Source: an uncultured Gemmatimonadales bacterium (GTDB lineage: Bacteria > Gemmatimonadota > Gemmatimonadetes > Gemmatimonadales > Gemmatimonadaceae). From it: a stretch of DNA of 64,000 bases. The translations under genes were made by a program, and so were the position numbers. Shown piece after piece: positions 1-64,000 of the stretch (position 1 is the stretch's first letter; every line of letters starts with the position of its first letter). The stretch covers positions 1,120,001 to 1,184,000 of the forward strand of contig CAWBZV010000003.1 of the NCBI GenBank assembly GCA_963793305.1, read 5' to 3'. The notes under the pieces are model-generated. The model worked only from the letters and a program-made list of their open reading frames with translations. It was not told the DNA's origin and searched no databases.

Positions 1-237
1 CGCGAGGTGCGCCTGAGTTGGGACGTGCCAGACAAGTGGGTCGGTGTCATCGGCCGGGGCCGCGTCCGCACCATGCGGATCGACGTGTCGGGCCGCAACC
101 TCTTCTGGAGCTTCCCGTACACGGGTCTCGATCCGGAAGTCTCGAACTTCGGAACCCTCGCGGTCGGACGCGGTCAGGACGTGACCCCGTATCCGCCGGC
201 GAGAAGCATCTTCTTCGGCGTCGACCTGGGGCTTTGA
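1..237 (+). CDS. SusC/RagA-family TonB-dependent receptor, C-terminal fragment (runs off the window start)
   Basis: Frame is open from base 1. Contains GRNL..YTGLDPEVS..YPPARS..GVDLGL, typical of a SusC C-terminus, and lies directly upstream of a SusD-like gene. Confidence 0.85.
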   Translation, partial: REVRLSWDVPDKWVGVIGRGRVRTMRIDVSGRNLFWSFPYTGLDPEVSNFGTLAVGRGQDVTPYPPARSIFFGVDLGL

Positions 238-239
238 CC

Positions 240-1730
240 ATGAAGAAATATTCTCTTCGGACGATCATGGCCGGCCTGGTGCTCGGGGTCGGCGCGTGCA
301 ACACGGATCCAGTGGCGAACCTCAATCAGGTCAAGCCCGGACTGGACCACACCTCGTTCAATGAGCTCTTCGAGGGCGTGCTGTACTTCACGCGCATCAA
401 TCTGGGCAACCAGACCATCATGTTCGCGAGCTTCTCACGAGACGCCATCAACTTCACGACGACGGACAACGAGTTCGTCACGATGTGGGGCGGCGATGGC
501 ACCCCGATCTCGAGCTCGCGGTTCTACGGCACGGTGAACTGGACGAACTGGTTCACGGCCATTCGGCAAGCGCAGCAGATACTCGACTCCCTGCCGAGGG
601 CGGTCCCCGCCTATTCGGCCGGCGACATGGCCAAGTGGAAGGGCGTCATCTACACGACCGAAGCCTACGCGTACATGAACGCCGAGATGAACAAGGACAC
701 GCTCGGGTTGCCCTACAACGGGCCGCTCGGCAACGTCAACACGCCCGCGCCGATTCTGTGCGCGCGCGACGCGTGGAAGGCGATCGTGGGGCTCCTCGAT
801 TCCGCCGAGACACAGCTCAACGTCGATCAGTCGGCCGGGCTTCCGATGCCGTTGCCGGCCGGATTCAGTGCCGTGAGCGCTCAGGCGAGCCCGAGCACGA
901 CCTCGGGATCGTTCGCGGCGTTCAATCGTGCGCTAGCGGCGAGGGCCAACCTGGAGTTGGCGTACGCGATCGCCCGCTCGCCGGGCGGCACGCCGCCGAC
1001 GCCGACTACGACGGGATCACCGGACGCCGCGGCGTTGAACCGCGCGGACAGTGCGTTGCATGCGTCGGCGCTGTACAGCCCTGGGTCGCTCGCGCCACCG
1101 CTGCCGGGCGATTTCACGGAAGCGTTGGCCGTGTACCAGAACTTCTCGGGTTCGTCCGGTGACATCGCGAATCCGTGGCAGGGTGCGTATCAGACGACAG
1201 CCTATGTGCTCAACGAGGCGATCGCCGATATCGAACCGGGCGACAACCGCTTGGTCAAGGTCATCCCTCCCACGGACAGCGCGGGCACGCCGTACGCGCC
1301 CGGAGTCGCATCGTACAACACCTTTGGGATGTATCAAACCCCGGCCAGCCCGATGCCGATGATCCGCAACGAGGAGCTGAACCTGTTCGAGGCGCAGATC
1401 CGGCTCGGGTTGAACGACCTCACGGGCGCGGTGAACGCGATCAACGCCGTGCGGGTGAATGTTGGTGGACTGCCAGCGATCAGCGCGGCGGGTCAGACGT
1501 ACTTCACGCTGCGCAATCAGATTCTGCACGAGTTGCGCGCGTCGACGATGGGTGAGCCGAATGGTGACCGTGTGGCCGCTATTCGCGATTATGGAATGGC
1601 CACCGTTGCCGACACGACGTGGGACCATGATGGTCCGAAACAAGGTCCGGACCTTCACACTACGGTCGAACCGTTCCCGACGACGGACATCACGACGCGG
1701 AATGGGAATACGTCGTACGTCTGTCCGTAG
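240..1730 (+). CDS. RagB/SusD-family outer-membrane lipoprotein
   Basis: ATG at 240, lipobox VGAC, C-terminal IRNEELNLFEAQ...AINAVR...ILHELR motif typical of SusD proteins. Confidence 0.8.
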   Translation: MKKYSLRTIMAGLVLGVGACNTDPVANLNQVKPGLDHTSFNELFEGVLYFTRINLGNQTIMFASFSRDAINFTTTDNEFVTMWGGDGTPISSSRFYGTVNWTNWFTAIRQAQQILDSLPRAVPAYSAGDMAKWKGVIYTTEAYAYMNAEMNKDTLGLPYNGPLGNVNTPAPILCARDAWKAIVGLLDSAETQLNVDQSAGLPMPLPAGFSAVSAQASPSTTSGSFAAFNRALAARANLELAYAIARSPGGTPPTPTTTGSPDAAALNRADSALHASALYSPGSLAPPLPGDFTEALAVYQNFSGSSGDIANPWQGAYQTTAYVLNEAIADIEPGDNRLVKVIPPTDSAGTPYAPGVASYNTFGMYQTPASPMPMIRNEELNLFEAQIRLGLNDLTGAVNAINAVRVNVGGLPAISAAGQTYFTLRNQILHELRASTMGEPNGDRVAAIRDYGMATVADTTWDHDGPKQGPDLHTTVEPFPTTDITTRNGNTSYVCP

Positions 1731-2259
1731 CGTGTTCTAGCGCAATCAGTGCGGCCACCGTGGCGAGCTTCTCGTCTTCACGCCACGGTGGCCCCTGGGG
1801 CCTCCGCAGGGTCACCACGCGCCCTTTCAGGTCTCGCTCCTGCACCGCGACCACCGTGAAGCCACACTCGGCGGCTGCGTCGGCGATAGCCGTGCGAAAG
1901 AGCAGCCCCTCGGCTGCGTGCAGCAACGGATGCGACGCGAGTATCTTCGCCAGCGGCGGTCGCTTCTGATTCGGGTCGTGCCCGACGCCGCACCCCACGA
2001 TGTTGTGCTCTTCCAGCGCGCGCCGTATGGCATTTGTCGCGAGCTTCCGCGCACGCGAAGCGGCGTGCTCAATAGCCTTCTCGGCGTCCGGAAGATCGAG
2101 CCCGCGGGCCCCGTGATAGGGCTGAACGGTACGAGGAGGCCCGGAGCCGGCCAGGTTGATGTGGCGCCGTTCGATAACGGCAGTGGCCGACACGACGACC
2201 ATGGCCGCCCATCCAGACCGCGCCCGGAATCCCAGCGCTACGGGTTCGCCACGTCCCAT
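1690..2259 (-). CDS. hypothetical protein (possible RNase H-like fold N-terminus)
   Basis: 189-aa ORF with protein-like composition (ALGFRARSGWAAMVVV; ILASHPLLHAAEG). Confidence 0.6.
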   Translation of the reverse strand: MGRGEPVALGFRARSGWAAMVVVSATAVIERRHINLAGSGPPRTVQPYHGARGLDLPDAEKAIEHAASRARKLATNAIRRALEEHNIVGCGVGHDPNQKRPPLAKILASHPLLHAAEGLLFRTAIADAAAECGFTVVAVQERDLKGRVVTLRRPQGPPWREDEKLATVAALIALEHATDRRTTYSHSAS

Positions 2260-2288
2260 GATTATTGTTAAATAGAGGCCCTTGAGCC

Positions 2289-3203
2289 ATGCCCGCCAGC
2301 TTTAACGCCCCCATCCTGGCCGAAAGCGCCCCGGCCGGTCTCCGACTGAACTTCGTGTCGGTGGCTCTCCTGTTGGGTTTCGCGGGCCTCGGCGCCTGGA
2401 CCCTGCTGACGCTGAACAGCGTCGCGGGCGCGATCGTTGGCGGAGCGCTGGCGATTCTGACCGGCATGGCGCCCCAGGTCGCCCGCCAATGGGAGCGTGT
2501 CGTCGTGCTCCGCCTCGGCCGCTATCAGGGCCTCCGCGGCCCAGGCCTCTTCTGGCTGATCCCGTTCGTCGACACGATTTCGACTTGGGTCGACCAGCGG
2601 GTGATCACGACTGCCTTCGCGGCCGAGGAGACACTCACGTCGGACACGGTGCCGGTGAACGTGGATGCCGTGCTCTTCTGGATGGTCCACGATCCCGAGC
2701 GCGCGGCGTTGGAGGTGCAGCACTATCCGCAAGCCGTCTCGTGGGCCGCGCAAACCGGGCTCCGCGATATTATCGGTCGCACATCGCTCAGCGAGTTGCT
2801 CCGCGGCCGCGAGCGCATCGAGTCGGAGCTGCAAGAGCTGATCGATCAGCGGAGCATGCCCTGGGGTATCACTGTCCAAGCGGTCGAGATGCGCGATATC
2901 GTGATCCCCACGACCCTCCAGGACGCGATGTCGCGCGAAGCCCAAGCCGCGCGTGAAAAACGCGCCCGCATCATCCTCGGCGAGGCCGAGGTCGAGATCG
3001 CGGCATTGTTCGACGAGGCTTCGAAAGCCTACGCCAACAACCCTACGGCGCTACATCTCCGCGCCATGAACATCCTCTACGAAGGCCTCAAGGAGAAAGG
3101 CGCGCTGATGCTCGTCCCATCGACGGCCGTCGAGTCGATGGGACTCGGCGGGCTCCTCGGTGCGGCCGCGCTCGGACAGCAGCAGCGGGGAGAGAAGCAA
3201 TAA
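2289..3203 (+). CDS. SPFH/band 7 (stomatin/slipin) family membrane protein
   Basis: N-terminal TM helices followed by QWERVVVLRLG, GPGLFWLIPF, AAQTGLRDIIG and EAQAAREKRARII. Confidence 0.93.
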   Translation: MPASFNAPILAESAPAGLRLNFVSVALLLGFAGLGAWTLLTLNSVAGAIVGGALAILTGMAPQVARQWERVVVLRLGRYQGLRGPGLFWLIPFVDTISTWVDQRVITTAFAAEETLTSDTVPVNVDAVLFWMVHDPERAALEVQHYPQAVSWAAQTGLRDIIGRTSLSELLRGRERIESELQELIDQRSMPWGITVQAVEMRDIVIPTTLQDAMSREAQAAREKRARIILGEAEVEIAALFDEASKAYANNPTALHLRAMNILYEGLKEKGALMLVPSTAVESMGLGGLLGAAALGQQQRGEKQ

Positions 3204-3237
3204 CGGAATCGTGACGAGTGGTATCTAGCATGCGACC

Positions 3238-5886
3238 ATGCTGCTCGCCGCGCTCACGCTTCTCTTCCAGATCGACTCCACGCCACCCCGTCGAGTCGAT
3301 GACCCAGGCGTCGTCACGACTCGACAGACGATTACGCCAGCCGGGGCTCAAGCTGTCCTGACCGGCCGGGTCCATGGCGTGGCATTCGGCCGGGATTCGG
3401 ACGACGTATGGGTGCTCGTCAGCGGCCGACCCGGCGCACTGGTCCACCTCGCCTGGGCCACCAACCGCGTCCTCGGTCGCGTGGTGCTCGACTCGCTGAG
3501 CTCCCCGGGGATGCAGTCGATCGCACTGGATCCGGTCACCCGTCAGCCATACCTGGCATTGGGTGCGTCGATTGTCGACACACACCCCAAGCCCAAGAAA
3601 AACAAAAAGCCCAAAAAGAAAAAGTCCGGGCGAGTCGGCCCGCCCATGCGCCCGGTCGTCCGATTCGCCGTAGTCGAAGGAGACTCGACGAGGATGCTGT
3701 CCGAGCTACCGACCGCGGGCGGGACGACCGGCCCGTTGGCGATCGCGACAACGCGCGATGCCCATGGGCACCGGATCGCACTGGTGACGTTGACCGATGA
3801 TGACACGCTCGCCGTGATCGACATCCAGACGGGCGCGGTCGTACGCAAGCTGGCCACCGGCATCGCCCCGTTCGCGGCGGTGATCGATTCGGCCGGGACG
3901 GTCGCATACGTATCGAACTGGGGCGGCCGTCGCCCGCGCGTCGGCGAGCGGTGGGCGCGGACCGGCGATGATTCCACCGCTGACCGCGTGGTGATCGATG
4001 CACGCGGTGTCGCGGCCACCGGGACCGTCACCCGGCTCGACCTCGCGACCGGAGCGCGGACGACGATCGCCGTCGGCCTCCATCCCACGGCCATGGTCTG
4101 GGACGAGCCGCGCCACCGGATCTTCGTGGCAGACGGGAATGCCGACTCGGTCTCGGTGATCGAGACGACGACCAACACGGTCGTCCAGACCATCTCGCTC
4201 AATCCATTCGCCGGCCATCCCTTCGGTGTCGCTCCCACCGCCGTCGCGGTGAGCCCGGATGGGTTGACGCTCTTCGTCGCCTGCGGCGGAGTGAACGCGA
4301 TCGCCGTCGTCGACATTGATCACAACACCGTGCGCGGCCTCATTCCCACGGCATGGTATCCAGCGAGTCTGGCGGTGAGCCGCGACGGGCGCTCGCTGGC
4401 GGTGGGCGCGATCCTCGGCGTGGGGTCGGGCCCCATCGCTCCAGTGCTCGATGCCGTTACCTCCGACAAGGGCGACGAACGGTTCTTCCCGCACGGGCCG
4501 CGTCCCGATGCGCGGTATGTCCATGCCTATCGCGGCACCGTCAGCGTCATTCCGGTACCCGACGACACCCAGCTCGCGGCCTACACCACGGCGGTGACGC
4601 AGAACGACCGCCTCTCCCTGACGACCCCGCCCGCCGACAGCACGGCCAGCTGGCCAACGATCGACCACGTCGTCTACGTCGTGCGCGAAAACCGGTCATA
4701 CGACCAGGTCTTAGGCGATATCGGCAAGGGCAATTCCGATTCGTCGCTCACCATGTACGGCCGTGACATCACGCCGAACGCGCACCGGCTGGCCGCGCAG
4801 TTCGTGCTGCTCGACAATTTCTATGCGACGGGCGGCAACAGCGGTGACGGGCACCAGTGGGTGACGCAAGCCAACGAGACCGAGTACACGATCTGGCCAG
4901 GGTATGGCCATCGCAGCTACCCAAAGAACGGCAACGATCCGCTCGCGTACTCGAAGACCGGTTTTATCTGGAACGCGGCGGCGGAGCGGAACAAGACCAT
5001 TGCGATTTTCGGCGAGTACGTTGGCTATCTCCCGAAGCCGAAGCACGAGAGCGACAGTGTGGCGCTATTCGAGCTCGCGAAGTATCGGCGCGGCGCGACC
5101 TACGTCGGCCGGTTCGCGACGCGCGCCCCCATCACCGCGATCCAGCAATACGTGGTGTCCGACTATCCCGCGTACGGCACCCAGATCCCCAACGTCGCCC
5201 GGGCCCGCATCTTCGCGCGGCATGTCGCGCACTGGGACTCGACCGGTGTCATGCCGAACCTGGTGATCGTGCAATTGCCGTGCGACCATACGGCGGGTAT
5301 GACTCCGGGTTGGACGACGCCGAGCGCCATGGTCGCCGACAACGATCTCGCGTTGGGTCGCATCGTCGATGCGTTGTCGCACTCGCGCTTCTGGGGCTCG
5401 ATGGCGATCTTCATCGTCGAGGACGATGCGCAGGGCGGCGTCGACCACGTCGATGGGCACCGCACGGTCGCGTTGGCCGCGAGCCCGTTCATCCGGCACG
5501 GCACGATCGACCACACATTCTACTCGCAGCCGAGTCTCCTCCGAACCATCGAAGGCATCCTCGGACTCCGGCACCTCACGATGTTCGATTTGGTCGCGAA
5601 CGACCTTCGTGCAAGCTTCTCGGACAGCGCCGATCTCACGCCCTATACGGTGCAGGAGCCGGTCCAATCGATCTATGAGCCGAACGCCGAGATCGCGGCA
5701 CTGAGCGGACCGGCGAAGCACGCGGCCGTTGCGTCGGCGACGATGAACTGGCGCGAGCCGGATATGGCGCCGGCCATGACGCTCAACAAGATCCTGTGGC
5801 ACGACGTGCGTGGATGGGCGACGCCGTATCCCGAGCCAACCCACGCCGTGTTCGCGCCACTTGCGGCGCCTGACCCCGACCCGTGA
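3238..5886 (+). CDS. exported YncE/YVTN beta-propeller fused to a phosphoesterase (alkaline-phosphatase-like) domain
   Basis: Signal peptide, YVTN-like repeats (VGLHPTAM, VSVIET), then HVVYVVRENRSYDQVLGD and EDDAQGGVDHVDGHR. Confidence 0.88.
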   Translation: MLLAALTLLFQIDSTPPRRVDDPGVVTTRQTITPAGAQAVLTGRVHGVAFGRDSDDVWVLVSGRPGALVHLAWATNRVLGRVVLDSLSSPGMQSIALDPVTRQPYLALGASIVDTHPKPKKNKKPKKKKSGRVGPPMRPVVRFAVVEGDSTRMLSELPTAGGTTGPLAIATTRDAHGHRIALVTLTDDDTLAVIDIQTGAVVRKLATGIAPFAAVIDSAGTVAYVSNWGGRRPRVGERWARTGDDSTADRVVIDARGVAATGTVTRLDLATGARTTIAVGLHPTAMVWDEPRHRIFVADGNADSVSVIETTTNTVVQTISLNPFAGHPFGVAPTAVAVSPDGLTLFVACGGVNAIAVVDIDHNTVRGLIPTAWYPASLAVSRDGRSLAVGAILGVGSGPIAPVLDAVTSDKGDERFFPHGPRPDARYVHAYRGTVSVIPVPDDTQLAAYTTAVTQNDRLSLTTPPADSTASWPTIDHVVYVVRENRSYDQVLGDIGKGNSDSSLTMYGRDITPNAHRLAAQFVLLDNFYATGGNSGDGHQWVTQANETEYTIWPGYGHRSYPKNGNDPLAYSKTGFIWNAAAERNKTIAIFGEYVGYLPKPKHESDSVALFELAKYRRGATYVGRFATRAPITAIQQYVVSDYPAYGTQIPNVARARIFARHVAHWDSTGVMPNLVIVQLPCDHTAGMTPGWTTPSAMVADNDLALGRIVDALSHSRFWGSMAIFIVEDDAQGGVDHVDGHRTVALAASPFIRHGTIDHTFYSQPSLLRTIEGILGLRHLTMFDLVANDLRASFSDSADLTPYTVQEPVQSIYEPNAEIAALSGPAKHAAVASATMNWREPDMAPAMTLNKILWHDVRGWATPYPEPTHAVFAPLAAPDPDP

Positions 5887-5895
5887 TCGTTCCGC

Positions 5896-6220
5896 GTGGT
5901 GAAGGCACGCTTGACGTGGCGAACCGTCTGTCGCATTGGCCGTGAGTTCGAGGGGGTCGAGGAGTCGACGTTCCTACGGGACTCCGGCGCTCAAGGTCCG
6001 CGGCAAGCTGCTCGTGCGTCTGCGCGAGGACGGCGAGACGCTGGTCTTGATCACGACGTTCGTCGACCGGGACTTGCTGCTACGGGACAAGCCGCGGACG
6101 TTCTTTATCGAGGAGCACTACCGGAACTACCCGGCGATCTTGACGCGACTCACGCGCGTTGGCCCGAATCAACTCCGCGACATGATCGAGGCCGCCTGGT
6201 TGCGGGTGACCAAGCGATGA
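5896..6220 (+). pseudogene. MmcQ/YjbR-family protein, frameshifted near 5970
   Basis: N-terminus ...FEGVEEST in one frame continues as SYGTPALKVRGKLLVRL...HYRNYPAIL in another. Confidence 0.75.
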
Positions 6221-6741
6221 AAGATCGCATCCATCTGCGCGGGCGATTCGCGGCGGCCGTGATCGAGCCACCACGTCATCAGCGAGATCAGTGCGCCAGC
6301 GAGCGCGAACGCGGTGGCGCTGTCTCCGAGCCGCTGCTCGAAGCTGCGCGCGAAGCATCCGCGCATGATGTCCAGCAGGTCCTGCAACTGCCCGGCCTCG
6401 GCGAGCGCCGCCACGAACCACTCCATGTGCGCCACGTGATCGAATAGCTCTCTCACCGGCGCGAGCCGGGGCGACACCTCGGCATTCGCGAAGCGCGTAC
6501 AGAACTCCTCGGCGTCGCTGAAAAAGAGATCGCTCTTGTCGCGATAGTGTGCGTAGAACGTCGACCGGCTGACGCGAGCCCGGTCGAGCACATCCTGGAC
6601 GGTGATCTCGTCGAACGGTTTCTCGTGGATCAGCGCGACGAGCGCGCCGCCGAGCGCGTTGCGCGTGCGCGTGCCGCGGCGCTTTTCGAACATTTCGGGG
6701 GTCAATGTTCGATTTCCATCGTTGACCGCCTTCGTACGCAT
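6169..6741 (-). CDS. TetR/AcrR-family transcriptional regulator
   Basis: HTH ITVQDVLDRARVSRSTFYAHYRDK. Start is at 6741 or 6693. Confidence 0.9.
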   Translation of the reverse strand: MRTKAVNDGNRTLTPEMFEKRRGTRTRNALGGALVALIHEKPFDEITVQDVLDRARVSRSTFYAHYRDKSDLFFSDAEEFCTRFANAEVSPRLAPVRELFDHVAHMEWFVAALAEAGQLQDLLDIMRGCFARSFEQRLGDSATAFALAGALISLMTWWLDHGRRESPAQMDAIFHRLVTRNQAASIMSRS

Positions 6742-6756
6742 AGCGACACTCCTCGC

Positions 6757-7357
6757 ATGACACGAGATCGCGCGGGTGGCACAGCGCTCATAGTGAGTGC
6801 CGGCGCCTGGATCATAGTAATGGCGTTCCATCCCACTGCGCGACAGCTCTTCGCGCCAGGACAGATGGACCAGGTCATTCGAGTAGGGACGGGCGTCCAC
6901 GCACTCGCGCTGCTCTCCCTCCCGGTCGCGTTCTTCGGCGCCGTGATTCTCTCGCAACGCCTCGAGGCCCTCGGCGCGCTGATCGCATACGGCTTCGGCG
7001 CCGTGGCGATTATGAATGCGGCGGTCTTCGACGGGCTCCTGGTGCCGAAGATCGCCGTCCGTATGAGTGACTCGGACACCTGGCGCATCCTGTTCCTGTA
7101 CAACGGGATGCTCAATCAGGCGTTCGCGCTCGTCTACGTCGTGGCGTCCTCGGCCGCGATCGTGCTGTGGTCGTTCGCGATGCGCCGTGAGGCCAAGGTC
7201 CTGGGCGTGGTCGGGATGATACTCGGCCCCCTGATCACGATCCCGGTACTGACCCATTCTGATTGGCCTCGACGCCCACGGATTCGGCATGATCGTGTTG
7301 GTCGAGGGCGCGTGGTTCATCGCCTCCGGTATCTGGCTAGTTCGTCTGAAGAGCTAA
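6757..7357 (+). pseudogene. multi-pass membrane protein, frameshifted near 7255
   Basis: Several hydrophobic helices. The last helix (GLDAHGFGMIVLVEGAWF..) continues in a shifted frame to TAA at 7355-7357. Divergent from the TetR gene. Confidence 0.65.
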
Positions 7358-9919
7358 CCGGGGATCGATCGTCGTCGCCCGCCGGGCGGGGAAGTAGGCC
7401 GCCGCGGCCGCGACGAGCAGCATAAACAGAACGGCGCCCGCGAGCACGCGTAGATCGAGCGGGCTCGTGCCGAAGAGCAGCGACTCGATGAGCCGCGAGA
7501 GCGCGAGCGCGCCGCAGAGGCCGAAGGCGATGCCGAGCGAGGTGACGGCCACGCCGTGGCGGAGCACCATGCCGCGAATCGACCCGCGATCGGCGCCGAG
7601 TGCGATGCGGATGCCGATCTCTTTACGTCGAAGGGTGACGACGTAGGAGAGAATGCCGAAGAGCCCGACGGCGGCGAGCGTCAAGGCGACGGCCGCGAAC
7701 GTCAGCAAGATGCGCATCGTGAACACGCGCTGCGCCGTCCCGCGCCCGATGGCGTCCTCGAGCGCCATCGGCTGATCGACGACGAGTCGCGGATCGAGCG
7801 AGGCGAGTATGCGGCGGGCCTGCGGGAGGAAGTCGAGCGCCGGGCCATCGGTGAGCACGAGCTGCGTCAGCTCCCAGTTCCGGTCGCCCGCGAATTGGCG
7901 GTGTGGATGGTAGACGTAGGTATCAACTCGCCCCGTGGCATCGACGGAGACGTCGCCAACGACGCCAATGACGACGAGCATGGGTCCGCCGGTCGACAGG
8001 CGCTGTCCCAGCGGGTCGACGCCTGGGAAGAACTGTTGTGCGGCGCTCTGGCTGATTACGACGTGACGGAGGCTGGTCGAGTCGGTGAGTGGCAGCTCGC
8101 GGTCGTCGAACACGCGGCCGGCGACGAGGGGGATGCGCGCCGCGGCGAAGTAGTTGCCGGAGACGACGCGGTTCTGCGCCAGGAAATGGAAGTCGGTGTC
8201 GGCGCCCGCCATGGGGCCGCTGGCGACGCGCACGCCCCACTGGTTGAACGCGCCCGTGGCCGGCAGCTTGGAGATCCCACCGGCGGCCCGCACGCCAGGC
8301 GTCTCTTGGAATCGCCGCGCCAATGTTTCATAGAATCTGGCACGCGCGGTCGAGTCATACAGCGCGGCGGGCAGCTCCATGCGGAACGTGAGGACGTGGT
8401 CGCCGCGCACGCCGAGTGGCGTGTCGCGGAGCCGAGCCAGACTCGCGAGAAGGAGACCGGCGCCGACGAGCAACACGAACGCCAGCGCCACTTGCACGAC
8501 GACCAACCCCGCCCGCAGCCGCCCCTGTTGCGTCGTGGCGGTTGCCCTCGCGTGGGTTTCGTTGCCGATCCGCGCCGCGCGCAGCGCGGGCGCGAGGCCA
8601 AAGACGATCGCGCTCAGTGACGAGACGCCCAGGCAAAAGAGGAGCATGCGCGGATCGAGCGAGAGGTGCTCGAGCCGCGGGATGGACTGTGAGCCCAAGC
8701 TGACGAGCCCACGCATGACGAGCCACGCCACGCCGAGGCCCAGGACGCCACCCGCAAGGGCGAGCGCCAGGCTCTCGGTCAAGAGTTGTCGCACGATGCG
8801 CCCGCGCCGGGCGCCGAGCGCGGTACGCAATGCCAACTCGGGAGTGCGCTCTGATGCCCGCACGAGGAGCAAATTCGCGACGTTGACGCACACGAGCAGC
8901 AACACGAGTCCCACGGCGCCGAACACGAGCTCGATCTCCGACCCGGCGGACCCAACGACATCGGTCTTGAGCGGTTGGAGGAGCGCCTTGATCCGCATCG
9001 TCCGCGGATCCTGTGCGGCGAACGACCGGTCCAACCCGTCGATCTCCGCCTGCGCTCGCGCCAGCGACGTCCCTGGCGTGAGCCGCGCGATCATACTGAT
9101 CCAGTGGTTGTTGGGGTTGTCGCCGCCCTGCTTCAAGTCGAGCGGTACCCACGCGTCCACATCGCCGACGACGGGATCGCGCAGTCCTTCGGGTGCCACG
9201 CCGATAACCGTATGCGGGACGCCGTCCAGCGTGAGCACGCGACCGAGGACTTTGGGGTCGCTGTTGAGCCGGCGTTGCCAGAAGCGGTGGCTCAAGACGA
9301 CGAGATGCGCCCCGTTCTCCTCGCTGACCTCGAATGGTCGTCCGAGTGGCGGCGCCGCGCGCAGCGTCGCGAAGTACTGCGCCGTAATGGGCAGCGTGCG
9401 AATGCGCTCGGCGCCCGTGCCGAGGTCGATGTCCGCGCCGGTGACGTTGTAATTCATGAACGCGGCCGCCGACTGGAACGACGTCATATGGTCGCGATAG
9501 CCCTTGAAGTGGAACGTGCTCAGAAACGTTCGCTCGCCGGGCTTGTAGTACGAGTAAACCCGAACGAGCTGCTCGGGCTCGGCGTACGGCAACGGCTTGA
9601 GCAGCACGGCGTCGACGACGCTGAACACGGCGGTCGTGCCACCGATCCCTAAGGCGAGCGTCGCGATGGCGAGCAACGCAAACCGTGGTCGCTTAATGAT
9701 GGTCCGCACGGACCAACTGAGATCCGCGATCGTCTCTTCGAGCCAGCGCGTGCCGCGCGCATCGCGGACGTCTTCTTTGTAGCGCTCGATATCCCCGAAC
9801 GACTTGCGCCCCGCCATCTCCATGTGAAAGCGCATCTCCTCGGCCATCTCGCGCTCTTCCTGGCCGCGAAACACGAGAGCGTGGAAGCGCTCGCGGAGAT
9901 CCGACCACCACATGCTCAC
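7337..9919 (-). CDS. ADOP-type duplicated ABC permease (MacB/FtsX domains)
   Basis: TLALGIGGTTAVFSVVDAVLL, LLVCVNVANLLL, ELALRTALGA, EIGIRIALGA. GTG start overlaps the PadR stop codon. Confidence 0.92.
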   Translation of the reverse strand: MSMWWSDLRERFHALVFRGQEEREMAEEMRFHMEMAGRKSFGDIERYKEDVRDARGTRWLEETIADLSWSVRTIIKRPRFALLAIATLALGIGGTTAVFSVVDAVLLKPLPYAEPEQLVRVYSYYKPGERTFLSTFHFKGYRDHMTSFQSAAAFMNYNVTGADIDLGTGAERIRTLPITAQYFATLRAAPPLGRPFEVSEENGAHLVVLSHRFWQRRLNSDPKVLGRVLTLDGVPHTVIGVAPEGLRDPVVGDVDAWVPLDLKQGGDNPNNHWISMIARLTPGTSLARAQAEIDGLDRSFAAQDPRTMRIKALLQPLKTDVVGSAGSEIELVFGAVGLVLLLVCVNVANLLLVRASERTPELALRTALGARRGRIVRQLLTESLALALAGGVLGLGVAWLVMRGLVSLGSQSIPRLEHLSLDPRMLLFCLGVSSLSAIVFGLAPALRAARIGNETHARATATTQQGRLRAGLVVVQVALAFVLLVGAGLLLASLARLRDTPLGVRGDHVLTFRMELPAALYDSTARARFYETLARRFQETPGVRAAGGISKLPATGAFNQWGVRVASGPMAGADTDFHFLAQNRVVSGNYFAAARIPLVAGRVFDDRELPLTDSTSLRHVVISQSAAQQFFPGVDPLGQRLSTGGPMLVVIGVVGDVSVDATGRVDTYVYHPHRQFAGDRNWELTQLVLTDGPALDFLPQARRILASLDPRLVVDQPMALEDAIGRGTAQRVFTMRILLTFAAVALTLAAVGLFGILSYVVTLRRKEIGIRIALGADRGSIRGMVLRHGVAVTSLGIAFGLCGALALSRLIESLLFGTSPLDLRVLAGAVLFMLLVAAAAAYFPARRATTIDPRLALQTN

Positions 9920-10224
9920 GCGAGCACCCAGTTCACGGCGGTCGATGCGCGCTCCCACTCGGCGCGCTCGGCCTCTAGCTGCTCGAGACCGACGGGCGTG
10001 ATCTCATAGTACCGCGCCCGCCGGTTGTTCTCACTGGCCCGCCATGCCGACTTGATCCAGCCCCGCCGCTTCATGCGCACGAGCGCGGGGTACAGCGAGC
10101 CTTGTTGGACCAGGAACACCCCGCGCGACATCTGCTGCACGCGCTGCGCAATGCCCCACCCGTGCATGGGCGATTCCCGCAGCGTGCGCAGGACGAGCAT
10201 CTCGAGTGTGCCTTGGAGTATCAT
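9916..10224 (-). CDS. PadR-family transcriptional regulator
   Basis: LQGTLEMLVL, HGWGIAQR, GSLYPALVR, ENNRRARYY. Confidence 0.93.
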   Translation of the reverse strand: MILQGTLEMLVLRTLRESPMHGWGIAQRVQQMSRGVFLVQQGSLYPALVRMKRRGWIKSAWRASENNRRARYYEITPVGLEQLEAERAEWERASTAVNWVLA

Positions 10225-10227
10225 GCT

Positions 10228-10246
10228 CCTGTAGATTGTCTACAGG
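10228..10246. promoter_or_regulatory. probable PadR operator
   Basis: Perfect palindrome CCTGTAGA-ttg-TCTACAGG directly upstream of the padR start. Confidence 0.7.
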
Positions 10247-10257
10247 TAAGCGAAGTG

Positions 10258-11766
10258 TCAAGGCACTCGGGTGTAGCGCGTGATCACCTCTCGCACGGCA
10301 TCGGTCGCCGTAAACTCCTCCATTTTCGGCGGCGCCTCCGCTCCCGCCTCGAGTAGCGCCTGGACGGCGCCCGCAAAGTCCCCGGTGTCGCGATGCCAGC
10401 CGTTCTCCGACCCATAACAGGCCCACCCCAGCGGCGTCATCGCGTACACCCCCTCGAACAGATCCACCGTGGGATGATACCGCAGGATCTCCCGTACCAT
10501 CGCCGCATTGCCGTGGAATCCGGCCCAATGGAGCGCGGCCCCTCCATGCGTGCCGACGAAGTCGACCGGCCAGCCCGCGCCGAGCATCAGCCGCACGGCG
10601 TCGAGATTATTGTTCTCGGCCGCGTCGGCGAGCTTGCGATTGTCGGCGTCCGATAGCGTCGCCACCAGATTGGGCTTCTGTTTCAGCAGGTCACGAAACG
10701 CTGCCTCATCCCCGACCTCGGCGGCAATCGCGAACCGCAGGTCGCTCGGGCTTCGGTCCATGAGCAGCTGATAGACATCCGGATGCCCGAAGGACTTCGC
10801 GATGCTGTGCGCCGTCCGGTGGTGCCCGAGGACCCATATATAGATGGTCCCGCCGGCCTCCGGGTTCTTCTTCGGGAACCAGTGCTCGTCCACGCGCGTC
10901 CTGATCGACTCGGGATCAGCGTCGAGGTGTTTCTTCACGAGCGCGATATCGCCGAGCGCCGAGGCCATCAGAATATCCGTTCGACACCCGCGGGCGACGA
11001 GCGCGCGCGCAACGTCGGTGCGCTCCTTCGCAAAGTGACGCGTCTGCGTGACGCGCAGCATGTACTGCGCCGGCGTCGACTCGTGGTCGATATCCAATGC
11101 GTCGATATCGGCGCCGTGTTCGAGTAGCAACTGGGCGATCTCCATCGTCGACGCCATGTGCAACGGTGTCTGTCCGTCGGGCCCGTGGAAATGAACGACC
11201 GATGGACGCGTGGCGATCATCGCCCGGAGCTCGTCGATCATGCCAAGCCGCGCCGCGGCCGGCGCTTCGGCAATCGCGCCGCGCTCGATGAGATACGGCG
11301 CGAATTCGGCGCTCGTCTGATCGAGCACATGGAACCCACCGGCCCACCAGTGGCTCTTCTGGTTGATATCGGCGCCGAATTCCAAGAGCACGTCGACCAT
11401 CGGTCCATTGGTTCGCATGACGACTTCGAGGAGCGCCGTTTGGCCGAACGAGCTCCCGGCGAAGGGTTCGTTGATCCCCGCTCTGAGCGCTGGCGAGGAA
11501 GCGAGGATCCGTCGCATGGCCGCCGGGTCGTGTCTAATGATTGCGTCCATGAGGGCACGCGCCGGATCGGCCGCCATCACGAGGGTCTCGACGTGATTCT
11601 TGAGATCCGCCCACGTCGAGAACCCATACTCACGGGCGGTTTCGTGTTGCGCGTCGGATAGTTGCCGGCGCGTGCCGGGGTCCTGCTGTCGCCATTCGCG
11701 CAGCAGGGCTTTGGCTTGCTTACGGAGATGTTCGAGGTTCGGCTGGGCCGGTAGTTCGCGGGACAT
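10258..11766 (-). CDS. ankyrin-repeat protein with an N-terminal helical domain (LPAQPNLEHLRKQAK...AREYGFSTW)
   Basis: Ankyrin motifs GQTPLHMA, LLEHGADIDA, GAALHWAGFHGN, TPLGWA. RBS GGAGG. Confidence 0.88.
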   Translation of the reverse strand: MSRELPAQPNLEHLRKQAKALLREWRQQDPGTRRQLSDAQHETAREYGFSTWADLKNHVETLVMAADPARALMDAIIRHDPAAMRRILASSPALRAGINEPFAGSSFGQTALLEVVMRTNGPMVDVLLEFGADINQKSHWWAGGFHVLDQTSAEFAPYLIERGAIAEAPAAARLGMIDELRAMIATRPSVVHFHGPDGQTPLHMASTMEIAQLLLEHGADIDALDIDHESTPAQYMLRVTQTRHFAKERTDVARALVARGCRTDILMASALGDIALVKKHLDADPESIRTRVDEHWFPKKNPEAGGTIYIWVLGHHRTAHSIAKSFGHPDVYQLLMDRSPSDLRFAIAAEVGDEAAFRDLLKQKPNLVATLSDADNRKLADAAENNNLDAVRLMLGAGWPVDFVGTHGGAALHWAGFHGNAAMVREILRYHPTVDLFEGVYAMTPLGWACYGSENGWHRDTGDFAGAVQALLEAGAEAPPKMEEFTATDAVREVITRYTRVP

Positions 11767-11888
11767 AGCTCCTCCTTCCGTGACGCCCGGTGTCCGCTAT
11801 TTCGGGCAGAAGAGAGGATGCATTGGGCAATCGATATGGCTCAGGTGGGATAATCCCTTTCCGCGGACGGGGTGCGACCTGGATCGCA
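11767..11888 (-). ncRNA. candidate structured cis-regulatory leader RNA of the ankyrin gene
   Basis: Hairpins at 11873-11888, 11847-11857 and 11785-11807. The loop of the last (11792-11797) is complementary to 11863-11868. Extended -10 TGtTATAGT on the minus strand at about 11894-11902. Confidence 0.45.
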
Positions 11889-11924
11889 ACTGTACTATAA
11901 CACATTTCGTCTCTAAGTTGGCTA

Positions 11925-13541
11925 ATGGCTTATCGCGTGCTGCTCACCGACAACATCGACCCTGATGGCGTGGCCGTACTGACGGCCGAGCCCGAGCTCT
12001 CGGTCGACACCGTTCCGACGCTCTCACGCGAGGATCTGATCGCGCGCATCGGGGTGTACGATGCGTTGGTCGCGCGGAGTGCGACGCGAGTGTCCCGGGA
12101 GGTGCTGCGCGCGGGGTCACGGCTCGCGGTCGTGGGCCGTGCAGGCGCGGGGGTCGACAACATCGCGGTCGACGCGGCGACCGAGATGGGCATTGCGGTC
12201 ATCAATGCTCCAGCCGGCAACACGGTCGCCGTGGCCGAGCTGTTCTTCGGGTCCGTATTGAGCCTGTTGCGCCACATCCCACAGGCCGACCGCTCGATCC
12301 GCGAGGGCCGCTGGGAGAAAACCCGATTCTTGGGACGCGAGTTGCGGGGGCGCACGCTCGGTATCATTGGCCTGGGTCGCATCGGCGGCGAGATCGCGAC
12401 GCGCGCGCACGCATTCGGCATGACGGTGGTCGCCTACGACCCGTACGTGGGCGACGCGCGATTCCATGCGCTACGCGTTCGTCGCGCGACGGTGCTCGAC
12501 GACATGCTGGCCGAGTCGTCGGTCCTCTCCGTGCACACGCCGCTGGTCGAGAATGAAGGGCTCCTCGGCGAGCGTGAGCTATCGCGCTTGCCGGTGGGCG
12601 CGATCGTCGCGAACCTCGCGCGTGGCGGCATTATTGACGAGAGCGCGCTGGCCGCGGCGCTCGTCGGCGATCATCTGGCCGGGGCGGTCCTCGACGTGTT
12701 CGGAACGGAGCCGCTGCCGGCCGATCATCCGCTGCGCGCGGCGCCGAACGTCGTGCTCACGCCGCACATCGGTGCGTCGACCATCGAAGCGCAGCGCTCC
12801 GTTGCCGTCGACGTGTGCCGTGCGGTGCGCGATGCATTGTTGCACGGTGAGCTCTCGCGTTCGATCAACGCCGCGCTGGTCGAGGGTGTCAACGCCGCCG
12901 ACGTCCGCCCGGCGCTCCTGCTCACTCGCCAACTCGCCGCCGTCGCACAGGCACTGCTCGCGAGCCGTGAGGCGCGCGCGATCGACCGTGTCGAGGTGAC
13001 GCCGGGCGAGTCGCTGGCGGGTGCTCGCGACGCATTGCTCGCCGCGGCCGCGCACGGTGTGCTCGCTCCGGTGCTCTCGCACGAGCGGCTGAACCTGATC
13101 AACGCCCGCGCCCTCGCTGTCGCTCGCGGCATCGCGCTCTCGGCCACCGAACGCGTGCCGGCCGAAAACGGCGCGGCGGCGTATTCGCTCAGCGTCCGCG
13201 TCTCGAGTGGCGCCGAGGAGATCACGGTCACTGGCTCGGCGCATCCCGCGGCCGCACCGCGGATCACGCGCATCGGTGCGTTCCGCGTCGACGTGTATCC
13301 TCGCGGCACGCTCCTCATTTTGTCCAACCGCGACGTGCCCGGCGTCATCGGTCACGTCGGTACGGTGCTCGGCGCGGCCCACGCGAACATCGCCGAGTAT
13401 CACCAGGCGCGCTTGGCCCAAGGCGGCGCGGCGCTGGCGGCGATCACCGTCGACGGTCCGGTGGGCGACGAGGTCCGCTCGGCGTTGCTCGCGTTGCCCG
13501 AGGTTCACGCGGTCACCGTCGTCGAGCTGCCGGCCGAGTAG
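11925..13541 (+). CDS. serA: D-3-phosphoglycerate dehydrogenase
   Basis: GRAGAGVDNI, NAPAGNT, GIIGLGRIG, TPHIGAST, C-terminal ACT domain (NRDVPGVIG). Confidence 0.95.
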   Translation: MAYRVLLTDNIDPDGVAVLTAEPELSVDTVPTLSREDLIARIGVYDALVARSATRVSREVLRAGSRLAVVGRAGAGVDNIAVDAATEMGIAVINAPAGNTVAVAELFFGSVLSLLRHIPQADRSIREGRWEKTRFLGRELRGRTLGIIGLGRIGGEIATRAHAFGMTVVAYDPYVGDARFHALRVRRATVLDDMLAESSVLSVHTPLVENEGLLGERELSRLPVGAIVANLARGGIIDESALAAALVGDHLAGAVLDVFGTEPLPADHPLRAAPNVVLTPHIGASTIEAQRSVAVDVCRAVRDALLHGELSRSINAALVEGVNAADVRPALLLTRQLAAVAQALLASREARAIDRVEVTPGESLAGARDALLAAAAHGVLAPVLSHERLNLINARALAVARGIALSATERVPAENGAAAYSLSVRVSSGAEEITVTGSAHPAAAPRITRIGAFRVDVYPRGTLLILSNRDVPGVIGHVGTVLGAAHANIAEYHQARLAQGGAALAAITVDGPVGDEVRSALLALPEVHAVTVVELPAE

Positions 13542-14179
13542 TGCCGTTCGCGTCGGTCATTCTCGACGTCGATTCGACGCTGACGAGTGTGGAAGGGATT
13601 GCCTGGCTGGGGGCCCGTCGGGGTGCGGCCGTCATGGCGGCAGTCGACGCGATGACGGCTGATGCGATGACGGGTGCCTTACCACTAGATGCCGTGTACG
13701 CGAAACGCCTATCGCTCGTCCGCCCATCGCGTACCGATCTCGCCGCCCTCGCCGAGGCCTACGCGGCGGGTCTCATGCCTGGCGCTCGTGACGCGATTGG
13801 CACGCTCCGCGAAGCGGGCGTGCACTTATCGCTCGTCAGCGGCGGTCTCCGCGAAGCCATCTTGCCCTTCGCGGCCGGTTTGGGGTTCACCACCAAGGAT
13901 GTCCACGCGGTGGAGCTCCAATTCACGCCGGATGGCGCCTACGCCGGATTCGACGCCGCCACTCCGCTCGCCTGTGCCGGCGGCAAGCCCCGCGTCGCGC
14001 GCACCCTCGGCCTGCGCGGCCCGGTGCTCGCGGTTGGCGATGGCAGCACCGACGCCGAGCTCAAACCGTGCGTCGACGCTTTCGCCGCATTCACGGGCGT
14101 CGCGCGCCGGGAATCTGTCGTCGCCGTCGCCGATTACGTCATCACTCAATTCGCCGAGCTGCCTGCTCTCGTCCTATGA
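13541..14179 (+). CDS. serB: HAD-IB phosphoserine phosphatase
   Basis: DVDSTL, VSGG, K and VGDGSTD HAD motifs. Coupled to serA. Confidence 0.85.
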   Translation: MPFASVILDVDSTLTSVEGIAWLGARRGAAVMAAVDAMTADAMTGALPLDAVYAKRLSLVRPSRTDLAALAEAYAAGLMPGARDAIGTLREAGVHLSLVSGGLREAILPFAAGLGFTTKDVHAVELQFTPDGAYAGFDAATPLACAGGKPRVARTLGLRGPVLAVGDGSTDAELKPCVDAFAAFTGVARRESVVAVADYVITQFAELPALVL

Positions 14180-15249
14180 CTTTCGGCACCTTCTTCGTCC
14201 CCGGTCCCACCGAAGTCCGCCCCGAGATCCTCCAGGCGATGACCCAGCCGATGATCTCCCACCGCGGCTCGGCGTTTCGCTCACTATTCGAGCGCTGTCA
14301 GACTGGCCTCCGCACTGTCTTCTGCACCAACCGCCCAGTCTTCATCGCGACGTGCTCGGCCACGGGCCTGATGGAAGCCGCGATCCGCAACGCGCCTCCC
14401 GGCAGCGTGCTCGCCTGCGTCAACGGCGCCTTCTCCGATCGCTTCTCGCTGATCGCCGAGAAGTGCGGCCGCGTATCGGAACGCTACGAAGTCCCGTGGG
14501 GTGAGGTCCACGACTCGGCCACAGTCGCCGCCCGCGTATCCGCCGGCCACCACACTGTCGTTGCCGTCGTCCACTCCGAGACATCCACAGGCGCCCTCAA
14601 CGACGTGCGCGCAATCTCCGACGCCGCCCACCGCGCGGGCGCTGTCTGCGTGATCGACAGCGTCAGCGGCATCCGCGGCGCCGAGCTGCGGTTCGACGAC
14701 TGGGGCCTCGACTTCGTCTTCACGGGCTCCCAAAAGGCACTCGCGCTCCCTCCGGGCCTCGCCTTCGGCGTCGCCACCGAGCGCTTCCTCTCCTCCGGCG
14801 ACCGCTCCGCGCGTGGCGCGTACTTCGACCTCGCCGAGTTCGCGTCGGGAGCAGCGAAGGGCGAAGCTCCCAATACGCCCGCGATCTCTCTTTACTACGC
14901 CCTCGCGGCGCAACTCGAGTGCATCCTGGAAGAAGGCATCGAGAACGCGTGGAAACGCCACGCCGCGATGGCGGCGATGACATACGCGTGGGCCGAGGAT
15001 CTCACGCGCGACGGGATTGCGGTGAGCCCGTTCGCGAAGGCCGGCCATCGCTCGCCGACGGTGACCGCGATCTCATTGCCGAAGGGCATCACCGGCGAAG
15101 CCGTCGTGAAGGCCGTGTCTGCGGCCGGCATCACACTCGGCGCGGGATACGGGAAGCTCAAAGACACGACGATCCGGATCGGCCACATGGGCGACCATAC
15201 ACCGGAGACCGTCGAGCGCTGTCTCGAGAAGCTGGCCGGCGCGTTGTAA
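14176..15249 (+). CDS. class V PLP aminotransferase (alanine/serine-glyoxylate type; probable SerC substitute)
   Basis: PGPTEV, HSETSTG, DSVS, GSQKALALPPG, RIGHMG. ATGA overlap with serB. Confidence 0.88.
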   Translation: MTFGTFFVPGPTEVRPEILQAMTQPMISHRGSAFRSLFERCQTGLRTVFCTNRPVFIATCSATGLMEAAIRNAPPGSVLACVNGAFSDRFSLIAEKCGRVSERYEVPWGEVHDSATVAARVSAGHHTVVAVVHSETSTGALNDVRAISDAAHRAGAVCVIDSVSGIRGAELRFDDWGLDFVFTGSQKALALPPGLAFGVATERFLSSGDRSARGAYFDLAEFASGAAKGEAPNTPAISLYYALAAQLECILEEGIENAWKRHAAMAAMTYAWAEDLTRDGIAVSPFAKAGHRSPTVTAISLPKGITGEAVVKAVSAAGITLGAGYGKLKDTTIRIGHMGDHTPETVERCLEKLAGAL

Positions 15250-15312
15250 ACGCGGCTACATGGGGCATTCAGCCCATGGCGGTGATGGACTCGACACCGC
15301 ATCCTGCACGCC

Positions 15313-17148
15313 ATGTCACGGTTTGCTATCGCGCTGGTACTGACGCTGTTGGGCGCCGGCGGGCTCGCGGCTCAGACGTGTTCGGAACGCCAGACCAAGC
15401 GATCGGACTCGCTGCCGATGCTGAACCGGCCAACCGTATTTATCAGCTCGGATAGCGGCAAAGTCAGCGGTAGTTTGCCGTTCGACGAGCGATTCAACCT
15501 TTCGGGACCTGCGGATTCGTCCCTCGTCGCGGTCGCAGTGCGGTTGATCCGATTGACGCCGGACATCCCCAACGTCGAGGCAGACCCTTGCCGCGACAGT
15601 CTCTTCAACGACCCTCGAGCGACCCGTTGGAATCGCACGGATAAACGGGTCAAAGTTTTCACGGTACTGGTCCGCCCGATCGTGCCAAGCTCGCCGTATG
15701 TGATCCGCGTCGCGACGTTGACGCGTTTGCCGGATTCCGTTATTCGCTCCGCAGCGAGCGCCATAGCCGACAGTATCCGGACGGCGCAGGACTCTGTTGA
15801 GGCGCGAACGGTTCGTGTGGTGGCCAACCTCGTGCCGGCTGACACCCTCTATTCGACCGCCGAACGAGCGGCCTTTGGAGTGGACAGCGGCGTATCCTCG
15901 CGACACTCGACGCCTCACAAGTACGTGGTCACTCAAGCACTATTGCGCGTCGCGAGTTTCCAGTCGGTGCGCACAGATCGGCACAATGACTCGGTGACTC
16001 GCCATGCCGACACGGTAACCAGCCACGGTGACTCGGCTCGGCGCGTTGACTCGGCCCGGCGCCAAACTGATTACCGGACGTTCCAACAGCAGTACCAACA
16101 AGCCCGGCGTGCCCGGGCCGGGGCCATTGAGCAATTGGACGCGGACACTGGTTGGATCCGTATTCGCCTCGATGCGCTGACGCGCCAGATCACACCGTTC
16201 TCATTTCTGTTGTTGCCGAACGATTTTGACGGTGGTCACTATCGGTCCGCAATCATCTTCACGCAAGCACTCCCCGCGCGATTGACTCGAGAGAAGCAGC
16301 GCATCATCGATGGCCAGACGCTCGTGGAGAACGCGGACGACACCGTCGAGTCGCTTGGCCATGCCGCGATTCTGCATAGTGCGGCCATCACGCCGATCCA
16401 GGGCCGGCTGGCGATGCTCGATGCCGATGTTCGTGACCAATACGAGTTGTTCACGATCGCGAGGCGTGATCCGCTGGTCCGAGAGCGGTTGCGTGGGGAT
16501 ACCGCACGGCTCGACTCAGCGATGACGATCGACACATCGCTCATTCGACTCGTGTCCCAAGAACGCGAGACCTACGGCGCGCTGGCCAAATCCCTCGACG
16601 CGCTCGACTCGGCGGCCCTGCAGTACGCTCGCACGGTCGTGCCGCGACTCAAGCCAGATTCGCTGGCGTTCTTCGCCACGACGGATCACCAGTTCGATGA
16701 TCGAGCGTCGCTCTACATCAGCGCTGACATTGGCGTGCTCGTCGCCACCCCCATCTTCCAGCGCTTCTCGGGCACGGTCGTCACGCCGTACGTCGGGGTG
16801 AATATTTACCCGTTGGCGGTGAACAAGAAGGCGCCGTTGAGCGATTGCGAGCAGATGCCGCAGTGCCGGTTCAAGCGCTTCTCGGCCACGATCGGAGTCA
16901 CGACCAGTAGCATCGGTCGGACCGGTGTTCGCACGGATCTCTTTGGCCAACACAGTCTGTATGTCGGCGTCGGCTACCGCTGGAACAGTTACTTGCGGGC
17001 CACCGCCGGCTCGCTGATGTATCAGACCTATTCGACCGACGGTGCGCATACGCTCCGCTTCAACATGACACCGGCGCTCTCGCTGTCGTTCGATTGGGAT
17101 GTTAAGAGCACATTGGGCGGCATAGCTTCACTCCTGGGCGGTGGTTGA
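15313..17148 (+). CDS. exported hypothetical protein: helical middle region, C-terminal outer-membrane beta-barrel-like region
   Basis: Signal peptide MSRFAIALVLTLLGAGGLAA. C-terminal alternating beta strands (YISADIGV, PYVGVNIY, LYVGVGYRW, PALSLSFDWD). Confidence 0.7.
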   Translation: MSRFAIALVLTLLGAGGLAAQTCSERQTKRSDSLPMLNRPTVFISSDSGKVSGSLPFDERFNLSGPADSSLVAVAVRLIRLTPDIPNVEADPCRDSLFNDPRATRWNRTDKRVKVFTVLVRPIVPSSPYVIRVATLTRLPDSVIRSAASAIADSIRTAQDSVEARTVRVVANLVPADTLYSTAERAAFGVDSGVSSRHSTPHKYVVTQALLRVASFQSVRTDRHNDSVTRHADTVTSHGDSARRVDSARRQTDYRTFQQQYQQARRARAGAIEQLDADTGWIRIRLDALTRQITPFSFLLLPNDFDGGHYRSAIIFTQALPARLTREKQRIIDGQTLVENADDTVESLGHAAILHSAAITPIQGRLAMLDADVRDQYELFTIARRDPLVRERLRGDTARLDSAMTIDTSLIRLVSQERETYGALAKSLDALDSAALQYARTVVPRLKPDSLAFFATTDHQFDDRASLYISADIGVLVATPIFQRFSGTVVTPYVGVNIYPLAVNKKAPLSDCEQMPQCRFKRFSATIGVTTSSIGRTGVRTDLFGQHSLYVGVGYRWNSYLRATAGSLMYQTYSTDGAHTLRFNMTPALSLSFDWDVKSTLGGIASLLGGG

Positions 17149-17492
17149 TGTCGGCGGCCATGAACAACATCACCTTGCTCGACACGCAGCCAGTCCCCGC
17201 GATCCCCATTCCGGGCCCCGTGACGCTCTCGTTCACCGCTACCGCGTGGACGCCGACGCAACGCGTCAACGTGTCATACTCGATCATGCAGACCGCGAAC
17301 GTCACGCTTGCTGACAGCACAGGCCTGGATAGCGTCGCGATTCCGGATCGCGCGACTCCCGTCACACTCCAGACCCGATTCCGGCTCAAGCAGGGGACGA
17401 CCGCGCCGCAAAGCTTTGAAGTCCATGCCGAGGTGTTCGACAACAAGGTGCGGCAGTTCGAGGTCGTCTGGATCATCGGGGTGAAACCGTGA
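17145..17492 (+). CDS. small beta-rich hypothetical protein (Ig-like?)
   Basis: 115-aa ORF overlapping both neighbours by 4 bp, Thr/Val-rich strands. Confidence 0.6.
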   Translation: MMSAAMNNITLLDTQPVPAIPIPGPVTLSFTATAWTPTQRVNVSYSIMQTANVTLADSTGLDSVAIPDRATPVTLQTRFRLKQGTTAPQSFEVHAEVFDNKVRQFEVVWIIGVKP

Positions 17493-18139
17493 AGCGCTTC
17501 GTGCTCGCCTTAGGCGTGCTCCTCGCATGTCACGACTCGGTCGATCCAGGAGCGACCGGCCTGACCTCTCTGGGCGCGGCGCCCGACACGGTGCTCGCCA
17601 ATGCCGTCAGCGAGACGAAACTGAGCGCGACGGTCGACCCGCATTCGATAGCGCCCTGGTCCGTCACGTTCACCTCGACGGCCGGTGTGTTCGCGGAAAC
17701 CGGGACACAAGCGGCCACGCAAGGTGCGGATCCCACGGGCCTGGCGACTGTCTACTTGCGCGCACCACGCGATTCGGCGACAGCCACGGTCACCGCGACG
17801 GTTGACACCGTGGTGCGGAGCATGACCGTGTATTTCGCGCTCGCGTCCGTCGACTCGATCACACTCGTGCCAGCCGCGCTCCATGTCCCGGACTCGGTTC
17901 AGGTCACGGCCTACCTGAGAAGCAACGTCGGCTTCCCGAGTCCGGGCGTGCTTCTCAAGTTCACAGCGACCGGGTCGGCGGGCGACTCAACCGGTCAGTT
18001 CACGCCCGTTTTGCCGAGCGATACGACGAATGTTGTGAACGTCCAATACTACCGGGATTCAACCTACGCGGGGACTGTGACAATTGTCGCGACAGCGCCC
18101 AACGGCGTCGTCGGACGTGCTGTCATCACCGTGCCATAG
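17489..18139 (+). CDS. lipoprotein with bacterial Ig-like (Big_1/invasin-type) domains
   Basis: Lipobox LLAC. PDTVLANAVSETKLSATV, VTFTSTAG, GLATVYL, ATVTATV. Confidence 0.75.
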   Translation: MKRFVLALGVLLACHDSVDPGATGLTSLGAAPDTVLANAVSETKLSATVDPHSIAPWSVTFTSTAGVFAETGTQAATQGADPTGLATVYLRAPRDSATATVTATVDTVVRSMTVYFALASVDSITLVPAALHVPDSVQVTAYLRSNVGFPSPGVLLKFTATGSAGDSTGQFTPVLPSDTTNVVNVQYYRDSTYAGTVTIVATAPNGVVGRAVITVP

Positions 18140-18216
18140 GCGATTTCGCCTAGGCGGTCTGGCGCAGTGCCGCCGGTGATTGTGGACGGCGTGTTCAACA
18201 ATCGCCAAGTTGGCGG

Positions 18217-21200
18217 ATGTCCCTTCGCCATCCTGCCGCACTGATGCTTGTCGGGTGCCTGGTCGCGGCAGCGACCAGCTGTAGGCGAGAGGCTAACGAC
18301 GCCGACAGCCTCGTTCGAGCGCTGGCGAGCCTGCACATGCCACGGTCCACGGTCGCCCGATTATCAATCGCCAGCCGCTACATCCGATGTGACTCCTTGG
18401 AGGCGGGTGAGTGTCGGCACCCGCCAGCGTTTGACGGAGCACTCCTCGCTCGCGTCGGCGCGATCGCCGCGCGCGCAGCCACACGCCTTCACGACCACTA
18501 TGACCCTGACGCGGTCCATGCGGCCGCACTCATCGACCTGCTGTGGGCTGACCCCGCGGGAAATTCTCTGCGTCGGGCCATCTCATCTCTTCGGTTGGTG
18601 GCGCAAGTGTCGACGCACCCCGTTCCATTGCTGACCGATCTCGCGGCCGCGCTGCTTCTACGCGACGCGCACACCGGATCAGCGAGCGATGTGGTCGAGG
18701 CAGTCGATGTAGCCCAGCGCGCGGTTGAGCTGGATTCCCTGAATGCCGCAGCGAGGTTCGATCTGGCGCTTGCGCTCGATCGACTGGGCCTCGCCGCACA
18801 AGCTGGTCGTGCATGGAGAGATTACGTGCGTATCGATATTTCGTCACCGTGGGCCGACGAAGCGCGCGCTGGTGTGAGGCGCTGCGACAGTATCGCCGCT
18901 CCAGCCCATGACACGGCCAGCTCGCCGCAGGTCGCTCGTGTCACGGGCTGGGACTCCGTGCTTGGCGCGTGGGGAACCGCGGTGTCACAGAACAGCACCG
19001 CGCATGCCAAGGCTTCGTTGGGGCGGGCAAGTCAGCTCGCGAAGCTCGTGCAACGGTCCGGAGACGCATCGCTCGCGGAGGCAGTCCGCGGCATGCGAGC
19101 CAGTAGCGGCCGGCGCCGGCTCGCGCTGGCGCGAGGTTACCAAGCATACGCGCAGGGCCGACGAGCATTCTTGGCAGGGGATATGGATGGGGCGCGTCGA
19201 TGGCTGATGGTCGCTGCTCGCGCATCGTCAGGATCCGTGCTCGCTGCATGGGCATCGGTATATCTCGCCGCCACCGCATTGCAACTCGGTGACACCGCTT
19301 CGGCGTTCCGGCTTCTCGGCCCGGTCGTGCGGAGTGTTGACGCAGCACGGTATCCGGCGCTCGCGGGGCAAATGCACTGGACCCGGGCCGTCGTGCTCAT
19401 CCGCATTGGTCAGTACGAACACGGCCTGGTTGAGTCGCAGGTGGCCGAGCGGTCCTTCGCACGCGCCGGCGAACGGGAGAATCAGGGCGCCGTCGCATTT
19501 CTCCAGAGTACCGCGTATATCGCGCTCGGGAACCTCACGGCCGCGGCCCAGTCGCTCCGACGGACGTTACTCGTCCTCAGGTCCGATCGCCGCTCTGTCT
19601 TCCTCCACAATGTCCTCTTGGTATGGGCCGAGATGGAGTCTAACGGGCCCGTACGTGCGGCGAAGCGAATCGTGGACGAGGACATTGCGGTTGCCGACCT
19701 GTCCGGACTGCCGGTCGCGACCGTGGGAGCGCGGACCCTTCGCGCCCGCCTCCGCGCCCTGGAGAGAGATACGGCCGGTGCGGTGGCCGACTTGGATTCC
19801 GCGCGCACGCTCATCGCGTTTGTGCCGGCCGGACCTCTGTACCGCTGGCTAGCAGCGAACCTCGCCATTGCGCAGGCATCTCTCCGAACGAAACGTCGAG
19901 CCAGGGATGCGTCGCTCGACTCGGCGGTGAGCTTTTTCCAGGAGATCCACAGCGCCGCGCTCGAGCCGCAAGCGCTGGCTATCAGGGCCGAAGCGCGACT
20001 GATGCTCGGCGATACGGCTGACGGTGCCGCGGATCTCCGGCAGGCGCTGACCTTGCTCGCTGCGCAAGGAGAAGGGGTCGCCAGTGCGCCGCTCCGAGTG
20101 ACCTTTCTCGACGCCGCGCGACGGACCATCGATCGGCTCGTGCTACTCCGAATGCAACAGCCAGCAGAAGCGCTGGCGATACTGGAGCGCGGGCGGGCAG
20201 CGGTAGCGTCTGCCGTGCCGGACCCACAACGCGCCGCTGACGAGCCGATCCGATCACCGTCCGGTGTGGTCGTACTCGACTACTCGGTGATCGGCGACAC
20301 CGTGTTGAGCTGGACGGTGCGCGACACGCTCGTGCGTCTGCACCGTTGGACCGTCCGAAGCGGCGCGCTGTTCATGACCATTGCGAGGGTGGTGGCCGCC
20401 ATGGAGTCGCGCTCAAACGGAACGCAGGTCGAGCGCGACCTCTCCGATCTCTATCGGCAACTCGTTGCGCCGGTCGAGGCGGACTTGGGGCGTCGCGACA
20501 CATCGCTCATGATTGTCGCGGACGGAGAGTTGGCGGCAGTCCCGTTCGCGGCGTTACGCGATGGGAACGGGCATTATCTGGTCGAGTCACGCCTGCTGCG
20601 TTTCTCGAACAGCTTGCGTGACGTCACCGCGCCGCGCTCGACATCTCGCTCCCAGCCGTCAGCAGTCGTGCTCATTGGCGATCCGGCGTTTGCGGCGAAC
20701 CTCCACCCCGAGCTCGAGCGTCTTTCGGGCGCGCGTGCCGAAGTCGACTCCATCCAGGCGATCTATCCGACGGCGCGCGTGCTTCGCGATGCCGCGGCGG
20801 ATCGCCGAGCAGTGGAAGCCGCTCTGCGAGGCTCGACCGTGGTGCACTTCGCCGGCCATGCGCGCATCGACGATGATGAGCCGGAGCGATCCACGCTCGT
20901 TCTGGCGGGGACGACGCCAACCGCGGATCTCGATGCGGCTAGCATCGCGACCCAGCGCTTTTCGCGTGCCCCTCTCATCGTGCTATCCGCTTGCGAAACC
21001 GCTGTTCCACGCGCCGGCCGGTCCGGAGGGCTGGCGAGCCTCACCGGGGCTTTCTTGCGGGCCGGCGCAATCGGCGTCGTCGGGAGTTTGTGGCGCGTGG
21101 ACGACCACGACACGCAACCGCTCATGACTGCGCTGCACCGCGCCTATTCGCAATCTCGCGATGGCGCTGTCGCGCTTCGCGCGGCCCAATTGCAATTGGT

Positions 21201-21267
21201 GCACGGATCAGCGCCGGCGCTCCGAGCACCGATGGCCTGGGCCGCATTTCGCTACACCGGGTCCTGA
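18217..21267 (+). CDS. exported TPR-CHAT (caspase-like) protease
   Basis: N-terminal signal or lipobox (LVGC or ATSC), TPR-like helices, CHAT motifs IVADGELAAVPFAAL, VHFAGHA (His), VLSACET (Cys), FLRAGA..VVGSLWRVDD, WAAF. Confidence 0.92.
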   Translation: MSLRHPAALMLVGCLVAAATSCRREANDADSLVRALASLHMPRSTVARLSIASRYIRCDSLEAGECRHPPAFDGALLARVGAIAARAATRLHDHYDPDAVHAAALIDLLWADPAGNSLRRAISSLRLVAQVSTHPVPLLTDLAAALLLRDAHTGSASDVVEAVDVAQRAVELDSLNAAARFDLALALDRLGLAAQAGRAWRDYVRIDISSPWADEARAGVRRCDSIAAPAHDTASSPQVARVTGWDSVLGAWGTAVSQNSTAHAKASLGRASQLAKLVQRSGDASLAEAVRGMRASSGRRRLALARGYQAYAQGRRAFLAGDMDGARRWLMVAARASSGSVLAAWASVYLAATALQLGDTASAFRLLGPVVRSVDAARYPALAGQMHWTRAVVLIRIGQYEHGLVESQVAERSFARAGERENQGAVAFLQSTAYIALGNLTAAAQSLRRTLLVLRSDRRSVFLHNVLLVWAEMESNGPVRAAKRIVDEDIAVADLSGLPVATVGARTLRARLRALERDTAGAVADLDSARTLIAFVPAGPLYRWLAANLAIAQASLRTKRRARDASLDSAVSFFQEIHSAALEPQALAIRAEARLMLGDTADGAADLRQALTLLAAQGEGVASAPLRVTFLDAARRTIDRLVLLRMQQPAEALAILERGRAAVASAVPDPQRAADEPIRSPSGVVVLDYSVIGDTVLSWTVRDTLVRLHRWTVRSGALFMTIARVVAAMESRSNGTQVERDLSDLYRQLVAPVEADLGRRDTSLMIVADGELAAVPFAALRDGNGHYLVESRLLRFSNSLRDVTAPRSTSRSQPSAVVLIGDPAFAANLHPELERLSGARAEVDSIQAIYPTARVLRDAAADRRAVEAALRGSTVVHFAGHARIDDDEPERSTLVLAGTTPTADLDAASIATQRFSRAPLIVLSACETAVPRAGRSGGLASLTGAFLRAGAIGVVGSLWRVDDHDTQPLMTALHRAYSQSRDGAVALRAAQLQLVHGSAPALRAPMAWAAFRYTGS

Positions 21268-21301
21268 CGTTCCTCATCCATCCCTGAAGGGAGAGTATCC
21301 C

Positions 21302-22342
21302 ATGAGTACGCCATACACGCTGACAGTCACGGTCGCCGGGCTATGCCTGGCGGCTGCCGATGAGCAGGCGACATCGAACGACAACTTGCTGCACGTGCTG
21401 ATGATGCGATACGACCCGCAAAACCAGAATAACATGCAGCACTTCGCGCGCCTGTTGTTCGATGCCGACTATTTAACCGGCGTGGATTCGGGCACGCAGA
21501 CGCTCACGTGCGTCGATCTGTACAACGGAGCGCTCGACTTGGATGTCGGCCCGACAGCCATTGACTTTCAGGCGTCGCCTCCGACCGGTATCGCCAACCT
21601 CAGCACCCTGGCGAGCGTCGCCACCTTAGATCCTACGTACGTGACCGGCAATTCGAATCACATCGCGAACGCGCGACTCACGTTACGGAAAGGTGCATTT
21701 GGCGTGCAAGGTAAGACCGCGAAGTTCGACACGACCGCTGGGCCACAGGACCTCAGCCACTACATGGTCTGGACAATGACCGGTGGTATGACCAAGGACC
21801 AAAACGCGAATAAACAGGACTGCTTGACACTGACATTCCAACAGATGGAGTCGGACAAGAACGATCCGCCAGCGCCGGCCGCGATCCAGCTGTGCCCGAA
21901 GGGAGGCCAGATCAACCTGTACTTCATGAATGCCATGCCCATGGAAATTCCGTCGACCGACGTCCCTGCCGATCCGCAGTCCACCTGGAATCCAGGGGAT
22001 GAGGCGATGCATTTCGATGGCTACTTCAGTGCCTTCCCCGGTACCCCGATGGCGATCATCCAGAAGAGCACACCGAAGCTCCAAAACAAAACGGATCTCC
22101 CCGGCGACAGTCCGCTCGCGGGCTGGAAAGGCGGTTGCGTGTTCTTGACGCGGTCCTCGGGCGCCAAGCTATTCGACGTGCCTTCACCGTTCATCGGTGA
22201 CAACGAGGAGACGATTCTTACGCCGGTCTGCATTCACGCGATTGTGGATGTCGGCGTCACGAACCCAAAGCCGCCAAGCCCGTCGTTACTTGAATCTGCA
22301 GGCCATTCCAGTCACCAGGGGCACGGAAGTCCCGCCATGTGA
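21302..22342 (+). CDS. hypothetical protein downstream of the CHAT protease
   Basis: RBS-like GGGAGAG before ATG 21302. About 346 aa, beta-rich, six Cys, no recognisable family. Confidence 0.7.
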   Translation: MSTPYTLTVTVAGLCLAAADEQATSNDNLLHVLMMRYDPQNQNNMQHFARLLFDADYLTGVDSGTQTLTCVDLYNGALDLDVGPTAIDFQASPPTGIANLSTLASVATLDPTYVTGNSNHIANARLTLRKGAFGVQGKTAKFDTTAGPQDLSHYMVWTMTGGMTKDQNANKQDCLTLTFQQMESDKNDPPAPAAIQLCPKGGQINLYFMNAMPMEIPSTDVPADPQSTWNPGDEAMHFDGYFSAFPGTPMAIIQKSTPKLQNKTDLPGDSPLAGWKGGCVFLTRSSGAKLFDVPSPFIGDNEETILTPVCIHAIVDVGVTNPKPPSPSLLESAGHSSHQGHGSPAM

Positions 22343-23099
22343 TGCCGATGGAAGCCGGTAGCCGGGACATGAGCGCCCGGCTGCCGGCGGACGTGAAGAA
22401 CGCGACGTCGTGGTGCGCGGCCGCAATCCGAGCTGCCTCCATCCAGGCGCCGAGATCGACGGCCTCGCGCCCCGCGATCACGGCGGCCAGGGGCGCGCCG
22501 AGCGCGAGGAGGGAATCGCGCCCATGAGCGTCACGGGTCGTGTCCACCATCTGCCGAAAAATTTGAGCGACCGAGGCTGATCCGGGCACCGCATCGAGCA
22601 AGACTGCGATATCGGCAGCGCTACGCGCCGCGCGTGCATCGCTCGCTCGGATTTCGAGTATGAGGTCCGTGAGATGTGCGCCCAGACGTATCGCCCGAGC
22701 GCTGTCAGTCAGCGGCTCAGCCGTACCCCGTGTCGTAGCCCATGGCGCTCCGTTCCAATCGGATGGAAGCGTCGATTCGCTCGCCAACGACACAGCAAAT
22801 CGCCGGGGGTCTGCGGAGGGCGCCGACGCAGGGTACATGCGAGCGAGCGACACGATGGTGATGATCGCAACGATACTGGCGGCGATGGCCAGACCAGCCC
22901 TGCGCCACCGGAGCGAGCGCGCCGGCAGTGCTTTGGCCCGGGGCCCCTCCCCGTGGATCACGCCCGCCGCATCAACGAACGCCTCGAGCGCCACATCAGA
23001 GGTCCCGAGGCGCGCGAGGATCTCTTCGCGTTGACGAGCATCGAGCCGCCCATCAAGCAGCGCTGCGATCCGTTCCGCGTCATCCAAGGGATCCGTCAT
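22257..23099 (-). CDS. putative membrane-anchored anti-sigma factor
   Basis: N-terminal DAERIAALLDGRLDARQREEILARL resembles a zf-HC2 anti-sigma domain but lacks the HxxxCxxC ligands. One TM helix after RWRR, then an extracytoplasmic domain. Directly follows the ECF sigma gene. Confidence 0.72.
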   Translation of the reverse strand: MTDPLDDAERIAALLDGRLDARQREEILARLGTSDVALEAFVDAAGVIHGEGPRAKALPARSLRWRRAGLAIAASIVAIITIVSLARMYPASAPSADPRRFAVSLASESTLPSDWNGAPWATTRGTAEPLTDSARAIRLGAHLTDLILEIRASDARAARSAADIAVLLDAVPGSASVAQIFRQMVDTTRDAHGRDSLLALGAPLAAVIAGREAVDLGAWMEAARIAAAHHDVAFFTSAGSRALMSRLPASIGITWRDFRAPGDWNGLQIQVTTGLAALGS

Positions 23100-23154
23100 G
23101 CGATGGGTTCTCCTGGCATATCCACGAAGATTGGATGATCCCGCGCCCAGTCTT

Positions 23155-23922
23155 TCACTGCTCGAGCTCGCTTAACATTGTCTGGACGCGCTCGCGCGAG
23201 ACACCCGACAGCTCGACGCAACGACGTATATCAGCTAACGCGCGCTCGATACGGCGATAGAGCGGCTTCTGCGGCATACCAAGAGCTCGCGAAATCTCGG
23301 CAACCGTCATGCCCTCCCAGAAGCGCATTCGGATGATCGCCCGATCCTCGCTGGACAGGCGGTCGAGCGCAGCCTCTACCGCCTGTTCGGCATGACGCCG
23401 ATCATCGTCCCATGCGGCTAGCTCGCTCGCATCCGCCGCGGGTACCTCGGCAAGCGGCGCTGATCCGACCTCGAGGGGCCGCATCGGATCGCGGAGGGGT
23501 AACTGCGAAAGTATCGCCGCCAGATCCCGATCGGACATCGCGGTATCTCCCCGCGTCCGCAAGACCTCGGCCGCCTGATCGAGCCGGTGCCCATCGCGGT
23601 AGACCAAGGTCTCGAGTTGGACCGCGATCCGGCCACGCCGGCACGCCGCCGCGGAGGGGCGCCAGCGGCCCCAGCGCTGGACGCGGTAGTCGCGGGCCAG
23701 CATCGCTATGACGACCGTGAGGTAGGTGCCGAGCGCGCTCTCGCCTCGGAACTTACCGAGAATCGCATAGTCGTTCTCGACGAGCTTGAGCTTGATCCAC
23801 GAGCCGAAATCGGCGGTGTCGTCTCCAGTCATCCCGTGACGCCGGCAGATCGCGCCCGCGATCCGCTCGATGGCGCCGAGGTGACTCAAGAATAGCGCTT
23901 CGAGCTGTTGCCGCGCCGCCAT
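23155..23922 (-). CDS. ECF-type RNA polymerase sigma factor
   Basis: Region 2 (DDTADF..LKLVENDYAILGKFRGESALGTYL) and region 4 (LSSEDRAIIRMRFWEGMTVAEISRAL). Confidence 0.9.
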   Translation of the reverse strand: MAARQQLEALFLSHLGAIERIAGAICRRHGMTGDDTADFGSWIKLKLVENDYAILGKFRGESALGTYLTVVIAMLARDYRVQRWGRWRPSAAACRRGRIAVQLETLVYRDGHRLDQAAEVLRTRGDTAMSDRDLAAILSQLPLRDPMRPLEVGSAPLAEVPAADASELAAWDDDRRHAEQAVEAALDRLSSEDRAIIRMRFWEGMTVAEISRALGMPQKPLYRRIERALADIRRCVELSGVSRERVQTMLSELEQ

Positions 23923-24083
23923 GAGGCAAAAGCTACAATCGGGTGGACTTCGCCGCCGATAGGTCGCGATCATGGCAGCGATCATAGCCGGACCTGCGCA
24001 GGCTGTCCTTAAGCGATCGCTAAATCATTCTCAAATGTTCTCGCTATTCGCGAAACCGCGACCGAGCGTCCGTCTAATGAGCT

Positions 24084-24659
24084 GTGACCCTACCTCTCGT
24101 CATTTCAGTCCTGCAAGCGCTGGATCTCGCCGCCATGGTGGCCGATGGTGCCGGTCGGGAGGTGCGAGAGACCGCGCGACTCGGCCGGCTACTCGCTGAA
24201 GACGCGGACAGCTCCGATGTGCGCGCTCGCCTTTTGCAACTCGTTCGCAAACGGTTAACACGGAATGGCGTTGGCGCACCGGTCACGGTTGAAACGCGAC
24301 GAGGGGTGTACACGCTGTTGGCGGTTCCGTGGCCCCAGCCGGATGGTGTGGTCACCCTCGGCATCGGCCTCGCGACCGTGAGCGGGAATCTCGCGGTCGA
24401 CCCCAGTGTCAGGCAGCGGTTCGGCCTCACCCCCCGCGAAAGCGACGTCGCGTCACGCCTCGCAGCCGGCGCGTCGAGCCGGGAGGTGGCTGAGAGTCTC
24501 GGCATGAGCGTGCATACCGCGCGGAGACACACGGAGCGCGTCTTGCAGAAATGCAATGTGCGGCGGAGGGCCGGGGTTGCCGCGGCGCTCTACGCGGCGT
24601 GGTTGCCGGAGCCAGTGGCTACGACGATACCTCGCTCGTCGCCAGCGATGCGTCCGTGA
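24084..24659 (+). CDS. LuxR-type HTH regulator without a receiver domain
   Basis: FGLTPRESDVASRLAAGASSREVAESLGMSVHTARRHTERVLQK. Start uncertain. Confidence 0.85.
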   Translation: MTLPLVISVLQALDLAAMVADGAGREVRETARLGRLLAEDADSSDVRARLLQLVRKRLTRNGVGAPVTVETRRGVYTLLAVPWPQPDGVVTLGIGLATVSGNLAVDPSVRQRFGLTPRESDVASRLAAGASSREVAESLGMSVHTARRHTERVLQKCNVRRRAGVAAALYAAWLPEPVATTIPRSSPAMRP

Positions 24660-25032
24660 GGTACGGCGTGATCTCACGAAACGCGCTGTCGCGCACGCCG
24701 ATCGTCGTGACGCCATCGAGGTCGAGCACGCGCGTGTGCAACCACAGGAATTGGTGGCCGCCCGCATAGCGGATCAGCGACCACGGAATCAAAAGCGGCG
24801 GGTGGAACAACACGAGCGGGTGACTGTGGAGATAGAGCCCCGCCGTGGTGGGAATCATCACCGTACTGCGACTGCGCGCGACCTGGCCGGCGAGTCGCGG
24901 GCCGTCCGGCTGCGCACCGGCGCGGAAGCGCCGGGCGAGAGCGGACCATCCACTGGTATAGGCGACGATCGCGTTGCTCAGGAGCCAGAGGCCGAGCAAC
25001 ACGAGGGCGGCCCACCAGGGCGCGTGTAGCAT
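24619..25032 (-). CDS. small membrane-anchored hypothetical protein
   Basis: N-terminal TM helix, SGWSALARRF, FHPPLLIPWS. Confidence 0.65.
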   Translation of the reverse strand: MLHAPWWAALVLLGLWLLSNAIVAYTSGWSALARRFRAGAQPDGPRLAGQVARSRSTVMIPTTAGLYLHSHPLVLFHPPLLIPWSLIRYAGGHQFLWLHTRVLDLDGVTTIGVRDSAFREITPYLTDASLATSEVSS

Positions 25033-25070
25033 ATACGCAAACCTAGCAGGAAGACCGGCGCGCTCACGGC

Positions 25071-26143
25071 CTAGGGGACAGACAGTCCCAAACTTTTCAG
25101 CAGTGAAAGAGCGAGCTTGCTCAGGTCGACCTCGTCCATGTTGGCGAGAAGTACGACACCCGTCTCGCGATCGAGATCGAGGACGACATAAGTACTGGTT
25201 CCCTGCTGGCCACCGGAGTGGCCAACGCAATGGACGCACGTGCTGTCACCGATCCCCCAGCCAAGGCCGTACCCGGTCACCGAGTCGCGCGTGGTGCGTT
25301 GCGGGGTCCACATCAGCGTGCGAGTCGAGCGCCGCATCAGCTTATCGTGATAGAGCGCCGACTCGAACTTGGCCAGATCGGTGGCCGACGACAGCCAGCC
25401 GCCGCCCGGCACCTTGTAGCTCGCGTCGAGGAAATCCGCGTTCTGAACCTGCTCGGTCGAGTCTCTATGGTAGAAGCGCGTCCGATGGCGAATGATCGCA
25501 AACCGGTCGTCGGCCCGCGTCTCGGTCATTCCCGCTGGCACAAACACATTTTCCCGCACGGCGTCCACGTATGAGGTGCCCGCCGCGCCGGCGATGGCGC
25601 ATCCGACGAGCGTGTAGCCCATCGTCGAGTAGTTGAATCTGGTGCCCGGCTGCGCGACCAACGTGTCGGACGCGAAGAACGCGATGCCACCCGCGATCCC
25701 ATCGGTGAAGTGCTTCGTGTTCCCGCCCTCGAGGTCATCCGCGGCCTGGACTTATAGTGCCGAATCCCGCCAAGGTGGCCGAGCAGCTCGCGCGTCGTGA
25801 TGGGCCACGGCTTCTCGGGGAAGCCCGGGCAGTATCGCTGGATCGGCGCGTCGAGATCCAATTTGCCGCGCTCCCACAGGACCATCGCCTCGGTGGCCGT
25901 AATTGGTTTGGAAACCGATCCGAGACGGAAGAGCGTATGCGCCGTCACCGGAACGGCATTCTCGAGGTCCGCCATCCCATAGCCCTTGGCCCACACCGGA
26001 TTGCCGCGGACCACGGCCGCCACCGCGATACCCGGTGCGTGAGTCGTCGCCATGAACTTCGCGATCGCGCTGTCGACGCGCGCCGGCTGGGCCGACGCGA
26101 CTCCCGAGAGCGCGAGGAACGCCAGTACGGGGAGTTGTCGCAT
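25071..26143 (-). pseudogene. serine hydrolase (beta-lactamase/PBP family), frameshifted near 25745
   Basis: Signal peptide, FRLGSVSK, LLGHLGGIRHY; then FNYSTMGY and GHSGGQQG in another frame. Confidence 0.85.
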
Positions 26144-26172
26144 GACCGACAATCTACAGTCTAATATTAGAG

Positions 26173-28034
26173 GTGCGCTCAGTAGCGCTCATGCTCTGTG
26201 TGTGTGCCGCGACGGCCGCCGGTCAAGCGGGCGGCACGCTCGTGACCACGATCGTCGAGCGGGAGACGCACGCTCCGCTTGGCTTTAGCACGGTCACGGT
26301 GACGGCGGTCGGGCGAAGCGACTCGGTCGCTCGATTCACGGACGACGCCGGCCAGACGCTGTTTGCCCCACTGGCACCCGGCCGATATCGGATTCGGGCG
26401 CGCGAGCTCGGATTCGCGCCCGCCGATACGGTCGTCGACTTCGCCGACAATGTCCCGCACTGGGGTGTCGTGCTCACGCTGCACGCGATACCGCAGCAGT
26501 TGGAGACGGTCGACGTGCGTGAGCAGGGCGTCTGCCGGCAACCGGGCATACCGGACGAGATCGCGTCGCAGATTCACGAGAACGCCCAATCGCGCGCGTC
26601 TGCTCGCCGCCGCGTATCCGTACTATTACCAGCGCGAGGAGCACATCGCGAACGCGTACGACACGGCGACGTACGACAGTCGAAGCTACGTCACGTACCG
26701 CGTCGGTCACTGGTGCATGCGACGCGCGATCCCCATGGCGCGCGAGTGGTGGTCGTCGTCGCTGCCGCACCTTCAGGATCTCGCCGATAGCGGATTTCAG
26801 CGCGTCCACTGTTTTGGTATGCGGGCGCGATAGCTCCGGCGTCCGAATCGATGTCGAGCCGTTCGTCACGCTCGGCGACGCCGACGTCGCGGCGCGGTTC
26901 TATCTCGATCCGGAGCACTTCGTCGTCCGTCGCGCGACGTTTCGGGTGACCCACACCGAGCGCATCGACCCGACGCTCGAGTCGCAGGTCGTCGAGACGC
27001 GATATCGCGAGTTGGCTCCGCTGGTCGCGGTGCCCGATTCGATCGTCTCGACGACCAAAATGCGGGCGCCATGGCAGGGAGGGACACGCACGATCGTCGA
27101 GCAGGATCGGCTGATCACCGTCTGGGACGTGACCGGCGTGATGGCGGATAGCTCGGGCGGTAAGGCGGTGGCTGCCTTGCTCGACTCCGCCAGCACCGAC
27201 GCTCCGCCAGGGCAGTCGACGCGCAACGTCCACGGCCGGTTGATCGCCGCCGACAGCGCGCCGCTCGTCGGCGCGCATGTCGAGATCCTGGGGCTGCACA
27301 TGGCGGCGGTCGCGGGCGACAGCGGGCAGTTCGACCTCCATGACGTCCCAATCAGCGAGCAGACGTTGTTCATTCGCCGGATCGGGTACCGGCCGACGAC
27401 GGCCACGCTGCCTGCCACGACGCGCCGCGTCACGATCCGGATTCCGGCGTCGAGCGTCGTGACGTTGGATCCCGTGGTGGTGCAGGCGCAGCGTACGGCG
27501 GCCGCGTATCACCAGATCGGGTTCGATTTACGCCGGAAGACGGAGCGCGGGTTCTTCCTCGACGCCGATCAGATCAAGCGTCTGGGCGCATCCAAGTTGT
27601 TCGAGCTGGCCGCGCGCGCGCCCTGGATACGATACGTCCACCCCGGTGGGGTGCAGGCGGCGTCCCCTGCACCGTCACTGCGCGCTTTGACTCCCCAGCA
27701 GGGGCTGACGCGGGCCGGCGCCGGTCACGATGAAGACGCGCTGGGGCCGCACATCGCGTCCGATTCGTTGCGGGTCGAAGGCGATGTGTCGTGCCTGGGT
27801 ACGGGCTGCGCTCCGTGCCTCAGCTACTTTGCCGACGGGCAGATGATCCGCGACGGCGAATCCATTCATCCGTCGCTCACATTCCGCGACATCGAGGCGC
27901 AGTACCCGCCGGACCGAATCGCGGCGCTTGAGGTGTATGAGCCGTACGCGGTCCCATCGGCGATCAGCGCGCAGGGCGGCGCCGGATGCGCGGTGATCAT
28001 GATCTGGACGAAGCGATATCTGGGGATCGAGTAG
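26173..28034 (+). pseudogene. exported protein with carboxypeptidase-regulatory-like (beta-sandwich) domains, frameshifted near 26590 and 26820
   Basis: TDDAGQTLFAPLAPGRYRIRARELGF and GDSGQFDLHDVP..RRIGYRP repeats; C-terminal IAALEVY...CAVIMIWTK. Spread over three frames. Confidence 0.7.
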
Positions 28035-28977
28035 CTAGGCTGATCGGTTCAACAGGGGCTCGCCGCGGCGAAATCGCTCGATGTTGGCGGTAAACCCGTC
28101 GACGATCTCGCCGTAGGAGCGGTCGGTCACTCCGGCGATGTGCGGGGTCGCGATGACGTTCGGCAACGCCAACAGCGGGTCGTCCGGCGACACCGGCTCC
28201 TGCCAGAAGACATCGAGTGCCGCACCCGCGAGTCGCCCACTCTCGAGCGCGTCATACAGCGCCCGGTAGTCAACCAAGGGACCCCGGGCGGCGTTCACGA
28301 AATACGCCCCTTTGGGTAGCTGCCCGAATACCGCCGCATCCACGATTCCCTTCGTGGCCTCGCTCAGCCGAATGCATGGCACCAGGATGTCGGTCTGCGC
28401 GAGACACGCGGCGCGATCGCCGGGAGCGTAGCAGGCATCGAGGCCATACGCCGCGACCTTCGGGGACGACGGATCGCGCGTGATCCCGAGCAGCTTCACG
28501 CCCATCGGACGGAACCGCAGGGCCAACGAGAGTGCGGTCGCTCCCAGTCCCCACAGGCACACCGTGCGGCCCGCGAGCATGCGGCCTTGTGGCGCTCCCA
28601 ACGTACGCGTGCGGATGTTGGCTTGGGCCAGCGGCAACTCCCTGAGCAGCGCGAGCACCAGCATCAACACATGCTCGGCCACCGACTCGGCATTGCTACC
28701 CGACGCCGGCAGGGCCGCCACGGGAATCTGCCGCTCGCGCGCGGCGACCAAATCAACGCCCTCGAGCCCAGACCCGACCTGCTGAATGAGCCTCGGCCGC
28801 AGCGCGTCCATTACGACCGCATCGATCCTGAACATCATGGGAACGAGGACGTCGATGTCGGTCATTTCGGGAATGACGTTCCGGTCGCGCCAGAACGTCG
28901 AGCTCATCAGACGGAAGCCGCTCGGCGATCATCGCCCGAGCCGACGGGAACGTCTCCCCTCCAAACACAATGCGCAT
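28035..28977 (-). pseudogene. D-isomer-specific 2-hydroxyacid dehydrogenase, frameshifted near 28890
   Basis: GSGLEGVD, NAESVAEH, VNAARGPLVD, DVFWQEP, TPHIAG. N-terminus MRIVFGGE is in another frame. Confidence 0.85.
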
Positions 28978-29020
28978 TGGCGTTGATTTATTCTATTGAT
29001 TTGACGAAATTGGAGATCCT

Positions 29021-30496
29021 ATGCGAGCTGAGCCATTACGTGCCGTTCTGGTGCTGGGTCTCGCCGCATGCGGCAGCGCCAGCACCACACCCTCCGGTAC
29101 AAAGCCACCGCCGGTAACGTCGGTCGGCGACACGATCACTGTCGATCCCTCGTCTTCCGGCCCGACGATCTCCTCGCTCGTCCTCGGCGCCAACATGGCG
29201 ATGTGGTACGACATCACCCAACCCGGCATCGCCTCGAGCCTCCAGACCGCCGGCTTCGCCGCGACGCGCTGGCCCGGTGGGTCGGAGTCCGACTCCTACT
29301 ATTGGAAACGCAACGTCGTGTGCTCGGGCGGAGGATACACGAGCCCCAACTCGACGTTCGATCACTTCATGGCCGACGTCGCGCAGCCCGCACACCTGGA
29401 CGTCGCCATTACGCTGAACTACGGCAGCGACTCGACGTGCGCGCTGCCCGGCGATCCAGCGGTCGCCGCGGCGTGGGTCGCCTATGCTCACGCGCAAAAT
29501 TATCAGATCACGCACTGGACCGTGGGCAATGAGAGCTACGGTCACTGGGAGACCGACCTTCACGCGAATCAATGGGACCCGACGACGTACGCCGCGGCGG
29601 TGAAGAATGGCTACTACCCGCAGATCAAGACCGCCGACGCCACGGCCCTCGTCGGCGTCGTCGTCTCCGGCGGTGGATTCAACAACTGGGACCAGACCGT
29701 CCTGGCGAACGCGCCATACGACTACGTCGAGCTCCACTACTACGATCAAAACCCGGGCTCGGAGTCTGATACGGGTCTCATCCTGCATGGAGCCAGCCGA
29801 CTCGCGACCGCCGTGCAGACGGTACAGACTGAGCTGTCGCAAGCCGGAAAAGCCGGCGTGCCGATCTACGTTGGCGAGCTGGGCTCCGTCAACACCAATC
29901 CCGGCAAGCAGACGATGTCGATCACCCAAGCGCTCTACGCCGCTCAAGCGATCGGCACGCTGATGCAACTCGGCGTCCCGCGCGCGACGTGGTGGCTCGC
30001 GCTCGGCGGTTGCAACACATCGTCCACCGGCAATTTCTCGTCGTCCCTCTACGGATGGCAGAGCTTCGCCGGCTACATGATCCTCTCCGACGGCATCCCG
30101 ACGCCCTACGAGTGCACCGGCGAACCCAACGTCCCACTCGGCACGCTGCTCCCGACCGCCCGCGCCTATCAGGTGCTCTCCCAGTTCGCCGTCACCGGCG
30201 AACACATGGTCGCCGTCTCACTCGGCGACTCCTTACCGACCATCCGCGCCTGGGCCGCAACGTCGGGCTCAGGCTACGCGCTTCTGCTGGTGAACGTCGA
30301 TCGTGCCACGACGAAGACGGCGCCCTTGATCATCAAGGGGCACTCATTGCCCGCGAGTGTGACCGTCACGACCTACGGCAAAGCGCAGTACGACGACTCC
30401 AAGAACAACATCTGGACCAGTCCGACGCAATCGACCGTCACCACCGGCTCGATTACGTTGCCACCATGGAGCCTGACGGTCGTCCGGGCGCCCTGA
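29021..30496 (+). CDS. lipoprotein glycoside hydrolase of clan GH-A (GH51/GH44/GH79-like)
   Basis: Lipobox LAAC, RWPGGS, WTVGNE (acid/base), YVGELG (nucleophile), C-terminal beta sandwich ending LPPWSLTV. Confidence 0.8.
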   Translation: MRAEPLRAVLVLGLAACGSASTTPSGTKPPPVTSVGDTITVDPSSSGPTISSLVLGANMAMWYDITQPGIASSLQTAGFAATRWPGGSESDSYYWKRNVVCSGGGYTSPNSTFDHFMADVAQPAHLDVAITLNYGSDSTCALPGDPAVAAAWVAYAHAQNYQITHWTVGNESYGHWETDLHANQWDPTTYAAAVKNGYYPQIKTADATALVGVVVSGGGFNNWDQTVLANAPYDYVELHYYDQNPGSESDTGLILHGASRLATAVQTVQTELSQAGKAGVPIYVGELGSVNTNPGKQTMSITQALYAAQAIGTLMQLGVPRATWWLALGGCNTSSTGNFSSSLYGWQSFAGYMILSDGIPTPYECTGEPNVPLGTLLPTARAYQVLSQFAVTGEHMVAVSLGDSLPTIRAWAATSGSGYALLLVNVDRATTKTAPLIIKGHSLPASVTVTTYGKAQYDDSKNNIWTSPTQSTVTTGSITLPPWSLTVVRAP

Positions 30497-30912
30497 TACA
30501 TCGCGGGCTGGTCGCGGCACTCGTGGTCGCGATCGGCCTGAGCTTTCTCTTTTTCCGACCGGCCGGACGCGATTGGCTTGGCGTGCTTCTCGGCGCCGAA
30601 ACGCTATCCGTTATCGCGCTGGCACTGCTGTTGGTGTTCCGCACCGGGGGACCCCGATTGGCGGCCACAGGCGTCACGTTCGTTGCCGCGTTCATTCCGA
30701 CATGCGAGGGTGTCCTGATCGGGCATTATCCAGGCGGCAGTCCGGGACCCGCGCCGCCCTCCAGCGTCCCGCTCGTCCTCGCGAATCTCGCGGTCATGGT
30801 GCTCGCGGCTCTCAGCTTTCGCGACGAGGATCGGCCCACCATGGTCGTCATGCTCATGGCGACGGGCCTCACGATCGTCGCGATCGGCACGATCGACCTG
30901 TTGTATCGCTAG
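30493..30912 (+). CDS. small membrane protein
   Basis: About four to five hydrophobic helices. Start codon uncertain. Confidence 0.55.
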   Translation: MIHRGLVAALVVAIGLSFLFFRPAGRDWLGVLLGAETLSVIALALLLVFRTGGPRLAATGVTFVAAFIPTCEGVLIGHYPGGSPGPAPPSSVPLVLANLAVMVLAALSFRDEDRPTMVVMLMATGLTIVAIGTIDLLYR

Positions 30913-30980
30913 CTCGCCAGAGGCCGTAGCCGTCCGTTCACTCTGACGCCGGCGTGTGACATTGGCAATATTTGCATCCT

Positions 30981-32645
30981 ATGCCGATGCTCATTGCCTT
31001 GACCACACTCCTCGCCGCCACGACGCCGCGCGTCGAAGTCGTGGTCCCCGCCTCCGTGCACGCCGAGCCGATCACGGGCCGCGTGTTCGTCTTCTTCTCG
31101 CACGACTCCACGCCGGAGCCAAGACTGCAATCCGGCGGCATGGTGAGCGTGCCGTTCTTCGGCCAAGATGTCGACCAGCTCGCGCCGGGCACGCCGGGGG
31201 TCATCGACCTCAACTCGCAGGGATATCCCCTGCAGTCGATGTCGTCTCTGCCGCCGGGTGACTACTACGCGCAGGCGATTGTCAGCGTGTACACGAAGTT
31301 CGCGCGCGCCGACGGCCACACGATCTGGGCGCACATGGACGAGTGGGAAGGGCAGCAGTTCAATACCGCGCCGGGCACGCTCGTCAGCGCCGTGCAGCGC
31401 GTGCATGTCGATGCGGCCGGTGCCGTGTCGGCGCATTTCGAGGTCTCGCGCGTGCTGCCGCCCGTCCAAATGCCGCCGGACGACAAGTACGTCAAGCGCG
31501 TGAAGATCCAGAGTCAGATCCTCACCAAATGGTGGGGCCACCCGATGTACCTCGGCGCGGTCGTGCTGCTCCCAAAGAGCTACGACGAGCACCCGACCGA
31601 GAAATACCCGGCGATCTGGGAGCAAGGGCACTTCTCGCTCAGCGCGCCATTCGGGTTCACGTTCGATACCGAGTCGACAGCGCGACGGGTTCGGCGAAGC
31701 CAAGGCTCGGCGCGCGAGTCGGGCGCCGAGTTCGCGAAGTCGTGGTTGAGCGACGGGTTCCCGCAGATGGTCGCGTTCCGCATTCTGCATCCGTCGCCCT
31801 ACTACGACGACTCGTACGCCGTGAACTCGGCCAACAACGGCCCCTATGGCGACGCGATCATGCAGGAGCTGATCCCGTATCTCGAAACGCATTTTCGCGT
31901 GATTCGCGACCCCAGCGCGCGCGTGCTGACGGGCGGCTCGACGGGAGGCTGGGAAGCGCTCGCGCTCCAGGTCTATCACCCGGACTTCTTCGGTGGCACC
32001 TGGGTGTTCTATCCCGACCCGGTCGATTTCCGGCGCTACGAGCAAGTGAACCTGTACAGCGACACGAACGCGTTCGTGATCCACCGCAACGAGTTTATCA
32101 CCCAGTGGCGGCCGTCGGAGCGCACCGTCGACGGACAGCCCGTCGTGCAGCTCCACGAGGAGAATCAGCTGAACAACACGCGCGGCAGCCATCGGCGCGG
32201 CGGTGAGAATTTCGCGATCTGGGAAGCCACGTTCGGCCCGACGGACAAAGACGGCTATCCGGCGCCCATCTGGAATGACACGACGGGCGTCGTCAACCGG
32301 GACGTCGCAATGTACTGGAAGGATCACTACGATATCCGGTACTATCTCGACCAGAACTGGTCCAAGATCGGCCCAGACCTGGTCGGCAAGATCCACGTCT
32401 TCTGCGGCGACGAAGACAACTACTATCTCAACCTCGCCGTCTATCTCCTCCAGGACTATTTGGAGAACGTGAAGAACCCCGCCTACGGCGGTTCATTCGC
32501 GTATGGCCGTCCGCTCAAGCCGCACGGGTGGCAGCCGACGACGAGCGCGGAGATGATCCGCCAGATGTCGGCCTATATCGCCAAGCGCCGGGGCCGCGTG
32601 GCTGTCCATACGCCGACCATGAGGGCCAGCGCGCACACGAGTTGA
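30981..32645 (+). CDS. exported putative esterase (alpha/beta hydrolase)
   Basis: Signal peptide, VNSANNGPYGDA, nucleophile elbow GGSTGGW. Confidence 0.8.
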   Translation: MPMLIALTTLLAATTPRVEVVVPASVHAEPITGRVFVFFSHDSTPEPRLQSGGMVSVPFFGQDVDQLAPGTPGVIDLNSQGYPLQSMSSLPPGDYYAQAIVSVYTKFARADGHTIWAHMDEWEGQQFNTAPGTLVSAVQRVHVDAAGAVSAHFEVSRVLPPVQMPPDDKYVKRVKIQSQILTKWWGHPMYLGAVVLLPKSYDEHPTEKYPAIWEQGHFSLSAPFGFTFDTESTARRVRRSQGSARESGAEFAKSWLSDGFPQMVAFRILHPSPYYDDSYAVNSANNGPYGDAIMQELIPYLETHFRVIRDPSARVLTGGSTGGWEALALQVYHPDFFGGTWVFYPDPVDFRRYEQVNLYSDTNAFVIHRNEFITQWRPSERTVDGQPVVQLHEENQLNNTRGSHRRGGENFAIWEATFGPTDKDGYPAPIWNDTTGVVNRDVAMYWKDHYDIRYYLDQNWSKIGPDLVGKIHVFCGDEDNYYLNLAVYLLQDYLENVKNPAYGGSFAYGRPLKPHGWQPTTSAEMIRQMSAYIAKRRGRVAVHTPTMRASAHTS

Positions 32646-33046
32646 ACCCATCGGCCGATCGGCGCAGAGGCGTCGAGCACGGCAGCTGAGGGGTCACGGG
32701 GGTCGTAGTGCACGGTGACTCCCGTGCCAGGCGCGTACTTCTGCAGCATGGAGTGCGTCGCGTGGTCCCTGGACGGATGGAGTGCGCTCCAACGGGAGCC
32801 CGTGTACTGGTGCCCGTCAACGTCGAAGACGTAGGTGAGATGCAGTCGATCCGCGTGCATCCGGGAATTCCCCGATTTACCGAAGTACGTCCCGACATCC
32901 TCGGGCACGATGCTCGAGGCGACCATTGTGCCCAACGTCGTCGGCCAGCGCGCCGTCTCGGCGATGATGTCAACATCCTGGGCGCTCGAGATGGCCAGGA
33001 GTGCGCCAAAGGCAATCACCAGCCACACCAGCCACGAGCGTCTCAC
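32573..33046 (-). CDS. DUF3592-like membrane protein
   Basis: TM helix, WPTTLGTM, YVFDVDGHQYTG, VTVHYDPRDPSAAVL, TM helix. Confidence 0.75.
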   Translation of the reverse strand: MRRSWLVWLVIAFGALLAISSAQDVDIIAETARWPTTLGTMVASSIVPEDVGTYFGKSGNSRMHADRLHLTYVFDVDGHQYTGSRWSALHPSRDHATHSMLQKYAPGTGVTVHYDPRDPSAAVLDASAPIGRWVQLVCALALMVGVWTATRPRRLAI

Positions 33047-33840
33047 CGCGCCGCCCACTCGCGCAATAACGCGTCGCTGGCCGAGTCGGCTGGGAATGAC
33101 ATCTCCACGCGGAGCTCGTCGAGCGTCACGTCCTGCGGGGTACCGAAGGTGGTCAACGTGTTGAAGAGTCGAAGGACGGAGCCGTCGTCGAGCTGAATCT
33201 CGAGCGGCGACGTTGAGGACAACGGCACGTCGTCGTTGGCAATGTGGATCGGCGGCGCGTATGGCGACAGCTCGCGGAGCAGATCGTCCGACGGCGAGCC
33301 CGGCGCGGTCGCCGCCTCGCGGCGCAGGCGAGCCATGAGGTACGGCCCCGTCGACTGCCAACTGCGAATGCGCGGACGCAGGCCCGTCGGCGCGAACATC
33401 AAGCGCATGAAGTTCGGCTTGCCGTTCGGCGATAGTGACGCGAGCGCGGACGGATCGACGCAGCGCGAGACGACGCGCTCGTTCGCCGCGTTCCGCATCA
33501 CCATGTTCCAGTAGCGGTCGAGCACCATCGCCGGATACGGCTCCTGGTGCGAGAGAATCCGCTCCAGCGCCTCGCGCGCGCGCTGCATCGCCACGGCATC
33601 GAGGGTGCTCTCGGGATACATCGGCGCATACCCGGCGGCCGCAAGCAGGTCGTTTCGTACGCGCAACGGGAGATCGAGCGCGGTCGCGATCTTGAGCACC
33701 AGCTCACGACTCGGGTTGGCGCGACCCGATTCGACGAAGCTCAAGTGCCGCTGCGAGACGTGGGCCTTGAGCGCCAGCGCGAGCTGACTCTAATGTCGCA
33801 CGGCGCGCCACTCGCGCAGCAATCTCCCCAGGGCTGGCAC
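33043..33840 (-). pseudogene. XRE/MmyB-like regulator with an in-frame TAG at 33790-33792
   Basis: Reads LGRLLREWRAVRH*SQLALALKAHVSQRHLSFVESGRANPSRE; C-terminal TTFGTPQDVTLDELRVEMSFPAD. Confidence 0.82.
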
Positions 33841-33842
33841 GT

Positions 33843-33859
33843 ATTACCTCGGACGTAAT
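33843..33859. promoter_or_regulatory. inverted repeat, probable operator between the XRE regulator and the oxidoreductase
   Basis: ATTAC-ctcggac-GTAAT in the short divergent intergenic region. Confidence 0.45.
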
Positions 33860-33893
33860 TGAGCCGCAATGTCGTGCAATCTACCATCAATGC

Positions 33894-34859
33894 ATGAAGA
33901 CCATCGTGATTCAACAGTACGGTGGACCGGAGGTGCTCACAATGCGTGAGTTGCCGGTTCCCGAGCCAAAGCCCGGCGAGATTCGCATTCACGTCAAAGC
34001 CTTCGGCGTCAATCGCGCCGAAATCCACATGCGCGAAGGACACTGGGGCGACGTGTCCAAAATCTCCGGCATCGAATGCGTCGGCGTCGTCGATGCCGAT
34101 CCCTCCGGCGCGCTGCGTCGCGGACAAACCGTCGCCGCGATTGTCGGCGGCATGGGCCGCACGTTGCCCGGCAGCTACGCCGAATACACGTGCGTGCCAA
34201 TGAGCAACGTGTTCGTGCTCGACACCACGCTCTCCTGGGCCGATCTCGCGGCGATTCCCGAATCGTACGCGACCGCGTGGGGCGCCCTGTTCGATATCAT
34301 GTCGCTCCGGCCCAAGCACGTCGTATTGATTCGCGGCGCCACGTCCGCCCTCGGCCAAGCCGCGGTCAGTATCGCCTCGGACTACGGCGCCACCGTCCTG
34401 GCGACGACTCGGCGGACCGATCGCGTGAGGGGATTGGAGGCCCTCGGCGCATCGCGTGTGCTCATCGACCACGGGGTACTGGCCAACGAGGTGCACGGCA
34501 TCAATGGGGTGCTCGACATTGTCGGCAACCGCGTGCTTCGAGATTCCCTTCGCCTGCTCAAGAAAAACGGGACGCTGTGCGAGGTCGGCTTCTTGGGAGG
34601 CATGGAGCCAGTTGAGAATTTCAATCCCTTGCTCGACATGCCAAGTGGCGTGAACCTGCGGTTCTACGGGACGGGATTCGTGCTGGGCAATCCCGACTTC
34701 CCGCTGAGCGACATCCCCATGCAGAAGATCGTGGAGAAGGTGGCCAGCGGGGCGTACAAGACCAAGCCCGCCAAGGTGTTTCCGTTTGAGGCGATCCAGG
34801 ACGCCCACCGCCTCATGGAGTCCAACGAGGCCTGGGGCAAGATCGTCGTGACGGTTTAA
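33894..34859 (+). CDS. MDR-family (quinone oxidoreductase/zinc-binding ADH-like) oxidoreductase
   Basis: YGGPEVL, VKAFGVNRAE, GSYAEY, LIRGATSALG, AHRLMESN..GKIVV. Confidence 0.9.
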   Translation: MKTIVIQQYGGPEVLTMRELPVPEPKPGEIRIHVKAFGVNRAEIHMREGHWGDVSKISGIECVGVVDADPSGALRRGQTVAAIVGGMGRTLPGSYAEYTCVPMSNVFVLDTTLSWADLAAIPESYATAWGALFDIMSLRPKHVVLIRGATSALGQAAVSIASDYGATVLATTRRTDRVRGLEALGASRVLIDHGVLANEVHGINGVLDIVGNRVLRDSLRLLKKNGTLCEVGFLGGMEPVENFNPLLDMPSGVNLRFYGTGFVLGNPDFPLSDIPMQKIVEKVASGAYKTKPAKVFPFEAIQDAHRLMESNEAWGKIVVTV

Positions 34860-34891
34860 ACCTGTTCGACTATGGCGGTGTCCCAACACAC

Positions 34892-37252
34892 GTGCGCAAA
34901 TACCTGAATGGCGTGACGACGATCGCGGTGCTCACCATGGCACTCGGCATCGCCGCCACCACCGCCGTATTCAGCGTCGCCAACGGCGTGCTGTTCCGCC
35001 CGCTGCCATACAACAACCCGGCCGGCCTGGTCATGATCTGGGACCGCTGGGTCGGTTGGCCGTCCACCTGGCTGTCCAACGCCGACTTCGTCGACTACCG
35101 GGACAAGGCGCGATCCTTCAGCGCCGTCGGCGCTTTCACCTACGGAACGCGCAACCTGACCGGTGGCGACCTCCCGGAGCTCGTTCGCGTCGGCATGGCG
35201 TCGTCCGGCGTATTCGACGCACTTGGCACAGCGGCCGCGCGGGGTCGACTCTACACGGTTGGCGAGGACCAACCCGGCGCCGCGCGCGTGGCCGTGATCA
35301 GCGACGGCCTCTGGCGCCGACGGTTCGCCGGTGACCCCAGCATCGTCGGTCGCTCGATCTTGCTCGACGACAGCAGCACGACCGTCATCGGCATCATGCC
35401 CGCCGACTTTCAGATGCCGCTCGACTTTGGCGCCGACCCGATGGACGTTTGGGTCCCACTCGCACTCGGCCCCGTGCCGCCCATTCCGCGGGGCGGCCAC
35501 TATCTCAATGTCGTCGCCCGCCTCCGAAGCGGCATTACGACCGATGCCGCCAACGCCGAGGTCAAGGCTATGGGCGCGCAGATGGTCGTCGACTACCCCG
35601 CTCAATACTCGCCGGACTTCGGTGCTTTCCTCCGGCCGATGTCCTCGCAAGTCCTGGGCGACGTCCGCCCGACACTCGCCCTGCTGCTCGCGGCCGTCGC
35701 CTGCGTGCTCCTCATCGCCTGCGCCAACGTCGCCAGCCTGCTCCTCGCGCGCGCCCACTCGCGCCAACGCGAGATCGCGATCCGATCCGCGCTCGGCGCC
35801 AGCCCGGCGCGACTGCTGCGAGAGAACCTCGTCGAAGCCCAGATGCTCGGGCTTGCGAGCGGTGTCCTCGGCGTGATACTCGCCTTCGGCGTCGTACACG
35901 CCATCGCGGCGGCGGCACCCGCAACCATACCGCGAATACGACAGGTTGGCATTGACGGAACGGTGCTCGCGTTCGCGTTGCTTGTCTCCATGCTCACCGG
36001 TTTCGCCTGCGGGCTCGTGCCCGGCCTGCATGTGTCCCGGTCGAACCTCAACGTACGGGGTGCGACGGGTGAGAGGGTCAGGAGAGTGCTGATCACGGCC
36101 GAAGTCGCGCTCTCGGTCGTCCTCCTCGTCGGCGCGGGCCTCTTGCTCAAGAGCTTCGCGCGACTCGAACGGGTCGATCCGGGATTCTCATCGGATCACG
36201 TGCTCACCGCGCGCGTCAACCTGCCCGTCTCCAAGTATGCGACCAACTCCGCCGTTCACGCGTTCTACCGCCGCGCGACGGACCAAGTGCGCGCACTGCC
36301 GTCGGTGACCGCTGCCGGCCTCGTGCGCGTGCTGCCGATGACCGACATCATGGGCGACTGGGACTTGATGCCGGAAGGAAGCCGCGCCAAATACGCGGCC
36401 GACTGGCAGGTCATCTCCCCCGAGTACTTCCGCGTCATGGGCATTCCGGTGCGCGAAGGACGGGCGTTGACCGAGGCCGACGACGAGCGTGGCACGCCGG
36501 TCATGGTGATCAACGAGGCCACGGCGCGCCGCATCTGGCCAGATGGGCATGCGGTTGGGCAGCGCGTTCGCATGGGCGGGGGTACGGACAGTGTCTATCG
36601 CACCGTCGTCGGGGTCGTCGCCGACATCAAGCATCGCGGCCTCGACGCCGAGGCGCGCCCCGAGATCTATCTGCCCCACGCGCAGTGGCCGAACGGCGGC
36701 GGCACCGCGGCCGCGACGATGTACGTCGTCGTGCGCACCGCGCGCGATCCGCGGTCCCTCGTGGCCGACGTACGGCGCGCCATCCAAACGCTCGATCCGA
36801 ACATTCCGCTCGCCAACGTGAGAACCATGGACGACGTCATGAGCGGTTGGGCCGCCGCGCGGCGGCTCGCGCTCCTCGTGCTCGCCATGCTCGCGACCAC
36901 CGCCGTTGTGTTGGCCGCCGTCGGCTTGTACGGCGTCATCGGCTTCGCGGTCACGCAACGGACGAGCGAGATCGGCGTGCGGCGCGCGCTCGGCGCCCAG
37001 GCCGGCTCCGTTCTGGCGCTCGTCGCTCGCCAGGGCTCGGTGCCCGTCCTCGTCGGCATCATTATCGGGATTGCCGGCGCCTTCGGCGCCTCACGCCTTA
37101 TGGCTGCGCTGCTCTTCCAAACGAGCGCCGTCGATCCCGTCGTGTTCATTGCGGTCCCGGCGCTGCTCGGCGTGGTCGCCGCGGCGGCGAGCTACGTTCC
37201 TGCACGACGAGCTGTGCGGATCGATCCTCTCATCGCTTTGCGGCAGCAATAG
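34892..37252 (+). CDS. ADOP-type ABC permease (MacB/FtsX domains)
   Basis: MALGIAATTAVFSV, LLIACANVASLLL, REIAIRSALGA, EIGVRRALGA, PARRAVRIDP. Confidence 0.92.
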   Translation: MRKYLNGVTTIAVLTMALGIAATTAVFSVANGVLFRPLPYNNPAGLVMIWDRWVGWPSTWLSNADFVDYRDKARSFSAVGAFTYGTRNLTGGDLPELVRVGMASSGVFDALGTAAARGRLYTVGEDQPGAARVAVISDGLWRRRFAGDPSIVGRSILLDDSSTTVIGIMPADFQMPLDFGADPMDVWVPLALGPVPPIPRGGHYLNVVARLRSGITTDAANAEVKAMGAQMVVDYPAQYSPDFGAFLRPMSSQVLGDVRPTLALLLAAVACVLLIACANVASLLLARAHSRQREIAIRSALGASPARLLRENLVEAQMLGLASGVLGVILAFGVVHAIAAAAPATIPRIRQVGIDGTVLAFALLVSMLTGFACGLVPGLHVSRSNLNVRGATGERVRRVLITAEVALSVVLLVGAGLLLKSFARLERVDPGFSSDHVLTARVNLPVSKYATNSAVHAFYRRATDQVRALPSVTAAGLVRVLPMTDIMGDWDLMPEGSRAKYAADWQVISPEYFRVMGIPVREGRALTEADDERGTPVMVINEATARRIWPDGHAVGQRVRMGGGTDSVYRTVVGVVADIKHRGLDAEARPEIYLPHAQWPNGGGTAAATMYVVVRTARDPRSLVADVRRAIQTLDPNIPLANVRTMDDVMSGWAAARRLALLVLAMLATTAVVLAAVGLYGVIGFAVTQRTSEIGVRRALGAQAGSVLALVARQGSVPVLVGIIIGIAGAFGASRLMAALLFQTSAVDPVVFIAVPALLGVVAAAASYVPARRAVRIDPLIALRQQ

Positions 37253-38117
37253 AGAGAAACGCCGACAACGCCCGCGATAGTCGGTGTGGCTGGTAGACGG
37301 CGGCCAGCTCGGCTGTCGCCTGCACGCCGCTCAGTCGCCGAAACTCGACGCCTTCGAACCGGAGTCGGCGAACCGAGGCCGGAACCAGCGTGACGCCGAG
37401 TCCGGCGGCGACGAGCGTGAGAATGGTGTCGTACTCGGCGCTCTCGTGCGCCACCTTGGGCTCGAAGCCGGCGCGTTGGCAGATCCCGGTGAGCACGTCA
37501 TGGTGCGGCGGCGCAATGTGCCGCGGAAAGAGCACCCACGGTTCGTTGGCCAGCGCCGCGATCGGTATGATGTTGCGCGGCGCCAGGCGGTGATCGTGCG
37601 GCAGCGCGGCCACGAACGCCTCGCGGCGGACCACTTCGGCCCGGGCCCGCCCGACCGCGACCGGACCGCGGACAAGCGCGACGTCGACCAGGTCACGCTC
37701 GACCGCCTCGAGCTGCGACTCGGTCGTACCCTCGATCATCTCGAGGTGAATGAGCGGATAAGCGGCGCGGAATGCCCGGACCATTTCGACCAAGCCGCCG
37801 AGCGCGCCCGATCCCGTGTAGCCGATGCGCAGCCGGTCGACCTCGCCGCGCCCCGCGCGCATGGCCGCTTCGAGACTGCGGGCTGCCTCGGCCAAGGTAC
37901 GCCGCGCGCCGTCCAGGAGCGCCGTACCGGCGGGCGTGAGCTCGACGCGCCGGCTCGTGCGCACGAACAGCGGCGCCCCGATCGCGCGCTCGAGCTGTCG
38001 GATCTGCTGGCTCAGCGGCGGCTGGGAGACGTTCAATCGCCGCGCGGCGCGCGAGAAGTGCAACTCCTCGGCCACGGCAACGAAGTATCTAAGGTGGCGA
38101 AGATCAACGGCTTCCAT
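37230..38117 (-). CDS. LysR-family transcriptional regulator
   Basis: DLRHLRYFVAVAEELHFSRAARRLNVSQPPLSQQIRQLE. Confidence 0.95.
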   Translation of the reverse strand: MEAVDLRHLRYFVAVAEELHFSRAARRLNVSQPPLSQQIRQLERAIGAPLFVRTSRRVELTPAGTALLDGARRTLAEAARSLEAAMRAGRGEVDRLRIGYTGSGALGGLVEMVRAFRAAYPLIHLEMIEGTTESQLEAVERDLVDVALVRGPVAVGRARAEVVRREAFVAALPHDHRLAPRNIIPIAALANEPWVLFPRHIAPPHHDVLTGICQRAGFEPKVAHESAEYDTILTLVAAGLGVTLVPASVRRLRFEGVEFRRLSGVQATAELAAVYQPHRLSRALSAFLSIAAAKR

Positions 38118-38193
38118 TGAGATGCCCCGAGTATGGATAACAGTCGAACAATATATTGGCCGTCTTGAGGTTAAGCGGGCAACATCCATCACC

Positions 38194-39216
38194 ATGGACC
38201 TGATCGAGCGCATTGGCCGCGATGGCCACGAATCCGTTGTTTTCGTCTCCGATCCCGCGAGCGGCTACCATGGGATCATCGCCATCCACTCCACGCGTCG
38301 CGGCCCCGCGCTCGGCGGCACCCGTCTCTGGAACTACGACAACGGCGATCAGGCCATTAACGATGCCCTAAGGCTCTCCGAGGGCATGACGTACAAGGCT
38401 GCCGCGGCTGGCATGCCGTGGGGCGGTGGGAAGTCCGTCATCATCGCGAATTCCGCGAAGATCGACCGGAAGAAGATCTTTCAGGCCCACGGGCGCGCGG
38501 TCGAGAAGCTCGGCGGTCAGTACATCACGTCGGTGGACATCGGGACCGGTCCGGACGACATGGTCTATGTGAAGGAAGAGACCACGCACGTCGGCGGGCT
38601 CCCGACGCCGTTCGGCAGCCCATCGCCCGCGACCGCGCGCGGTGTGCAGCGCGCGATCGAAGCCGCGCTCTTGGACGTGTGCGGCACCGCCGATGCGGCC
38701 GGGCGGACGGTCGCGATCCAGGGCGTCGGCAACGTCGGCTATGGTCTCGCGCGTGGGCTCCACGACGTTGGCGCGAAGCTCGTCGTGAGCGATGTCGACG
38801 CCGCACGCGCGAAGCGAGTCGCCGAGGAGTTCGGCGCGCGCGTCGTGCCCGTCGACCAGATCCACGCCGAGAAGGTCGACGTGTTCGCGCCCTGCGCGTT
38901 CGGCGCCGGGCTCTCCGAGACGACCATCCCGCAGCTTCGTTGCGGCATCATCGCGGGCGCCGCGAACAACCAGCTCGCGACGGCGGCCGATGGCAAGCGC
39001 TTGGCCGATCGTAGCATAGCCTACGCCCCCGACTTCATCGCCAACGCCGGCGGCCTTATCTACCTCGGCCAGGAAGTCCTCGGCTGGACGGCCGAGCAGA
39101 CCATGGCAAAGGTCGACGGCATCTTCGAGACGGTTCGCGAAGTCTTCCAGCGGGCCGCGAAGCACAACGTCACGACCGCCGAAGCCGCCGTCTCGCTAGC
39201 GAAGGAACGCCTCTAG
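38194..39216 (+). CDS. Leu/Phe/Val (ELFV) amino-acid dehydrogenase
   Basis: GPALGGTR, MTYKAA, GGGKSVI, IQGVGNVG, AGAANNQL, PDFIANAGG. Confidence 0.92.
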   Translation: MDLIERIGRDGHESVVFVSDPASGYHGIIAIHSTRRGPALGGTRLWNYDNGDQAINDALRLSEGMTYKAAAAGMPWGGGKSVIIANSAKIDRKKIFQAHGRAVEKLGGQYITSVDIGTGPDDMVYVKEETTHVGGLPTPFGSPSPATARGVQRAIEAALLDVCGTADAAGRTVAIQGVGNVGYGLARGLHDVGAKLVVSDVDAARAKRVAEEFGARVVPVDQIHAEKVDVFAPCAFGAGLSETTIPQLRCGIIAGAANNQLATAADGKRLADRSIAYAPDFIANAGGLIYLGQEVLGWTAEQTMAKVDGIFETVREVFQRAAKHNVTTAEAAVSLAKERL

Positions 39217-39393
39217 GCAAGGCAGTCGGCAAGGCAAGTCGGCAAGGCAAGTCGGCAAGGCAAGTCGGCAAGGCAAGTCGGCAAGGCAAGTCGGCAAGGC
39301 AAGTCGGCAAGGCAAGTCGGCAAGGCAAGTCGGCAAGGCAAGTCGGCAAGGCAAGTCGGCAAGGCAAGTCGGCAAGGCAAGTCGGCAAGGCAA
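39216..39393 (+). repeat. 13-bp tandem repeat (GGCAAGGCAAGTC): 12 perfect copies plus two partial copies
   Basis: 12-nt variant at 39216-39227, perfect units at 39228-39383, partial unit at 39384-39393. No spacers. Confidence 0.97.
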
Positions 39394-39425
39394 CCCCGAG
39401 GACACAGCCGCGTGTCCAACCGGGG

Positions 39426-41585
39426 ATGCCCAATCCCGCGTCGAAACTCCGGCCCTCATACGGCGCCGCCGCGATAGCGGCGTGCGCCGTGTTCGTCTTG
39501 TACGTAGTGACGCTGCTGCCGAGCACCGCGATGTGGGACACGAGCGAATATCTCACTGCCGCAAAGGTGCTAGGCATCCCGCACCCGCCAGGCAATCCGT
39601 TCTTCGTGATCCTGGGCCACATATTCGCGATCCTTCCCATCGCCCCAACGGTCGCCCAGCGCGTCAACATCATGGCCGCGCTCACCAGCGCCCTCTCAGC
39701 GGGCATCTGGTTCCTGGTCACCGAACGGGTCCTCGCGCACTGGTTGCCGGAGCGATGGAAGCGCCTCACGGGGGCGTCGCTCGCCGTGATCATCGGCAGC
39801 ACCGCGTTCACCGTCTGGAGCCAGTCGGTCGTGAACGAGAAGGTCTACACAGTCTCGCTGCTCTTCCTCGCCGTCGTAACCTGGCTCGTGATCATGTGGT
39901 CCGACGACCCGGATGCACCGCGAGCCGAGCGACTGCTGGTACTCTCGGCATTTCTCATCGGGCTCGGTTACACGAACCACCCGGCGGGATTCCTCGTCGC
40001 CCCGGCAGTCGCCGTCGCAATCCTGTTCCGTAAGCCGAAGCTACTGATCGATCCCCGGTTCGTGGCCAAGTTCGCCGGCGTGCTCGCGCTCGGCCTCACG
40101 CCATTCTTGTTCGAGCCGATCCGGGCAGGCCAGCATCCAGCGTTGAACGAAGGCGACGTGAACGCCTGCCCAACGCACTTCGCATGGAGCTGCACGCTGA
40201 GTGCCGAGACCGCGCGCCGCACATACGAGCACATCACGCGCAAGCAGTACGGCGACCTCCCGTTCCTCGAACGGAAAGCCCCGATGTCGGCGCAGTTCGG
40301 GATGTACTGGCTCTACTTCAAGTGGCAATGGCTGCGCGACGCCGCGGGACGACTCCCCGGCCTCCAAAGCGCGCTCGGCGCCATCTTCCTGGCGCTCGGC
40401 CTCGCCGGCGGCGTCACGCACTGGAAGCGCGATCGCGCGTCGTTTTGGTACTACGCCACGCTCGTCTTCGTGGTCACACCGCTCCTCATCGTCTACCTCA
40501 ACTTCTCTTACGGCTGGTCTCAAGCCCCGGAGCTCGGCACCACTATCACCCGCGAGGTGCGTGACCGCGACTACTTCTATCTCTGGAGCTTCAGCAGCTG
40601 GAGCGTGTGGATCGCGCTCGGCCTCGTCGCCCTGTGGGAGACGCTCGCCAAGAAGAGCAGCTGGATCCTGGCAACCCCGGTGCTGGCCCTCGCGGCGATC
40701 CCGTTCATGGCGAACCGTCACGTCGCCCCGCGGACCGAGCAAGCGTCGACGCGCGATTTCGCGATCGACCTCCTCAACTCCGTCGAGCCATACGGCATCA
40801 TCATCAGTGGCGGCGACAATGATCTCTTCCCGCTCTGGTACGCCCAGGAGGTCGAAGGCGTACGGAAAGATGTCCTCGTCGTAACAACGTCACTCCTCGG
40901 CCTCGACTGGTACGCCGGCGAATTGCTGCAACGCCCCGTGTACACGTACGACGCGGCCAAGGGACCGGCGGTCTATCGCGATCGCGTGTGGCCGAAGCCC
41001 ACGCGCCCGCTGTTCACGATGTCGCTCGCCGAGACGCGCCAGGTGCCAGAGTATGTCCAGTTGCCCGGCCCCATGACGTTCAAGAAGGCCGGCACGCCGC
41101 TCGAAGCCGTCATCGACCCGCGCCGCCTCGAATACGGTGTCCTCTCGCGGGCCGAGATCTTCGTCCTGCACATGATCGGCGACGGGAGCGGGCGGCCCGT
41201 TTACATCAGCACGACGTACGGTCTCTATGGGAACTCGCTCGGTCTCGAGAACCATCTGCTGACCCAAGGTCTGGCGAGAAAAGTCGTCGACGCTCCCGTG
41301 GTCGGGACGCGGGATACGGTGATGGTCCCGGGCGATGGCTGGATGGACACGAGCCGGTCGGACGCCCTGTGGCGTGAGCAGCAGGGGCCGGCCACCATCC
41401 TGAAGCACCCAGGATGGAACGACCAGGCTTCGATCCAGATGCCGGCCATGTACATCGTTCGTGGTTACGCCCTCGCCGAGGGGCTCCAGAGACGCAACTT
41501 GCCTAGCGACGCGGCGACGATCGCGGAGGTGGTTGGCGAGTCCAATCGGATCGCCAACGCCATAGGATTCCGACTAAGAAATTGA
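39426..41585 (+). CDS. DUF2723 (TMEM260-like) GT-C-type membrane protein
   Basis: WDTSEY, LGIPHPPGNPFF, EKVYT, REVRDRDYFY, GDNDLFPLWY. Confidence 0.85.
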   Translation: MPNPASKLRPSYGAAAIAACAVFVLYVVTLLPSTAMWDTSEYLTAAKVLGIPHPPGNPFFVILGHIFAILPIAPTVAQRVNIMAALTSALSAGIWFLVTERVLAHWLPERWKRLTGASLAVIIGSTAFTVWSQSVVNEKVYTVSLLFLAVVTWLVIMWSDDPDAPRAERLLVLSAFLIGLGYTNHPAGFLVAPAVAVAILFRKPKLLIDPRFVAKFAGVLALGLTPFLFEPIRAGQHPALNEGDVNACPTHFAWSCTLSAETARRTYEHITRKQYGDLPFLERKAPMSAQFGMYWLYFKWQWLRDAAGRLPGLQSALGAIFLALGLAGGVTHWKRDRASFWYYATLVFVVTPLLIVYLNFSYGWSQAPELGTTITREVRDRDYFYLWSFSSWSVWIALGLVALWETLAKKSSWILATPVLALAAIPFMANRHVAPRTEQASTRDFAIDLLNSVEPYGIIISGGDNDLFPLWYAQEVEGVRKDVLVVTTSLLGLDWYAGELLQRPVYTYDAAKGPAVYRDRVWPKPTRPLFTMSLAETRQVPEYVQLPGPMTFKKAGTPLEAVIDPRRLEYGVLSRAEIFVLHMIGDGSGRPVYISTTYGLYGNSLGLENHLLTQGLARKVVDAPVVGTRDTVMVPGDGWMDTSRSDALWREQQGPATILKHPGWNDQASIQMPAMYIVRGYALAEGLQRRNLPSDAATIAEVVGESNRIANAIGFRLRN

Positions 41586-41592
41586 TTTGACA

Positions 41593-41607
41593 TAGCCCCG
41601 AGGGCTA
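41593..41607. promoter_or_regulatory. palindrome overlapping the putative promoter of the sensor kinase
   Basis: TAGCCC-cga-GGGCTA lies between TTGATT/TTGACA and TACATT. Confidence 0.35.
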
Positions 41608-41620
41608 CATTCGTGGCCCG

Positions 41621-43846
41621 ATGCGGTCCGTGGTTGCGCGTTACGCGCTCCCGGTCGTGTCACTTGCGGCCGCTCTCGCTGTGTCGCTGCTTGGTCAGCG
41701 TCACGACGACGCACTCGCGTTGTGCCTGGCCGCCGTGGTACTCACCACCTGGCTCGGCGGCCTGGGCCCCGGTGTCGTCGCCGCCCTCCTCGGCGTCGGT
41801 GTCGTCGACTACGCGATCGGCGACTATACGGTGCGCGACGCCGCCCCACATGCCGTGCTCTTTCTCGTGTCGGTCGTCATCGTCGGCTGGGCCCGTGATG
41901 AATTGACCGAGCGACGACGCAGCGAGAAGCAGTTGGCCGGTCAGTACGCGATCGCCCGCATCATCTCCCAGTCCACGACATGGACCGAGGCCGCACCCAG
42001 GCTGCTGGCGGCGATCGGCCGAATCACCGGCTGGGAGTGGGCCGCGTTCTTCACCGCCGATCGCGATGGCCTGAAAGTAAAATGCCGCGCGGTGTGGCAC
42101 GACGACACACTGCATGGTGCCGACGCGCTCGACGCGGCGAGCCAAGGCACGCTCGTCAGTCGCGAGGAGGGACTCATCGGCCGCGTGTGGAACGAAAGCG
42201 CGATCGCGGTGGCGCGCGATCTCATGGCCGATAACGCATTGCCGTCACCCATGGCGTCGGCCGCGCAACTCGCCGGTCTGGCAACGGCCGTCGCCGTGCC
42301 ACTCCGCGCCGGTCGCGAGACGCTCGGCGTGCTCGTGCTCATGAGCCGAGCGAGCGGAAAGGGCGCGCCGCCATTCGACGCGCGCCAGACCGAGACGCTG
42401 GCCGTGCTCGGCGAGCAGATCGGCCAGTTCACGTTCCGCCGGCGCGTGGAGCAAGACCGCGAGTCGTTGGCATCGCTCGTCCAGAACAGCTCCGATTTCG
42501 TGGGGATCGCATCGCTGGCGGGTGATTGGATGTTCATCAACCCCGCGGGGCAACGCCTCGTCGGCCTCGATGGCGACGCCGATGTCCGCGCGAGCCCCAT
42601 GCGAACGCTGCTGGTCGAAGACGTGACCCTCGCTGTGCTGGAGCACGGGTACTGGTCGGGCGACGCGCACCTGCGGCACGCGCGAACGGGCTCCGTCGTA
42701 CCGGTGCTGCAGCACATCTTCACGATCACGGCGCTCGACCGGCCGGTGGCGCTGGCGGTGATTGGCCGCGACCTGACCGACATCGAACGGCAGAACGAGC
42801 AGCTCCGGCGGAATGAGACGTACCTGGCCGAGGCGCAGCGCTTGAGCCAGACCGGGAGCTGGGCCCTCAAGGTGCCGTCGGGCGTCCGCCAGTGGTCGCG
42901 CGAAGCATTCCGCATCTTCGGCATCGATGCCGGCACGGTCGTCACGCGCGACGTCTTCGAGCGCTTCGTGCACCCAAGCGACCGCGCACGCGTGATGCAA
43001 ACCCTCGACCGCGCCATCGACGAGCGCACGGGTCTCGACATCACGTATCGGATCGTGCGCCCCGATGGATCCGTTCGGTACGCGCAGAGCGTTGGCCGGC
43101 CGATTCTGAATGCGGCTGGCGAGGTCGAGGAGCTGGTGGGCGTCGTCATGGACGTCACGGACCGCAAGCGCGCCGCGCGTGCCCTGCGTCGGGCGCGCGA
43201 GCGAGCGCTCACCGCCCGGTTCGCGGCGATGCTCGACGAGCGGGCGCGCGTCGCGCGCGAGATCCACGACAGCCTGCTCCAGGGTGTCACCGGGATCGCG
43301 CTCCAACTGCGCGCCATGCTGCCGCACGTGACGCCGGCCGACACCTTGCATTGGATCGTGGAGCTCGCCGATCGCACGAGCCACGAGGCCCGGCGCGCGA
43401 TCTGGGACTTGCGGTCGCCGTCGATCGCCGATGACATCATCGGTGCGCTGGAGGATGCCGCGCGCCGCCACCTGGCCGGGACGTTGCTCGCCTATCGCAT
43501 GACCGTCACGGGCCGACCGCGACCCCTGCCGCCTGCAGTTGTGCCGATCGCTGTCCGCATTATAGAAGAGGGTCTCACGAACGTCGTCAAACACGCGGGC
43601 GCCGCATCCGTCTGGCTGACGGTGGCCTACGAGCGCCGCGTGGTGCGGATCACCTTGGCTGATGATGGCCGCGGGTTCGACGTTGCGGGGGCGCGTGAGG
43701 GACACTGGGGCATCATCGGGATGATGGAACGCGCGGCGGAGATTGGCGCGCGGCTTCAGGTGCGCAGCACTCCCGAGAGCGGCACAGAGGTTGTGCTCGA
43801 AATCAGTCGTCGAGGTGGATTATCCCGCGCTGGAGAGCGACCGTAA
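41621..43846 (+). CDS. sensor histidine kinase (membrane domain, GAF, PAS, HisKA_3)
   Basis: ERARVAREIHDSLLQ, EGLTNVVKHAGA, DDGRGFD, GIIGMMERA. Confidence 0.92.
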   Translation: MRSVVARYALPVVSLAAALAVSLLGQRHDDALALCLAAVVLTTWLGGLGPGVVAALLGVGVVDYAIGDYTVRDAAPHAVLFLVSVVIVGWARDELTERRRSEKQLAGQYAIARIISQSTTWTEAAPRLLAAIGRITGWEWAAFFTADRDGLKVKCRAVWHDDTLHGADALDAASQGTLVSREEGLIGRVWNESAIAVARDLMADNALPSPMASAAQLAGLATAVAVPLRAGRETLGVLVLMSRASGKGAPPFDARQTETLAVLGEQIGQFTFRRRVEQDRESLASLVQNSSDFVGIASLAGDWMFINPAGQRLVGLDGDADVRASPMRTLLVEDVTLAVLEHGYWSGDAHLRHARTGSVVPVLQHIFTITALDRPVALAVIGRDLTDIERQNEQLRRNETYLAEAQRLSQTGSWALKVPSGVRQWSREAFRIFGIDAGTVVTRDVFERFVHPSDRARVMQTLDRAIDERTGLDITYRIVRPDGSVRYAQSVGRPILNAAGEVEELVGVVMDVTDRKRAARALRRARERALTARFAAMLDERARVAREIHDSLLQGVTGIALQLRAMLPHVTPADTLHWIVELADRTSHEARRAIWDLRSPSIADDIIGALEDAARRHLAGTLLAYRMTVTGRPRPLPPAVVPIAVRIIEEGLTNVVKHAGAASVWLTVAYERRVVRITLADDGRGFDVAGAREGHWGIIGMMERAAEIGARLQVRSTPESGTEVVLEISRRGGLSRAGERP

Positions 43847-44426
43847 CGGCTTCGGTGCGGTCGCTCACGTCGAGTTTCGCCATCACGTGCTTGAGATGCA
43901 CTTTGACCGTCTCCTCGGTGCGACCGATCACGCGCGCGATGTCGCGATTGCGGAGACCGCGCGCCGCGAGTCGCAGCACCTCGACCTCGCGCGCCGTGAG
44001 ATCGATCCGCGGCGTGAATTCGGCGAGCTTGCTGGCGACCGATGGCGGGATCACGCGCTTGCCGTCGGCCGCTTGGCGAATCGCGCCGATCATCTCTTCG
44101 CCGAGCATGTCCTTGATGAGATAGGCGCAGGCCCCCGCGTCGAGCGCGCGATAGATGTCGGCATCGCCCTCATAGCTGGTGAGCGCGACCACGCGCGCGT
44201 TCGGGTTCGACGACACGATCGCGCGGATCGCGGCCACGCCATCGATCTTCGGCATCCGCAGGTCCATGAGCACGACATCGGGCCGGTGGACCTCATACAG
44301 CTGTATCGCGCTCGCGCCGTCGGTGGCCTCGGCGACCACCGTCATATCCGGCTCGTTGGCGATCAACGCCGCAATGCCGGCGCGGACGACGGGATGGTCG
44401 TCGGCGGTCAGAACGCGAATCGGCAT
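43803..44426 (-). CDS. NarL/FixJ-family response regulator
   Basis: ADDHPVVRAG, DVVLMDLRMP, LTAREVEVL..TVKVHLKHVMAKL. Confidence 0.95.
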   Translation of the reverse strand: MPIRVLTADDHPVVRAGIAALIANEPDMTVVAEATDGASAIQLYEVHRPDVVLMDLRMPKIDGVAAIRAIVSSNPNARVVALTSYEGDADIYRALDAGACAYLIKDMLGEEMIGAIRQAADGKRVIPPSVASKLAEFTPRIDLTAREVEVLRLAARGLRNRDIARVIGRTEETVKVHLKHVMAKLDVSDRTEAVTVALQRGIIHLDD

Positions 44427-44537
44427 GACAGAAGAAAACGGGTGGTTTCCCGGCTCATCAATAACTCGAACGGGGAGTTATAAGAGTATCCCTGCCGGTG
44501 ATATTCCGTTGCGTCGGGTGCCAATAGACTGGTCTCC

Positions 44538-45041
44538 ATGCGAACCGACAACTCTTTTGAGGAAATCGCCATTCCGCATCTGCCGGATGTCAGGCGATTC
44601 GCGCTGCGGCTCACCGGCGACGCGGATGAGTCGGCGGATCTCGTGCAGGAGACCTACTGGCGGGCCCTGCGCTCCTGGCACACGTACCGCCCGGATTCGC
44701 CGTGTGGACGCTGGCTGTTCGCGATCTGCCTTAACCTGTTCAGGCGGCAGTGGCAGCGCGGGCGGCGCATCGTGCGGCTCGTCGACGACAACGATCCCGT
44801 CGAAACGCCCTCGACGGCCCCGGACGTTGCTCCCGCCATTACCGATGCCGCGAGTCGACTCTCTCCAATCCTGCGTACCGTGTTCGAGCTCGTCGACATC
44901 CAGGGGGCGTCGTATACCGAAGCGGCCGTGGCCTTGCGTGTGCCGATCGGGACAGTACGCTCGCGCTTGCACCGCGCGCGCGCCTGTCTCCGACCGTCAC
45001 TCAGCTCTCACGCGCGGGATATCCACCTCGGCGCGGCCTAG
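44538..45041 (+). CDS. ECF sigma factor
   Basis: ADLVQETYWRA, WLFAICLN, SYTEAAVALRVPIGTVRSRLHRAR. Confidence 0.9.
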   Translation: MRTDNSFEEIAIPHLPDVRRFALRLTGDADESADLVQETYWRALRSWHTYRPDSPCGRWLFAICLNLFRRQWQRGRRIVRLVDDNDPVETPSTAPDVAPAITDAASRLSPILRTVFELVDIQGASYTEAAVALRVPIGTVRSRLHRARACLRPSLSSHARDIHLGAA

Positions 45042-45102
45042 GAAAGAGGTTGGCGGGGAGGTGTCCCCGGGCCCCTCCGATATCCACCTGGGCGCCGCCT
45101 AG
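45018..45102 (+). repeat. 24-bp direct repeat (22/24 identical) at 45018-45041 and 45079-45102
   Basis: GATATCCACCTCGGCGCGGCCTAG versus GATATCCACCTGGGCGCCGCCTAG. Confidence 0.85.
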
Positions 45103-45902
45103 TGGTCGACCGTCACCGGCCCGTTGGTGGTCACGACGCGAACTGTCGGCCCGCCGCCGTTCACGTCCATCGACAGCCGCTTCAGGTCGAGGCGCCCCGA
45201 GACCGTGATGGGGAACCCGATCGACATCGGCCCATTCACGGTTCCGGTCTCGAGGTGCGCGGCGTAGCTCGCCGGTAGCGTGAGCTCGACCGGCCCATTC
45301 TCGGTCTCGGCGTCGAGACCCGATCCATCCCACTTTGAACCGGTGAGAGTCACCTCGACCGGCCCATTCTCCGTGCGAGCACGGACGTTGCCGCCGACCG
45401 CATAGAGCGAGATCGGCCCGTTCTGGCTCCGCAAATCGAGCTGCCCGGCGACATCGCTCGCCTCGACGGGCCCGTTGGTCGACTCGGCCGTGACGTCGGC
45501 CTTGAGCGGGACCTCGATCCGGTAGCTCACGGTCCACGACCTCCGGTGCCCGTGATACGGCGGCCCGTCGGCATGAATCCGACCGCCACTCGTCGTCACG
45601 TGAACCTGCGAGGCCATGTCCTTGGCCTCGGCATCCGTCGACGCCTCGGCCTCGACCAGCTCGTGCACCACCACGTCGCTCGTCGACCCGCCAATGATCT
45701 CGACCGCCCCGTTCTCTCCCGCGTCGACATTGATCGCGCCACCACTCGCGAGATGATCGATCCGCACCTCGCAGTACCGCGCGTGATCGTCGTGCCGCCA
45801 CTGGTCGCGGCACTCATCGACCCACTTCGCATCGTCGTGTTGCGCCCAGAGGCGAGCGCTCGCGATCGCGAGAGCGACCGGGACGGTCAGATAATATTTC
45901 AT
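45099..45902 (-). CDS. exported DUF4097 beta-strand repeat protein
   Basis: Signal peptide and repeated (S/T)xNGP(V/I) units. Confidence 0.85.
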   Translation of the reverse strand: MKYYLTVPVALAIASARLWAQHDDAKWVDECRDQWRHDDHARYCEVRIDHLASGGAINVDAGENGAVEIIGGSTSDVVVHELVEAEASTDAEAKDMASQVHVTTSGGRIHADGPPYHGHRRSWTVSYRIEVPLKADVTAESTNGPVEASDVAGQLDLRSQNGPISLYAVGGNVRARTENGPVEVTLTGSKWDGSGLDAETENGPVELTLPASYAAHLETGTVNGPMSIGFPITVSGRLDLKRLSMDVNGGGPTVRVVTTNGPVTVDH

Positions 45903-46008
45903 AGTGGTTGGACACCGCGTTTCGTCGGAACGTTTCGTGGCCGCGATATCGTTTCGTGAACGCTGTCGCTCGGCAGGCAAGCCCATGCAACCATGACGCT
46001 TACGTCCG

Positions 46009-46022
46009 GGCCACAGGTTTGC
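46009..46022 (+). promoter_or_regulatory. sigma54-type -24/-12 promoter motif
   Basis: GG-ccacaggt-TTGC (GG-N10-GC), 41 nt before the lactonase start. Confidence 0.5.
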
Positions 46023-46063
46023 GGACGCGCCTCTCCATACTTCACCCTCCTGGAGACACCCAC

Positions 46064-47175
46064 GTGCCTCGTTTTCTCGTTCTCACCGCGGCCGCCGTCG
46101 GGCTCGCCGCCTGTGCCGACTCGCGCTCGGCGACCGCACCCACCGCGCCCGAATCTGGTCTACTCGCCAATCGGGATGGTGGCGGAATCGCCGGCGCCGT
46201 CTACACCTCGACGAACAGCACCGCCGCCAACGCCGTTGTGGCGTACGCACGAAACGACGCGGGCCGACTCACTCGGATCGGCTCATTCAACACGGGCGGC
46301 CTGGGCTTCGGCGCGGGTACCGATCCGTTGGGCTCGCAGTTCTCCGTGATCTTGGCCGAGGACCACGCCCACCTCTACGTCGTCAACGCGGGCTCGAACG
46401 ACATCACAGTCTTCGACGTCCAACGCGCCGGCGGACTCGTCTGGCGCCAGCGCATCGAATCGCGCGGGTCGACGCCGGTTAGCCTTGCACTGCGTGACGG
46501 TCACCTCTTCGTTCTCAATCAAGGCGACAACACCGTCGCCGGTTTCAGCGTTCACGACGATGGGACATTGACCCCGAGCAGCCACCAGAACCTGCCCGCC
46601 GGCGCTTCCGGCTCGTCCACGGTTCGCGTCGAAGGCCGCACGCTCATCGTTAGCGAGCGGAACACGAATCGTCTCGACCTCTTCCCGCTCGACGGCGATG
46701 GCCGCATCGGCCGCCCGGACACGGTGTCATCGAACGGCGCGACGCCATTTGGCCTCGACGTAGGCCACGGTGGCCTCATCCTCGTGTCCGAGGCTGGGCC
46801 GAACGCCGTCTCATCGTACCGCCTGCACGATGATCACTTCCGCCTCGACGACGGGTCGGTCCTGACGAACGGCAAGGCGACATGCTGGGTCCGCCTCAGC
46901 CCCGACGAGCGTTTCGCGTTCAGCGTGAACTCGGCAACCGCGTCGATGACGGCGTTCAAGGTCGATCCGAATGGCAACCTCGAGCTCAAGACGATCGGCA
47001 CGCTCACCGCGGGCTCGGCGCCGCTCGACAATGACGTGACCCCGGACAATCGCTTTGTGTACGCGGTCGAGGCGGTCGCCCTAGGAATCGGCGCGTTCGA
47101 GATCGGCGCGGACGGCAGTCTCACGCCGCTCCCGGGCGCGACCGGCGTTGGCGGAACGGAAGGTTTGGCCGCGTT

Positions 47176-47179
<4 letters not shown>
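46064..47179 (+). CDS. lactonase-family 7-bladed beta-propeller lipoprotein
   Basis: RBS GGAG, lipobox LAAC, LYVVNAGSNDITVF, ATCWVRLSPD. Confidence 0.82.
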
Positions 47180-48476
<1,297 letters not shown>

Positions 48477-48480
<4 letters not shown>

Positions 48481-50213
48481 GCGGCCGCCGGGATCTCGAT
48501 CCGGAACAACGCGCCCGGATCTGGTGCGCGATTCCGCGCCGTCAGACTGCCGCCCACAGAGCGCACGAGCCCCTCGGCCACGAAGAGCCCAAGGCCCACA
48601 CCATGCACGGCGGTCTTCGTCGTGAAGAACGGGTCAAAAATTCGCGGGAGCAGATCGTCGGGGATCCCCGGCCCATCGTCCGCCACGTCGATACGGATCA
48701 CGTCCCGCACGGCGCTCACCATGATCATGAGCGTCGCGCGGCCACTCGCCGCCTCGCTGGCGTTGCGCGCGAGATTCAACAAGACCTGCTTGAGCGCATC
48801 GGCTCCGATCGCGGCTTTCACGACGGCCGTATCCGTCTCGACGTGCACGGCGGCCAATGCATTGAGCTTGAGCAGCGCCGCCACCTCGCGGACGACCGCC
48901 GCCGGCTCGCACAGGGCTCCCCCCGCGTCGCGTGGCCGATTCAAGTCGAGCAAATTCTCGGCGAGCGCGTGCATGCGCATCAGCTCTTCGATCGCCAGAT
49001 CGGCGAACGTGCGCGTCTCGCCATCGTCACCCGAGCGGCGGCGGATCACCTCGAGGCAGTTCCGCACGTTGGCGACGGGATTTCGGATCTCGTGCGCCAG
49101 TTGGACGACCAGGTGTCCGGTCGCCGCCAGCCGGTCGCGCTGCATGAGTTGCGCCTGGAGCATCGACAGCTTCTCCGATCGCTCAGCCAGCGTCACGTTC
49201 GCCGACTGCACCTCGCCGAGTCGGGCCGCCAGGGCGCGGCGCATCTCGTCGAACGCGAGGGCGAGCCGACGCACCTCCAACGCGCCCGATGGCGTCACCG
49301 TTGCATTGAAATCGCCGTCCGCGAGCCGGTCTGCCGCATCGGCCAACGTCCGAACCGGAGCGGTCACGCGCCCCGCGAGCACGGCGCCGAGCAGCAGCGT
49401 CACGGCGAGCGCGAGCGCGCCGCTCGCCACGAGGACGCGTTGCAGGCGCGGCACGAGCGCCAGCTCACGCCCCAGGTCCCTCACGAACAGCACGTTCGCG
49501 CCGGGCGCCAAAGGCGCCGCGGCGACCAAATAGCGCCCGCTCCCAATCCGTACCTCGGACACCGAGTCGCCACGCGCCGCGCGGAGCGCGAGCGCGACGG
49601 CGAGCGTGTCCGCCGTCGTCGCGCCGGCCACGGCGCCGCCGGGTGCAACGAGGACCACGTCCGAGCGTGTCAACCCGGCAAGCGTTTCGGCCATGTCGCG
49701 GTCGAACGGGCGGGAGACGCCGGCCGCGCCGGCCCACGCCCCGTGCACGACGACTGGCGCGAGCGCGACGGCGTGCAAGGAGCGGCCGTCCGCGACCACG
49801 GCCAGCGCGTTCATCCCGCGGCGCGTCGAATCCACCAGCGCCGCTGTCGGAGACATGCCCGCCCATGCGGACCCGTCGCGGCCGACGAGTAGCGCGCCCT
49901 CGCCGGCGGCGGCCTGGCTCGTGGCCAGGACCTCTCGCGCGGCGTTGCGATCACCTGACATGAGCGCGCGACTGAGATCAGGGCTGGCGGCGATCGCCTG
50001 GGCCTCCATCACCATTGCCACCCCGATCGCGGCGTTGCGGTCGGCGAGCATGCGTGGCGAGGCCGCGAGATCGGCCCGCGCGCGCGCCTCGAGCGCGCCG
50101 GCAAGCCAGCGGTTGAGCACGAGACCCGCGGGCACCGTGCCCGCGAGCACGGCAAGGCCAATCAAGACCAGCAGCGTGCGTTGAAACGACAGGGGTCTGT
50201 CCTCCTCATTCAC
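48477..50213 (-). CDS. HAMP-domain sensor histidine kinase
   Basis: Two TM helices, HAMP domain, LAHEIRNP, QVLLNLARNA, DDGPGI, FDPFFTTK. Start uncertain. Confidence 0.92.
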
Positions 50214-50440
50214 GTGACATTCTGGCGCGCTCATGCGCAAGAGCCGCACCGATCTCGGGCGGCGGTTGCCCCGGCCCCACGCGGCCCAAGCCCGATGCCA
50301 CGGTTCCTTCGCCTGGTTCCGTCGGGACAGGGAGCCGTTTCCCGAGCGACCGCCTCACGTGGTTGACTCAATCACGGACATCGCCAAAACGCCTCTCGGC
50401 CTTCGACTTGTCGGCCCGTGGACGGTGACGGACCAGTGGG

Positions 50441-50454
50441 GGTCGGCCCCTTGC
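50441..50454 (+). promoter_or_regulatory. sigma54-type -24/-12 promoter motif
   Basis: GG-tcggcccc-TTGC upstream of RBS AGGAGG and ATG 50501. Confidence 0.45.
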
Positions 50455-50500
50455 GTAATGCGCCGACCGAGGGACACACACACCAGGAGGATATTTCTCG

Positions 50501-50983
50501 ATGTTGAGATTCATGAGTTGTTCCGCGCTCGTCTTGGGATTCGCGATCGCGACCCCGTTGGTCGCCCAACAGGCTATGAGCCACGACTCTGCCATGGGCA
50601 AAGATGCCATGGGCAAAGACGCGATGGGACACGATGCGATGGGCCATGGTGCCATGGGAGGCCACGTCGCGGGCGCATTCGCCAAAGGTGAGACGCCGGT
50701 CACGGGCGGGTATGCGGTCGAGACCATGAATGGCCACCAAGTCCTTTCGCTCACGTCCGATTTCACGATCGGCAAAGCGCCGGCGCCGTTCGTCGTGTTG
50801 AGCACGACCACCGGGCTCAGTGGCGACGCGATCTGGCTCGGCGAGCTCAAGCAGCGCAAGGGTGCGCAGTCGTTCGATATTCCCGCCGGAACGGACGTCA
50901 CCCATTTCAGTCAAGTCGTCATCTGGTCGAAGAGCGCCAAGCAGACTTTGGCGAGCGCCGACCTGCCGCACTCCGCCATGTAG
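50501..50983 (+). CDS. exported Met-rich pentapeptide (MXKDX-like) repeat protein with a DM13-like domain
   Basis: Signal peptide, AMSHD-SAMGKD-AMGKD-AMGHD-AMGHG, then DFTIGKAP..LGELK..GAQSFDIP..VVIWS. Confidence 0.8.
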   Translation: MLRFMSCSALVLGFAIATPLVAQQAMSHDSAMGKDAMGKDAMGHDAMGHGAMGGHVAGAFAKGETPVTGGYAVETMNGHQVLSLTSDFTIGKAPAPFVVLSTTTGLSGDAIWLGELKQRKGAQSFDIPAGTDVTHFSQVVIWSKSAKQTLASADLPHSAM

Positions 50984-51043
50984 TATCTCACGAAGGGGTC
51001 CGCCCGGCAGCCGATTCAGTGCCACCGGGCGGGAACCGTTTCT

Positions 51044-51757
51044 ATGCCAACTATCCTCATGATCCGTCATCACTGGGTCGTACGCCTGACGCATTGGATC
51101 GCGGTCGTGGCGATCACGATCATGGTCGGCTCGGGCCTTCGCATCTTCAACGCCTACCCGGCGTTTGCGCGCCGGGGTGGGACGTTCTGCTGCTATCCGT
51201 TCGAGAACAAACCGATCCCGGCCTGGCTCACGTTCGGCGGCTGGCTCGGCGGCGCGCGTCATTGGCATTTCGCCATGATGTGGATCCTGGTGCTCGATGG
51301 CCTCGTGTACATGGCGTTCATCTATCTCCACGGCGAGTGGCGAGATCTCGTCCCGCGCCGCGGCGATCTCCGCGACACAATCCAGATGATCCGGTTCTAT
51401 CTCTTTCTGCGTCGGGATCATCCGCATCAAGGCAAGCACAATGCGCTTCAGAAAAGCGCCTACTACGCCATGCCTTGGCTCGGTGTCATTCTCGTCCTCA
51501 CTGGACTCGCGATCTGGAAGCCGGTGGAGCTCGCCCCTCTGACCGCGCTCTTCGGCGGCTATATGTGGGCGCGCTACTGGCATTTCATGGCCATGACCGC
51601 GCTCGTGGTGCTTGCCGTCGGGCACGTCTTCATGGTCTTCGCGGTCGATCCGTACTCGATCCCCTCGATGATCACGGGACGGTACGACGAACGGTTCGCT
51701 CCCGACAAGCGCGACGCGCGACCGTTCTATCACCTCCTACCTCCGAAGCAGCCATGA
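51044..51757 (+). CDS. cytochrome b (Ni-hydrogenase/FdnI-like) membrane subunit, probable partner of the molybdoenzyme
   Basis: VRLTHW, ARHWHF, KHNALQK, ARYWHF..VGHVFM heme-ligand His pattern. Confidence 0.85.
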   Translation: MPTILMIRHHWVVRLTHWIAVVAITIMVGSGLRIFNAYPAFARRGGTFCCYPFENKPIPAWLTFGGWLGGARHWHFAMMWILVLDGLVYMAFIYLHGEWRDLVPRRGDLRDTIQMIRFYLFLRRDHPHQGKHNALQKSAYYAMPWLGVILVLTGLAIWKPVELAPLTALFGGYMWARYWHFMAMTALVVLAVGHVFMVFAVDPYSIPSMITGRYDERFAPDKRDARPFYHLLPPKQP

Positions 51758-52464
51758 TCGACCGGCGGCGTTTTCTGGAGCTCGGCCTCGGTTCAGCCGC
51801 GGCCGCAATGCTCGTAGGTTGCAATTCGAGCGGGCCGCGGTGGGCACAACCCGCCCTCGAACTGGCCGAGCACGAGAACGAGGGCGTGGAACGGTTTCTG
51901 TTCCGCCACACGTCGATGGACCGGGTGGGGCGGAATGTGAAGGCCAGTGGGGCGGCGTTCCCGGCGTACTTCGTCGCCAACACCGTGCCAATGTGGGACC
52001 CGGCGAAGATGGGGCCCTGGCGCTTGGAGATCGGCGGGATGGTGGCCGCGCCGCGAACGCTGACGATGGGCGAGCTGAGTCGAATGCCATCGGTCACGCA
52101 GCGGGTGAACCACTACTGCGTCGAGGGCTGGACGGCGGTTGCGTCGTGGACGGGCGTGCGGCTCCGCGACCTGGCCGCCCTGGTGCGGCCCGCCCCGGAG
52201 GCTCAATACGTCGACTTTCAGTCGTTCGACGACGGCTACCACGAGTCGTGGGATTTGCCGAGCGCGATGCACCAGCAGACCCTGATCGCCTACGGCATGG
52301 ACGGCCAGTGGCTGGGCGCCGCGCACGGGGGCCCGGCGCGCGTCTACTCGCCGGTGAAGCTCGGCTATAAGAACACGAAGTACCTGACGAAGATCCTGTT
52401 CCTGCCGCAGCGCAACGGTGGCTACTGGTCCGACCAGGGCTACGAATGGTACGGCGGTATCTAG
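51754..52464 (+). CDS. Tat-exported sulfite-oxidase-family molybdoenzyme (MsrP-like)
   Basis: MIDRRRFL twin-arginine signal, HYCVEGW, WTGVRL, HGGPAR, KLGYKNTKY. Confidence 0.88.
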   Translation: MIDRRRFLELGLGSAAAAMLVGCNSSGPRWAQPALELAEHENEGVERFLFRHTSMDRVGRNVKASGAAFPAYFVANTVPMWDPAKMGPWRLEIGGMVAAPRTLTMGELSRMPSVTQRVNHYCVEGWTAVASWTGVRLRDLAALVRPAPEAQYVDFQSFDDGYHESWDLPSAMHQQTLIAYGMDGQWLGAAHGGPARVYSPVKLGYKNTKYLTKILFLPQRNGGYWSDQGYEWYGGI

Positions 52465-52479
52465 CGAACGGCGCGCACA

Positions 52480-53655
52480 TCATGATCGTGCCGCCGCCTC
52501 GCGCAGCAGAGCGTCGACCGCGCGATCTTCCCCGTCGTAGTCGCCCTCTCCGAAGTGGTGGTACCGGATGTGGCCCTCGGCATCGATGATGTAGACGGAC
52601 GGCCAGTATTCGTTGTGGAAGGCATTCCAGATGGCATAGTGCTCGTCGAGCACGACGGGGTAGACGACGCCGAGGCGCCGCACGGCGTCGCGGACATTGC
52701 TCTCCACGCGCTCGTGCGCGAGCTCCGGTGTGTGGATGCCGAGAACGACAAGGCCACGATCGCGATACTTGGCTTCTATCGCTTGGATGTGCGGCAGCGC
52801 ATTCAAGCAGTTGTAGCAGGAGAACGTCCAGAAATTGACCAGGATAACTTTTCCTTTCAGGGATTCGGCTGTCAGCGGAGTGGTGTTGATCCACCCGGTT
52901 GCACCCGCCAACCCGGGGAAAACGCCTTCGTCATCGTGCAGGTGGGTCAGGAGTCGCTGCTCGATCCTCCCGGTGTCGACCGGGCCCGCGCCGGCGAACA
53001 ACTGGGCGTCGCGTCCCGATGCAATGAGGAAGAGCGTGCCAAGTGCCGCCACGCCCACGCCGCGCCGCACCCACCGCTCGACTGGCAGGTATGCCTTGAC
53101 CCGAGCGAGGACGCGCCTGCTCGCGAGCATACCGATCGCGAGCGACGTCGCGGCGCCGAGCGCGAAGGTGAACAATAGCGCGGTCGTGCCGACGCTTGTG
53201 CCGCGAAGCGCCGCCGTGCTGATGACGAGCCCCAGAATCGGTCCGGCGCACGGTGCCCACAAGAGCCCGATGGCCGAGCCTATCGCGAGATTGCGCCCGA
53301 TGCGTGTGGATGTGTGGCCGCCGCGCGAATCAATCCAGCTGCCGAGCCGCACGAACGGTCGCGCCAATATGTCGGCGACTCGCGGCGCGATGAGACTGAC
53401 ACCGAGGAGGCCGAGCAGCGCGATACTCACGATGCGTCCCGCTTCGCTGACCTGGGTGAGCCACGAGAGGCCTGCCGTCGCGATCGACGCCGTCGCCGCG
53501 AACATGAGCGCGAGTCCAACGAGCATCGGCAGCACCTCGCGCGAAAACGAGCGGCCGGCGCGCGCGAAGACGAGAGGAATGACCGGCAGTACACACGGGC
53601 TCAGTATGGTGAGCGCGCCGGCGGCGAAGACGAGCACGAGCAGGGCGGTGAACAA
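52480..53655 (-). CDS. DipZ-like protein: CcdA membrane domain fused to a thioredoxin domain
   Basis: ILSPCVLPVIP, LLWAPCAGPILG, FWTFSCYNC. TTG start with RBS GGAGG at 53661-53665. Confidence 0.88.
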   Translation of the reverse strand: MFTALLVLVFAAGALTILSPCVLPVIPLVFARAGRSFSREVLPMLVGLALMFAATASIATAGLSWLTQVSEAGRIVSIALLGLLGVSLIAPRVADILARPFVRLGSWIDSRGGHTSTRIGRNLAIGSAIGLLWAPCAGPILGLVISTAALRGTSVGTTALLFTFALGAATSLAIGMLASRRVLARVKAYLPVERWVRRGVGVAALGTLFLIASGRDAQLFAGAGPVDTGRIEQRLLTHLHDDEGVFPGLAGATGWINTTPLTAESLKGKVILVNFWTFSCYNCLNALPHIQAIEAKYRDRGLVVLGIHTPELAHERVESNVRDAVRRLGVVYPVVLDEHYAIWNAFHNEYWPSVYIIDAEGHIRYHHFGEGDYDGEDRAVDALLREAAARS

Positions 53656-53687
53656 TTGTGCCTCCGATTGAAGTGCGCACATAGAAG

Positions 53688-53701
53688 GCAATCGCCCGGC
53701 C
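53688..53701 (-). promoter_or_regulatory. sigma54-type -24/-12 promoter motif
   Basis: Minus strand GG-ccgggcga-TTGC, 32 nt upstream of the dipZ-like start. Confidence 0.45.
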
Positions 53702-53942
53702 CATGGCGTCGACGCATGATGGAGACAGCGTAAGTGACGGGCCCGCGTTGATTTGGCGAACGTTCCTGCGGTCTGGAGGAGGGTTGGTTGGCCGTTCAAG
53801 CAACGCCCACCGCACGCTGACGAAACCGCGCGATGGGACTCGTTCCGCCAGATTGTTCCATCGCGCAGCCCCGCACGTTTCGCGAGCGATGCCGGGGCGG
53901 GCAATCGTTTATCTTACTTACACTTGGCCCTCGGCATCTTTG

Positions 53943-53956
53943 GGAGCGCGGCTTGC
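53943..53956 (+). promoter_or_regulatory. sigma54-type -24/-12 promoter motif
   Basis: GG-agcgcggc-TTGC upstream of RBS GGAGG and ATG 53987. Confidence 0.5.
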
Positions 53957-53986
53957 GACCCGTGTCGGGAGGAGGTATCGATCATC

Positions 53987-54946
53987 ATGCTGCCAACACT
54001 TTCGTTGCTCATTGCTGCGACCCTGGGAACTACAGTCCCCACGCTGCCCGACGAAGGCGCGTTCCCGGGTCTCGCCGGCGCGACCGGTTGGATCAATTCC
54101 AGCCCGCTCACGGCGAGCTCGCTCAAGGGGAAAGTCGTTCTCGTCGACTTCTGGACATTCGAGTGCTCGAATTGTCTCGCGGCCCTCCCGCACGTGAAGG
54201 CGCTGGAGGCGAAGTATCGGGACAAGGGTCTCGTTGTAGTCGGCGTACACTCGCCCGAGCTCGCCGAAGAGAAGCCTGCCGCGAACGTGGCAGCGGCCGT
54301 CAAGCGACTCGGCGTGGTCTATCCGGTCGCACTCGACGCAGACTACAAGATTTGGAAGGGGTTCAACAACGAGTACTGGCCCGCGGTGTACATCGTCGAC
54401 GCGAATGGTCAGATCCGGTACTCTCACGCCGGCGAAGGCGACTATGACGGGCAGGACCGCGCTGTAGCAGCGCTGCTCGCCGAGGCTTCATCGCAGCAGC
54501 CGCCGTACAAGAAGCCGAGCGATGCCGATCTGAAAAAGCGCCTCACGCCCATTCAGTACGAGGTCACGCAGCACGCGGAAACCGAGCGGCCGTTCGACAA
54601 CCCGTACTGGAACAATCACGAGGCCGGCATCTACGTCGACATCGTGTCCGGCGAGCCGCTCTTCTCGTCGCTCGACAAGTTCGAGTCCGGCACCGGGTGG
54701 CCGAGCTTCACCAAGCCGCTCGAGCCGGCGAACGTCAAGACCAAGTCTGACCGCTCGCTGATGATGGATCGCACCGAGGTTCGCTCGGCGCACGCGAACT
54801 CGCACCTGGGCCACGTGTTCGACGACGGGCCGGCGCCTACGGGGCTCCGCTACTGCATGAATTCGGCGGCCCTTCGGTTCGTCCCGGTCGATAGCCTGCA
54901 AGCCGAAGGCTACGGCCAGTACCTGTCCCAGTTTACGAAGAAGTAA
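53987..54946 (+). CDS. msrB: exported thioredoxin (TlpA-like)-MsrB fusion, peptide-methionine (R)-S-oxide reductase
   Basis: Signal peptide, FWTFECSNC, then [35 protein letters not shown]. Confidence 0.92.
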
Positions 54947-55042
54947 AAATGCGAGCGTGGTCATTGACCGCGCTCCGGCAGACGGCGCCGTGGCGCCTCG
55001 CGCGCCATGGCAGGTCGGCCGTCCGCGGGTAAGTTATCCCGC

Positions 55043-56746
55043 ATGCCGACCGTCCACCTGGGCACTATCGACTACGCCATTATCGGCGTGTACTTCATCT
55101 TCGTCCTCGGCGTGGGTTGGGGCCTACGCCGACAGACGAAGACGGGCAGCGACTTCTTCCTCGCGGGTCGCTCCCTTCCTGCCTGGGTCACCGGCATCGC
55201 GTTCATCTCGGCCAACCTCGGCGCCCAAGAAGTGATCGGGATGGGCGCCTCGGGCGCGAAGTACGGGATAGCGACGAGCCACTTCTACTGGATCGGCGCG
55301 ATCCCGGCGATGGTCTTCGTCGGGCTCTTCATGATGCCGTTCTACTACGGCTCCCGCGCGAGATCGGTCCCGGAGTATCTGCGGCTCCGGTTCGACGAAA
55401 AGACTCGCGGTCTCAACGCGATCACGTTCGCGGTGATGACCATCTTTTCGTCCGGCATCAGCCTCTACGCGATGGGGAAGCTGTTCAACCTGCTGCTCGG
55501 GTGGAGCTTCAGCTTCAGCATCTGGATCTCGGCGATCGTCGTGCTCGGCTACATCGTGCTCGGCGGCCTCACGAGCGCGATCTACAACGAAGTCATGCAG
55601 TTCGTGCTGATCGTGTTCGGATTCCTGCCGCTGGCGATCATCGGCTATCTCGCCGCCGGCGGGTGGCACGGCCTCTCGACGCGGCTCGCTGCGTTGTCGG
55701 TTTCCCACGGACTCCCAGCCGGCGCCTTCTCTCACGCGTGGAAGTACATGGGGAATGCGGCCGACAACCCCATAGGCGTGGAGTGGTTCGGGCTCGCGAT
55801 GGGACTCGGGTTTGTCCTATCGTTCGGGTACTGGACGACCGACTTCCTGGTCGTTCAACGCGCGCTGGCGGCCGAGTCGATGACCGCGGCCCGTCGGACG
55901 CCGTTGATTGCGGCGATGCCCAAGATGCTGTTCCCGTTTCTCGTGATCCTTCCGGGAATGATCGCCGCGAGCATCGGGATCATCCCGCCGAAGTCGATCG
56001 ACGCCGCTGGTCACGCCGTGCTCGACTACGATCTGGCCACGCCGATGATGCTCGTGAAGTTCTTCCCAACCGGCATGCTCGGCCTCGGCCTCACGGCGTT
56101 GCTCGCGTCGTTCATGTCCGGCATGGCCGGAAACGTCACGGCGTTCAACACCGTCGGCACGTACGATATCTACCAAGCCTACGTGCGGAAGGGGGAGAGC
56201 GACGAGCATTATCTCCGGTTCGGCCGGATACTCACCGTTGCCGGCATCGGCCTGTCCGTGATCGCCGCGTACGTCGCGGCGTCGTTCAACAACATCATGG
56301 ACTTGCTGCAGCTCGTGTTCGCGTTCGTCAACGCGCCACTGTTCGCGACGTTCTTCCTCGGCATGTTCTGGAAGCGCACGACGGGACATGGTGCGTTCAC
56401 GGGCCTCCTATCGGGCACGCTCGCCGCCGCCATTCACCACGGCATGACGCTGCCGGTCGGCGCGACACCCGGCATCAAAGGCGGCTACTTCGGTGTGCAC
56501 CACATCTACGCGAGTGAGCTCGGGCAGACGTTCTGGACCGCCATCTGGGCGTGGACGACGTGCTTCGTCGTGACGATCGTGGTCAGCCTGCTCACGAAAC
56601 CGCGGCCGCCGGAGGAGCTCAAGGGGCTCGTGTACTCGATGACGCCGAAGGTCACCGAAGACCACGTGCCGTTCATCCAGCGGCCGCTGACGCTCGCCGT
56701 GATCGTCCTGGTGTTCGCCCTCGTGCTAAACATCATCTTCTTTTGA
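55043..56746 (+). CDS. sodium:solute symporter (probable sugar/galactose)
   Basis: DFFLAGRSLP, SVPEYLRLRF, YWTTDFLVVQRAL, many TM helices. Coupled to galK. Confidence 0.9.
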   Translation: MPTVHLGTIDYAIIGVYFIFVLGVGWGLRRQTKTGSDFFLAGRSLPAWVTGIAFISANLGAQEVIGMGASGAKYGIATSHFYWIGAIPAMVFVGLFMMPFYYGSRARSVPEYLRLRFDEKTRGLNAITFAVMTIFSSGISLYAMGKLFNLLLGWSFSFSIWISAIVVLGYIVLGGLTSAIYNEVMQFVLIVFGFLPLAIIGYLAAGGWHGLSTRLAALSVSHGLPAGAFSHAWKYMGNAADNPIGVEWFGLAMGLGFVLSFGYWTTDFLVVQRALAAESMTAARRTPLIAAMPKMLFPFLVILPGMIAASIGIIPPKSIDAAGHAVLDYDLATPMMLVKFFPTGMLGLGLTALLASFMSGMAGNVTAFNTVGTYDIYQAYVRKGESDEHYLRFGRILTVAGIGLSVIAAYVAASFNNIMDLLQLVFAFVNAPLFATFFLGMFWKRTTGHGAFTGLLSGTLAAAIHHGMTLPVGATPGIKGGYFGVHHIYASELGQTFWTAIWAWTTCFVVTIVVSLLTKPRPPEELKGLVYSMTPKVTEDHVPFIQRPLTLAVIVLVFALVLNIIFF

Positions 56747-57819
56747 CGGCGGCCGAATTATTCCGTCGGCAATTCCGCTCTGAGCCCAGGGTAGTCGCCT
56801 CCGCCCCGGGGCGTGTGAACTTGATCGGGGAGCACACGGACTACAATGGCGGCGACGTGCTCCCGATCGCGATCGCCCAACGCACAACGGTGGCAATCGC
56901 ACCGGCTACCGAGAGTGTCGCTGTTTCGGCCCAGCAACCGTTGCTCGGCCGATTCTCGGTGGCGCATCTCGTGCCCGAGCGGCGCTGGTGGGATTACGTC
57001 GCGGGCGTAGCCGCTGCGTTCATCGACTCGGGCTACACAATCCCCGACTTCCAGATCGCGGTGGCCAGCGATGTTCCAGTCGGTGCCGGCCTCAGCTCGT
57101 CAGCAGCGCTCGAAACCGCGACGGCGTTCGCGCTCGCGCGATTGTTCGGCCACGATATCCCACCACAACGACTCGCCCTACTCGGCACGCGCGCCGAGCG
57201 AGAGTTCGTAGGCGTGGCCTCAGGGATAATGGACCAGCAAGCCTCGGCGCTCGGCGCCGCGCACAAGGCTGTTCATATCCGCTGCGATACCGGCGCACAC
57301 GAGCACGTGCCGTTCGACGACGCCGTGCTCATCTTCGACACCGGCGTTCGCCGCGCCCTGGCCGACTCGGCGTTCAACGACCGCCGCGCCGAGTGCCAGG
57401 CCGCGCTCACGCGCCTGCGCTCACTCCGTCCGTCGCTGCCGAGCCTCGCCGCGGCCGACCTCGATCTCTTGCGCGAGGCCCGCTTGCCCCCACCTCTCGA
57501 TCGCCGCGCCCGCCACGTGGTGACCGAGATGTCCCGCGTCCGCGCGGTCGTCGACGCCCTGCGCGTGGGCAACCCACTCCCAGGCGAAGCGCTGTTCGCT
57601 TCGCACGAGTCTCTCCGCGTCGACTACGAGTGCTCTTCGCCGGAGCTCGACGCATTCGTCGACCGCGCCCGCCGCGCTGACGGGATCACCGGCGCTCGCC
57701 TAACGGGCGCGGGCTGGGGCGGTTGCGCGATCGCCGTCGGCAATCCACAGGCGCTCGCGACATTCGGCGGTGGCTGGATCACCCATGCAGCTGCGGGGGC
57801 GCGGATCGAGCACGGCTGA
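56743..57819 (+). CDS. galK: galactokinase
   Basis: APGRVNLIGEHTDYN, VPVGAGLSSSAALE, GIMDQ, GARLTGAGWGG. Confidence 0.93.
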   Translation: MTAAELFRRQFRSEPRVVASAPGRVNLIGEHTDYNGGDVLPIAIAQRTTVAIAPATESVAVSAQQPLLGRFSVAHLVPERRWWDYVAGVAAAFIDSGYTIPDFQIAVASDVPVGAGLSSSAALETATAFALARLFGHDIPPQRLALLGTRAEREFVGVASGIMDQQASALGAAHKAVHIRCDTGAHEHVPFDDAVLIFDTGVRRALADSAFNDRRAECQAALTRLRSLRPSLPSLAAADLDLLREARLPPPLDRRARHVVTEMSRVRAVVDALRVGNPLPGEALFASHESLRVDYECSSPELDAFVDRARRADGITGARLTGAGWGGCAIAVGNPQALATFGGGWITHAAAGARIEHG

Positions 57820-58342
57820 GTAAGGATTCGATTTTGTCGAACTGCTGATGCCAGGCAATTTTGGATAAGACTGTCACGATGAGCGGAATCCCCACTTCAG
57901 TTACCGTGACCTTCGTTTTCCCGCCCGACTCTGTGAACTCGGTAATCACGAGAATTTCGTTCGGCCAATGACCAGGAACCGGTGCGTGCGAGCCCGGAAT
58001 TACTCTGCCGGTCGCATCGGAAAAAGAGCTCGTGGATACGATTCTGCTATTCGGAACGACCTCCTTATAGACGCCCGTGTTCCAAAACATTTCCCCCTTC
58101 GGAGACTTCATTGACCAGAGATAGGTCCCGCCTACTCGTGGGTCGTTCCTGATGATCGGCGCGGTAAAATCCGTGGGGCCCCACCACTGCTTGATGCACT
58201 CAGGGTCATTCCAGATCCGCCACAACTGATCGGCGGAAGCGTCGAAGGTTCGCTCGAAGGAACCGGTCGTATTGACCCTCAGGGCAACAAAGGTGAGTGC
58301 GGCCAGGGCTACCACAGTGCCGGTGAATATTTTGTAGATCAT
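57779..58342 (-). CDS. SRPBCC/AHA1-domain protein
   Basis: ERTFDASADQLWRIWNDPECIKQWWGP, DPRVGG. Confidence 0.85.
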   Translation of the reverse strand: MIYKIFTGTVVALAALTFVALRVNTTGSFERTFDASADQLWRIWNDPECIKQWWGPTDFTAPIIRNDPRVGGTYLWSMKSPKGEMFWNTGVYKEVVPNSRIVSTSSFSDATGRVIPGSHAPVPGHWPNEILVITEFTESGGKTKVTVTEVGIPLIVTVLSKIAWHQQFDKIESLLSRARSAPPQLHG

Positions 58343-58824
58343 GTGAGCAGCTGTGCGAGACTGTCGTAGCTAGCGGCAAGGCCGCGCTCCATGCCAGAGG
58401 CAATTGTGGCATCGCGGGCCTCTCTCGAGGGATACAGCACAACGGTTGTGAGTGTTGTTTGACCGTGGTCCTCGCTGAGGGAGGTGGTTGTGATCTGTTC
58501 TCCTGATTGAGGCTCACATCCAAAATCGAAGGAGTCCGTGGTGACGATGCGCTCACACGGAACAATTTCGCGATACACACCATGCATCCCCATTCTCGTG
58601 CCATCAGCATTGCACCACTCATAACGGAAGACGCCACCGACTTTCGGGTCGATCTCGCAATTCACCATCGACCAGCCGGGAGGGCCCAGCAGCCAGCGCT
58701 TGGCCAACTCGGGCGTTGTCATGGCTTTAAATACCAGGCTCCTGGGAGCTTGGAAGGTGCGAATCAGTACAATCTCCCGGTCGCCACGCGTTGTGAGTTT
58801 TAGTTCGCGCTCATTTGCGGCCAC
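58339..58824 (-). CDS. SRPBCC/AHA1-domain protein
   Basis: DREIVLIRTFQAPRSLVFKAMTTPEL..W, SREARDA..SGMERG. Confidence 0.9.
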   Translation of the reverse strand: MAANERELKLTTRGDREIVLIRTFQAPRSLVFKAMTTPELAKRWLLGPPGWSMVNCEIDPKVGGVFRYEWCNADGTRMGMHGVYREIVPCERIVTTDSFDFGCEPQSGEQITTTSLSEDHGQTTLTTVVLYPSREARDATIASGMERGLAASYDSLAQLLT

Positions 58825-59161
58825 GTTTCTTCTCCTGCCGTTGCATGTCAGCTAACAGCACGTCGAGGCGTTGGAAGTTCGCTTCCAAAGTCTGCCGATA
58901 ACGCTCCAGCCAGCGCGTGGCTTCAACAATTGGGCGCACTTCGACGCGGCGCGGCCGCCGCTGCGCGTCCTGCCGCTGAGAGATCAACCCCGCGCGCTCC
59001 AGAACCTTGAGGTGTCGCGAGATGGCGGGCTGGGTCATCGCAAACGGCTCGGCCAATTCCAAAACCGTCGCCTCACCCGAAGCGAGTCGCGCCAGGATGG
59101 CGCGCCTGGTCGGGTCGGACAGTGCAGAAAACGTTGCGTCGAGTTGTTCTGAAGTCTTCAT
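58811..59161 (-). CDS. ArsR/SmtB-family regulator
   Basis: FSALSDPTRRAILARL, QPAISRHLKVLERAGLI. Confidence 0.93.
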   Translation of the reverse strand: MKTSEQLDATFSALSDPTRRAILARLASGEATVLELAEPFAMTQPAISRHLKVLERAGLISQRQDAQRRPRRVEVRPIVEATRWLERYRQTLEANFQRLDVLLADMQRQEKKRGRK

Positions 59162-59170
59162 AATCATGAC

Positions 59171-59196
59171 ATTATATAACAAGAGTGTTATATAAT
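59171..59196. promoter_or_regulatory. probable ArsR operator
   Basis: Perfect inverted repeat ATTATATAAC-aagagt-GTTATATAAT directly upstream of the arsR-family gene. Confidence 0.75.
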
Positions 59197-59229
59197 ACGA
59201 TACGACTAGGGATGTCAATACGCACTCCA

Positions 59230-59991
59230 CTAACGCGTCCGGCCGAGCAAGGCGTTGGCCTCTGCGTAGCCGCTCGGCAACCCCACGTCGAGGAACTGGC
59301 CCTCGATCACCCGGCCTTCGAGTGCGCCGCGCGCCAGGAGCCATTGCATGAGGGGGATGTCATCGAGCTCTGCGCCCGCCGGGATCTTGTGCTCGACCAC
59401 GTCGATCGCCGCGAGCCCGCTCGGCAGGAATACGAATCGGCCCACCGCCGTATAGGCCGCGGTGGCGCCGCGCGTGTCGAACGTCGCGGCCTTCGCGCCT
59501 TTGTCCGGTATGTGCGCGATGCGATAGACGGCCCCGTCCCGGGTACCATCCAGCACACCCGTCGCGCCACGGCGTGCTGCTTCGCGGGCGCTGATCTCGA
59601 CGATCGCGACGACGTTGGTGCCGGTCGAGCGATGCGTGTCGATGACTTGAGCCAGTGCTGGGCGGGCGCCGATGAAGATGTTGTCCGGTAGGGCGACGGC
59701 CAGCGGCTCGGCTCCGGCGAAGTCGCGGCCGAGGCGAATCGCGTCAGCCAGGCCGCGAGGTTCGCGTTGGATGACGGTCTGGACACCGGGCAGCCGCGCG
59801 AGATGCTCGACCAGGGCGTCTTTCCTGGGCGCCGAGACGACGAGGATTTCGTCTAAGCCACTCTCGGCGCACTCGCGGAGCACCCAGTCGATGGCGGGCT
59901 TGCCGGCGACTGGTACCATCTCCTTGGGTCCGTCGCCGGCGATCGCTCGCATGCGCGTTCCGCGTCCGCCACAGGGGATCAGCGCTCTCAT
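59230..59991 (-). CDS. sugar-phosphate nucleotidyltransferase (GalU-like)
   Basis: ALIPCGGRGTRM, PKEMVPV, QREPRGLADAI, ALPDN. Confidence 0.85.
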   Translation of the reverse strand: MRALIPCGGRGTRMRAIAGDGPKEMVPVAGKPAIDWVLRECAESGLDEILVVSAPRKDALVEHLARLPGVQTVIQREPRGLADAIRLGRDFAGAEPLAVALPDNIFIGARPALAQVIDTHRSTGTNVVAIVEISAREAARRGATGVLDGTRDGAVYRIAHIPDKGAKAATFDTRGATAAYTAVGRFVFLPSGLAAIDVVEHKIPAGAELDDIPLMQWLLARGALEGRVIEGQFLDVGLPSGYAEANALLGRTR

Positions 59992-60680
59992 AAAAAGGCG
60001 TTGATTGCGGGAACGATGACCGGGGTGAAGACCGTCGTGTGCGTCGCCCCGGGAACGATCTCGAGGCGGCCATCGCGAAGGAGCCCGAGGTATTCTTGCG
60101 GGTGACCAGCGCGAATGCCATCGATGCTCCCGAACACCAGGAGCGTGGGCGCGGTGACGCCTTTCACCTCCGCCGTCCAGTCATAATCGACCTTGATCCG
60201 CTCGGCGATCTTCTCGAATAGCGCGGGGAAGTCCTTGTGGTGCGGCCCGAAATGCTGTTTCAGCATCTCGCCAACCGCCGGACCCATGTTGTCCATCTGA
60301 GCGAGCGTCTCGTCCGACCAACCACGTCGCCGGTACGCCTGAGATACGATGATGAGCTTGCGGACGATCGTCGGGTGTCGGGCCGCGACGTGCAGGGCGA
60401 CGCTCGCGCCGAGCGAATACCCCATGACGTTGGCGCGGTCGATGCTGAGGCTGCTAAGCAGATCTGCGATGTCATCCGCCATCGTGTCCGGCCGAATTGG
60501 CCGGTCGACGTCCGGCGTGTGTCCGTGCGCTTGCAACTCGACGGCGATGACGCGCCGGGTGGTGGCGAGCGCCGGCAGGATGTCGCCGAGCGTGGCGATC
60601 GTGCCGAACGCGCCGTGAATGAGCACGAGTGGAGATCCAGTCCCATGGATTTCGTGGTAGAGTCTCATATTATCAGCCAT
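59988..60680 (-). CDS. alpha/beta hydrolase
   Basis: PLVLIHGA, ELQAHGHT, GYSLGA, D and H catalytic candidates. Start is at 60680 or 60668. Confidence 0.88.
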   Translation of the reverse strand: MADNMRLYHEIHGTGSPLVLIHGAFGTIATLGDILPALATTRRVIAVELQAHGHTPDVDRPIRPDTMADDIADLLSSLSIDRANVMGYSLGASVALHVAARHPTIVRKLIIVSQAYRRRGWSDETLAQMDNMGPAVGEMLKQHFGPHHKDFPALFEKIAERIKVDYDWTAEVKGVTAPTLLVFGSIDGIRAGHPQEYLGLLRDGRLEIVPGATHTTVFTPVIVPAINAFL

Positions 60681-63091
60681 GCCTCTCGCATTGTGCCTCC
60701 TCCTCGCCCTGCACGATAGCGTCGCGGTCGAACGCCGCGTCGACAGTCTCATGGCCCGGATGACGATCGGGCAAAAGCTCGAGCTCATCGGCGGCGTCGA
60801 CGACATGTTCATTCGGTCGATCCCATCCGTGGGATGGCCGCGTCTCAAGATGTCCGACGGTCCAATGGGCGTACGAACTTGGGGGCCGACAGCCGGCTAC
60901 GCCATAGGTATTGGTCTCGCCGCGTCGTGGGATCCCGACCTCGCACAAGTGGTTGGTGCGCACATCGGCCGCGACGCGAGAGCGCGCGGCGTGCACATTC
61001 TGCTCGGCCCCGGCGTCAATATGTATCGCGCGCCGATGAACGGCCGCAACTTCGAGTACATGGGCGAAGACCCGTATCTGGCTGCCCGAACGGCGGTCGG
61101 CTACGTGCGCGGCGTGCAGTCGCAGGGCGTCGTGGCGACGATCAAGCACTATGCGGCGAACAACGAAGAGTACGATCGCCACAACGTGTCGTCGGACGTG
61201 AGCGAGCAGGCACTGCGCGAGCTCTATCTGCCCGCGTTCGAGGCCGCGGTGCGTGAGGCCCACGTCGGCGCCATCATGGACTCGTACAATCTCCTGAACG
61301 GTGTGCACGCGACCCAGAACGCGTGGCTCAATGACAGCGTCGCGAAACGCGACTGGGGGTTCGACGGCGTCATCATGTCCGACTGGGACGCGACGTATGA
61401 TGGCGTGGAGGCGGCGAACGGCGGGTTGGATCTGGAGATGCCATGGGGGCACTTCATGAACCCCCGGACGCTGGAGTCCGCGATTCAGGATGGCCGCGTA
61501 TCCCTGGCGACGATCGATGACAAGATTCGCCGCATTCTACGCCTCGCCATTCGGTTCGGGTTTCTGGATCGTGAGCAGCGCGATATCAATGTGCCACTGT
61601 TTAGCCCCGACGATCGTGCTATCGCTCTTCGAAGTGCTCTTGAGGGGATAGTCCTGCTCAAGAACGACGGACATGTCCTCCCATTCGACATGTCCCACGT
61701 GCGCACGATCGCGGTCATCGGCCCCGACGCCTGGCCCGCGCGGCCGAGTGCGGGCGGGAGCGCGCAGATCGAGTCGTTCGCGCCGGTGAGCATCTTGGAA
61801 GGGATCACGACAGCCGTTCCGGCGAAGGTCTTGTACGCGCGAGGGATTCCGACGGATACGGACATCGTGAGCACCACCGGGATGCGGCTCCATCAGGAGA
61901 TCTTCGACAACGATGCGTTCACTGGAGTCCCGATCGATACGACGACCATCGACGGACTGCCGCCCGACGGCATGACGCCTCTGCCGCGCGCCGCGCGCGG
62001 CGTACGGTGGACGGGGACGTACGTGTCCGCGACGGGCGGACCGCACCTCGTCATCGTTCGCGCGTACGACGGCTACCAGCTCACCGTCAACGACACGGCC
62101 GTCGTCACGCAGCAGGCCGCCGAGGGGGCGTCGATGAAATGGGCGGTCGTGAATGTGAGTGCCGGCCAGCCCGCGCGCGTGCAGCTCTCGGTCGTCCCCC
62201 GGTCGCAGTCGCCGCGGATCATCCTCGGGGTTCGCGCGATGGACAGCCTGGTGAGCCCGGAGGCTATCCGCATCGCCAAGGCCGCGGACGTCGCGGTCGT
62301 CTCCGTCGGATTCGATCCGTCGAACGAGGCCGAAGGCTCAGATCGGACGTTCTCGCTGCCCTGGGGGCAGGAGATGCTGATCAACGCGATCGCCGCGGTC
62401 AATCCTCACACCGTGGTCACGGTCACCTCCGGCGGTGCAGTCGCGACGGACGGCTGGCTCTCTCACGTTCCCGCACTTCTAGAGACGTGGTATCCGGGGC
62501 AAGAAGGGGGGACGGCCGTGGCCAAGGTCCTGACCGGCTCGGCAAATCCCGAGGGGCATTTGCCGATCAGCTTCGAGAAGCGGTGGGAGGACAATCCCAC
62601 GCACGACAGTTATTACGCCACAAATGGTCACGTGACATACAGCGAAGGGGTCTTTCTCGGCTATCGCTACTACGCCGGAGCCTCCACCAAACCGCTATTC
62701 CCATTTGGCTACGGGCTGTCGTATACGACCTTCTCGTTCAGCCATTCTATCGGTCAGCCCCCAGCACGTCGTCTCGTTTGACGTCACGAATACCGGAGGT
62801 CGTGAAGGCGCAGCGGTCGCGCAGGTCTACGTCGGCGACCCATCCGCGCGCATCAAGCGGCCGACTCGGGAGCTCAAGGGCTTCAAGAAGGTTCGACTTG
62901 CTCCGGGCGAGACGAAGCATGTGACGGTCCAACTCGACCAGCGGGCGTTCTCATACTGGGACCACGGCTGGCGGATCGACCCGGGCCAGTTCGTGATCTA
63001 CGTCGGTGACTCATCAGAGCACACGCCGCTCAGCGTGGCTCTGGACGTCGGGCGTGGGGGATCCGCCGGCCACGGGCCGAGTCATCAATGA
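60679..63091 (+). pseudogene. GH3 beta-glucosidase (PA14-like insert, Fn3-like C-terminus), frameshifted near 62750
   Basis: SDGPMG, GRNFEYMGEDP, IKHYAAN, MSDW, FPFGYGLSY; then VTNTGGREGAAVAQVYV..RELKGF in another frame. Confidence 0.9.
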
Positions 63092-63617
63092 GCGTCGCGA
63101 GGCGCGAGCGCCGCGTTTCCTCGCGCTTCGCGGTAATGACCCACCAGATGGCCTGCGTGCGATACGAGGGCGCCTCGGCCTCAAAATAGGCCCACGCTTT
63201 CTTGTTCCGCCGAAACTCGCGCTCGGCCTCAGGCTCCAGCTTCGCTGATGCCCGGTTCTCGTACGCGTAGATCCCGGTGCGCTCAGCCGCGCGCTTCTCG
63301 AACGCCGCGTGTCCCGCGGGGTGCACCCGTTCCTCGACGATCAGCTCGCCGATGCGCTTGACGTTGATCGCGCTCCAGTTGCTGCGCGCCTTCCGCGGCG
63401 TGAACCGGATCGTGTAGCTGACCTCGTCGATGCCCTTACGCTTGCCATCGATCCAGCCGAAGCAGAGCGCCTCGTCCACGGACTGGGGCCACGTGATGCT
63501 GGGTTTCCCGGAGTCCTTCTTGTAGAACCCGACCAGGAGCTCGGTCTCGCGCTCGTGGTACGCGTCGAACCACGCGCGAAACGCCTCGGGCGTCGCGAAG
63601 AACTTCGGACGGCTCAC
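63030..63617 (-). CDS. YdeI/OmpD-associated family protein
   Basis: FRAWF, VDEALCFGWIDG, FTPRK..SNWSAIN, WVITAKREETRRSRL. Confidence 0.88.
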   Translation of the reverse strand: MSRPKFFATPEAFRAWFDAYHERETELLVGFYKKDSGKPSITWPQSVDEALCFGWIDGKRKGIDEVSYTIRFTPRKARSNWSAINVKRIGELIVEERVHPAGHAAFEKRAAERTGIYAYENRASAKLEPEAEREFRRNKKAWAYFEAEAPSYRTQAIWWVITAKREETRRSRLATLIDDSARGRRIPHARRPEPR

Positions 63618-64000
63618 GGCAGCCGTCTCGGCGCGTCTCCCTTTGTGAACAGCACGCTTCCGTGCTCGGTCATCACGATGTTCACCTGATCGTCGAAAAC
63701 GTCGAACAACAAGGTGTCGGTCAGCGTCATGCCGCTCGCGCCGTGCGGAGCCGGGGCGCGGAGGCAGAGCCAAACTACATCGCCCTCGCGCCGTGAGCCA
63801 CACCAGGTGATGGGCACGGGCCGTCCGGCCTCATCCCTGAAGCGAATGGCCGACGTGGCATACTCGCTCACGTCGGCCCGCTGCTGGCGTTTCAGCGCTT
63901 GGTCGACATCCGCGGCGAACGCCCGGACCATCGCCGTCACCTGGGCTGTCGCTCGATCATACGTGACGTTCGTCAACGTCGTATGGATCGGATGCGCCAG
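63614..64000 (-). CDS. DUF6702-like exported protein (5' end beyond the window)
   Basis: AHPIHTTLT..VRAFAAD, LLFDVFDDQVNIV. Frame is open to the window edge. Confidence 0.65.
   Translation of the reverse strand: MAHPIHTTLTNVTYDRATAQVTAMVRAFAADVDQALKRQQRADVSEYATSAIRFRDEAGRPVPITWCGSRREGDVVWLCLRAPAPHGASGMTLTDTLLFDVFDDQVNIVMTEHGSVLFTKGDAPRRLP

Follow-up and report, generated by a model that had tools for sequence, protein, structure and literature searches.

Gene content of the locus

The window analysed here, a stretch of 64,000 nucleotides from an uncultured Gemmatimonadales bacterium, holds eight neighbouring genes that a preliminary description had joined into one candidate signalling or defence system. 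All eight open reading frames are real, with the places and orientations first given for them. On the forward strand, genes for a 611-residue protein (15313..17148), a 115-residue protein of no family (17145..17492) and a 216-residue Ig-like lipoprotein (17489..18139) run head to tail and lead, after a gap of 77 nt, into the gene of a TPR-CHAT cysteine protease of 1016 residues (18217..21267; Pfam CHAT, PF12770). Next on this strand comes a gene for a 346-residue protein, here called X (21302..22342, with its start ATG at 21302). The reverse strand carries the gene of a 280-residue membrane anti-sigma factor (22257..23099), separate from the CHAT gene and convergent with it, and that of an ECF sigma factor of probably 255 residues (23155..23922); a LuxR-family HTH regulator of 191 residues (24084..24659) again occupies the forward strand. 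The reading of the locus as CRISPR-independent holds up, as no CRISPR-like repeat family occurs in the 14-26 kb section of the window, no Cas1 was found in the 92%-complete source genome and no window protein gave a cas match.

All three proteins encoded upstream of the protease had been taken for exported. The 611-residue protein does possess a signal-like N-terminus, and its C-terminal part is rich in beta strands, but the beta-barrel assignment is only weak (E 0.03, under the cut-off). The 216-residue protein has a lipobox, together with weak Ig-like matches (Invasin_D3/Big_1, E 2e-4, under the cut-off). For the 115-residue protein, export finds no footing in the sequence, which shows neither a signal peptide nor a hydrophobic peak; the protein has no family and no match in the fetched loci.

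Conserved core and its components

The gene-neighbourhood comparison proposed earlier keeps four genes together, sigma, anti-sigma, CHAT and X, and drops the three upstream genes and the LuxR gene, so that the eight do not form a single conserved system. Relatives sit in Gemmatimonadota, a phylum of soil bacteria in which the sigma family is patchily distributed, being present in 41 of the 401 genomes searched. Among 48 loci matching the sigma factor, counts that include close kin and hence overstate independence, 16 are of the window type: all 16 encode the anti-sigma, 14 the CHAT protease and 11 protein X. The other 32 lack X altogether (0/32), and 19-21 of them also contain a TPR-CHAT gene; in three sister-clade loci (L035, L137 and L138), a single frame encodes the anti-sigma domain, the membrane helix, the TPRs and CHAT, a true fusion with the architecture of DdvA.

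The CHAT domain spans residues 741-1015 of the protease (E 2e-57). Both motifs noted at the outset are present, VHFAGHA with His877 (codon 20845-20847, forward strand) and VLSACET with Cys926 (20992-20994, forward strand), and these two residues and Asp963 are invariant in 49/49 aligned CHAT domains. Ahead of this domain lie a lipoprotein-type signal (Cys22 codon, 18280-18282, forward strand), an N-terminal TPR-like scaffold and a TPR superhelix. The protease is likely exported as a lipoprotein, judging from the pattern and from inspection of its N-terminus; a permissive lipobox pattern recurs in 24 of 31 relatives, and the signal went unflagged in a hydropathy scan over 19 residues.

The anti-sigma begins with a three-helix domain (residues 4-48) that has MucA and RsiW as fold matches and lacks zinc ligands, with no Cys in residues 1-60; sister-clade anti-sigmas, by contrast, do have zinc ligands. 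Its one membrane helix (residues 64-87; 22839-22910) is followed by an extended linker containing Trp120-x-x-x-Arg124-Gly125, with the Arg codon at 22728-22730, and by an all-helical outer domain (residues 132-279). The linker Arg is kept in 53/54 window-type and 26/26 sister-type anti-sigmas, two types with unrelated outer domains. From this pattern of conservation it is likely the cut site, although it could instead be structural or be cut by another protease. In separase, D2151 recognises the P1 Arg (PMC9729208); since that position aligns to Gln967 of CHAT, in a variable column, Arg specificity of CHAT is without structural support.

The sigma factor scores 58.5 bits against TIGR02937 (cut-off 42.9), and its regions 2 and 4 are separated by an insertion of ~60 residues. 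Its open frame extends to 23985, but translation probably starts at the ATG at 23922, where its relatives begin. In 34 of 55 held-out loci, the region upstream of the anti-sigma gene contains a promoter motif, GGAAA-N16-[AG]TCTAA, as against 0-1 on the other strand and about 1 in shuffles. Scored with a matrix containing no window site, the window has before its anti-sigma gene a promoter predicted to be read by the sigma of the cassette itself (23131..23160, reverse strand; score 15.9), lying 31 nt before the ATG with its -35 part overlapping the sigma stop codon. A second predicted promoter stands before the LuxR gene (24048..24077, forward strand) and, with a score of 22.9 from the same kind of matrix, is the top site in the 5.7-Mb genome; it ends 6 nt before the LuxR GTG, and the transcript is likely leaderless. 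The LuxR product was rightly named an HTH protein (GerE, E 1e-9). Its gene adjoins the sigma gene only in the window and in the closest relative, L001 (90% identical), and it is likely a local target of the sigma in the window lineage, not a component of the cassette. A scan with the matrix returned no convincing promoter before CHAT or X in the window. Elsewhere, the motif lies before X in 4 of 34 cases and also before genes for S8/S53 proteases, an M1 peptidase, a kinase and exported proteins.

A candidate split switch and its known counterparts

Co-conservation, the intact His-Cys dyad, the anti-sigma-type fold at the N-terminus of the membrane protein, the sister-clade fusions, the linker Arg and the promoter before the anti-sigma gene support the idea that the four core genes encode a switch acting across the envelope. 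The CHAT enzyme, anchored in the membrane, would serve as site-1 protease on a separately encoded anti-sigma, a split form of DdvA/DdvS-like regulated proteolysis. We give this reading, built from sequence comparison, a probability of about 60%. The anti-sigma would hold the sigma at the membrane until CHAT is switched on by a cue in the envelope, probably a protein that the TPR part detects. Cleavage between Arg124 and Gly125 would shed the helical outer domain, and an RseP-type protease would complete degradation and free the sigma; an M50 protease gene is present in the source genome. The released sigma would transcribe its own anti-sigma, resetting the switch, along with targets that differ between lineages: LuxR in the window and, in relatives, X together with kinases, surface proteins and secreted proteases. 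Against this reading stand the variable column at Gln967, the lack of a convincing promoter before CHAT or X in the window, CHAT-X pairs found away from any sigma, one locus (L005) with sigma, anti-sigma and X but no CHAT within 10 kb, and the place of the window's own CHAT gene behind three unrelated genes. X, mostly devoid of an export signal, may also reside in another compartment than CHAT.

The preliminary description drew its analogy from Csx29/Csx30; DdvA/DdvS of Myxococcus is closer. The best PDB match of the CHAT profile is 8rot_B (DdvA, a 991-aa chain; E 2e-21), and Csx29 chains match more weakly (E 1e-12 to 6e-8). The full-length profile matches 8rot in two stretches, best in CHAT, whereas a scaffold-only profile does not. 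With DdvA/DdvS of M. xanthus (PDB 8rot, 8rw5) the window system shares an ECF sigma and a single-pass anti-sigma with a three-helix N-terminal domain, a predicted outward-facing TPR-CHAT part of about the same size with a His-Cys dyad, and the proposed order of proteolysis, in which CHAT first cleaves the linker and RseP then acts; RseP degrades the forms of DdvA that are without the outer domain (PMC11506125). It differs in that CHAT, a predicted lipoprotein, has a gene of its own on the other strand instead of being fused; in that the anti-sigma has no zinc ligands (CHCC) and has its own helical outer domain; and in X, the 60-residue sigma insertion and the phylum. DdvA-like proteins in the published survey came only from Myxococcota and one Comamonas (PMC11506125).

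As in type III-E Craspase (Csx29, Csx30, CASP-sigma; PMC10028731), a TPR-CHAT protease is encoded apart from its presumed anti-sigma substrate, and the ECF sigma has sites in its own locus; unlike there, Cas7-11 and CRISPR are absent, and the predicted location of both protease and substrate is the periplasmic side. Membership of CHAT in the Csx29 family was rejected, since it scores 18.6 bits with NF041237 (cut-off 300). Profile and fold comparisons of X and of the anti-sigma gave no match to Csx30, a negative result that is compatible with likeness. The DegS/RseA/RseP and AlgW/MucA systems have in common with the window a separate site-1 protease, the fold of the anti-sigma N-terminus and sigma-driven resynthesis of the anti-sigma. 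The site-1 enzyme DegS is an HtrA serine protease; here, the role would fall to a cysteine protease of the caspase clan that serves a single sigma. ECF54 sigmas likewise occur near TPR-CHAT and subtilase genes and are described as confined to Actinobacteria and devoid of an anti-sigma (PMC7826278); identity with ECF54 was rejected, as the window's relatives belong to Gemmatimonadota and a cognate anti-sigma is present in 16/16 loci.

As a presumed natural split form, with enzyme and substrate as separate soluble domains, a predicted cut site at Arg124 and a predicted promoter, the cassette would make the unproven cleavage step of DdvA directly testable. If the switch operates as proposed, the use of caspase-clan enzymes as site-1 proteases in bacterial envelope signalling would extend far outside the myxobacteria.

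Protein X and alternative readings

X gave no Pfam or PADLOC match, and its family, 3,843 clusters at 50% identity (E<=0.001), bears no database name. A structure model (pLDDT 81.6, pTM 0.85), for which no structural match was found, predicts a mostly-beta fold in which a long variable loop of 18-65 residues precedes a short C-terminal Cys-bearing strand. His47 (153/153), Cys310 (152/153), His237 (146/153) and Cys15 (134/153) are conserved. Across the 401 genomes, all 15 X matches adjoin a window-type CHAT gene, four of them with no sigma nearby, and X distances track CHAT (r 0.73) more than sigma (r 0.53). We read X as a partner that belongs to the protease and not to the sigma; its role is most likely that of a regulator, whether inhibitor, chaperone or bait, or that of another substrate. 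More speculatively, both the fold of X and its class, that of proteins under caspase control, might be new. His47, His237 and Cys310 would then make up, together with Cys15, a metal-binding or catalytic site under the Cys strand, and a loop cut by CHAT or a foreign protease would flip the protein; we consider this whole reading unlikely. Were it true, a sigma switch and a family of effectors or tripwires, almost 4,000 clusters in size, would be linked through a single exported caspase-like enzyme.

The cassette could also be a phage or predator alarm like DdvA/DdvS, with CHAT sensing a foreign protein that crosses the envelope and the sigma turning on defence genes elsewhere. DdvA/DdvS, the nearest system to have been studied, controls a CBASS-CRISPR island (PMC11506125), and both the patchy distribution of the sigma and the very fast divergence of X, seen in sequence distances, fit a role in conflict. 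Nevertheless, the defence role first suggested gained no link to phage from PADLOC, the Cas1 search or the predicted targets: the eight window proteins had no PADLOC match, the matches among 89 neighbouring ORFs were all of a generic kind (protease, methylase, HTH), no CBASS or CRISPR genes occur among window neighbours or predicted targets, and the latter comprise proteases, kinases, regulators and surface proteins. An alarm function is doubtful.

Somewhat less probable still is that CHAT and X are output rather than trigger, a general site-1 protease freeing the sigma, which then drives the pair, and CHAT converting X by cleavage into an active toxin or signal. The tightness of the CHAT-X pair, its duplication without sigma, the loop before the Cys strand and promoters before X or the CHAT-X operon in L001, L031, L053 and L165 would all suit such an arrangement. 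The sister clade, however, combines sigma, CHAT and an Arg-bearing anti-sigma, at times fused to CHAT, with no X, and Arg/Lys-Gly occurs in only 37 of 152 X loops, compared with 24 in shuffles. Moreover, window X has no signal peptide, a twin-arginine signal is found in 7 of 153 X proteins and most X lack an export signal, and therefore X may not share the compartment of CHAT.

Returning to the proposed switch, the three upstream proteins might be its sensors, activating CHAT in the window lineage, as their head-to-tail run into the CHAT gene would suggest; this is improbable, since none of them recurs in the 47 other sigma loci, which also removes them as conserved partners (1/48, the window itself), and the closest relative, L001, is arranged differently. 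The 611-residue protein has one distant match in 400 other genomes, with an Ig-like lipoprotein next to it and no cassette gene, and the 216-residue lipoprotein shows a short likeness (14/34) to the lipoprotein behind this sole relative. In L002, L128 and L165, other exported proteins fill the same slot before CHAT, which may be a variable input slot.

A recurrent four-gene cassette

All eight open reading frames of the preliminary description (15313..24659) were found, and profile matches bore out its CHAT domain with His and Cys motifs, its ECF sigma factor and its LuxR domain. Two of its details did not hold: no signal peptide was seen in the small 115-aa protein or in the 346-aa one (here X; 21302..22342, + strand). 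The sigma gene probably starts at 23922.

The sigma family gave 48 matches in 41 of the 401 genomes of the phylum; all 48 loci were retrieved and the profile of each window gene was mapped onto them. The family hallmark is an insertion of about 60 residues, for which no solved structure was matched; in the window's sigma (23155-23922) it lies between regions 2 and 4 (WGRWRPSAAA...), and it is kept in all family members. Many loci are close kin, and locus counts are therefore not independent. Among the 16 loci of the window's type (clade A), an anti-sigma factor with a helical outer domain occurs in 16, the scaffold-TPR-CHAT protein in 14 and X in 11, with one further, weak X match in L124 (E 1e-4) and an X-like gene judged by eye in L129. 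Of the 16, only the window has LuxR or any gene of the upstream trio (the 611-aa g611, the 115-aa protein and a 216-aa Ig-like lipoprotein). In the sister clade B and outliers (32 loci, several on short contigs), a related anti-sigma domain is present in 25 and TPR-CHAT in 19-21, with X in none. Metagenome loci show the same cassette pattern in several gene orders.

The upstream trio seems to form a separate module: the sole relative of g611 in 400 genomes is followed by an Ig-like lipoprotein, and the 18 kb retrieved there contain no gene of the cassette. Unrelated exported proteins with a beta-strand-rich C-terminal end adjoin the cassette elsewhere (L128:3575-4552, L032:3531-5021, L033:11532-13094 and L165:12180-13594, - strand); the last is first in a CHAT-X operon after the promoter motif described below, recalling the position of g611. 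The closest relative, L001 (recorded as Gemmatimonadaceae), has a right-hand flank with 90-93% nucleotide identity to the window and, at 2203-7881, additional genes (about 5.4 kb) that separate two flanks adjoining in the window; two of these genes presumably resemble a Hen1/Pnkp RNA-repair pair. L070 carries sigma as two tandem copies. In L132 (8085-9590, - strand), adjoining sigma and near a weak CHAT match, a related anti-sigma domain continues into a P-loop NTPase-like region where others have a membrane helix.

The CHAT protease and protein X

His877, Cys926 and Asp963 of CHAT (18217..21267, + strand) occur in every one of the 49 domains aligned, four near-duplicates among the 53 found having been excluded. 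The CHAT N-terminus reads as a lipoprotein signal with Cys22; a permissive lipobox fits 24 of 31 clade A relatives, and most others have a hydrophobic leader. Further CHAT-domain genes lie elsewhere in the window's genome (contig C3:110537-111367 and C12:144896-145660).

A profile search with X returned 3,843 clusters at 50% identity. In the best 150 of these plus three earlier matches, His47 is conserved in 153 of 153, Cys310 in 152, His237 in 146 and Cys15 in 134; the last Cys lies between a loop of 18-65 residues and a tail of about 8. The predicted model is confident and mostly beta; structure searches gave no match, which is not proof of a new fold. Seven of the 153 carry twin-arginine signals, and inspection by eye points to export signals in X from L125 and L081; some members therefore act outside the cytoplasm.

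X is restricted to 12 of the 401 genomes, all with a clade A sigma. Eleven of its 15 matches there lie at sigma loci holding CHAT, and the other four directly behind a clade A CHAT. With metagenome loci included, CHAT is present at 27 of 33 X loci; of the six loci without it, five lie on short or truncated contigs, which leaves L005 as a genuine exception. Over 25 loci, where kinship inflates all values, distances of X correlated more closely with those of CHAT (r 0.73; 0.44 with the sigma signal removed) than with those of sigma (0.53) or of the anti-sigma outer domain (0.57; 0.18 with the sigma signal removed). Three loci (L054, L065, L089) hold two X paralogues each.

A promoter motif linked to the sigma factor

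Word counts upstream of sigma genes revealed GGAC-N12-TTTC in 14 of 54 regions against 0.16 expected; a matrix version was present in 19 of 54. Read on the opposite strand, the motif is GGAAA-N16-[AG]TCTAA, points away from sigma and resembles ECF -35/-10 elements. A matrix trained on 16 sites, excluding the window and L001, was applied to 55 held-out loci; in 34 of them it marked a site upstream of the anti-sigma gene (reverse strand, 0-1; shuffles, about 1). From this linkage we infer that the cassette sigma recognises the motif. With a refined matrix, also free of window sites, the genome's top score (22.9) falls six bases before the start of the window LuxR gene, and the anti-sigma gene is preceded by a site scoring 15.9; no convincing site stands before the window CHAT, X or upstream trio. 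In relatives the motif precedes X in 4 of 34 cases, and also S8 and S53 proteases, an M1 peptidase, a kinase and exported proteins. The genome's third-best match (19.5; C2:309686, - strand) has a Ser/Thr-kinase-like gene about 110 nt downstream, and in L047, too, a kinase follows the motif. A LuxR paralogue (34% identity) lies at C3:621997-622452.

Relation to known switches and to defence

We favour, at a probability of roughly 0.6, a split switch resembling DdvA/DdvS, the Myxococcus xanthus anti-sigma-CHAT fusion and its ECF sigma. A cue would activate the lipoprotein CHAT, which would cut the anti-sigma factor at Arg124; RseP would act after this cut, and sigma would then transcribe its own anti-sigma gene along with local targets, LuxR among them. 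X may regulate CHAT or be its second substrate. M50 proteases are encoded in the genome. Among solved structures the CHAT profile matched 8rot_B best (991 aa, as long as DdvA), ahead of Csx29 and separase; the full-length profile matched this structure in two stretches, best in the CHAT domain, whereas a scaffold-only profile did not match. In working mode the proposed switch resembles both DdvA/DdvS and DegS/RseA. Lacking the anti-sigma-CHAT fusion and zinc binding, the window's cassette falls outside DdvA (PMC11506125), and it likewise falls outside Craspase, the type III-E CRISPR Csx29/Csx30 module (PMC10028731). The literature searched, which further comprised PMC9729208, bioRxiv 2023.06.23.546230 and the PMC7826278 supplement, described neither the split cassette nor X; DdvA table S7 and later ECF groups could bear on this.

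PADLOC matched none of the eight window proteins, and Cas1 was not found in the genome. Among 89 neighbours PADLOC gave generic matches only (three subtilases, two C14 caspases, another CHAT, and methylase, amylase and HTH domains); additional proteases repeatedly adjoin the cassette. Beyond the block, a serine-hydrolase/beta-lactamase-family gene (25071-26152, - strand) has an apparent frameshift, with overlapping frames at 25526-26152 and 25071-25661 and a Pfam Beta-lactamase match on its 3' part, and an exported protein with carboxypeptidase-regulatory-like domains (26173-28034, + strand) is apparently split across two frames.
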